From NCBI RefSeq assembly GCF_000009985.1, contig NC_007626.1:3238833-3262832 (forward strand): DNA of 24,000 nucleotides. The letters are read 5' to 3'. Both the position numbers and the translations under genes were made by a program. The first letter of the stretch is position 1; every line of letters begins with the position of its first letter. Below, one piece after another: positions 1 through 24,000 of this stretch. The notes under the pieces are model-generated. The model was not told the origin of the DNA. It ran no database searches and saw only the letters and a program-made list of their open reading frames with translations. Origin of the DNA: Paramagnetospirillum magneticum AMB-1 (lineage in GTDB: Bacteria > Pseudomonadota > Alphaproteobacteria > Rhodospirillales > Magnetospirillaceae).

Positions 1-2
1 TG

Positions 3-185
3 CACCGCGTGGTGCGCGCCGACGGGCCCGAGCGCATCGCCCCCGAATGGTGGCACGAGGATGCCGAGGAGCGGGATTACTACCGGGTGGAGGACGAACA
101 GGGGCTGCGCCTGTGGCTCTACCGCCTGGGCCATTACGGCCGGGCGGAGCCGCCGCGCTGGTATCTGCACGGGGTGTTTCCGTGA
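3..185 (+). CDS. imuB: 3' end of an ImuB-like (Y-family polymerase-like) gene, 5'-truncated by the window edge
   Basis: Frame 3 is open from position 3 to TGA at 183-185. It reads HRVVRADGPERIAPEWWHEDAEERDYYRVEDEQGLRLWLYRLGHYGRAEPPRWYLHGVFP* with GC3 bias. Its position directly upstream of dnaE2 matches the imuA-imuB-dnaE2 cassette. It is absent from the ORF track because no start codon lies in the window. Confidence 0.65.
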   Translation, partial: HRVVRADGPERIAPEWWHEDAEERDYYRVEDEQGLRLWLYRLGHYGRAEPPRWYLHGVFP

Positions 186-193
186 CCCTCCGT

Positions 194-315
194 CCGGCGA
201 GTGAGGGGCAAATCAACCGACGCGCAAGGCGCGGAGGCAAGGCCAAGGGCCGCCGCGCCTTATGGCGCGGAAGCCAAGGGCCGGCGCAGACGGCCCGCCC
301 GGCGACTGAGGGGCA
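194..315. repeat. Nested direct repeats and small hairpins filling the imuB-dnaE2 spacer
   Basis: CCGGCGAGTGAGGGGCA (194-210) recurs as CCGGCGACTGAGGGGCA (299-315) with one mismatch. Inside, GGCGCGGA (228-235 and 264-271) and GCCAAGGGCCG (242-252 and 273-283) are repeated. CCGCGCC-TTAT-GGCGCGG forms a hairpin (251-268). Confidence 0.5.
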
Positions 316-318
316 GAC

Positions 319-3300
319 ATGACTCCCTACGCCGAGCTTCAGACCTTAAGCAACTACACCTTCCTGGAAGGGGCCTCCCACGCCGACGAACTGGCCATCA
401 CCGCCAGCGCCCTGGGGCTGGAAGCGATCGCCATCTGCGACCGCAACACCCTTTCGGGCATCGTGCGCGCCCATGTGGCGGCCAAGGCGGCGGGCATCCG
501 GCTGGTGGTGGGGGCGCGCCTGGATCTCACCGACGGGGCCAGCCTGCTGTGCTTTCCCACGGACCGGGCCGCCTATGGCCGCCTTTCCCGTTTGCTGACC
601 CTGGGGCGGCGGCGCGCTCCCAAGGGCGAATGCCATCTTGCCCGCGCCGATGTGGCAGAGCATGCCGAGGGGCAGATCCTGGTGCTGATTGCACCCGACC
701 CCCTGGAGGAGGGCTTCGCCGCCCAGCTGGCGGAGTGGCGAACGGTGGTGGGTGATCGGCTCTACCTAGCCGCCACCCGCCGCTTCAGAGGCGACGACGG
801 CGAACGGCTGAGGGTTCTGGCCGGGTTCGGCATTCCCCTGGTGGCCACCAACGACGTTCTCTATCACACGCCCGCCCGCCGTCCCCTGGCCGACGTGCTG
901 ACCTGCATCCGGCAAGGCACCACCCTGGCGGCGGCGGGCTGGGCGCTGTCCGCCCATGGCGAGCGCCACCTGAAAAGCCCGGCCGAGATGGCCCGGCTGT
1001 TCGCGGCCTGTCCCGAGGCCCTGGCCAACGGGCTGGAGGTCGTGCGGCGCTGCCGTTTCTCCCTGGACGAGCTGGCTTACGAGTATCCCAACGAGGTGGC
1101 GGCCGGCATGGACCCGCAGGAACGCCTGGAGATCCTCACCCGCCAGGGCGCCGCCCGGCGCTATCCCCGGGGTGTCCCGCCCAAGGTCCAGGCGCAACTG
1201 GCCCACGAACTGGCCCTGATCCGCCAATTGGGCTTCGCGCCCTATTTCCTGACGGTGCATGCCATCGTCGCCTTTGCCGAAAGCCGGGGGATTCTGTGCC
1301 AGGGGCGCGGCTCGGCGGCCAATTCGGCGGTGTGCTACTGCCTTCGCGTCACGCCCGTCGACCCCGCCCAGATGGATCTGCTGTTCGAGCGCTTCATCAG
1401 CGCCGAGCGGGGCGAGCCGCCCGATATCGACGTGGATTTCGAGCACGAGCGGCGCGAGGAGGTGATCCAGCACATCTACGACACCTATGGCCGCCACCGG
1501 GCCGGGCTGACCGCCACGGTGATCCATTACCGCACCCGCTCGGCCATCCGCGACGTGGGCAAGGTGATGGGGCTGTCCGAAGACACGGTGGAGGCGCTGG
1601 CCAAAGCCAATTCCGGCTGGGGGCGGCGCGGCATCAAGGACGAGCATGTGCGCGAGCTGGGCCTTGATCCCACCGAGCCGGGGCTGGCCCGCACCCTGAG
1701 CCTGGCCGAGGAGCTGACCGGCTTTCCCCGCCACCTGTCCCAGCATGTGGGCGGCTTCGTCATCTCCAAGGGGCGCCTGGACGAATTGGTGCCCATCGAG
1801 AACGCCGGCATGGAGGACCGCACCGTCATCCAGTGGGACAAGGACGACCTCGACGCCCTGGGACTGATGAAGGTGGATGTTCTGGCGCTGGGCATGCTGA
1901 GCTGCATCCGCAAGGCCTTCGACCTGCTGCGCCTCCATCACGGCCGCGATCTGTGCCTCGCCACCCTGCCGCGCGAGGATGCCTCCACCTACGACATGCT
2001 GTGCAAGGCCGACGCGGTGGGCGTCTTCCAGGTGGAAAGCCGCGCCCAGATGAGCATGCTGCCCCGCCTCAGGCCCCGGCGCTTCTACGATCTGGTGGTC
2101 GAGGTGGCCATCGTGCGGCCCGGCCCCATCCAGGGCGGCATGGTCCACCCCTATCTGCGCCGCCGCCAGGGCAAGGAGACGGTGGACTACCCCTCCGAGG
2201 AACTGCGTCAGGTGCTGGGCAAGACCCTGGGCGTGCCGCTGTTCCAGGAGCAGGCCATGAAGATCGCCATGGTGGCGGCGGGCTTCACCGCATCCGAGGC
2301 CGACGGGTTGCGCCGGGCCATGGCCACCTTCCGCCACACCGGCCAGGTGGGGGCCTATGGCGACAAGCTGATCGGCGGCATGGTGGCGCGAGGTTACGAA
2401 CGCGACTTCGCCGAGCGGGTGTTCAAGCAGATCGAAGGCTTCGGCGAATACGGCTTCCCCGAAAGCCACGCCGCCGCCTTCGCCCATCTGGTCTATGTCT
2501 CGGCCTGGCTGAAATGCCATTACCCGGCGGCCTTCGCCTGTGCCCTGCTCAACAGCCAGCCCATGGGCTTTTACGCCCCCGCCCAGATCGTGCGAGACGC
2601 CGCCGACCACGGCGTGGAAATCCGGCCGGTGGACGTCAATCACAGTGACTGGGACTGCACCCTGGAGGGCAAAGCCCTGCGCCTAGGCCTGCGCCAGGTC
2701 AGCGGATTGGCCCGGCGCGACGGCGAGCGGCTGGCGGCGGCGCGGGGAGCGGGCTATGCCTCGGCCTACGGCCTGTGGCGGACCTCGGGCCTGGAGCGGG
2801 CCGCCCTGGACCGGCTGGCCGCCGCCGACGCCTTCGGCTCCATGGGTCTCGGCCGCCGCGAGGCCGCCTGGGCGATCAAGGCGCTGGACGCCCCGCCCCT
2901 GCCGCTGTTCGAGGAGGCTCCGCCGCCGCCCGAGGCCAAGGTCGCCCTGCCCCCCGCCTCGGTGGGAGAGGAGGTGGTAGGCGACTATGCCGCCCTGAAG
3001 CTGTCGCTGAAATGCCATCCCCTGGCGGTGCTGCGCGATCCCTTCCGTGTCCTGGGCATCATGACCAACGCCTCCCTCAAGGACCGCAAGGGCGGGCGCG
3101 TGGCGGTGTCCGGCCTAGTGCTGGTGCGCCAGCGTCCCGGCAGCGCCAACGGCGTGCTGTTCATCACCCTGGAGGACGAGACCGGCATCGCCAACATTGT
3201 GGTCTGGCCCGACATGTTCGAGACATTCCGCCGCCCGATCCTGGGCGGCCATCTGCTGCGGGTCGATGGCCGCGTCCAGTCCGAGGACGGGGTGATCCAC

Positions 3301-3387
3301 GTGGTGGCGGAGAAGATCGAGGACCTCTCGGCCCATCTCGGCGCCCTGGCCCGGGGAAGCCACTATCCCTCCCGCGATTTCCGCTGA
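319..3387 (+). CDS. dnaE2: Error-prone DNA polymerase III alpha-subunit paralogue DnaE2 (ImuC)
   Basis: A 1022-aa ORF with a PHP-like N-terminus (SNYTFLEGASH). The polymerase active-site region reads GEPPDIDVDFEHERREEVIQHIY. It carries FQVESRAQM and GFPESHAAAFA motifs and a C-terminal OB fold (VLFITLEDETGIANIVVWPD). ATG 319 is preceded by GAGGGG. Confidence 0.95.
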   Translation: MTPYAELQTLSNYTFLEGASHADELAITASALGLEAIAICDRNTLSGIVRAHVAAKAAGIRLVVGARLDLTDGASLLCFPTDRAAYGRLSRLLTLGRRRAPKGECHLARADVAEHAEGQILVLIAPDPLEEGFAAQLAEWRTVVGDRLYLAATRRFRGDDGERLRVLAGFGIPLVATNDVLYHTPARRPLADVLTCIRQGTTLAAAGWALSAHGERHLKSPAEMARLFAACPEALANGLEVVRRCRFSLDELAYEYPNEVAAGMDPQERLEILTRQGAARRYPRGVPPKVQAQLAHELALIRQLGFAPYFLTVHAIVAFAESRGILCQGRGSAANSAVCYCLRVTPVDPAQMDLLFERFISAERGEPPDIDVDFEHERREEVIQHIYDTYGRHRAGLTATVIHYRTRSAIRDVGKVMGLSEDTVEALAKANSGWGRRGIKDEHVRELGLDPTEPGLARTLSLAEELTGFPRHLSQHVGGFVISKGRLDELVPIENAGMEDRTVIQWDKDDLDALGLMKVDVLALGMLSCIRKAFDLLRLHHGRDLCLATLPREDASTYDMLCKADAVGVFQVESRAQMSMLPRLRPRRFYDLVVEVAIVRPGPIQGGMVHPYLRRRQGKETVDYPSEELRQVLGKTLGVPLFQEQAMKIAMVAAGFTASEADGLRRAMATFRHTGQVGAYGDKLIGGMVARGYERDFAERVFKQIEGFGEYGFPESHAAAFAHLVYVSAWLKCHYPAAFACALLNSQPMGFYAPAQIVRDAADHGVEIRPVDVNHSDWDCTLEGKALRLGLRQVSGLARRDGERLAAARGAGYASAYGLWRTSGLERAALDRLAAADAFGSMGLGRREAAWAIKALDAPPLPLFEEAPPPPEAKVALPPASVGEEVVGDYAALKLSLKCHPLAVLRDPFRVLGIMTNASLKDRKGGRVAVSGLVLVRQRPGSANGVLFITLEDETGIANIVVWPDMFETFRRPILGGHLLRVDGRVQSEDGVIHVVAEKIEDLSAHLGALARGSHYPSRDFR

Positions 3388-3586
3388 CCATCACGGGAAT
3401 TGGGACGAAGCCTCCACTCCGATCAGAACCATGGGCGACGGCTCAGAGTCATCCAGAACGGCCGGACGCCCCACCGTTCCCACCCCTTAACAAAGCCCCC
3501 GTCACTTAACTTGCGACAGCGCCCCAGATCACCAGCCTTCGCTTCATCTTGACACATTTTCACTAACCGAAAGGCTGGTGAAATGC

Positions 3587-3615
3587 TTGCCAATCGGGAT
3601 ACAGATTGCAATCAT
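3587..3615 (+). promoter_or_regulatory. Candidate sigma70-type promoter for the chemosensory operon
   Basis: TTGCCA (3587-3592), a 17-nt spacer, then AATCAT (3610-3615), in the lower-GC spacer about 35 nt upstream of ATG 3649. This is a by-eye match only and the -10 element is weak. Confidence 0.25.
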
Positions 3616-3648
3616 CTAATTAAATTCAAGGGTCGGGGTGGATCAGGC

Positions 3649-5568
3649 ATGTTCGAGAATTTGCGGCTCGGTGTGAAGCTTATGCTGGCCATGGGGGCCG
3701 CCATCGTCGTGGTGGCGACCATGCTGACCATCTCCAACCTGCGCGCCATGGAAGACGTCATCGGACAGGCCGAGCGGGCGGAACTGGAGGGTCATTTCAA
3801 GGCCGTCGCCGACCGTATCCTGCTGCAAAGCCGGATGGCCGAATCCCTGGCCAGCCTCACCGCCGCCCTTCCGGCGACCCAGGACAGGTTCGCCGCCGGC
3901 GACCGCGCCGCCCTGACCGCCATGCTGCAACCCGGCTGGACCGCCATGGCCCAGGGCTTCGGCGTCGAGCAGTTCCAGTTCCACACGCCGCCCGCCACCT
4001 CGTTTCTGCGGCTGCACAAGCCGGAGAAGTTCGGCGACGACCTGTCGTCGTTCCGCCGCACCGTCGTCCAGGCCAACGAGACCCGCAAGCCGGCCCGCGG
4101 CCTGGAGGGCGGCGTCGCCGGCCTCGGCATCCGTGGCGTGGTGCCGGTCGCCAAGGGCGGCCATCACGTGGGAACCGTGGAATTCGGCCTGACCTTCGGC
4201 CAGGGCTTCTTCGATGCCTTCAAGGCCGAGCGCAACGTCGACATCGCCCTTTATCTGATGGACAACGGCAAGGCCTCCACCTTCGCCTCCACCATGGGCA
4301 AGACCCCGCTGTTCGACGCCGCATCCCTGGCCAATGCCTTCGCCGGAACCGCCCAGATCATGCATGTCCAGGTCCAGGACGGCCCCCGCGCCGTCTATGC
4401 CGCCGACATCGCCGATTTTTCCGGCACCCGCATCGGCGTCATCGAACTGTCCATGGACCGCGGCCGCTATGTCGCCGCCCTGGCCGATGCCCGCAACACC
4501 GCCCTGCTGGTGGCCGCCCTGGCCCTGGCCCTCGGGTTGGCCCTGTCCCTGTCCGCCGCCCGTCATCTGACCACGCGCATCGGCCGCCTGTCGGAAAGCG
4601 TCGAGCGGGTGGCCAATGGCGATCTGGCCCGGCCGGTGGTCGGCGGCGGCGCCGACGAGATCGGGCAGTTGGCCCTGGCGGTGGAAAGCATGCGGTGCCG
4701 CCTGCACAATCTGGTGGGCCAGGTCCGCTCCCACGCCCTGGCCGCCATCGATTCCATCCACGAGATCGACGGGGCGGTGGAGGGCCAGGCCGCCACCTCC
4801 AGCGAAATGTCGGCCTCGGTGGCCGAGATCACCTCCACCATGGAGGAACTGTCGGCCTCGTCGACCCAGATTTCCGAACACTCCAAATCCGTGGTCGAGA
4901 TCGCCAACCAGACCTGGGAGCAAAGCAAGCGCGGCGCCGAAGCCATGGATCTGGTCATGTCCAAGATGGCCGACATCCAGCACGACAACGGCAACAGCCT
5001 GGGCGAGATCCTGGAACTGGGCACCCGCTCCAAGGAAATCAGCAAGGTGATGTCCATCATCAACACCATCGCCGACCAGACCAAGCTGATCGCCTTCAAC
5101 GCTGCCCTGGAGGCCGCCAGCGCGGGCGAGGCCGGGCGCCGCTTCGGGGTGGTCGCGGCGGAAATCCGCCGTCTGGCCGACAGCGTCACCGATTCCACCG
5201 GCGAAATCGAGACCAAGGTCAACCAGATCCAGGATTCCATCAGCCGCCTGATCATCACCTCGGAAAAGGGCGGCGCCAGCATTTCCGACGGCATGGCCGC
5301 CACCAGCAACACCGCCGGCCTGCTGGGCGGCATGGTGGATGCGGCGCGCCAGACCACCAGCGCGGCGCAACAGATCTCGCTGTCCACCCAGCAACAGAAG
5401 ACCGCCAGCAGTCAGGTGGTGGTCGCCCTGCGCGAGATCGTCACCGCCAGCAGCCACACCGCCCAATCCCTGGCGCGCATCCGGGAGGTCAGTCACGAGA
5501 TGACCCGGCTGTCCGGCGACCTGGGCCAGAAGGTCGGCAGCTTCTCGCTTGAAACAGCCGGCGCCTGA
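3649..5568 (+). CDS. Methyl-accepting chemotaxis protein with periplasmic Cache-type sensor and HAMP domain
   Basis: TM1 is LGVKLMLAMGAAIVVVATMLTI. The Cache-like region reads QFQFHTPPATSFLRLHKPEKFGDDLSSFRRTVVQAN...GLGIRGVVPV. TM2 is ALLVAALALALGLALSLSAA and the HAMP segment contains ADEIGQLALAVESM. The signalling tip is IADQTKLIAFNAALEAASAGEAGRRFGVVAAEIRRLAD. The start is set at ATG 3649 (MFENLRLG...), which gives a normal short N-terminus before TM1. The track start at 3583 adds a low-GC, non-coding-looking leader. Confidence 0.9.
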   Translation: MFENLRLGVKLMLAMGAAIVVVATMLTISNLRAMEDVIGQAERAELEGHFKAVADRILLQSRMAESLASLTAALPATQDRFAAGDRAALTAMLQPGWTAMAQGFGVEQFQFHTPPATSFLRLHKPEKFGDDLSSFRRTVVQANETRKPARGLEGGVAGLGIRGVVPVAKGGHHVGTVEFGLTFGQGFFDAFKAERNVDIALYLMDNGKASTFASTMGKTPLFDAASLANAFAGTAQIMHVQVQDGPRAVYAADIADFSGTRIGVIELSMDRGRYVAALADARNTALLVAALALALGLALSLSAARHLTTRIGRLSESVERVANGDLARPVVGGGADEIGQLALAVESMRCRLHNLVGQVRSHALAAIDSIHEIDGAVEGQAATSSEMSASVAEITSTMEELSASSTQISEHSKSVVEIANQTWEQSKRGAEAMDLVMSKMADIQHDNGNSLGEILELGTRSKEISKVMSIINTIADQTKLIAFNAALEAASAGEAGRRFGVVAAEIRRLADSVTDSTGEIETKVNQIQDSISRLIITSEKGGASISDGMAATSNTAGLLGGMVDAARQTTSAAQQISLSTQQQKTASSQVVVALREIVTASSHTAQSLARIREVSHEMTRLSGDLGQKVGSFSLETAGA

Positions 5569-6635
5569 TGCCAGCACGCGGCAAGATCTCTGTCCTGATC
5601 GTCGATGACAGCGGCATGGCCCGGGCCATGCTGCGGTCGATCTTCGAGGACGAGGACGATTTCGACGTGGTCGCCGAGGCCGTCAACGGCCGGGAGGCCA
5701 TCGAGATGGTGCGCCATCTGCGGCCCGGACTGGTCACCATGGATCTCGAGATGCCCGAAATGGGTGGTCTCGAGGCCATCGAGGAGATCATGTGCTCCAA
5801 GGCCGTGCCCATCCTGGTGGTCAGCGGCGTGGCCGACGCCCAGAAGGCCTTCGGCGCCATGTCGCGCGGCGCCGTCGACGTGGTGGCGAAGCCGAACGTA
5901 ACCTCGGCCAGGGAGGTGGAGGACTTCGTCGACAAGGCCCGTCTGGTGGCGAAGATTCCGGTGATCACCGTGCCCCGCACCAGATCGGCCCCGGCCGCCG
6001 GCCCGACACCGGTCCCCCAGGCCCCGCCGCCCCCGGCCGCGCCGCCGGCCGGCGACGGCGGCATCATCGCCATTGCCGCGTCCACGGGCGGCCCCCAGGC
6101 CCTGGCCGCCCTGCTGGCCGCCATCGGCCGGCCGCTGTCCTGCCCCATGGTGGTGGCCCAGCACATCTCCGACGGCTTCGCCTCGGGCATGGCCGACTGG
6201 CTGAACTCCATCTCGGCCATGCCGGTGCGGCTGGCCGCCGAGGGCGAGCGGCTGACGGCCGGCACCGTCTATCTGTCACCGTCCGAATGGAACATGAGCG
6301 TCACGGAGTCCCGCCACATCGCACTGGCGCTCCGGCCGGAACGGCAGGTCTACCGCCCCAGTTGCGACGCGCTCCTGACCAGCGTCGCCCAGGTCGCCGG
6401 GCGCCGGGCGGTGGGGGTGATCCTCACCGGAATGGGCAGCGACGGGGTGGCGGGCATGGAGGCCATTTCCAAGGCCGGCGGCACCACCCTGGGGCAGGAC
6501 GAAGGCAGTTCGGTGATTTTCGGCATGAACGCCATCGCCATCGAGCGCGGCTGGGTCCAGCGCGTGCTGCCGCTGGCGGAGCTGGCCGCATCTCTGCTGG
6601 AAATCACCGGGGCGTCGGTGGGAGCGGCCCCATGA
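5568..6635 (+). CDS. cheB: Chemotaxis response regulator / protein-glutamate methylesterase CheB
   Basis: The REC domain reads ISVLIVDDSGMARAML...LVTMDLEMPEMGG, followed by a Pro/Ala linker. The methylesterase domain has the Ser (AIAASTGGPQAL), His (VVAQHISDGF) and Asp (LTGMGSDGVAGM) triad contexts. The ATG overlaps the MCP stop by 1 nt. Confidence 0.92.
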   Translation: MPARGKISVLIVDDSGMARAMLRSIFEDEDDFDVVAEAVNGREAIEMVRHLRPGLVTMDLEMPEMGGLEAIEEIMCSKAVPILVVSGVADAQKAFGAMSRGAVDVVAKPNVTSAREVEDFVDKARLVAKIPVITVPRTRSAPAAGPTPVPQAPPPPAAPPAGDGGIIAIAASTGGPQALAALLAAIGRPLSCPMVVAQHISDGFASGMADWLNSISAMPVRLAAEGERLTAGTVYLSPSEWNMSVTESRHIALALRPERQVYRPSCDALLTSVAQVAGRRAVGVILTGMGSDGVAGMEAISKAGGTTLGQDEGSSVIFGMNAIAIERGWVQRVLPLAELAASLLEITGASVGAAP

Positions 6636-8089
6636 ACGCCGCCGAACTGGCCCCCTTCAAGGACCTGATCCGGACCCGCTGCGGCCTGCTGCTCGAAGGC
6701 GTCGGCGAGGAGCCCCTGGTCATCGCCATCCGCAAGCGCATGGCGGAAGCGGGCGTCGCCGGTCTGGCCGGATATCTCGCCAGATTGGTGGCCGCCGAGG
6801 ACGAATTCCAGGAATTCGTCACCCTGCTGACCATCAACGAGACCTATTTCTACCGCGAGCCCGAGCAACTGATGTTGCTGGTCGACCGTCTGATGCCGCG
6901 CCTGCTGGCCGACGAATCGGCCGGCCTGCCCATCACCATCCTGTCGGCCGGCTGCTCGTCGGGGGAAGAACCCTATTCCATCGCCATCGCCCTGTTGGAA
7001 AAGTTCGGTGAGGCGGCGGCGCGCATGGTGCGAATTCTGGGCGGCGACATCGACCATCACGCCCTGGCGCGGGCCCGGGCGGGACGCTACACCGCCTTTT
7101 CCTTCCGCAGCCTGGCGCCGGAACTGCGCCGACGCTACTTCCAGCCCGCCGGGCGGGACGCCATGGTGGTGGATGAGCGGGTCAAGGCCATGGTGAGCTT
7201 CCATCACCTCAACCTCCTGGCCGAGACCTTTCCGCCCGCCCTCGGCGCCTTGGACGTGGTGTTCTTCCGCAACGTCTCCATCTATTTCGACGTTTTGACC
7301 CGCAGAACCATTCAGCAGGCCTTCCGCCGCGTCATGACCCCCAGGGGGCATCTGGTGATCGGCTCGGCCGAGACCCTGGCCAATGACCTGGGCGTGTTCC
7401 GGCTGGTGGAGGATGAGGGCGCCTTCTATTTCGTCCAAGGCGACAGGGCCGGCCCGCCCGTCCCCATCCTCCCCGCTCCCCATCCGGCGCCCGTGCCGCC
7501 CCGCCCCGCCCCGGCTCCCGCCCGGCTGCATCTGGTTCCTCCGACGCCACCACCGGCCCCGCCGCCGGCGCCATCCCCCGGAATCACCGTGGAGGAGGCC
7601 CGCGCCCTGATCCGCGACAAGCGCTTCGACCGCATCGACCTGCTGCTGGGCGCCCGCAACCGTCAGCTTCCGGCCGACGCCACCCTGCTGGCGCTGGAGG
7701 GCTATGCCCGCCTGATGAGCCGCGACTTCGCCGCCGCCGCCGAGTTGGGCGCCAGGGCGCTGGCCGCCGACGAGTGGTCGGTGGACGGGCTGGTCCTGCT
7801 GGGGCTGGCCGCCAAATGGCGCGACGCGGCGCAGGACGCCATCGGCTGGTTCAAGAAGGCGGTCTATCTCCGCCCCGAATGCTGGCCCGCCCATTATTAC
7901 CTGGCCGAGCTGTACCGTTCGGCCGACAGCCCCGACCTGTCCCGGCGCAGCTATCGCGTGGCCTTGCAGCAATTGTCGGGGCAGCCCGAGCCCGATGGCG
8001 GGCTGGCCCTGCCGCTGGGGCTGCCCGTGGCCGAGGTCCTGTTCCTGTGCGAGCGCCAGGCCGGCACCGCCCGATCGGCGCAGAGGTAG
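6632..8089 (+). CDS. cheR: Chemotaxis methyltransferase CheR with a C-terminal TPR domain
   Basis: Begins MNAAELAPFKDLIRTRCGLLLEG. The SAM-binding region is ITILSAGCSSGEEPYSIAIAL, with FFRNVSIYFD downstream. A long Pro-rich linker leads to TPR-like repeats (LLALEGYARLM..., WFKKAVYLRPECWPAHYYLAELY). The start is an ATGA overlap with the cheB stop (6632-6635). The upstream part of track ORF 5792-8089 overlaps cheB out of frame. Confidence 0.9.
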   Translation: MNAAELAPFKDLIRTRCGLLLEGVGEEPLVIAIRKRMAEAGVAGLAGYLARLVAAEDEFQEFVTLLTINETYFYREPEQLMLLVDRLMPRLLADESAGLPITILSAGCSSGEEPYSIAIALLEKFGEAAARMVRILGGDIDHHALARARAGRYTAFSFRSLAPELRRRYFQPAGRDAMVVDERVKAMVSFHHLNLLAETFPPALGALDVVFFRNVSIYFDVLTRRTIQQAFRRVMTPRGHLVIGSAETLANDLGVFRLVEDEGAFYFVQGDRAGPPVPILPAPHPAPVPPRPAPAPARLHLVPPTPPPAPPPAPSPGITVEEARALIRDKRFDRIDLLLGARNRQLPADATLLALEGYARLMSRDFAAAAELGARALAADEWSVDGLVLLGLAAKWRDAAQDAIGWFKKAVYLRPECWPAHYYLAELYRSADSPDLSRRSYRVALQQLSGQPEPDGGLALPLGLPVAEVLFLCERQAGTARSAQR

Positions 8090-8092
8090 CCC

Positions 8093-10195
8093 ATGGCCCT
8101 CGACATCAAGCGCTTCACCGCCCGCTTCGTCGACGAGGCCCGCGACCATCTCCGCAAGGTGGAGGATGGGCTGGCGACCCTCGACAGCACCCCCGCCGAT
8201 TCCGAGACCATCAACGCCGTCTTCCGCTCCGCCCACACGGTCAAGGGCTCGTCGCGGATGCTCAAGCTGATCCCGATCACCGAAACGGCCCACAAGGTCG
8301 AGGACGTGCTGGGCGCCCTGCGCGACGGCAGCCTGAGTTGGAGTCCCGAGTTGCGGCGCCTGCTGCAGCGGGGCGTCGACGCCCTGTCCGCCCAGGTGGA
8401 CGCCGTGGCCGACGGCAATCCGCCGGCCGAGCCCGACCCGGCCCTGTGCGCCGCCCTGGCCGCCGCCTTGAGGGGGCCGCAGCCAGCGACCGAGCCTCCC
8501 CCGGCTCCGGCCCCCGCCTCCGCCCCGCCCGCCGCCGAGCCGCCGCCCCAGGCCGAGGTGCGCCTGAAATCGGCCGACACGGTGCGGGTGCAGCTGACCA
8601 AGCTGGACGAGCTGATCCGCCTGATGGGCGAGGTGGTGTCCAGCCACGCCCGCCTGCGGCAAAGACTGACCGACATCCGCCAGATCGAGCGCGAGACCCA
8701 GGACCGGGGCGAGGCGGCGGCGCTGACCGGCTTTGCCCGCGACCTGCGCGAGGACGTGTTCTCCCAGGAATTGCTGATGGACGAGCTGCATGCCAAGGCC
8801 CTGGTCATGCGCATGCTGCCCCTGGCCATCGTCCTGGAGCCGGCGGCGCGGCTGATCCGCGATCTCGGACGCTCCCTGGGCAAGGACGTGGAATGCGTGG
8901 TGGGCGGCACCGAGATCGAACTGGACCGCCAGTTGATCGACCGCCTCAACGATCCCATCGTCCATCTGCTGAGGAACTCCGTCGATCACGGCATCGAGGA
9001 TGCCGCCACCCGCCAGGCCGCCGGCAAGCCGCCCTTCGGCACCATCCGTCTGAGCGCCCGCCAGGATGGGGGCTGGGTGCTGATCGAGGTGGCCGACGAC
9101 GGCGGCGGCCTGCCGCTGGCGGCCATCCGCGACAAGGCGGTCCGCAAGGGATTGCTGAGTGCCGAGCAGGCGGCCGCCATGCCCGATTCCGAGGCCATCG
9201 ACCTGATCTTCTCGCCCGGGTTCAGCACCAGCTCCATCATCACCGAGGTCTCGGGACGCGGCGTGGGAATGGACGTGGTCAAGCGGACCATCGTCGACGA
9301 CCTTCAGGGTGTGATCGGTGTCGAGACCGTGCCGGGCAAGGGAACCACCTTCGCGCTGCGCCTGCCCCTGTCCCTGGCGGTAATGCGGGTCCTGGTGGTC
9401 TCGGCCGGGGGCGAAAGCTTCGGCTTCACCGCCCAATACGTGGCCCAGCTTCTGGAGCTTCCGCCCGAAAGGCTGCTGACGGTGGCCGAACGGGACGCGG
9501 TGGTCATCGACAACGAATTCATTCCCGTGGTCTCGCTGGCGACCTTGCTGGGATTGCCCGGCGCCCGTCCGGCCAGGCCGGTGCTCCGGCTGGTGGTGGT
9601 GCGGGTGCGCAACGAGAAACTGGCGCTGCTGGTCGACGAGCTGATCGACGAGCGCGACATGGTGATCAAGCCGCTGCCCGAGCATCTGCGCCACCTGCCG
9701 CTGGTGGCCGGCATGGTCATGACCGGCCGCAATACCCTGGTCAGCGTCCTCCACGCCCCGGTTCTGCTCGACATGGCGCGCCGAGCGCGCGGCGGCATGA
9801 CCGAGGCGCCCCAGTCCGGCGCCGGCGACGCCGTGCGAATCCTGGTGGTCGACGATTCCCTCAATACCCGCGAGATCGAGAAGGACGTGCTGGAAGCCCA
9901 CGGCTATGTGGTCACCCTGGCCGAGGACGGCGTCGACGGGCTGGCGAAGGCCAGGGCCGGCGATTTCGACGCGATCCTGACCGATGTGGAGATGCCCAAC
10001 ATGGACGGCTTCACGCTGACCGCCGCGCTGCGCCAGGACGAGCGTTACCGCGACCGGCCGATCATCATCGTCACCTCGCGGGAAAGGGAAGAAGACAAGC
10101 GGCGCGGCATCCAGGTCGGAGCCGACGCCTATATCGTCAAGGGCGACTTCGACCAGAGCAGTCTGGTCGATACCTTGCGCAGTCTGTTAGGGTGA
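8093..10195 (+). CDS. cheA: Hybrid chemosensory histidine kinase CheA with C-terminal receiver (WspE/FrzE-like)
   Basis: The HPt/P1 domain contains FRSAHTVKGSSRML. A Pro/Ala linker stands where a recognisable P2 domain would be. The dimerisation region reads VRVQLTKLDELIRLMGEVV. The HATPase has an N box (HLLRNSVDHGIE), G1 (VADDGGG) and G2 (SGRGVGMDVV). A CheW-like domain follows (VVSAGGESFGFTAQYV...LALLVDELIDE). The REC domain reads RILVVDDS...ILTDVEMPNMDG...YIVKG. Confidence 0.93.
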   Translation: MALDIKRFTARFVDEARDHLRKVEDGLATLDSTPADSETINAVFRSAHTVKGSSRMLKLIPITETAHKVEDVLGALRDGSLSWSPELRRLLQRGVDALSAQVDAVADGNPPAEPDPALCAALAAALRGPQPATEPPPAPAPASAPPAAEPPPQAEVRLKSADTVRVQLTKLDELIRLMGEVVSSHARLRQRLTDIRQIERETQDRGEAAALTGFARDLREDVFSQELLMDELHAKALVMRMLPLAIVLEPAARLIRDLGRSLGKDVECVVGGTEIELDRQLIDRLNDPIVHLLRNSVDHGIEDAATRQAAGKPPFGTIRLSARQDGGWVLIEVADDGGGLPLAAIRDKAVRKGLLSAEQAAAMPDSEAIDLIFSPGFSTSSIITEVSGRGVGMDVVKRTIVDDLQGVIGVETVPGKGTTFALRLPLSLAVMRVLVVSAGGESFGFTAQYVAQLLELPPERLLTVAERDAVVIDNEFIPVVSLATLLGLPGARPARPVLRLVVVRVRNEKLALLVDELIDERDMVIKPLPEHLRHLPLVAGMVMTGRNTLVSVLHAPVLLDMARRARGGMTEAPQSGAGDAVRILVVDDSLNTREIEKDVLEAHGYVVTLAEDGVDGLAKARAGDFDAILTDVEMPNMDGFTLTAALRQDERYRDRPIIIVTSREREEDKRRGIQVGADAYIVKGDFDQSSLVDTLRSLLG

Positions 10196-10222
10196 AATTG
10201 CCGGATAAAGGGCGGGCAAAGC

Positions 10223-10591
10223 ATGCGGATACTGGTGGTTGACGACGATGCCATGGCGGGCGAGATGACCGGCGCGGTCCTGGAGGATGCCGGGCATGAC
10301 GTGGTCCTGGTGGAAAACGGCATCGATGCCACCGAGGCCCTGTCGGAGCAGGGGCCTTTCGATCTGGTGGTGTCGGACATGAACATGCCGCTGGTCAGCG
10401 GCATCGACTTGTTTCGCAATCTGCGCGACCAGGGCGAGGACATTCCCTTCATCCTGCTGACCGGCGACGAGCCCGGCCCGCTTCTGGCCGAGGAGCCGCG
10501 GCTCGACGGCTGCCTGACCAAGGATTTCACCCTGGAAACCTCGCTGATGGACGCCATCTCCGCCGCCATGGCCAAGCAGGAACGGGGCTAG
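10223..10591 (+). CDS. Stand-alone CheY-like receiver protein
   Basis: A 122-aa ORF: MRILVVDDDAMAGEM..., phosphoacceptor context LVVSDMNMPLVSG, ILLTGDEP, and conserved Lys context GCLTKDF. Confidence 0.85.
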   Translation: MRILVVDDDAMAGEMTGAVLEDAGHDVVLVENGIDATEALSEQGPFDLVVSDMNMPLVSGIDLFRNLRDQGEDIPFILLTGDEPGPLLAEEPRLDGCLTKDFTLETSLMDAISAAMAKQERG

Positions 10592-10596
10592 ACGGC

Positions 10597-12285
10597 ATGG
10601 ACGCCCGCAAGCCGACGCTCCGCGAAAAGATCCAGAAGCTGCGCCAGACCTTTCTCGGCAAGGTGCCCGAGACCGTCCGGCAGGGACGCGACCTCGGGGC
10701 ACGCCTGATCCTGACCCCCAAGGAATCGGGCACCCTGGACGACCTGTACCGCGTCTTCCATTCCATCAAGGGAACCGCCGCCTCGTTCGGACTCGAGGAA
10801 ATCAGCGCCAAGGGCGGCGCCGGCGAGGAAGTGCTTCTCGCGTTCCGCGCCCTGGACGAGGACGCCCGGGCGCGGGCCGTGTCCGGCTCGGTGGCCGAGA
10901 TGAACGCCCTTCTGGCCCAGGTCGTGGAACTGGCGGCCGCGGCGCTGGACAGCGAGAACCGGCTGTCCGCCCTGGCGCCCTCCTTCGACCTTGGCCTGGA
11001 GAGCGGCGACGATGGGGCGCCGCGCAAGCGCGTCTATATGTGCGACGACGACGAACTGGCCGCCGAGACCCTGATCATCCAGCTGAAATGCTTCGGCTAT
11101 GCCGTGGTCAACTTCGTCTCGCCCGATGCCCTGCGGGCGGCGGTGCTGTCCAATCCCCCCGACGCGGTCATCATGGACATCATGTTCCCCGGCGGCAGCC
11201 ATACGGGCACCGAGACCGTGGCCAGCCTGCGGCGCGAGATGCCGAACCCGCCGCCGGTGATCTTCATTTCCGGCCGCCGCGATTTCGATGCCCGTCTGCG
11301 GGCGGTGATGGCCGGCGGCCAGGCCTATTTCGCCAAGCCGGTGCGCGCCATCGAATTGGTGGACACCCTGGACACCATGACGTCGCGGCGCGAACCCGAG
11401 CCCTACCGCATCCTGGTGGTGGACGACGAGCCGGAAGTGGCCGAGTACCACAGCCTGATCCTGGAAGAAGCGGGCATGATCACCAGCCTGCTGCACGAAC
11501 CGGCCGGCATTCTCGACGCCCTGGCGGCGTTCCGCCCCGATCTGGTGCTGATGGACATGTACATGCCCCAGTGCACGGGGCGCGACCTGTCCCGGCTGAT
11601 CCGCCAGATTCCCGATTTCATCAGCCTGCCCATCGTCTTCCTGTCCAGCGAGACCAACAAGGTGACGCAGGTTTCGGCCATGCGGGTGGGCGCCGAGGCC
11701 TTCCTCACCAAGCCCATCCAGCCCGAGGACCTGATCAGCGCCGTGGCCATCCGCGCCGAGCGGATGCGCACCCTGCGCTCGCTGATGGTCCGCGATGGAC
11801 TGACCGGTTTGTTCAACCACACCTTCATCGTCCAGTATCTCGACACCGCCCTGGCGGCGGCCCGGCGCGAGAACGGCAAGCTCTGCGTGGCGATGATCGA
11901 CGTGGACCTGTTCAAGTCGGTCAACGACACCTATGGCCACCCCACCGGGGATCAGGTCCTGGTGGCCCTGGCGCGATTGCTGCAACAGCGGCTGCGCACC
12001 AACGACCTGATCGGGCGCTATGGCGGCGAGGAATTCGTCGTCGTCATGCAAAATGTCAGCCTGAAGGAAGGAATGACCGTCATGAACGGCCTGCGCGAGG
12101 ACTTCGCGCGCCTGAAGTTCCAAAGCGGCGACCAGTTCTTCTCCTGCACCTTCAGCGGCGGTATCTCGCGCTTTCCCGAGATCGCCGGCGACCGGCTGAT
12201 CGAGGCCGCCGACAAGGCCCTCTACGAGGCCAAGCAGGCCGGGCGCAACCGCATCGAGCTGGCGTCGCTGGAGCCACTTCCATGA
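10597..12285 (+). CDS. HPt-REC-REC-GGDEF diguanylate cyclase (PleD/WspR-like output with its own HPt)
   Basis: The N-terminal HPt reads LYRVFHSIKGTAASFGLEE. REC1 reads RVYMCDDDELA...AVIMDIMFPGG...IFISGR...YFAKP. REC2 reads RILVVDDEPEVA...LVLMDMYMPQCTG...VFLSSE...FLTKP. The GGDEF domain reads RDGLTGLFNH...DVDLFKSVNDTYGHPTGD...RTNDLIGRYGGEEF. It therefore has an intact GGEEF A-site and an RxxD I-site (RTND) five residues upstream. Confidence 0.9.
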   Translation: MDARKPTLREKIQKLRQTFLGKVPETVRQGRDLGARLILTPKESGTLDDLYRVFHSIKGTAASFGLEEISAKGGAGEEVLLAFRALDEDARARAVSGSVAEMNALLAQVVELAAAALDSENRLSALAPSFDLGLESGDDGAPRKRVYMCDDDELAAETLIIQLKCFGYAVVNFVSPDALRAAVLSNPPDAVIMDIMFPGGSHTGTETVASLRREMPNPPPVIFISGRRDFDARLRAVMAGGQAYFAKPVRAIELVDTLDTMTSRREPEPYRILVVDDEPEVAEYHSLILEEAGMITSLLHEPAGILDALAAFRPDLVLMDMYMPQCTGRDLSRLIRQIPDFISLPIVFLSSETNKVTQVSAMRVGAEAFLTKPIQPEDLISAVAIRAERMRTLRSLMVRDGLTGLFNHTFIVQYLDTALAAARRENGKLCVAMIDVDLFKSVNDTYGHPTGDQVLVALARLLQQRLRTNDLIGRYGGEEFVVVMQNVSLKEGMTVMNGLREDFARLKFQSGDQFFSCTFSGGISRFPEIAGDRLIEAADKALYEAKQAGRNRIELASLEPLP

Positions 12286-12833
12286 GCGACAGCGATTTCT
12301 CCCAAAAACACATGAGCGGCGACGGCGATCTCTCCCTCGACCAGATTCTCGAGGCCCGGCGGGGCGAAACCCGCGCCATCGTCAATGTGGACGAGCCCCA
12401 GTTGAAGCTGGTGGTCTTCACCCTGGAGGGCGACTGGTTCGCCTTCGTCGGCGAGAAGGTCCGCGAAGTCCTGCCCGACAGCCCGGTCTTCTACCTGCCC
12501 GGCTGCCCGCCGTCGCTGGAAGGCGTCATCAACGTCCGGGGCGACATCGATTCGGTGGTGAATCTGCGCGCCGTCCTGGGCTATGCCCCGGCGCCGAGCC
12601 ATGACAGCTCGCGCATCCTGCTGTGCCAGGGCGGCGGCATGCGCAGCGGCGTGCGTGTCGATGGCGTCGAAGAGGTGATGGACATCCCGCAAAGCCGGGT
12701 CCTGGCCCCGCCCCATACCATCGCGGAGCACCGCAAGCCCATCGTTCTGGGCATCATCGAGTTCGCCGGGCATCTGGTGACCCTGCTCGACCTTGAACGG
12801 ATCTTCACCGATTACCGGGCTCATCTGGGATGA
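12282..12833 (+). CDS. cheW: CheW coupling protein
   Basis: Begins MSDSDFSQ. The CheW domain reads LKLVVFTLEGDWFAFVGEKVREVLP...LPGCPPSLEGVINVRGDIDSVVNLRAVLG...GVRVDGVEEVMDI...GHLVTLLDLERIF. The start is an ATGA overlap with the preceding stop (12282-12285). The upstream part of track ORF 11040-12833 is out of frame with the GGDEF gene. Confidence 0.88.
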   Translation: MSDSDFSQKHMSGDGDLSLDQILEARRGETRAIVNVDEPQLKLVVFTLEGDWFAFVGEKVREVLPDSPVFYLPGCPPSLEGVINVRGDIDSVVNLRAVLGYAPAPSHDSSRILLCQGGGMRSGVRVDGVEEVMDIPQSRVLAPPHTIAEHRKPIVLGIIEFAGHLVTLLDLERIFTDYRAHLG

Positions 12834-13192
12834 AGGCCGAGGCGTCGCTGCCGGTGGTGACCTTCCGGGCGGCGGGAGTGCGCTTTGCCCTGCCGGCGCG
12901 CCAGGTGGTCGCCATGCGCCCCCTGGGGGACGCGCCGTCTGCGGCCGCCGCCGTGGAGGATCTGCTGGGCCTGCCCCGCGAGGCGCCCCCCGCCTGCCTG
13001 CTGCATTTGCGCATCCGAGACACGGAAATGACGGTTCAGGTCTCCGGCGAGGTGGCCATGCGCCAGTTGCCGGCCACCTCCATTCACCCGCTGCCGCCGC
13101 TGGTCGCCGCCTGCTCCCGGCTGAAGGGCCTGTCGGCGGTGGCCCTGGACGAAGCCGGCATGATCATCCTGATCGAGCCCGCCCGCCTGTAG
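12830..13192 (+). CDS. Short, divergent CheW-like protein (second coupling protein, WspB/WspD analogue)
   Basis: A 120-aa ORF with GC3 bias and an ATGA-coupled start. It has CheW-like ends (VVTFRAAGVRFALPARQVVAM... and ...GLSAVALDEAGMIILIEPARL). It lacks the central VPxxPxxVxGVINLRG segment. Confidence 0.55.
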   Translation: MKAEASLPVVTFRAAGVRFALPARQVVAMRPLGDAPSAAAAVEDLLGLPREAPPACLLHLRIRDTEMTVQVSGEVAMRQLPATSIHPLPPLVAACSRLKGLSAVALDEAGMIILIEPARL

Positions 13193-13241
13193 CAGGTTGC
13201 GGAGAAACCCCGCTTGCGCGGCAGGGCACCCGCCCTGACCC

Positions 13242-13280
13242 GTTCGGAGGCACAGCCTCCGAACCTCCTGCTTTTTATTT
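13242..13280 (+). terminator. Rho-independent terminator closing the chemosensory operon
   Basis: A perfect 10-bp stem, GTTCGGAGGC (13242-13251) paired with GCCTCCGAAC (13255-13264). It is followed after a short spacer by CTTTTTATTT (13271-13280), and sits 50 nt past the last che stop. Confidence 0.6.
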
Positions 13281-13304
13281 CAATGGGTTAAAATGCTGAA
13301 GGGT

Positions 13305-13354
13305 TCGGGAAGCCGGGCTTCCCGATTGGGGGATCGGGGGCAAAAGCCCCCGAT
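13305..13354 (+). promoter_or_regulatory. Two adjacent palindromes or hairpins upstream of pqiA (5'-UTR structure or operator pair)
   Basis: TCGGGAAGCC-G-GGCTTCCCGA (13305-13325) and ATCGGGGGC-AAAA-GCCCCCGAT (13333-13354). Each is followed by TTGG(G/A)GG. A -10-like TAAAAT lies at 13289-13294. Confidence 0.3.
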
Positions 13355-13400
13355 TGGAGGCGTTGCCGGTGACGTCCGGCCGCGATATGGTCGAGCGGTC

Positions 13401-13997
13401 ATGAACCATCTTTGCGCCTGCCCCCATTGCGACGCCCTGCACCGACGGCCAGCGCTGCGGCGCGGCGAAAAGGCCCTGTGTGTCCGCTGCGGCTCGGTGC
13501 TGGTCCGGCGCCACCGGCTGGCTCCCGACCATATCCTGGCGCTGGTGGTGGCGGCGGTGATGGTGTTCGCCATCGCCAACGCCTTTCCCATCGTCGATCT
13601 GCGCATCCAGGGCCTGCGCGGCGGCACCACCTTGTCCGGCGCCGTCGCCGCCCTGTGGTCGGAGGGGCGCCAGCCCATGGCCATGCTGGTCTGCGCCACC
13701 ACCCAGGTGTTCCCGCTGCTCGACCTCGGCTGCATGCTGGCGCTGCTGCTGACGGCATCGCGCCCCGGCCGTCCCGCCTGGTTCGGACCCCTGCTCCGCT
13801 TCGTCCAGGAGATGCGCCCCTGGGGCATGGTCGAGGTCTTCATGCTGGGCGTGGTGGTGTCGCTGGTGAAGCTGTCGGGCATGGCCACCATTCTGCCCGG
13901 CAAGGCGCTTTTGGCCTTTGCCCTGCTGACCGTGCTGATGGCGGCGATCCTGTCGTTCCATCCCCACCAGCTTTGGAACGAGCCCGAGCATGAGTGA
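13401..13997 (+). CDS. pqiA: PqiA-family inner-membrane protein, first half-gene
   Basis: Begins MNHLCACPHCDALHRRPALRRGEKALCVRCGSVL (a CxxC...CxxC ribbon), followed by hydrophobic helices (ILALVVAAVMVFAIANAFPIV, MVEVFMLGVVVSLVKL). The start is set at ATG 13401. Track start 13293 would run through the hairpin region. Confidence 0.8.
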   Translation: MNHLCACPHCDALHRRPALRRGEKALCVRCGSVLVRRHRLAPDHILALVVAAVMVFAIANAFPIVDLRIQGLRGGTTLSGAVAALWSEGRQPMAMLVCATTQVFPLLDLGCMLALLLTASRPGRPAWFGPLLRFVQEMRPWGMVEVFMLGVVVSLVKLSGMATILPGKALLAFALLTVLMAAILSFHPHQLWNEPEHE

Positions 13998-14619
13998 CGA
14001 CGCCCCCATCTCGGCCGCCGAGGCGGGCCTGATGGCCTGCGGCCATTGCGGCCAGATCATGGAGCACCGGGACGGCCCCATCGCCTGCCCCCGCTGCGGC
14101 GGCAGCGTGCGTCCACGCAAGCCCGCCAGCCTGTCGCGCACCTGGGCTCTGCTGCTGACGGCGATCATCCTCTATGTTCCGGCCAACCTGCTGCCGATCA
14201 TGGAGACCTCGTCGCTTTTGGTCACCTCACGCGACACCATCATCGGCGGCGTGGTGTATTTCTGGCATTCCGGCTCGCCCGGGCTGGCGGCCCTGATCTT
14301 CAGCGTCAGCATCCTGGTGCCGGTGCTGAAGATGTGCATCCTGGCCATCCTGGCCCTGACCGTGCAGTTCGGCTGGCCGCTGGACCGCCGCCAGTGCATC
14401 ACCCTGTTCCACGTCATCGAGTTCGTCGGCCGCTGGTCCATGCTGGACGTGTTCGTGGTGGCGCTGATGGTGGGGCTGGTGCGCTTCAAGGGGCTGGCGG
14501 TGATCGAGGCCGGACCCGGAGCCATTGCCTTCGGCCTCGTGGTTGCGTTAACAATGCTGGCCACCCATTCCTTCGACCCCCGCCTGATCTGGGATTCCCC
14601 CCGTCGTGCCCTCGGCTGA
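13990..14619 (+). CDS. pqiA: PqiA-family inner-membrane protein, second half-gene
   Basis: CGHCGQIM...CPRCGG ribbon, then WALLLTAIILYVPANLLPIMETS, SILVPVLKMCILAILALTV and RWSMLDVFVVALMVGLV. The start has an 8-nt overlap (ATGAGTGA) with the first half-gene. Confidence 0.85.
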   Translation: MSDDAPISAAEAGLMACGHCGQIMEHRDGPIACPRCGGSVRPRKPASLSRTWALLLTAIILYVPANLLPIMETSSLLVTSRDTIIGGVVYFWHSGSPGLAALIFSVSILVPVLKMCILAILALTVQFGWPLDRRQCITLFHVIEFVGRWSMLDVFVVALMVGLVRFKGLAVIEAGPGAIAFGLVVALTMLATHSFDPRLIWDSPRRALG

Positions 14620-16213
14620 TTCGCCTTCCCCCCAGCGCCCGGCCGAGCCGAGGATCCTTCCTCCGCGCCGCTGGCTGCCCTCGGCCATCTGGATCATTCC
14701 CGCCCTGGCGGCGCTGTTCGCCCTGTCGCTGGTGATCCACGCGCTGAACCAGCGCGGCCCGGCGATTACCGTCTATTTCGCCAGCGCCCAGGGCATCGAG
14801 GCCGGCAAGACCAAGGTGAAGTTCAAGGATGTGGAGATCGGCGACGTCACCGAACTGCATCTGGCCCCCGACCGCACGCGCGTCCAGGTGCGCATCGAGC
14901 TGAAAAAGGAGGCCGAGGGCTTCGCCGTCGAGGACAGCCGCTTCTGGGTGGTGCGCCCCCGCATGGCGGGCAGCGGCGTATCGGGCCTCGAGACCCTGCT
15001 GTCGGGCAGCTATATCGGCGTGGACGGTGGACATTCCGACAAGAAAAGCACCGAGTTCACCGGGCTGGAAGTGCCGCCGGTGATCGCCTCGGACATGCCG
15101 GGTCGGCGCTTCGTGCTGGTGGCCCGCGACATCGGCTCGCTCGATGTCGGCTCGCCGGTCTTCTTCCGCCGCATCCCCGTGGGCCATATCGAGAGCTACG
15201 CCCTGCAGCCCGACGGCCACAGCCTGTTCCTCAGCGCCTTCGTCAAGGCCCCCTATGACCGCTTCGTCACCGACGGCACCCGCTTCTGGCACGCCAGCGG
15301 CGTCGATCTGCGGCTGGATGCGGGCGGGCTGAAGCTCAACACCCAGTCGCTGGCCGCCATGCTGCTGGGCGGCGTCGCCTTCGAATCGCCCGACGGCAAT
15401 ATCGAAGCCCCCGAGGCCGCCCCGGCCACCCGCTTCGCCCTGGCCGCCGATCACGATTCCGCCCTCAAGGCCCCCGATGGCGAGGCTTATCCCCTGGTGC
15501 TGCGCTTTCACCAGACGGTCCGGGGCCTGACCATCGGCGCCCCGGTGGATTTCCGCGGCGCCGAGTTGGGTCAGGTCCGCGCCATCACCATGGCCTATGA
15601 CCGGGAAACCGCCGACTTCACCCCGGTGGTGACGGTGGATGTCTATCCCGACCGCCTGGACGTGGTCGGCGCCGACCCCAAGCCGCTAACCGACGAACAG
15701 CGGCAACGGCGTCTGGTCGAGCTGGTACGGCGAGGGCTGCGCGCCCAGTTGCGCACCGGCAATCTGGTCACCGGCCAGCTCTACGTGGCGCTGGACTTCT
15801 TCCCCAACGCCCCGCCGGTCAAGCTGAATCCGGCCGCCGAGCCGCCCGAACTGCCCACCGTGCCCGGCGATTTCGAGGAGCTTTACAAGCAGGTCCAGGC
15901 GATCCTGCGCAAGCTGGACAAGGTGCCGCTCGACGCCATCGGCCAGAACCTGCATGCCACCATGAAGCATCTGGACGCCATGACGGCCCGCACCGACAAG
16001 GAGGTGCTGCCGGAACTGCGCGACAGCCTGAAGGAAATGCGCGCCAGCATGGAAAGCCTGACCGCCGCCATGGCCGGCGACGCGCCGCTGCAGCAGGACA
16101 CCCGCCAGGCACTCAAGGGCCTGACCGAGGCCACCCGCTCGCTGAAGCGGCTGACCGACAGCCTGGACCGCCAGCCTGAATCCCTGCTGCAGGGCCGAAA
16201 GGAACAGCAATGA
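14606..16213 (+). CDS. pqiB: PqiB-like MCE-domain intermembrane transport protein
   Basis: A 535-aa ORF with an N-terminal anchor (WLPSAIWIIPALAALFALSLVI). It has repeated MCE-like segments (GKTKVKFKDVEIGDVTEL..., SPVFFRRIPVGHIESY..., APVDFRGAELGQVRAI...). The C-terminal tail is helical. The start is GTG at 14606 and its exact position is uncertain. Confidence 0.88.
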   Translation: MPSADSPSPQRPAEPRILPPRRWLPSAIWIIPALAALFALSLVIHALNQRGPAITVYFASAQGIEAGKTKVKFKDVEIGDVTELHLAPDRTRVQVRIELKKEAEGFAVEDSRFWVVRPRMAGSGVSGLETLLSGSYIGVDGGHSDKKSTEFTGLEVPPVIASDMPGRRFVLVARDIGSLDVGSPVFFRRIPVGHIESYALQPDGHSLFLSAFVKAPYDRFVTDGTRFWHASGVDLRLDAGGLKLNTQSLAAMLLGGVAFESPDGNIEAPEAAPATRFALAADHDSALKAPDGEAYPLVLRFHQTVRGLTIGAPVDFRGAELGQVRAITMAYDRETADFTPVVTVDVYPDRLDVVGADPKPLTDEQRQRRLVELVRRGLRAQLRTGNLVTGQLYVALDFFPNAPPVKLNPAAEPPELPTVPGDFEELYKQVQAILRKLDKVPLDAIGQNLHATMKHLDAMTARTDKEVLPELRDSLKEMRASMESLTAAMAGDAPLQQDTRQALKGLTEATRSLKRLTDSLDRQPESLLQGRKEQQ

Positions 16214-16830
16214 TCCCCCCCTTGCCCCGTCTGGCCGCGTCCCTGCTGCTGGCCGCCACCCTGGCCGGCTGCGGCGCCTCGACGCCGCTGCGCTATCACG
16301 CCCTGTCCAGTGGCCCGACCGCGCCGCTGGCGTCGGGCAGCGCCGCCCTGCTGGTCGAGGTGCTGCCCATCGCTGTTCCCGAGCGGATCAACCGCGAGGA
16401 GCTGGTCCTGAGCGGCCCCGGCGGCCAGCTGGAAGTGCGCGCCGGCGACCGCTGGGCGGCTCCCCTGGCCGACGAAATGCGCCAGCTGGTGGACGAGTCC
16501 CTGTGGCGCCATCTGCGCGCCGCCGACATCTATGTGGCGCCGCTGGCCATCACCGGCAGCGGACTGCCGCAGTACCGCCTGGCCCTGCGGCTGGAACGGC
16601 TGGAAGCCACCCCCGGCCGTCAGGCGGTGGCCGAGGCCAGTTGGACCGTGCGCCGCCTGCCCCAGGGCCAGCCCGCCATCTGCCGCACCGGCGCCACCGA
16701 GCCGCTGCCCGACGCCTCGACCGAGGCCGCCGTGGCCGGATTGGCCCGAGCCTCGGCCCGCCTCGCCGAGGCGGTGGCCGCCAGCCTGGGGCGGCTGCAC
16801 GCCGGGACGGCCAATCCCTGCGACGGCTAG
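16210..16830 (+). CDS. pqiC: PqiC/YmbA-like lipoprotein
   Basis: Lipobox LLLAATLAGC near the N-terminus. The start is an ATGA overlap with the pqiB stop. Size and position match the third gene of pqiABC. Confidence 0.78.
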   Translation: MIPPLPRLAASLLLAATLAGCGASTPLRYHALSSGPTAPLASGSAALLVEVLPIAVPERINREELVLSGPGGQLEVRAGDRWAAPLADEMRQLVDESLWRHLRAADIYVAPLAITGSGLPQYRLALRLERLEATPGRQAVAEASWTVRRLPQGQPAICRTGATEPLPDASTEAAVAGLARASARLAEAVAASLGRLHAGTANPCDG

Positions 16831-16888
16831 GCCCCTTTCCCTTCCTGACGGGCTGCCGCCCGCACCCGCTCATGGAAGCGCCTCTCGT

Positions 16889-16985
16889 CTGTCATCCTGA
16901 GCCAGGAGCGAAGGATCTTTCACGGGACAGCGGCAGCCGCTTCAAGCTGAAAGATCCTTCCTCCCTGCGGTCGTCAGGATGACAA
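16889..16985. repeat. Imperfect palindromic intergenic element of about 95 bp (REP/MITE-like or structured RNA)
   Basis: GTCATCCTGA (16891-16900) pairs with TCAGGATGAC (16974-16983). GAAGGATCTTTCA (16910-16922) pairs with TGAAAGATCCTTC (16948-16960). An asymmetric internal loop separates the two stems, and a central mini-hairpin GCGGC-A-GCCGC sits between them. Confidence 0.45.
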
Positions 16986-17024
16986 GTCAGGTCAAGCGCC
17001 GACCAGCATGAATAGTGGACAGGT

Positions 17025-17043
17025 TTGGAGACATGGTCTCCAA
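17025..17043. promoter_or_regulatory. Perfect 8-3-8 palindrome upstream of the cytochrome cluster (candidate operator)
   Basis: TTGGAGAC-ATG-GTCTCCAA at 17025-17043, in a 476-bp lower-GC non-coding region. Confidence 0.3.
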
Positions 17044-17306
17044 GCGGAGCCATCTCTGCCCCAATCGCGAGAACCTGATGAGGCGGCCGGCACGTCCCTG
17101 ACCGGCCGGGCATCGCCTTGACTGCCCATGGTTGCAGCCACCGAGCACGCCGTGGCGCCATGCCGGAGATCCTCCAAATTTATGTTGCGATCGATTCGCA
17201 TTCTCATTACTGATGGCCGGACTTTCCGCGCCCGAAGCGACACCGCGACGGGCCGCCAGCCCGGAGCCTCATCCTGTCGGTCCTCTCTTTTCCCCGCCAC
17301 GCCCTG

Positions 17307-18254
17307 GTGCTGTGCCTCGTCCTGCTGGCCCTCGGCATGCCGTTGGGCGCGCCGTGGGAACCGGCGCGGGCTGCGGAGGCCGATGAATTCGGGCTGGAGG
17401 AAAAGGACCCGGAGCTGCCGGGCAAGATTAAGGCCTGGAATGCCGACTGCCTGTCCTGTCACAGCGAGGCCGGGCTGAAAAATCCTCCGCGCCAGGGCAT
17501 GGACATGGCGCTGCTGGCCAAGCTGCTGGTCGACCATCCGCGCTTCGAGGCCTCCGATCACGGCAAGATGGCCTGCAAGGATTGTCATTCCGAGGCCTAT
17601 GTCCCCTATCCCCACCTGCCCAACGCCAAGGCGCAGATCAAGGGCTGCGAGCCCTGCCACCAGCAGCCGGCCAAAGCCATCGTCCCGGAGTTCAAGGCCA
17701 GCAAGCACTTCAAGGACCACACGGCCAAGTTCACCTGCCTGTCCTGTCACGATTCCCACACCATGCGCAAGGCGGCCAAGCTGCCCTCCGCCCAGGCTGC
17801 GTCACGCCAGGACAATCATCAATGTCTGGCCTGCCACGACGACGACCGGCGTTATCTCGCCCTGATGAAGCCCGAGACCCGGCGGCCCGAGATGAGCAAG
17901 GTGCATGACTGGCTGCCCGAACTGGCCCTGCATCTCGATCACGTTCGCTGTGTCGATTGCCACAGCCCGGTGGCCGACATGGCCCTGTCCCACGAGGTGC
18001 AGGGCAAGGACAAGGCGGTTCGCCAGTGCGAATCCTGCCACGCCGAGCAAGGCGAACTGGGCCGCCGCCTGTACAAGCCCATGCTCATCGACCAGCCCGG
18101 GGAAACGGATGGCTTCGCCAATGCCGCCCTGCTGCGCGAGGTCTATGTGCTCGGCGCCAACCGTAACCGATGGATCGACTGGGGCGGCTTGGGAGCGTTG
18201 TCGCTGACCGCCCTGGTGGTGCTGGTCCGCTTTGTGCGCCGGAGGAAGACATGA
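17307..18254 (+). CDS. Heptahaem c-type cytochrome, periplasmic with a C-terminal membrane anchor
   Basis: Seven CxxCH motifs: CLSCH, CKDCH, CEPCH, CLSCH, CLACH, CVDCH, CESCH. The N-terminus is signal-like (LCLVLLALGMPLGAPWEPARA/AE). The C-terminal TM helix ends in a basic tail (WGGLGALSLTALVVLVRFVRRRKT). The start is GTG at 17307 and is uncertain. Confidence 0.85.
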   Translation: MLCLVLLALGMPLGAPWEPARAAEADEFGLEEKDPELPGKIKAWNADCLSCHSEAGLKNPPRQGMDMALLAKLLVDHPRFEASDHGKMACKDCHSEAYVPYPHLPNAKAQIKGCEPCHQQPAKAIVPEFKASKHFKDHTAKFTCLSCHDSHTMRKAAKLPSAQAASRQDNHQCLACHDDDRRYLALMKPETRRPEMSKVHDWLPELALHLDHVRCVDCHSPVADMALSHEVQGKDKAVRQCESCHAEQGELGRRLYKPMLIDQPGETDGFANAALLREVYVLGANRNRWIDWGGLGALSLTALVVLVRFVRRRKT

Positions 18255-20200
18255 CAGCAACGCCCGCCCAGGTCTCTCCCCCTCTCCACCGCCAGCGACT
18301 GGTGGTGGTGGGCAACGGCATGGCCGCGCTGCGCACCGTCGAGGAGATTCTGGCGCTGGCGCCCGATCGCTTCCACATCACGGTGCTGGGGGCCGAGCCC
18401 CACGGCAATTACAACCGCATCCTCCTGTCGTCGGTGCTGGCCGGCGACAAGCAGGTGGGCGACATCGTCACCCATCCCCCCGGCTGGTATGCCGAGCGCG
18501 GCATCGCCTTGCGCACCGGCGATCCGGTGGTGTCCATCGACCCGGAGCACCGCCGGGTGAGCACCGCCTCGGGCCACGTGGTCGCGTGGGACCGCCTGCT
18601 GCTGGCCACCGGCGCCCGGCCGCTGATGCCCGCCCTGCCCGGGGCCGGACTGGAGGGCGTCTACGGCTTTCGCACCATCGGCGACGTCCAGGCCATGCTG
18701 GCGTCGGCGGGACGCCATCGCCGCGCCGTGGTGGTGGGCGGTGGCGTGCTGGGCCTGGAGGCCGCCTGGGGCCTGCGCCGCCAGGGCATGGCGGTGACGG
18801 TCATCCACCTCACTCCCTGGCTGATGGAACGCCAGTTGGACGAGGTGGCGGCCGCAATGCTGCGCCACGACCTGGAACGCCACGGCATCGCCTGCCTGAC
18901 CTCGGCCCAGGCGGCCCGGCTGGAGGGCCGCGAAAGGGTCGAGGCCGTCACCCTGTCCGACGGCCGCACCATCGCCGCCGATCTGGTGGTGATGGCGGTG
19001 GGCATCCGCCCCAACACCGACCTGGCGCGTCAGGCCGGGCTGGAGGTGGGGCGCGGCATCACGGTGGATGCCCGGATGCGCAGTTCGGCCCCGGATATCT
19101 TCGCGGTGGGAGAATGCGTCGAGCATGACGGCCAGTGCTATGGTCTGGTCATGCCGCTGTGGGACATGGCCCGGGTCTGCGCCCACCATCTGACGGGGGG
19201 CGAGGGCGAGCGTCTTTTCACGCCCCCCTCGCTGTCGACCCGCCTCAAGATTCCCGGCATCGCCCTGTTCTCGGCCGGCGAGCCCGCCGCCGCCAACGAT
19301 GACGACCGCGAACTGATCCACCACGATCCCGGCCAGAGCATCTACAAGAAGCTGGTGCTGCGCCGGGGACGGCTGGTGGGCGCCGTGCTCTATGGCGACG
19401 TGGAGGACAGCGCCCGCGTCTGGCAATGGCTGTGCGACGGCGACGACGTCGGCCATCTCTGCGCCGGCAATTTGTGCCTGGGGCGAATTTCCGGCCAGTG
19501 CGCCGCCGCCGATCCCCTGGAGAACCTGCCCGACGACGCCGTGGTCTGCCATTGCAACGGCGTGACCAAGGGCGCCATCGTCGCCGCCATCGCCGAGCAC
19601 GGCCTGACCAGCCTGGAGCAGGTCACCGCCCGGACCAGGGCGTGCAGCGGCTGCGGCCAGTGCGCCGCGCTCACCGCCCGCATCCTGGCCCGCACCCTGG
19701 GCGAGGACGGCGCCGAGGCCCTGGCCGCCGAGACGCGGCGAAGCGAGATCCGCGCCGGGGCCTTCCGCCTCTGGCACCGCGCCAATGCCGTGCTGATGAG
19801 CGTGCTGGCCGTCACCGGGCTGTTCCTGCATTTCGCCGGGACCCCGGCGGCGCTGCTGCGTCTGGAATGGGCGTTCGGCCTGCACAAATGGTCGGGCCTG
19901 ACCCTGGTCGCCGCCTATGGCGCCTTCCTGGGCCTGACCGCGCTGTTCCGCCGCCGCTGGCGGGCCAATGCCGAAGGAATGGTGATGTTCGTCCTGATGC
20001 CGGCCCTGGTGGTCACCGGTCTGGCCTTCCTATGGCCGGTCCTGCTGCCCCAGGAGCCGCAGAAGGTCAACGGCATCGCCTGGGTTGCGGTGGTCCACAC
20101 CGTACTGGCCATCGCCCTCTTGATGTACCTGATTCACCACCTGGGCACCGCCCCGGTCCAGTGGTGGCGAAAGCGAAAGGCGCGGGCCTTCGGGGGGTGA
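18251..20200 (+). CDS. Fusion protein: NirB-like FAD/NAD(P)H oxidoreductase, BFD-like [2Fe-2S] domain and four-TM dihaem cytochrome b domain
   Basis: ATG 18251 follows GGAGGAAG and forms an ATGA overlap with the cytochrome stop. The FAD motif is LVVVGNGMAALRT. The second dinucleotide motif is AVVVGGGVLGLEAAWGL. AVGECVEH is also present. The BFD-type cysteines read VVCHCNGVTKG...RACSGCGQCAA. Four hydrophobic helices follow, with His in TM1 (LWHR, FLHF), in TM2 (LHKW), and as a pair 13-14 residues apart in TM4 (VVHTVLAIALLMYLIHH). The C-terminus is basic (WWRKRKARAFGG). Confidence 0.85.
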   Translation: MTATPAQVSPPLHRQRLVVVGNGMAALRTVEEILALAPDRFHITVLGAEPHGNYNRILLSSVLAGDKQVGDIVTHPPGWYAERGIALRTGDPVVSIDPEHRRVSTASGHVVAWDRLLLATGARPLMPALPGAGLEGVYGFRTIGDVQAMLASAGRHRRAVVVGGGVLGLEAAWGLRRQGMAVTVIHLTPWLMERQLDEVAAAMLRHDLERHGIACLTSAQAARLEGRERVEAVTLSDGRTIAADLVVMAVGIRPNTDLARQAGLEVGRGITVDARMRSSAPDIFAVGECVEHDGQCYGLVMPLWDMARVCAHHLTGGEGERLFTPPSLSTRLKIPGIALFSAGEPAAANDDDRELIHHDPGQSIYKKLVLRRGRLVGAVLYGDVEDSARVWQWLCDGDDVGHLCAGNLCLGRISGQCAAADPLENLPDDAVVCHCNGVTKGAIVAAIAEHGLTSLEQVTARTRACSGCGQCAALTARILARTLGEDGAEALAAETRRSEIRAGAFRLWHRANAVLMSVLAVTGLFLHFAGTPAALLRLEWAFGLHKWSGLTLVAAYGAFLGLTALFRRRWRANAEGMVMFVLMPALVVTGLAFLWPVLLPQEPQKVNGIAWVAVVHTVLAIALLMYLIHHLGTAPVQWWRKRKARAFGG

Positions 20201-20232
20201 CCGGAGGCCGGCTTGGGGATTTGGAGCGAATT

Positions 20233-21175
20233 ATGATGAGAATGCGACTTATTAGCCTTACTTCCGCCGTCGCGGCCCTGCTGTCCGCCGCCCCCGCCCT
20301 GGCCGTGGATTGGGCCAAGGTGCCGGGCCGCGAGGTGGTCTTGCTGTATCCCGGCCAGACCTCGTGGGAGTGGAACCTGACCGAAGCCGACCACAGCGCC
20401 GCCGCCAAGTTCAAGGCGGGGCAGAACTGCATCGAGTGCCACAAGAACCAGGAAAAGACCCAGGGCGCCCTGATGGTATCGGGCAAGAAGGCCGAGCCCA
20501 ACGCCATCGCCTCGTTCCCCGGCCATGTGGTGGTCAACACCCGCTTCGCCTATGACGACCAGCGGCTTTACGCCCGCTTCGAGTTCAAGGAGCCGGCCTC
20601 GCCCAACACCAAAATGGACGCCGAGTTCGCCACCAAGCTGGCCTTCATCTTCAACGATGCCGCGGTCCCCGAGGGCGTGCGGGCCGGCTGCTGGGCCAGC
20701 TGCCACGAGGACAACGCCTCCATGCCCGCGGCGGGCGGGTCCGAGCGCACCAAGTACCTGATGAAAAGCCGGGCCAAGCTGAGCCGCCAGGGCGGCGGCG
20801 ACCTGCTGAAAATCCCCCGAGGACCTGGCCAGGCTGACCGAGACCGGCTACATCCAGGAATGGTGGCAGGCCAAGCTGAATCCCGGCGCCAAGCCGGTGG
20901 CCGGCGGCGGCATCATCTTCGACCGCCGCCAGGAACTGAAGCCCGCCCAGGTCAGCGCCGAAGCGACCCAGGCCGCTGACGGCGGCTGGGTGGTGGTGCT
21001 GAGCCGCCCGCTGGCCGCCCCGGCCCCCTATCGCGCCCTGGCGCCGGGAAAGACCTATTCCTTCGGCATCAGCGTCCATGTGGGCCACAGCGCCAAGCGC
21101 TTCCACCACACGTCTTATGAGTACACCCTGGCGCTGGGGTCCGGCGCCGCCGATTTCATGGCGGTGAAGCAATGA
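20233..21175 (+). pseudogene. EB_dh-like (ethylbenzene dehydrogenase gamma / cytochrome c552 N-domain-like) periplasmic haem protein, interrupted by a 1-nt frameshift
   Basis: GGAG lies 7 nt before ATG 20233 and the signal peptide is MMRMRLISLTSAVAALLSAAPALA/VD. There are two CxxCH motifs (CIECH, CWASCH). Frame 1 is sensible up to ...GGGDLLKIP at about 20817 and then becomes an Arg/Pro/Gly-rich tail. Frame 2 opens at 20810 and continues sensibly (EDLARLTETGYIQEWWQAKLNPGAKPVAGGGIIFDRRQEL...HHTSYEYTLALG) to TGA 21175. That stop is ATGA-coupled to the next gene. The shift maps to the A4/C5 homopolymers at 20809-20818. Confidence 0.65.
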
Positions 21176-22128
21176 GGCTGGCCCGTCTCCTCCCCTGGGC
21201 GGCCCTGGCGGCGATCCTGCTGCTGGCCGCCTGGATTTCGCCGGCTTGGCCCCAGATCGCCTCGGCCCCCGAATGGTCGGCCGACGGCGAGGCCACCTGC
21301 ATCAAGTGCCACGGCGAAACCAGGGACCGCACCATCCTGTTCACCCCCCACGGGGTGAAGGGGGACAAGCACACTCCCATGGCGCAGCACGCCTGCGAGG
21401 GCTGCCATGGCGCCAGCCCCCGCCACAACGACGCCCGCCCGCCCAAGGGCGAAAAGCGCCCGCCGACCGACGTGGTGTTCAAGGGCGAGTTCCTGTCGCC
21501 GGTGGAAAAGCGCAACCAGGTCTGCTCCAACTGCCATAACGGCGGCGAGCACATCAACTGGAAGGGCAGCACCCACCAGCGCAACGACGTGGCCTGCACC
21601 GATTGCCATGCCTCGCATGTGCGCTCGGACCCGGTCATGGCCAAGAAGACCGAGCCCCAGGTCTGCTTCACCTGCCACAACCAGGAGCGGGCGGAAAGCC
21701 TGCAGGCCTCGCACCATCCCATCCGCGAGGGCAAGGTCACCTGCTCGGACTGCCACAACACCCACGGCTCGGGCGGGCCGAAGCTGCTCAAGGAGTTCAC
21801 CCTCAACGAGACCTGCTACGCCTGCCACCCGGAACAGCGCGGGCCGTTCCTGTGGGAGCACCAGCCGGTGCGCGAGGATTGCAGCACCTGCCACCAATCC
21901 CACGGCTCGCCCCAATCCAGCCTGCTGAAGCAGCGCCAGCCGTTCATCTGCATGACCTGCCACCAGACCAGCCGCGCCAATCACGACGCCATGGTCTCGG
22001 GCGGCCAGCAATTGCCCGGCGCCGGCGGTGTTGGCACCTACAACATGCTGCTGGCCCGGGGCTGCTCCAATTGCCACTCCAAGGTCCACGGCTCCAATGC
22101 CCCCTCGGGAGGCATGCTGACCCGCTGA
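21172..22128 (+). CDS. mtoA: Periplasmic decahaem c-type cytochrome, MtrA/DmsE/MtoA/PioA family
   Basis: A 318-aa ORF with signal peptide MRLARLLPWAALAAILLLAAWISPAWP. Exactly ten CxxCH motifs: CIKCH, CEGCH, CSNCH, CTDCH, CFTCH, CSDCH, CYACH, CSTCH, CMTCH, CSNCH. Size and haem count match MtrA/MtoA, and the gene is followed by an MtrB/PioB-type barrel gene. The symbol is by family resemblance only. Confidence 0.9.
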   Translation: MRLARLLPWAALAAILLLAAWISPAWPQIASAPEWSADGEATCIKCHGETRDRTILFTPHGVKGDKHTPMAQHACEGCHGASPRHNDARPPKGEKRPPTDVVFKGEFLSPVEKRNQVCSNCHNGGEHINWKGSTHQRNDVACTDCHASHVRSDPVMAKKTEPQVCFTCHNQERAESLQASHHPIREGKVTCSDCHNTHGSGGPKLLKEFTLNETCYACHPEQRGPFLWEHQPVREDCSTCHQSHGSPQSSLLKQRQPFICMTCHQTSRANHDAMVSGGQQLPGAGGVGTYNMLLARGCSNCHSKVHGSNAPSGGMLTR

Positions 22129-22133
22129 AGCAC

Positions 22134-22167
22134 AAGGCCCCGGTGGCGCGAGCCGGGGCCTTCTTTC
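22134..22167 (+). terminator. Terminator-like or attenuator hairpin between the decahaem cytochrome and porin genes
   Basis: AAGGCCCCGG (22134-22143) pairs perfectly with CCGGGGCCTT (22153-22162) around a 9-nt loop, followed by CTTTC. It lies 6 nt after the mtoA stop in an 88-nt spacer. Confidence 0.35.
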
Positions 22168-22216
22168 AGCCCATCAATTGCGATTACGTCTCATTTGCAC
22201 TTTTCCGGGGGACGGA

Positions 22217-24000
22217 ATGATGTTTGTGAAGATCCTGCGCAGCGGCGCCCTGGCGGCTTTCTGCACCCTGACGGCAACCGCCCAGGCCGACGAGTTCGAC
22301 ATCGACGAGGCCCCCGCCGTGTCGCCCGCCAAGAAGCCGGTGCCCATGAACGAGGCCGGCGTCCATGTGGGGGCGCAACGGGGGGGCTCGGCGGCCTTCA
22401 ACCGTTTTGGCGGCACGCCAGAAAGCGGCGTCTTCGGCGGCGGCTGGTTCCACCTGCAGCAGCGCGACGCCGCCGAGGGCGGCGGCACCTTCTACCTCAA
22501 GGCCGATGGCGAGAACGTCGATTTCCGCTCCAACGCCCTGCCGCCCGACGCCGCCGCCGCCGTGCGAATGGGCCAGCAAGGGGTGTGGGACCTGCGCCTT
22601 CACTATGACGGCATTGTGTTTCGCCAGGCCGACAACTACCACACCCTGTTCAATGGCTCGGGGCAGTTGCTGAACGGCCTGACGCCGGCCTCCATCAACG
22701 CCACCTCGACCAATGCCGCCGGGGTGGCCCGCGTCAACCAGTACCTGTCGGCGGTGGAGGTGGGCACGAGGCGCGACCGGGCGGGCGGCGCCTTTTCCTA
22801 TACCGGGCTGGAGGAATGGAAGTTCACCACCCGGCTGGACCACGAACACAAGCACGGCACCAAGGCCAATTCGGTGATGTTCCTGTCCAACAGCAATTTC
22901 GCCTCCATCCTGGAGCCGGTGAACTACGACACCGACCGCTTCGCCCTGAATGCCGCCTACACCACCCGGCCGCTGCAGGCACAGATCAGCTACGTCTTTT
23001 CCAACTTCACCAACAATATCGCCGAATACGTCACCCGCGATCCTTTCATCGGGGCCACCCATGCCGGCTATGACGGCACCCGCTATTCGTTGCCGCCCAG
23101 CAATTCCGAGCATCGCCTCAAGGCGCAGTTCGGGGTGAACCTCACCGACACCACCCGCATCGCCACCAATCTCAGCTACGGCCTGCAGCTTCAGAACGAA
23201 GCCTTCGCCGCGCGGCATTACGAGCAGGCCCCCCGCCTGGGCGCCAGCACCTATGACGGCATGATCCAGACGCTCTACGGCAACGTGGTCATGACGGCGC
23301 GCCCCCTGCCCGACTGGACCCTGCGCGCCGCCTATACCGCCGACGACCGCGACAACATGAGCGCGTCCTATTGGCAAAAGCCTCCCTACCGCGCCGACGG
23401 CACCGCCGTCTTCAACGGCAACACCGGCATTCACACCAACCCCGCCTATTCGTTCTTCAACCAGAAGGGCGAGGCGGAAGTGGGCTATCGCCTGACCCGC
23501 TCCACCAAGCTCACCGCCGACTACGCCTATCGCAACAGCCTGCGCAGCGATTCGGTCACCAACCGCAACGAGGAAAGCACCTATGGCGGCCGGGTCCAGT
23601 CCACCCTGGCCGAGGGGCTGACCGGCACCCTGGGCTATGCCCATTCCAACCGGCAGGCCACGGTCTTCCTGGGCAATCGCGGCTGGAACGAGATGGGGCG
23701 CACGGTCACCGCCGAGTCCGGGCTGAAGATCTTTTCCTACGCCGCCCGCGACCGCGACGAGGCCAAGGCCAATCTCAACACGGTGTTCGGCGACGGCGTG
23801 GTAGTGGGGACCACGGCCCGCTGGATCGAGGATCGCTTTCCCGAGACCCTCTACGGCGTCACCAACAACCACATCCTGTCCCTGGGCGGCGACGCCTCGT
23901 TCCCCGCCGGGCCGGGCGTGACCGCCCACCTGTTCTACACCTACATGGAGAACTTCACCGGCATGAAGATGAATGCCAGCGCCACCGGCACGCTGTGGAC
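22217..24000 (+). CDS. mtoB: MtrB/MtoB/PioB-family outer-membrane beta-barrel (porin partner of the decahaem cytochrome), 3'-truncated by the window edge
   Basis: My own translation from ATG 22217 stays open to the window end. The signal peptide is MMFVKILRSGALAAFCTLTATAQA/DEF. Amphipathic strand-like repeats rich in Y/R/N/D/T follow (LRLHYDGIVFRQ, AQISYVFSNFTNN, TLRAAYTADDRDN, KLTADYAYRNSLRSD, GTLGYAHSNRQ). It sits immediately downstream of the decahaem gene. It is absent from the ORF track because no stop lies in the window. Confidence 0.8.
   Translation, partial: MMFVKILRSGALAAFCTLTATAQADEFDIDEAPAVSPAKKPVPMNEAGVHVGAQRGGSAAFNRFGGTPESGVFGGGWFHLQQRDAAEGGGTFYLKADGENVDFRSNALPPDAAAAVRMGQQGVWDLRLHYDGIVFRQADNYHTLFNGSGQLLNGLTPASINATSTNAAGVARVNQYLSAVEVGTRRDRAGGAFSYTGLEEWKFTTRLDHEHKHGTKANSVMFLSNSNFASILEPVNYDTDRFALNAAYTTRPLQAQISYVFSNFTNNIAEYVTRDPFIGATHAGYDGTRYSLPPSNSEHRLKAQFGVNLTDTTRIATNLSYGLQLQNEAFAARHYEQAPRLGASTYDGMIQTLYGNVVMTARPLPDWTLRAAYTADDRDNMSASYWQKPPYRADGTAVFNGNTGIHTNPAYSFFNQKGEAEVGYRLTRSTKLTADYAYRNSLRSDSVTNRNEESTYGGRVQSTLAEGLTGTLGYAHSNRQATVFLGNRGWNEMGRTVTAESGLKIFSYAARDRDEAKANLNTVFGDGVVVGTTARWIEDRFPETLYGVTNNHILSLGGDASFPAGPGVTAHLFYTYMENFTGMKMNASATGTLW

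Follow-up and report, generated by a model that had tools for sequence, protein, structure and literature searches.

Porin-cytochrome conduits such as MtoAB-MtoD-CymA/ImoA of Sideroxydans lithotrophicus ES-1, PioABC of Rhodopseudomonas palustris TIE-1 and MtrCAB-CymA of Shewanella have in common a decahaem cytochrome held in a barrel, the two being encoded by adjacent genes. The same pair is encoded by the locus investigated here, amb3013-3018 of Paramagnetospirillum magneticum AMB-1, which resembles Mto and Pio in having no MtrC. In contrast to all three systems, it encodes neither a NapC/NirT quinol dehydrogenase nor an MtoD-type monohaem cytochrome, and its inner-membrane end consists of a flavoprotein/[2Fe-2S]/cytochrome b fusion and an anchored heptahaem cytochrome. 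A first-pass annotation of the sequence had taken CymA to be the inner-membrane link of characterised systems, a premise that overlooks the CbcL/MtoC/MtrH family, in which a multihaem c domain is combined with a HydC/FdnI-type dihaem cytochrome b (PMC6295460). M. magneticum, Skermanella and Insolitispirillum have been listed as carriers of MtrAB homologues, and a dihaem protein was noted beside MtrAB as 'cytochrome c-552 (2 hemes)', the heptahaem and cytochrome b genes being undescribed in that study (Gagen et al. 2019, PMC6933298).

The five-gene locus and its relatives

The window, i.e. the whole stretch of 24,000 nucleotides analysed, contains five co-directional genes as originally proposed, and both ATGA overlaps (18251-18254 and 21172-21175) were confirmed (Table 1). 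Profile-HMM searches matched all five proteins to their assigned families. The fourth gene encodes a DmsE-family cytochrome with 10 CxxCH motifs (TIGR03508, 315 bits, cut-off 192; solved MtrA 6r2q_A, 8.5e-67), and the fifth a barrel matching PF11854 (4e-127), TIGR03509 (611 bits, cut-off 240) and the solved MtrB 6r2q_B (4.5e-18), with a length of 730 aa when complete, as read from a re-sequenced copy (L008). The outer-membrane half is thus, as the annotation had held, recognisable as a bona fide MtrAB/MtoAB/PioAB pair. Within the mtoA-mtoB spacer lie two putative elements found only in the AMB-1 lineage: at 22134-22162 a GC-rich hairpin, AAGGCCCCGG-N9-CCGGGGCCTT, and at 22177-22197 another Fur-like site, weaker than the first.

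Table 1 Features of the amb3013-3018 locus; nucleotide positions are those of the window.
Feature	Position (nt)	Strand	Details
Fur-type operator GTTGCGATCGATTCGCATTCT	17184..17204	+	orthologous site upstream of heptahaem gene in other loci
Heptahaem c-type cytochrome (amb3013, WP_043744716)	17307..18254	+	315 aa
Flavoprotein/[2Fe-2S]/cytochrome b fusion	18251..20200	+	649 aa; Pfam, NCBIfam
Fusion: NAD(P)H/FAD flavoprotein domain	18296-19132	+	aa 16-294
Fusion: Rubredoxin_C-type domain		+	aa 329-390
Fusion: BFD-type [2Fe-2S] domain	19541-19690	+	aa 431-480
Fusion: four-helix dihaem cytochrome b	19763-20179	+	aa 505-643
EB_dh/DOMON-fold dihaem c-type cytochrome	20233..21175	+	both ORF pieces match PF09459
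MtrA/MtoA/PioA-family decahaem cytochrome (amb3017, WP_011385393)	21172..22128	+	318 aa
mtoA-mtoB spacer	22134..22197	+	GC-rich hairpin, second Fur-like site
MtrB/MtoB/PioB outer-membrane barrel	22217..24000	+	cut by window end; continues beyond 24000

The cluster was found to contain 18 CxxCH motifs and one CxxxCH motif rather than the 19 CxxCH first counted, and the pattern of 7/0/1+1/10 over genes 1 to 4 is the same in six other loci. The claim that no CymA or MtoD-type small soluble cytochrome is encoded was borne out for the window and just downstream: neither a NapC/NirT gene nor a further CxxCH-bearing ORF was found in the window, and within 3.7 kb past mtoB the sole ORF with a CxxCH motif encodes a Fer2 ferredoxin, with no canonical CymA/MtoD-type gene.

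The five genes were found in the same order, between unrelated flanks, in all six metagenome contigs reached through fusion homologues, as well as in seven genome loci, including Skermanella stibiiresistens and Insolitispirillum peregrinum, the carriers being mostly Rhodospirillales. Such recurrence of order and content in all related loci examined lies far beyond chance, and conservation of the upstream trio beside mtoAB, which the annotation had set as a test of its reading, held in every locus found. In the genome scan most representatives of Magnetospirillum species lacked the module, so it has no tie to magnetosome formation. Sister clusters have a NapC/NirT gene in the exact slot of the heptahaem and fusion genes, which makes the inner-membrane module swap real. 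The EB_dh-like gene is also present in sister clusters with canonical NapC/NirT, so that of the three proteins proposed to replace CymA and MtoD, this one is not specific to the five-gene cluster but is the partner that this MtoAB clade has conserved most widely. The Telmatospirillum 'cytochrome c-552-MtrA-MtrB' operon (L018; PMC6933298) likewise has the EB_dh-like gene before mtrAB, preceded by a heptahaem and cytochrome b pair; unlike in AMB-1, the cytochrome b is unfused, there is no flavoprotein, and a LysR gene is inserted in the cluster.

The heptahaem cytochrome and the flavoprotein/cytochrome b fusion

The amb3013 product had been described as a C-terminally anchored heptahaem cytochrome c, in agreement with its seven CxxCH motifs and a C-terminal TM helix (aa 289-311) that separates the periplasmic domain from a cytoplasmic RRRK tail. 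It matches the Pfam c7/c3 families, and the anchor is conserved. Long homologues carry a C-terminal PF01292 domain (10 of 10 tested), and sequence comparison shows homology between the protein and the c-domain of multihaem-c/cytochrome-b fusions. The AMB-1 gene has a GTG start and no clear Shine-Dalgarno sequence; the signal peptide is short and lacks a basic n-region, which counts against the reading of the locus given below.

The fusion was confirmed by its Pfam domains (Pyr_redox_2, 1.5e-61; Rubredoxin_C; Fer2_BFD, 2.8e-15; Ni_hydr_CYTB, 8.4e-15). It scored 478 bits against TIGR02374 (NirB), short of the cut-off of 578 and over model positions 1-475 only, and its N-terminal 475 residues share 55–58% identity with Rhodospirillales NirB as well as the nucleotide-site signature. 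Judged by this similarity, the N-terminal part is the electron-input half of NirB, the large subunit of assimilatory NAD(P)H-nitrite reductase, with the same FAD/NAD(P)H and BFD-type [2Fe-2S] domains, whereas a membrane cytochrome b stands in place of the sirohaem/[4Fe-4S] catalytic half. The fold neighbours of the flavoprotein are all NADH:iron-sulfur-protein reductases (NADH:ferredoxin and rubredoxin reductases). The residues GNGMA21-25, GGG163-165, C433/C435/C468/C471 and, in the cytochrome b, H509/H527/H545/H616/H630 are invariant, as are all cofactor ligands. A nitrite reductase function was considered and rejected, the sirohaem/[4Fe-4S] half (PF01077, PF03460) being missing and the NirB cut-off not reached.

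The TM pattern of the fusion is compatible with an N-in/C-in topology, and its four-His pattern and N-in topology match the FdnI/HyaC type, where two b haems are bound by His residues of TM1 and TM2 and two on TM4, as in the Fdn-N structure. As in FdnH/FdnI and HyaA/HyaC, a single C-terminal helix anchors a periplasmic electron-transfer subunit next to a PF01292 cytochrome b of four helices; no sequence match to solved chains was obtained. Fdn-N and HyaA-HyaC are energy-conserving and send their electrons inward, to quinone, whereas the flow in AMB-1 is predicted to be outward, from a fused cytoplasmic NAD(P)H dehydrogenase. There is also a likeness to CbcL/MtoC/MtrH, where a PF01292 cytochrome b is likewise linked to a periplasmic multihaem c domain, in some cases with the genes next to mtrAB/mtoAB. 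The AMB-1 unit differs in being split over two genes, in the N-terminal fusion of the cytochrome b to NAD(P)H/FAD/[2Fe-2S] domains with a shortened TM2-TM3 loop, and in having seven haems as opposed to nine in CbcL (CbcL of G. sulfurreducens and MtoC of D. aromatica being compared by description). Because the heptahaem protein is homologous to the c-domains of such fusions, two of the three supposedly different proteins, by sequence, represent a split form of this known architecture. The upstream half had been called an undescribed solution; this holds for the NirB-derived flavoprotein/[2Fe-2S] fused to cytochrome b, which is undescribed within reach of the literature searched, and not for the heptahaem and cytochrome b combination.

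A quinone site is usual in the PF01292 family, whose members, such as FdnI and HyaC, are typically quinone-reactive; this counts against a bypass of the quinone pool. The cytochrome b might accordingly oxidise quinol and reduce the heptahaem protein in a CbcL-like manner with no direct injection into haem b, the flavoprotein being an NDH-2-like feeder that reduces quinone on the cytoplasmic side, or a tuner of the site. The multihaem-c/cytochrome-b fusions with which the heptahaem protein groups are termed quinol oxidases (PMC6295460), and one fused homologue adjoins cytochrome bd quinol oxidase genes. Furthermore, the unfused Telmatospirillum version must use a quinone site, so quinone involvement is possible in the AMB-1 system. 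We nevertheless consider this arrangement unlikely, as the cytoplasmic TM2-TM3 loop of the fusion is shorter than that of the unfused cytochrome b by about 45 residues, and in the AF2 model (pLDDT 77, pTM 0.55, moderate confidence) the [2Fe-2S] domain appears to be tied to TM1 by a single continuous helix. The usual acceptor of the NirB input half is, moreover, a bound metal centre and not quinone.

The EB_dh-like dihaem cytochrome

The third gene had been assigned to an EB_dh-like protein with two CxxCH motifs. The EB_dh assignment stood (fold matches to EbdC 2ivf_C and NxrC 7b04_C), while the motifs are one CxxCH (CIECH) and one CxxxCH (CWASCH), both invariant. In this assembly a surplus A in the run at 20809-20812 splits the gene into two ORFs (20233-20979 and 20897-21175) that match different parts of the EB_dh profile, a break that the annotation had not mentioned; the alignment spans the frameshift. 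Two independent assemblies (SRR19829219/20; 99.977% identity over 8830 bp) have AAA at this run and an intact gene of 312 aa (copies L008/L009). The frameshift in the reference assembly was counted against the best reading.

In three genomes (L025-27) the EB_dh domain is fused to an inner-membrane NirT beside nirS and again carries a CxxCH and a CxxxCH motif. NirT is considered the partner of NirB, and fused NirTB is known (PMC13086519). The AMB-1 protein is a dihaem cytochrome of the NirB (c-552) type, as seen from the fused NirTB forms. In nirSTBM the dihaem c-type cytochrome gene directly follows the NapC/NirT tetrahaem gene, and CymA-type sister clusters similarly have a NapC/NirT-dihaem pair ahead of mtoAB; in AMB-1 the upstream partner is not NirT, and the acceptor would be MtoA and not cd1 nitrite reductase.

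A periplasmic position is thus probable. Gagen et al. (2019) proposed instead that the protein is extracellular and takes the gene position and role of MtrC, a predictor having put the Telmatospirillum homologue outside the cell (PMC6933298). It would then be the terminal reductase: the order dihaem-mtrA-mtrB parallels mtrC-mtrA-mtrB, no MtrC/OmcA homologue is encoded at the locus, and type II secretion genes lie upstream in one related locus. We regard this as quite improbable, given the linker-fused NirT forms by the periplasmic nirS, the partnership of NirT and NirB (PMC13086519), and a Sec signal peptide without lipobox. Surface cytochromes also vary most, whereas across loci the dihaem protein is conserved at the level of MtoA (66–87%) and more tightly than the barrel (MtoB, 43–84%) in five of six loci.

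The Fur-type operator and the predicted role

A Fur-type operator with the palindrome TGCGA-N5-TCGCA lies 103 nt upstream of the GTG start of the heptahaem gene, overlapping a -35-like TTGCGA, with TACTGA 17 nt further on. Each of the 11 five-gene loci with upstream DNA has such a box ahead of its heptahaem gene, two of them being detected by a PWM whose training set did not include them, and a PWM scan of 465 kb gave no further match at or above 22 bits. The consensus 18-mer adjoins TonB receptors, FeoA, IucA/C, FhuF and fur in unrelated metagenome contigs, with a Plug domain in 14 of the 88 flanking ORFs. The AMB-1 box is the most degenerate (27.4 bits, compared to 28–37 in the others); its four differences from the consensus 18-mer were counted against the reading. 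Fur is thereby predicted to bind and to repress the operon when iron is plentiful; a Fur-type operator on such an operon is undescribed within reach of the literature searched.

Taken together, the five genes may form one operon that encodes an electron path out of the cell, a proposition we hold to be evenly balanced. The NirB-derived part would oxidise NAD(P)H in the cytoplasm and pass single electrons via FAD and the [2Fe-2S] centre to the cytochrome b, which would carry them across the inner membrane, bypassing the quinone pool, on two stacked b haems (putative ligands H509/H630 on the cytoplasmic and H545/H616 on the periplasmic side). At the periplasmic face they would be accepted by the heptahaem cytochrome, held beside the cytochrome b by its C-terminal helix as FdnH is beside FdnI, relayed through the periplasm by the dihaem cytochrome and delivered to extracellular Fe(III) by MtoA threaded through MtoB. 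Given the predicted Fur repression, the likely role is in iron uptake, by reducing and so mobilising ferric iron that is insoluble or chelated, and we have middling confidence that the system is an iron-starvation-induced wire for iron acquisition and not for respiration or iron oxidation. If so, it would be an assimilatory ferric reductase spanning both membranes, and its Fur-regulated, outward and assimilatory character would set it apart from Mto, Pio and Mtr. AMB-1 is reported to reduce iron, with no other candidate reductase (PMC7005843).

Alternatively, the conduit might be a respiratory or redox-balancing sink through which cells growing micro-oxically or by fermentation dispose of surplus NAD(P)H on Fe(III), Mn(IV) or humic substances outside the cell; the Fur-like box would then be incidental or only modulate expression. 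The Telmatospirillum relative uses goethite as a sink during fermentation (PMC6933298), and FeGenie places AMB-1 mtrAB under probable iron reduction (PMC7005843). FNR boxes, typical of anaerobic respiration, occur in CymA-type sister clusters (4 of 4 gammaproteobacterial loci) but in none of the 11 five-gene loci, all of which have the Fur-type box. Export of NAD(P)H electrons via two b haems would also conserve no energy and consume membrane potential, which suggests that a low-flux assimilatory role suits better than respiration, and we judge the sink to be distinctly unlikely.

The opposite direction, in which electrons from Fe(II), magnetite or a cathode would enter through MtoAB and the fusion would reduce quinone or NAD(P)+, appears highly improbable. 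MtrAB homologues without MtrC are a hallmark of MtoAB/PioAB oxidisers, Magnetospirillum is among the genera with mto/pio components in surveys (PMC10654088), and multihaem conduits are in principle reversible (PMC6295460). However, transfer from Fe(II) (about 0 V) to NAD(P)+ (-320 mV) against the membrane potential is strongly uphill, and the predicted Fur-repressed promoter would be active under iron scarcity, contrary to the needs of an Fe(II) oxidiser. The Telmatospirillum relative was, moreover, enriched as a goethite reducer (PMC6933298), and AMB-1 is itself a reported iron reducer (PMC7005843).

The proposed assimilatory system resembles the eukaryotic FRE/NOX ferric reductases and cytochrome b561-DOMON (CYBDOM) proteins in logic and, as predicted, in control by iron starvation, and is not homologous to them; a Pfam search found no match to PF01794, PF08022 or PF03188 in the AMB-1 proteins. 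In FRE/NOX and CYBDOM, which are under iron-starvation control, a cytoplasmic reductant passes electrons, through flavin or directly, to two b haems and on to outside Fe(III), CYBDOM adding a DOMON haem. The bacterial system, by contrast, would need extra cytochromes and a porin for the periplasm and outer membrane.

Gene content and the core proteins of the proposed conduit

The family assignments made for the five genes in the first-pass annotation were all borne out by Pfam and NCBIfam, and the two ATGA overlaps lie where it had placed them. Its haem count had to be revised: the cluster holds 18 CxxCH motifs and one CxxxCH rather than 19 CxxCH, and the EB_dh-like protein has one motif of each kind instead of two CxxCH. 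The pattern of haem motifs (7/0/1+1/10 for genes 1 to 4) is identical in six further loci. None of the cluster proteins matched the tetrahaem NapC/NirT/CymA profile PF03264, no CxxCH cytochrome ORF beyond the cluster genes was found in the window, and the sole CxxCH ORF in the 3.7 kb past mtoB encodes a Fer2 ferredoxin; the earlier statement that neither a CymA nor an MtoD-type small cytochrome is encoded here holds for the window and this downstream DNA.

Positions of genes and features discussed in the text; positions without prefix refer to the window, those with an L prefix to loci retrieved from metagenome contigs or genomes
Feature	Position	Strand	Basis or remark
Gene 1, amb3013, c3/c7-type multihaem cytochrome	17307-18254	+	Pfam/NCBIfam; seven CxxCH, C-terminal helix
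Gene 2, Pyr_redox_2 + Rubredoxin_C + Fer2_BFD + Ni_hydr_CYTB fusion	18251-20200	+	Pfam/NCBIfam
Gene 3, EB_dh protein	20233-21175	+	Pfam/NCBIfam
Gene 4, amb3017, DmsE-family decahaem cytochrome	21172-22128	+	NCBIfam
Gene 5, MtrB/PioB barrel	22217 to past window end	+	Pfam/NCBIfam
Predicted Fur-type operator (21-mer)	17184-17204		GTTGCGATCGATTCGCATTCT
GTG start and signal peptide region of gene 1	17307-17390
AAAA at the gene 3 frameshift	20809-20812		AAA in SRR19829219/20
Hairpin and weaker Fur-like site, mtoA-mtoB spacer	22134-22197		ATTGCGATTACGTCTCATTTG, 19 bits
dnaE2 and Che/Wsp-like cluster	319-12285
Pqi-like envelope system	13293-16830
PqiA, two ORFs	13293-13997, 13990-14619		overlapping, consecutive
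Fused NirTB proteins	L025:6203-7906, L026:6230-7951, L027:6230-7951		Ala/Glu/Pro-rich linker between domains; directly after nirS
Bacillota EB_dh-like genes	L029:5521-6867, L031:6755-8179, L032:71-1492
Telmatospirillum cluster	L018:3713-7936
FNR-type boxes, TTGAT-N4-ATCAA	L021:6157-6194 (two perfect), L022:6324, L023:6178, L024:5885 and 5983		upstream of NapC/NirT-EB_dh-mtoAB
Fused heptahaem-cytochrome b homologue P0173 and cyd genes	L154:5662-10708

The product of gene 4 belongs to the DmsE family (TIGR03508, 315 bits against a curated cut-off of 192; 10 CxxCH) and matched the solved MtrA structure (6r2q_A) at 8.5e-67. Gene 5, which starts 89 nt downstream of mtoA so that the decahaem gene adjoins the barrel gene, scored 611 bits against TIGR03509 (cut-off 240) and 4e-127 against PF11854, and the full 730-aa MtoB, taken from the re-sequenced AMB-1-type contig L008, aligned with solved MtrB (6r2q_B; 4.5e-18) across residues 114-721. 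The 88-nt spacer between the two genes contains a GC-rich hairpin of 10 bp, then CTTTC, and behind it a second, weaker Fur-like site; only the AMB-1 lineage shows these elements, which could represent an attenuator and an internal mtoB promoter.

In this assembly, gene 3 is split into two ORFs that each match a different part of the PF09459 profile (54.4 and 52.8 bits, threshold 33.3), and the NCBI annotation gives a truncated product of 245 aa. The split stems from one extra A relative to SRR19829219/20, two independent short-read assemblies that are 99.977% identical to the reference over 8.8 kb and in which the gene is intact (312 aa), reading ...LLKSPED... across the frameshift. Homologues align uninterrupted past the same point. 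The frameshift is thus probably an error of the 2005 reference assembly, or else a variant of the laboratory strain, and not a sign of decay.

By Foldseek, the EB_dh-like fold is closest to EbdC (2ivf_C, 2.5e-8) and NxrC (7b04_C, 2.6e-7). EB_dh proteins of that type bind a non-covalent haem b through Met/Lys ligation and are subunits of type II Mo enzymes. The gene 3 protein instead has two covalent-haem motifs, and where Lys201 of EbdC aligns, beside the invariant H290 of the gene 3 family, there is no Lys; no molybdoenzyme genes were found near gene 3 in the window and the downstream stretch. A different kinship is indicated by three genomes (L025-27) in which a NapC/NirT tetrahaem domain is fused ahead of an EB_dh-like domain that retains CxxCH and CxxxCH; in L027 the fused gene is followed by a cupredoxin gene, nirE, nirC and nirF. 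Fusions of NirT to the dihaem NirB (NirTB) are already known (PMC13086519), and the three proteins represent the NirT-NirB pair of nirSTBM. In four further loci (L016, L019, L021, L024) the EB_dh-like gene adjoins a NapC/NirT gene. By these fusions and adjacencies, rather than by alignment to P. stutzeri NirB, the gene 3 protein is placed in the family of NirB (cytochrome c-552), with the NirT partner replaced in the window.

The protein carries a Sec signal without a lipobox, and its conservation is level with that of MtoA and above that of MtoB in five of six loci. Together with the Rosetta-stone fusion to NirT, these properties argue for a periplasmic relay that would take electrons from an inner-membrane module. 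They also argue against the extracellular location that Gagen et al. proposed for a homologue (PMC6933298). Bacillota MAGs also encode related proteins, 450-475 aa long and 28-30% identical to the query, which have a TM helix at the N-terminus and the CxxCH and CxxxCH pair; the family thus extends to monoderm bacteria.

Conservation of the cluster and exchange of inner-membrane modules

All six contigs retrieved through fusion homologues carry the five genes in the same order with unrelated flanks. A genome scan with the EB_dh-like protein as query, using one genome per species, recovered the complete module in two Magnetospirillum MAGs, Skermanella (an isolate and a MAG), Insolitispirillum peregrinum, a 'Proteobacteria' MAG and a MAG labelled Sulfotelmatobacter. 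The heptahaem, fusion and EB_dh genes are therefore conserved beside mtoAB, as the conduit proposed in the first-pass annotation requires. In four Gammaproteobacteria, a Caulobacteraceae MAG and further Alphaproteobacteria, the same scan found a three-gene EB_dh-like/MtoA/MtoB core that lacks the heptahaem and fusion genes. In L016, L019, L021 and L024 a NapC/NirT tetrahaem gene (PF03264, 1e-49 to 1e-78) lies directly upstream of the core, two core loci have NrfC/NrfD-like genes close by, and in the Telmatospirillum MAG of Gagen et al. the order is a heptahaem homologue, an unfused PF01292 cytochrome b (87.6 bits), a LysR gene and then the core.

One conserved periplasm/outer-membrane core is thus served by interchangeable inner-membrane modules, of which the AMB-1 type is one. 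The earlier view of three unfamiliar proteins in the upstream positions is upheld as regards the swap of the inner-membrane module; the EB_dh-like protein, on the other hand, belongs to the core and is no novelty.

The 'Candidatus Sulfotelmatobacter' (Acidobacteriota) contig (L014 and L001/L002), with 63% GC, carries a complete module that is 60-67% identical to AMB-1 and has a sigma-54 activator gene directly upstream. Horizontal transfer or mis-binning could account for this. A spread of the module to Acidobacteria was not relied on, as the contig looks alphaproteobacterial by GC and protein identity and may be mis-binned.

The flavo-cytochrome b fusion and its heptahaem partner

The fusion protein is 100% identical to an NCBI protein of P. 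magneticum. Its residues 1-490 correspond to the electron-input half of the nitrite reductase large subunit NirB, with 55-58% identity to Rhodospirillales NirB and the same nucleotide-site signature. The match to TIGR02374 covers only model positions 1-475 of 794 and reaches 478 bits, below the cut-off of 578, and the sirohaem/[4Fe-4S] domains PF01077 and PF03460 were absent from the fusion in profile searches. The protein is thus not a NirB large subunit; where NirB has its sirohaem half, the fusion has a four-helix cytochrome b. The cysteines of the [2Fe-2S] site are invariant. Foldseek comparison of a structure model gave the fold of NADH:ferredoxin and rubredoxin reductases, a result dominated by the flavoprotein domain of the whole-protein model and uninformative for the cytochrome b.

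The cytochrome b domain comprises four TM helices and matches PF01292 with 55-61 bits (gathering threshold 30.1). Four predicted haem ligands (H509 in TM1, H545 in TM2, H616 and H630 in TM4) are invariant, as is a fifth histidine, H527, and all five are kept in the unfused Telmatospirillum cytochrome b. Hydropathy and charge distribution fit an N-in/C-in topology, which would place H509/H630 near the cytoplasm and H545/H616 near the periplasm. The histidines are placed as in FdnI, and the likeness to FdnI/HyaC is based on Pfam membership and this pattern; neither the domain nor its profile matched any solved structure by sequence, and a homologue search with the domain alone returned nothing. 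Compared with the unfused cytochrome b, the fusion is missing about 45 residues of the cytoplasmic TM2-TM3 loop. No cluster protein matched the FRE/NOX families (PF01794, FAD_binding_8, NAD_binding_6); the resemblance to these ferric reductases is functional only. Among 5.8 billion proteins, homologues of the fusion that keep the cytochrome b form about 20 clusters (53-82% identity), and all more distant ones are ordinary NirB.

Searched in full with HMMER, 1.84 billion representatives yielded 416 relatives of the heptahaem protein, which fall into two length classes, ~300-340 aa and ~480-680 aa. About 38 of the best 150 homologues belong to the longer class, and each of the 10 long homologues tested carries a C-terminal PF01292 domain. 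The conserved C-terminal helix and basic tail of the AMB-1 protein recall FdnH/HyaA, which are placed beside FdnI/HyaC. Its closest solved relative is 28pb_A, labelled 'Cytochrome c'. Fusions of multihaem cytochrome c and cytochrome b have been published as CbcL/MtoC/MtrH and lie beside mtoAB/mtrAB in Dechloromonas, Gallionella and Rhodoferax; for CbcL, quinol oxidase/quinone reductase activity has been proposed only (PMC6295460). Gene 1 is homologous to the c domain of such fusions; in contrast to them, the c domain is encoded by gene 1 and the b domain by gene 2, where it is joined to a flavoprotein instead. Given the C-terminal PF01292 of the long homologues, the heptahaem protein and the cytochrome b of AMB-1 together are a divided version of an inner-membrane module type that is already known. 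Of the upstream half that the first-pass annotation had called undescribed, two of the three proteins are more ordinary than supposed there, and the third protein and the regulation are of more interest.

The start codon of the heptahaem gene is uncertain. From the GTG start, at which no Shine-Dalgarno sequence is visible, the product has a short signal peptide devoid of basic residues; in the original annotation (BAE51817) the gene begins 10 codons later, and the signal peptide would then be absent. A fused heptahaem-cytochrome b homologue (P0173, locus L154) with 40% identity to the AMB-1 heptahaem protein is encoded just upstream of cydAB and ybgT (cytochrome bd oxidase) and not beside mtoAB, so that the heptahaem-cytochrome b module also serves other quinone-linked contexts.

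Predicted regulation and proposed electron path

All 11 five-gene loci that include upstream DNA carry related 21-mers some 100 nt ahead of the heptahaem gene (consensus ATTGCAAATGATTCTCATT). A weight matrix trained on nine of these sites also picked up those of Skermanella and Insolitispirillum and gave no other match of at least 22 bits in 465 kb scanned on both strands. In sequence, the motif is similar to the classical Fur box and to the Fur-alpha/MRS type known from Alphaproteobacteria. As the latter consensus has been published as logos only (PMC1698941), the motif was tested empirically by scanning a metagenome collection for the exact consensus 18-mer and comparing 88 flanking ORFs of at least 150 aa to Pfam. 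Among these ORFs were TonB-receptor Plug (14), receptor barrel (10), FeoA (3), IucA/IucC (2), FhuF (2) and Fur (2) domains. From the motif and these iron-uptake flanks, the 21-mer is predicted to be a Fur-type operator. On inspection, TAnnnn stands 17 nt behind the TTGCRA half in all loci, as would be expected of an operator that covers the -35 element and adjoining spacer in a promoter; a sigma-70 consensus scan found no promoter.

The CymA-type clusters are without the Fur-type box. FNR-like boxes, with a background rate of 0.026 per 400 nt, were instead present in all four gammaproteobacterial clusters of this type and in none of the 11 five-gene loci, which suggests anaerobic induction of the gammaproteobacterial sister clusters. 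In Telmatospirillum, a moderately Fur-like sequence (TTTGCGAAATAGTATCATGATAAA) lies ~250 nt upstream of the cluster.

The combined data fit best with a wire from NAD(P)H to outside Fe(III) that the cell would build under iron limitation. Electrons would pass from NAD(P)H via FAD to the [2Fe-2S] cluster, from there through the cytoplasmic-side to the periplasmic-side b haem, and on via the anchored heptahaem cytochrome and the NirB-like dihaem cytochrome to MtoA inside MtoB and finally to extracellular Fe(III); the Fe(II) set free by the conduit would then be open to uptake. We infer the outward direction by reasoning from the ancestry of the input module (NirB and all structural neighbours oxidise NAD(P)H), from thermodynamics (inward transfer from Fe(II) to NAD(P)+ would be uphill and opposed by the membrane potential) and from the predicted Fur control. 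The main rival explanation is that the quinone pool is not bypassed; to our knowledge, the characterised porin-cytochrome pathways all join metabolism via this pool, and their roles are discussed in terms of respiration or lithotrophy. If electrons pass directly, the fusion would be a quinone-independent transmembrane NAD(P)H dehydrogenase and, with Fur control, part of an assimilatory ferric reductase spanning two membranes: a bacterial counterpart of the eukaryotic FRE/NOX and CYBDOM reductases, with an independent origin in NirB and a CbcL-like unit, and the first porin-cytochrome conduit mainly for iron acquisition. We offer this full reading tentatively, regarding it as possible, with the balance tilting somewhat against it. 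The FeGenie authors noted that AMB-1 reduces iron, that its mtrAB genes come without mtrC and that it offers no other reductase candidate (PMC7005843), and the Telmatospirillum relative was enriched on goethite (PMC6933298).

Several elements were already known: mtrAB in AMB-1 (PMC7005843), the dihaem-mtrAB operon, also in Skermanella, Insolitispirillum and M. magneticum (PMC6933298), CbcL/MtoC/MtrH (PMC6295460) and NirTB (PMC13086519). In the literature searched, no description turned up of a flavoprotein that derives from NirB and is fused to the cytochrome b in a split CbcL-like unit, of the five-gene module as such, of the series of swapped inner-membrane modules or of the Fur-versus-FNR dichotomy, nor did any paper on amb3013-amb3018 by name or usable expression data for AMB-1 at low iron.

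If the proposed path is correct, a conduit fed directly by NAD(P)H and induced by iron starvation would extend the roles of such pathways by a third, the acquisition of iron through reduction of ferric iron outside the cell, and would open a new route for electrons through the inner membrane. It would also account for the iron reduction of AMB-1, which was noted long ago but is a mechanistic orphan. The strain is genetically tractable and has a very high iron demand. As a caution for annotation tools, mtrAB without mtrC would by itself be no sign of Fe(II) oxidation or dissimilatory reduction. The module series, from NirT-type through a pair of heptahaem protein and cytochrome b to a heptahaem protein with flavo-cytochrome b, always ahead of the same NirB-like/MtoA/MtoB core, offers a natural experiment in conduit re-plumbing, and a self-contained NAD(P)H-to-electrode wire would be of interest for bioelectrochemical strain engineering.

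The cluster is followed by mnmA, a methyltransferase gene and isc-type genes. Upstream lie dnaE2 (error-prone polymerase) and a complete Che/Wsp-like chemosensory cluster encoding a dCache_3 MCP, CheB, CheR, a CheA-CheW-receiver hybrid, a single receiver and an Hpt-receiver-receiver-GGDEF output protein; its functional connection to the conduit is not evident. Between these and the conduit genes lies a PqiAB/MlaD-type envelope system, in which the split PqiA is followed by a PqiB-like protein with three MlaD domains and a lipoprotein (ABC_trans_aux).

What the first reader, a model, noticed from the sequence alone, without database searches (positions are those of the whole stretch)
18251..20200. 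NirB-like flavoprotein fused to a BFD [2Fe-2S] domain and a dihaem cytochrome b: a NOX/FRE-like transmembrane electron route
One 650-aa polypeptide combines three modules. The N-terminal part is a cytoplasmic two-dinucleotide-fold oxidoreductase (GNGMAA and GGGVLG motifs) with no signal peptide. Next is a BFD-type Cys cluster (CHC...CSGCGQC). The C-terminal domain has four TM helices.

The His pattern in that domain is TM1, TM2, and a pair 13-14 residues apart in TM4. This is the pattern used for bis-His ligation of two stacked b haems in the FdnI/HydC/PhsC-type cytochrome b family. The basic C-terminus and cytoplasmic N-terminus fit an N-in/C-in topology.

The gene is ATGA-coupled to a membrane-anchored periplasmic heptahaem cytochrome. 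The implied wire is NAD(P)H, FAD, 2Fe-2S, haem b, haem b, then periplasmic multihaem c. That would cross the membrane without the quinone pool. The logic is analogous to eukaryotic NADPH oxidase and ferric reductase, but built from unrelated bacterial parts. I do not recognise this as a described component of any EET pathway.
Basis: partly seen in the sequence, partly recalled or inferred. Interest (0 to 1): 0.88.

Follow-up and report, generated by a model that had tools for sequence, protein, structure and literature searches.

The report
NAD(P)H flavoprotein fused to membrane cytochrome b
A real and conserved bacterial gene joins the NAD(P)H-oxidising front half of nitrite reductase to a two-haem membrane cytochrome inside a five-gene metal-respiration cassette, so it probably sends electrons from NAD(P)H out of the cell without using quinones, though nobody has tested this.

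Summary
Window 18251..20200 (+) is one 649-aa ORF, amb3014 of Paramagnetospirillum magneticum AMB-1. It contains a FAD/NAD(P) reductase, a BFD [2Fe-2S] domain and a 4-helix PF01292 cytochrome b.

The fusion is not an assembly artefact. About 25 protein clusters share the architecture. The four BFD cysteines and the four FdnI-type haem histidines are invariant.

Every sufficiently long locus carries the same five genes in the same order: 7-haem c with a C-terminal TM helix, the fusion, an EB_dh-like haem protein, MtrA and MtrB.

The 7-haem protein plus the cytochrome b domain is a split CbcL/MtrH/MtoC-type inner-membrane bc-cytochrome. The N-terminal 60% of a Rhodospirillales NirB is inserted into its cytoplasmic loop.

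The fusion family has also lost about 43 residues of the TM2-TM3 loop. In relatives this loop carries an NPxQ motif that aligns with FdnI residues 110-113, which I recall as the menaquinone site.

Best reading: NAD(P)H, FAD, 2Fe-2S, haem b, haem b, 7-haem c, MtrAB, independent of quinone. This is inferred, not shown. I found no published description.

It is a new variant of a known kind. In AMB-1 the adjacent EB_dh-like gene carries a frameshift.

The parts
17307..18254 (+). Heptahaem c-type cytochrome (amb3013): signal-like N-terminus, 7 CxxCH, one C-terminal TM helix with a cytoplasmic RRRKT tail. Homologous to the N-terminal half, including TM0, of CbcL/MtoC-like bc-cytochromes.
   Evidence: 7 CxxCH. 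Pfam cytochrome c7/c3 hits. 29% identity end to end with the N-terminal halves of P0128 (E 8e-39) and P0135 (E 5e-35), including the TM helix. Locus tag.
18251..18254 (+). ATGA overlap of the stop of the heptahaem gene with the start of the fusion gene (translational coupling).
   Evidence: Sequence. The same 4-nt overlap is seen in L001, L002 and L005.
18251..20200 (+). Fusion protein amb3014 (649 aa): NirB-type FAD/NAD(P) reductase + BFD [2Fe-2S] + dihaem cytochrome b.
18296..19420 (+). Cytoplasmic FAD/NAD(P)H two-dinucleotide-fold reductase (residues 16-294) plus C-terminal Rubredoxin_C-type domain (329-390). 55-58% identical to Rhodospirillales NirB.
   Evidence: Pfam. TIGR02374 NirB positions 1-475 of 794, 478 bits, below the 578 cut-off. 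Foldseek matches to putidaredoxin, rubredoxin and toluene-dioxygenase reductases at E about 1e-33. NirB identities.
19541..19690 (+). BFD-like [2Fe-2S] domain. The ligand cysteines C433, C435, C468 and C471 have codons at 19547, 19553, 19652 and 19661.
   Evidence: PF04324 E 2.8e-15. All four Cys invariant in 20 sequences. Codons checked.
19763..20179 (+). Four-helix FdnI/HydC/PhsC-type cytochrome b domain. Putative haem ligands are H509 (19775), H545 (19883), H616 (20096) and H630 (20138), plus a conserved H527 (19829). The TM2-TM3 cytoplasmic loop is shortened by about 43 residues.
   Evidence: PF01292 55.4 bits. AF2 domain model pLDDT 87.6. Top Foldseek PDB hit is FdnI 1kqf_C, prob 1.00, TMq 0.60. 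The four His align with FdnI residues 18, 57, 155 and 169. They are invariant in 12 diverse relatives. Loop deletion.
20233..21175 (+). EB_dh/DOMON-like secreted haem protein (1 CxxCH + 1 CX3CH). In this window it is interrupted by a +1 frameshift at about 20809-20818. Removing one base restores a 313-aa ORF.
   Evidence: Three-frame translation. DNA alignment with L004. The repaired ORF matches PF09459 at 106.7 bits. The gene is intact in every other locus that spans it (L001, L002, L004-L007, L009).
21172..22128 (+). MtrA/DmsE-family periplasmic decahaem cytochrome (amb3017).
   Evidence: 10 CxxCH. TIGR03508 315 bits against a cut-off of 192.
22217..24000 (+). MtrB/PioB-family outer-membrane porin. 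It runs off the end of the window.
   Evidence: PF11854 E 4e-127. Start codon checked.

Best explanation
amb3013 and amb3014 together form a five-TM inner-membrane complex. It has a cytoplasmic flavo-iron-sulfur head and a periplasmic heptahaem tail.

The proposed route has four steps:
1. NAD(P)H is oxidised at the FAD of the NirB-derived module. This part of the chemistry is established for NirB and for ferredoxin-reductase homologues.
2. Single electrons pass to the BFD [2Fe-2S] cluster, then to the cytoplasmic-side b haem (H509/H630), and across the membrane to the periplasmic-side b haem (H545/H616).
3. From there they reach the seven c haems of the TM-anchored partner.
4. They continue to MtrA in the MtrB porin, possibly by way of the EB_dh-like haem protein, and on to an extracellular acceptor such as Fe(III).

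The canonical quinol site of the parent CbcL/MtoC-type cytochrome b has been deleted. The hard-wired NAD(P)H dehydrogenase replaces it, so the route bypasses the quinone pool.

Exporting electrons while the protons stay inside dissipates membrane potential. The likely role is therefore an electron sink, or reductive iron mobilisation, rather than energy conservation.

Shown here: the domain composition, the conserved ligands, the topology prediction, the homology to CbcL/MtoC and NirB, the strict five-gene synteny and the loop deletion. Inferred: cofactor binding, partner contacts, direction of flow and quinone independence.
For: - **Architecture and ligands.**
- **FdnI-like fold.**
- **Input module.** The N-terminal module is 55-58% identical to genuine NirB up to and including the BFD domain. 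That is the NADH, FAD, 2Fe-2S input part of NirB. It has the ferredoxin-reductase fold.
- **Relatives of the cytochrome b domain.** Outside the family, the closest relatives are free-standing PhsC-like cytochromes b and multihaem-c/cytochrome-b fusions. The upstream heptahaem protein aligns end to end with the N-terminal half of those fusions. The two genes therefore behave as one split bc-cytochrome.
- **Coupling.** The ATGA overlap is conserved in 4 of 6 loci.
- **Synteny.** All seven other loci that reach far enough (L001 and L009 are the same MAG sequence) carry all five genes in the same order, although their flanks differ.
- **Loop deletion.** The TM2-His to TM3-Pro segment is exactly 38 aa in all 14 family members. 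It is 56-86 aa (median 81) in 92 complete relatives, and 68 of those carry NPxQ. That motif aligns with FdnI N110-Q113.
- **Topology.** The positive-inside rule places the flavodomain in the cytoplasm.
- **No free-standing form.** No unfused version of this cytochrome b subfamily was found among 1.84 billion representatives.
Against: - There are no biochemical data. The library holds no paper on amb3013-3018.
- The full-length AF2 model has pTM 0.55 and I could not read its coordinates. The distance from the 2Fe-2S cluster to the haem is therefore unknown.
- The role of FdnI Asn110/Gln113 in quinone binding is recalled from memory (Jormakka et al. 2002) and was not verified here (one search found nothing).
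- A quinone site could lie elsewhere, for example near the conserved H527 on the periplasmic side.
- In AMB-1 the neighbouring EB_dh-like gene is frameshifted. The cassette may be inactive in this strain, or this may be a sequencing error.
- The family is rare. A pattern-limited scan of one genome per 185,579 species found 4 loci.
Confidence: 0.55

Rival explanations
1. Quinone-coupled enzyme. The cytochrome b domain still binds quinone or quinol, as its CbcL/MtoC/PhsC relatives are thought to. The complex would then work as an NAD(P)H:quinone reductase, a quinol:cytochrome c oxidoreductase, or both. The flavodomain would be an extra or regulatory input, not a replacement for quinol.
For: The nearest relatives belong to a family described as quinol oxidases or quinone reductases (PMC6295460, PMC9129911). 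An extra conserved His (H527) lies near the periplasmic face. It is invariant in the family and present in 71 of 92 relatives.
Against: The family-specific 43-residue deletion removes the NPxQ loop that aligns with FdnI residues 110-114, which I recall as its quinone pocket. A dedicated FAD/2Fe-2S donor sits directly on the cytoplasmic end of TM1, with a continuous helix 488-527 in the model.
Confidence: 0.2
2. Inward electron flow. The cassette takes up electrons from extracellular Fe(II) or a cathode through MtrAB (a Mto/Pio-like role) and uses them to reduce NAD(P)+ in the cytoplasm.
For: MtoAB/PioAB homologues of MtrAB work in Fe(II) oxidation, and MtoC occurs in Fe(II) oxidisers (PMC6295460, PMC6831781). 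NirB-type flavoproteins are chemically reversible.
Against: This rests on established bioenergetics, not on a test here. Fe(II)/Fe(III) couples lie several hundred mV above NAD(P)+/NAD(P)H. Moving electrons inward also works against the membrane potential. No energy-coupling subunit is in the cassette.
Confidence: 0.1
3. The cassette is a decaying or non-EET system in this strain. It may be inactive in AMB-1 because of the frameshift, or it may serve a periplasmic reaction unrelated to extracellular acceptors.
For: There is a +1 frameshift in the EB_dh-like gene at about 20809-20818. No MtrC-type surface cytochrome is in the cassette.
Against: The other four genes are intact and under evident conservation: 53-94% identity across loci and all cofactor ligands kept. 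The frameshift lies in a homopolymer run of an old genome sequence and could be a sequencing error. Reported goethite reduction in a Telmatospirillum culture was attributed to MtrAB homologues, one set preceded by a gene called 'cytochrome c-552 (2 hemes)', which may correspond to the EB_dh-like gene here (PMC6933298).
Confidence: 0.12
4. Artefactual fusion: a missed stop codon or a misassembly joining two genes.
For: None found.
Against: The ORF is continuous in the window. The same architecture occurs in about 25 clusters from isolates (AMB-1, Skermanella stibiiresistens SB22) and from independent metagenomes. No free-standing copy of this cytochrome b subfamily exists.
Confidence: 0.01

Closest known systems
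CbcL / MtrH / MtoC family of inner-membrane bc-cytochromes (Geobacter CbcL, Rhodoferax MtrH, Dechloromonas and Gallionella MtoC)
   Same: A periplasmic multihaem c domain is followed by a TM helix and a HydC/FdnI-type dihaem cytochrome b. The family is often encoded next to mtrAB/mtoAB. The window's heptahaem protein and cytochrome b domain both match proteins of this architecture (heptahaem: E 8e-39 and 5e-35; cytochrome b profile: E about 1e-15) (PMC6295460).
   Different: Here the polypeptide is split after TM0. About 490 residues of NirB (FAD/NAD + BFD) are inserted before TM1. The TM2-TM3 loop with NPxQ is deleted. There are 5 TM helices in total rather than the usual 6. CbcL is regarded as a menaquinol oxidase, whereas this protein carries its own NAD(P)H dehydrogenase.
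NirB, the assimilatory NAD(P)H nitrite reductase large subunit
   Same: The N-terminal 60% (FAD/NAD domains + BFD 2Fe-2S) is 55-58% identical to Rhodospirillales NirB and covers model positions 1-475 of TIGR02374.
   Different: The sirohaem/4Fe-4S domains (PF01077, PF03460) are absent and replaced by a membrane cytochrome b. The score is below the NirB cut-off (478 against 578 bits). It cannot reduce nitrite.
FdnI / HyaC / PhsC dihaem cytochrome b subunits (PF01292)
   Same: Four-helix bundle with N-in/C-in topology. The four His align with FdnI residues 18, 57, 155 and 169 (the bis-His haem ligands, from memory). The best structural match is 1kqf_C.
   Different: It is covalently fused to its cytoplasmic redox partner and lacks the loop aligned with FdnI residues 110-114. 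It is very divergent: as a single sequence or a family profile it finds no PDB hit.
Eukaryotic NOX/FRE and bacterial NOX (SpNOX, CsNOX5); the putative PtdC/E/F proteins of the ptd porin-cytochrome operon
   Same: Same logic: cytoplasmic NAD(P)H, then flavin, then two stacked b haems across the membrane, then an external acceptor. The ptd operon (bioRxiv 10.1101/2023.11.21.568154) also combines a FAD/NAD(P) oxidoreductase, an Fe-S protein and a TM haem protein with a porin and multihaem cytochromes.
   Different: The folds are unrelated: a 6-TM ferric-reductase domain plus an FNR-type dehydrogenase, against a 4-TM FdnI-type bundle plus a glutathione-reductase-type flavoprotein and 2Fe-2S. The NOX5 TM domain appears only as an insignificant Foldseek hit (E 2). 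The function of Ptd is itself unknown.
Tmc/Hmc-type transmembrane redox complexes of sulfate reducers (from my own knowledge)
   Same: They link periplasmic multihaem cytochromes c through a membrane cytochrome b to a cytoplasmic Fe-S protein, and quinones are not obligatory.
   Different: The subunit families differ (NarI-like cytochrome b, HdrD-like Fe-S). Electron flow is inward to sulfite reduction. There is no NAD(P)H flavoprotein and no MtrAB.

Membership tests
PF01292 prokaryotic cytochrome b561 (FdnI/HydC/PhsC type) | HMM match above the curated threshold | tested here: met
   55.4 bits against a cut-off of 30.1, residues 505-643.
PF01292 prokaryotic cytochrome b561 (FdnI/HydC/PhsC type) | Four-TM helical bundle with N-in/C-in topology | tested here: met
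   AF2 helices 2-36, 47-74, 83-103 and 117-155 of the domain, pLDDT 87.6. Top PDB match is FdnI 1kqf_C. Positive-inside counts.
PF01292 prokaryotic cytochrome b561 (FdnI/HydC/PhsC type) | Four His ligands (TM1, TM2, and two in TM4 14 residues apart) for two b haems | tested here: met
   H509, H545, H616 and H630 are invariant in 20 family members and 12 diverse relatives. They align with FdnI residues 18, 57, 155 and 169.
PF01292 prokaryotic cytochrome b561 (FdnI/HydC/PhsC type) | Cytoplasmic-side quinone pocket formed partly by the TM2-TM3 loop (FdnI N110-Q113 region) | tested here: not met
   The loop is 38 aa with no N..Q motif in all 14 members. It is a median of 81 aa in 92 relatives, 68 of them with NPxQ. 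The role of the FdnI residues is recalled from memory.
PF01292 prokaryotic cytochrome b561 (FdnI/HydC/PhsC type) | Actual binding of two b haems | not testable with these tools
   Needs spectroscopy of the purified protein.
CbcL/MtrH/MtoC bc-cytochromes | Homologous periplasmic multihaem c domain and homologous cytochrome b domain | tested here: met
   Heptahaem against P0128 and P0135: 29% identity, E 8e-39 and 5e-35. The cytochrome b profile hits the C-terminal domains of the same proteins.
CbcL/MtrH/MtoC bc-cytochromes | Single polypeptide with the c domain directly followed by the TM region | tested here: not met
   Two ORFs with an ATGA overlap, and a 490-residue flavo-FeS insertion before TM1.
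CbcL/MtrH/MtoC bc-cytochromes | Genomic association with mtrAB/mtoAB | tested here: met
   MtrA and MtrB lie downstream in the window and in all loci long enough to show them.
CbcL/MtrH/MtoC bc-cytochromes | Quinol oxidase or quinone reductase activity | not testable with these tools
   The sequence evidence (loop deletion) argues against the canonical site.
NirB nitrite reductase large subunit (TIGR02374) | Full-length model match above the cut-off | tested here: not met
   478 bits against a cut-off of 578. Only model positions 1-475 of 794 are matched.
NirB nitrite reductase large subunit (TIGR02374) | Sirohaem/[4Fe-4S] domains (PF01077, PF03460) | tested here: not met
   Absent from the Pfam scan of the protein, yet present in all genuine NirB hits.
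NOX/FRE ferric-reductase family | Six-TM ferric reductase domain plus FNR-like FAD/NADPH domain | tested here: not met
   The Pfam scan finds no such domains. The NOX5 TM domain scores only E 2, prob 0.21. Functional analogy only.
MtrAB/MtoAB/PioAB porin-cytochrome module (neighbouring genes) | DmsE/MtrA-family decahaem plus MtrB/PioB porin encoded side by side | tested here: met
   TIGR03508 315 bits (cut-off 192) with 10 CxxCH. PF11854 E 4e-127.

The most novel reading that the evidence does not exclude
A self-contained, horizontally mobile five-gene module wires the cytoplasmic NAD(P)H pool directly to extracellular acceptors through MtrAB with no quinone step. It would be a bacterial functional counterpart of NOX/FRE, built from an FdnI-type cytochrome b and half of NirB. 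In magnetotactic and soil Rhodospirillales it may serve as an extracellular ferric reductase for iron mobilisation or as a redox valve.
Probability: 0.4. Interest if true: 0.85.

Novelty: new variant of a known kind. Interest (0 to 1): 0.72.

Why it matters
As far as I know, the characterised Mtr, Pcc and Cbc routes for extracellular electron transfer all start from the quinone pool (CymA, CbcL, ImcH, NetBCD). A hard-wired NAD(P)H entry point would be a different bioenergetic design. It would be driven by a donor at about -320 mV plus the membrane potential. It would conserve no energy, and it would work in organisms whose quinones are too oxidising to reduce MtrA.

It would also explain how some Rhodospirillales with mtrAB might reduce iron minerals without using CymA or a quinol oxidase.

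For engineering, a compact five-gene cassette that connects NAD(P)H to an electrode independently of host quinones would be attractive for bioelectrochemical strains.

It is also a clean example of domain shuffling: half of an assimilatory nitrite reductase inserted into a respiratory bc-cytochrome.

Tried and rejected
- **Cofactor preference from His186.** I asked whether invariant His186, at the end of the NAD-Rossmann beta2 strand, marks a switch to NADPH. Rejected: genuine Rhodospirillales NirB proteins carry the same VVHL motif.
- **PDB sequence searches.** The cytochrome b domain alone and the family profile found nothing. Only the broader profile A4 reached HyaC and FdnI.
- **Regulatory sites.** An FNR-box search and a promoter/terminator scan of the 476-bp upstream region and the operon gave nothing above chance.
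- **Literature.** Searches by locus tag, by Pfam architecture and by concept found no description of this fusion.
- **FdnI quinone-site residues.** I could not confirm them in the held library.
- **Host quinone types.** I could not confirm from the held papers that the hosts make only ubiquinone. The thermodynamic argument that ubiquinol is too oxidising is therefore left as speculation.
- **Skermanella protein P0018.** An exact-sequence contig look-up failed. The locus was recovered by the genome scan instead.
- **Inter-domain distances.** Model coordinates are not exposed, so distances in the full-length AF2 model could not be measured.

Full report
**What is there**

The window is from Paramagnetospirillum magneticum AMB-1. 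The protein is 100% identical to BAE51818/WP_011385390 (amb3014), on a 4.97-Mb contig.

The ORF at 18251..20200 (+) encodes 649 residues. Its ATG overlaps the TGA of the upstream gene 17307..18254 as ATGA.

Pfam finds four modules:
- Pyr_redox_2 at residues 16-294 (E 1.5e-61).
- A Rubredoxin_C-type C-terminal domain at 329-390.
- A BFD-like [2Fe-2S] domain at 431-480 (E 2.8e-15).
- PF01292 'prokaryotic cytochrome b561' at 505-643 (55.4 bits, cut-off 30.1).

The sequence has no CxxCH motif and no signal peptide. Public annotation is generic: 'FAD-dependent oxidoreductase' or 'NAD(P)H-nitrite reductase'.

**Is the fusion real?**

Yes. A search of 5.8 billion proteins returned about 25 clusters with the same architecture at 53-100% identity. 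They come from Magnetospirillum, Skermanella stibiiresistens SB22, a MAG labelled Candidatus Sulfotelmatobacter, and unnamed metagenomes.

In an alignment of 20 full-length members:
- The dinucleotide motifs GNGMA and GGGxLGLE are invariant.
- The four BFD cysteines (C433, C435, C468, C471) are invariant.
- Five histidines of the membrane domain (H509, H527, H545, H616, H630) are invariant.

A profile of the membrane domain, searched against 1.84 billion cluster representatives, found no free-standing copy of this subfamily. Its only close hits are the fusions themselves and fragments of them.

**The membrane domain**

AlphaFold2 on the domain alone gives a four-helix bundle (pLDDT 87.6, pTM 0.76). 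Its best PDB match by Foldseek is FdnI of E. coli formate dehydrogenase-N (1kqf_C, probability 1.00, TM 0.60).

A broader profile (A4) reaches HyaC (E 6e-6) and FdnI (E 1e-4) by sequence. That alignment places H509, H545, H616 and H630 on FdnI residues 18, 57, 155 and 169. From my own knowledge these are the bis-His ligands of the two haems. The same four His are invariant in 12 diverse relatives.

K+R counts are 4, 1, 4, 1 and 5 for pre-TM1, loop 1-2, loop 2-3, loop 3-4 and the C-terminus. This gives an N-in/C-in topology and puts the flavodomain in the cytoplasm.

**The cytoplasmic module**

The next-best database hits after the fusions are genuine 815-aa NirB proteins of Rhodospirillales. 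They are 55-58% identical over the first 73% of the query.

NCBIfam's NirB model matches positions 1-475 of 794 and scores below its cut-off (478 against 578 bits). The module is the NADH, FAD, [2Fe-2S] electron-input half of NirB. The sirohaem half is missing.

Foldseek on the full-length model (pLDDT 77, pTM 0.55) matches putidaredoxin, rubredoxin and toluene-dioxygenase reductases at E about 1e-33. These enzymes pass electrons one at a time from NADH to Fe-S carriers.

Outside the fusion family, the closest relatives of the cytochrome b domain fall into two groups:
- Free 200-260-aa cytochromes b that resemble PhsC.
- Many 500-630-aa proteins with an N-terminal multihaem c domain and a C-terminal PF01292 domain.

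The second group has the architecture of the CbcL/MtrH/MtoC family. These are inner-membrane bc-cytochromes described as quinol oxidases or quinone reductases for extracellular electron transfer, and they are often encoded beside mtrAB/mtoAB (PMC6295460, PMC9129911).

The window's upstream heptahaem protein aligns end to end, including its C-terminal TM helix, with the N-terminal halves of two such proteins (29% identity; E 8e-39 and 5e-35).

The two window genes are therefore a split CbcL/MtoC-like protein. The NirB module is inserted in the cytoplasmic loop between the anchoring helix and TM1 of the cytochrome b. The 4-nt overlap between the two genes recurs in L001, L002 and L005.

**A family-specific deletion**

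I aligned 92 complete non-fusion relatives to the domain profile.
- In the relatives, the segment between the TM2 histidine and the conserved TM3 proline is 56-86 residues long (median 81). Sixty-eight of the 92 carry an NPxQ motif there.
- In all 14 fusion members the segment is exactly 38 residues and has no such motif.

In the HMM alignment the NPxQK motif falls on FdnI N110-K114. I recall these residues as part of the menaquinone/HQNO pocket next to the cytoplasmic haem. I could not verify that here.

The deletion fits a loss of the ancestral quinone site at the very face where the new flavo-FeS donor is attached. It is the only sequence evidence that bears on quinone independence. It is suggestive, not decisive.

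**Genomic context**

The gene is the second of five co-oriented genes:
1. Heptahaem c, 17307..18254.
2. The fusion, 18251..20200.
3. An EB_dh/DOMON-like secreted protein with one CxxCH and one CX3CH, 20233..21175.
4. An MtrA/DmsE decahaem, 21172..22128 (TIGR03508, 315 bits).
5. An MtrB/PioB porin from 22217 to the window end (PF11854, E 4e-127).

Every other locus that extends far enough (L001, L002, L004, L005, L006, L007, L009; L009 duplicates L001) has all five genes in the same order. Each has 7 and 10 CxxCH in the first and fourth genes. The flanking genes are unrelated from locus to locus.

The cassette therefore behaves as a unit, and it is rare. A pattern-limited scan of one genome per 185,579 species found four loci.

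Upstream in the window are a DnaE2-like polymerase, a chemotaxis cluster and pqiABC. None of these is evidently connected to the cassette.

**Frameshift**

In the window the EB_dh-like gene changes frame near 20809-20818, in an A4/C5 run. This corresponds to one extra base relative to the 81%-identical locus L004.

Deleting one base restores a 313-aa protein that matches PF09459 at 107 bits and aligns with all orthologues. It is either a sequencing error in the AMB-1 genome or a recent inactivating mutation.

**Mechanism**

The best-supported route is: NAD(P)H, FAD, [2Fe-2S], cytoplasmic haem b (H509/H630), periplasmic haem b (H545/H616), seven c haems on the TM-anchored partner, then MtrA in MtrB and an external acceptor. 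The EB_dh-like protein may act as an intermediate or terminal carrier.

The direction is argued from bioenergetics. Outward flow is downhill in redox potential and is assisted by the membrane potential. Inward flow from Fe(II) to NAD(P)+ would be strongly uphill on both counts, and the cassette has no coupling subunit.

Outward flow dissipates membrane potential. That points to an electron-sink or ferric-reductase role rather than respiration. All of this is inference; no experiment on these genes was found.

**Literature**

- Gagen et al. 2019 (PMC6933298) list MtrAB homologues in Telmatospirillum, Skermanella stibiiresistens and M. magneticum. They call a gene upstream of one Telmatospirillum mtrA 'cytochrome c-552 (2 hemes)'. 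They do not mention the flavocytochrome b.
- Baker et al. 2022 (PMC8805035) and Zhong and Shi 2018 (PMC6295460) do not describe it either.
- The nearest published idea is the ptdABCDEFG operon. It combines a FAD/NAD(P) oxidoreductase, an Fe-S protein and a ferric-reductase-like TM protein with a porin and multihaem cytochromes, and its function is unknown (bioRxiv 10.1101/2023.11.21.568154). Its parts differ from those here.

**Verdict**

The system is best described as a new variant of the CbcL/MtoC-MtrAB type of conduit, in which a NirB-derived NAD(P)H dehydrogenase appears to have replaced the quinol site.

It is not a NirB and not a NOX/FRE relative. It fails the single-polypeptide and quinone-loop features of its parent families.

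Interest is 0.72. The finding is well supported as an entity, apparently undescribed and directly testable, but it is mechanistically unproven and built from recognisable parts.

Noticed in passing
window 20233-21175 (frameshift at about 20809-20818): The EB_dh-like gene between the fusion and mtrA is split over two frames by one extra base in an A4/C5 run. It is intact in every other locus that spans it. This is either a sequencing error in the AMB-1 genome or a recent inactivation of the cassette in this strain.
   Followed up: yes
window 20233-21175; L001 10022-10966; L002 9976-10905; L004 10016-10909; L005 4743-5690; L007 9470-10429: The EB_dh/DOMON-like protein is very highly conserved (69-86% identity). 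It carries one CxxCH plus one atypical CX3CH (GCWASCH) and a type-I signal peptide. It occupies the position that mtrC holds in mtrCAB, so it may be the terminal or outer carrier. Gagen et al. called a gene at the same position beside one Telmatospirillum mtrA 'cytochrome c-552 (2 hemes)', which may be the counterpart.
   Followed up: partly
L001/L009 (MAG labelled Candidatus Sulfotelmatobacter) compared with the Rhodospirillales loci: All five cassette proteins of a MAG labelled as an acidobacterium are 46-69% identical to the AMB-1 proteins, and the flanks are unrelated. This suggests transfer of the cassette across phyla, or a mis-binned contig.
   Followed up: no
L008 5082-6982 (Magnetospirillum sp. 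MAG, protein P0008, 581 aa): The fusion gene is annotated as truncated (581 aa), but tblastn still finds the whole cytochrome b domain downstream. That copy probably carries an assembly frameshift.
   Followed up: no
window 18170-18250 and 17307: Start-codon annotations differ between sources. A 676-aa version of the fusion starts at the in-frame ATG at 18170, inside the upstream gene. The heptahaem protein exists as 305-aa (amb3013) and 315-aa versions. The homologue alignment supports 18251 as the fusion start.
   Followed up: partly
window 13293-13997 and 13990-14619: PqiA is encoded as two overlapping half-size ORFs (234 and 209 aa), each with one PqiA domain. They are followed by a PqiB (three MlaD domains) and a PqiC-like lipoprotein.
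   Followed up: no
window 319-3387 and 3583-12285: A DnaE2-type second Pol III alpha subunit (1022 aa) is followed by a chemotaxis cluster: a dCache MCP, CheB, a CheR-containing 765-aa protein, CheA-CheW-REC, and an Hpt-REC-REC-GGDEF protein. No evident link to the cassette.
   Followed up: no
window 17170-17215: A short AT-rich patch with a small inverted repeat (TGCGATCGATTCGCA) lies about 100 bp upstream of the heptahaem gene, in an otherwise 68% GC region. It could be an operator or promoter element. No FNR-like box or sigma-70 consensus was detected.
   Followed up: partly
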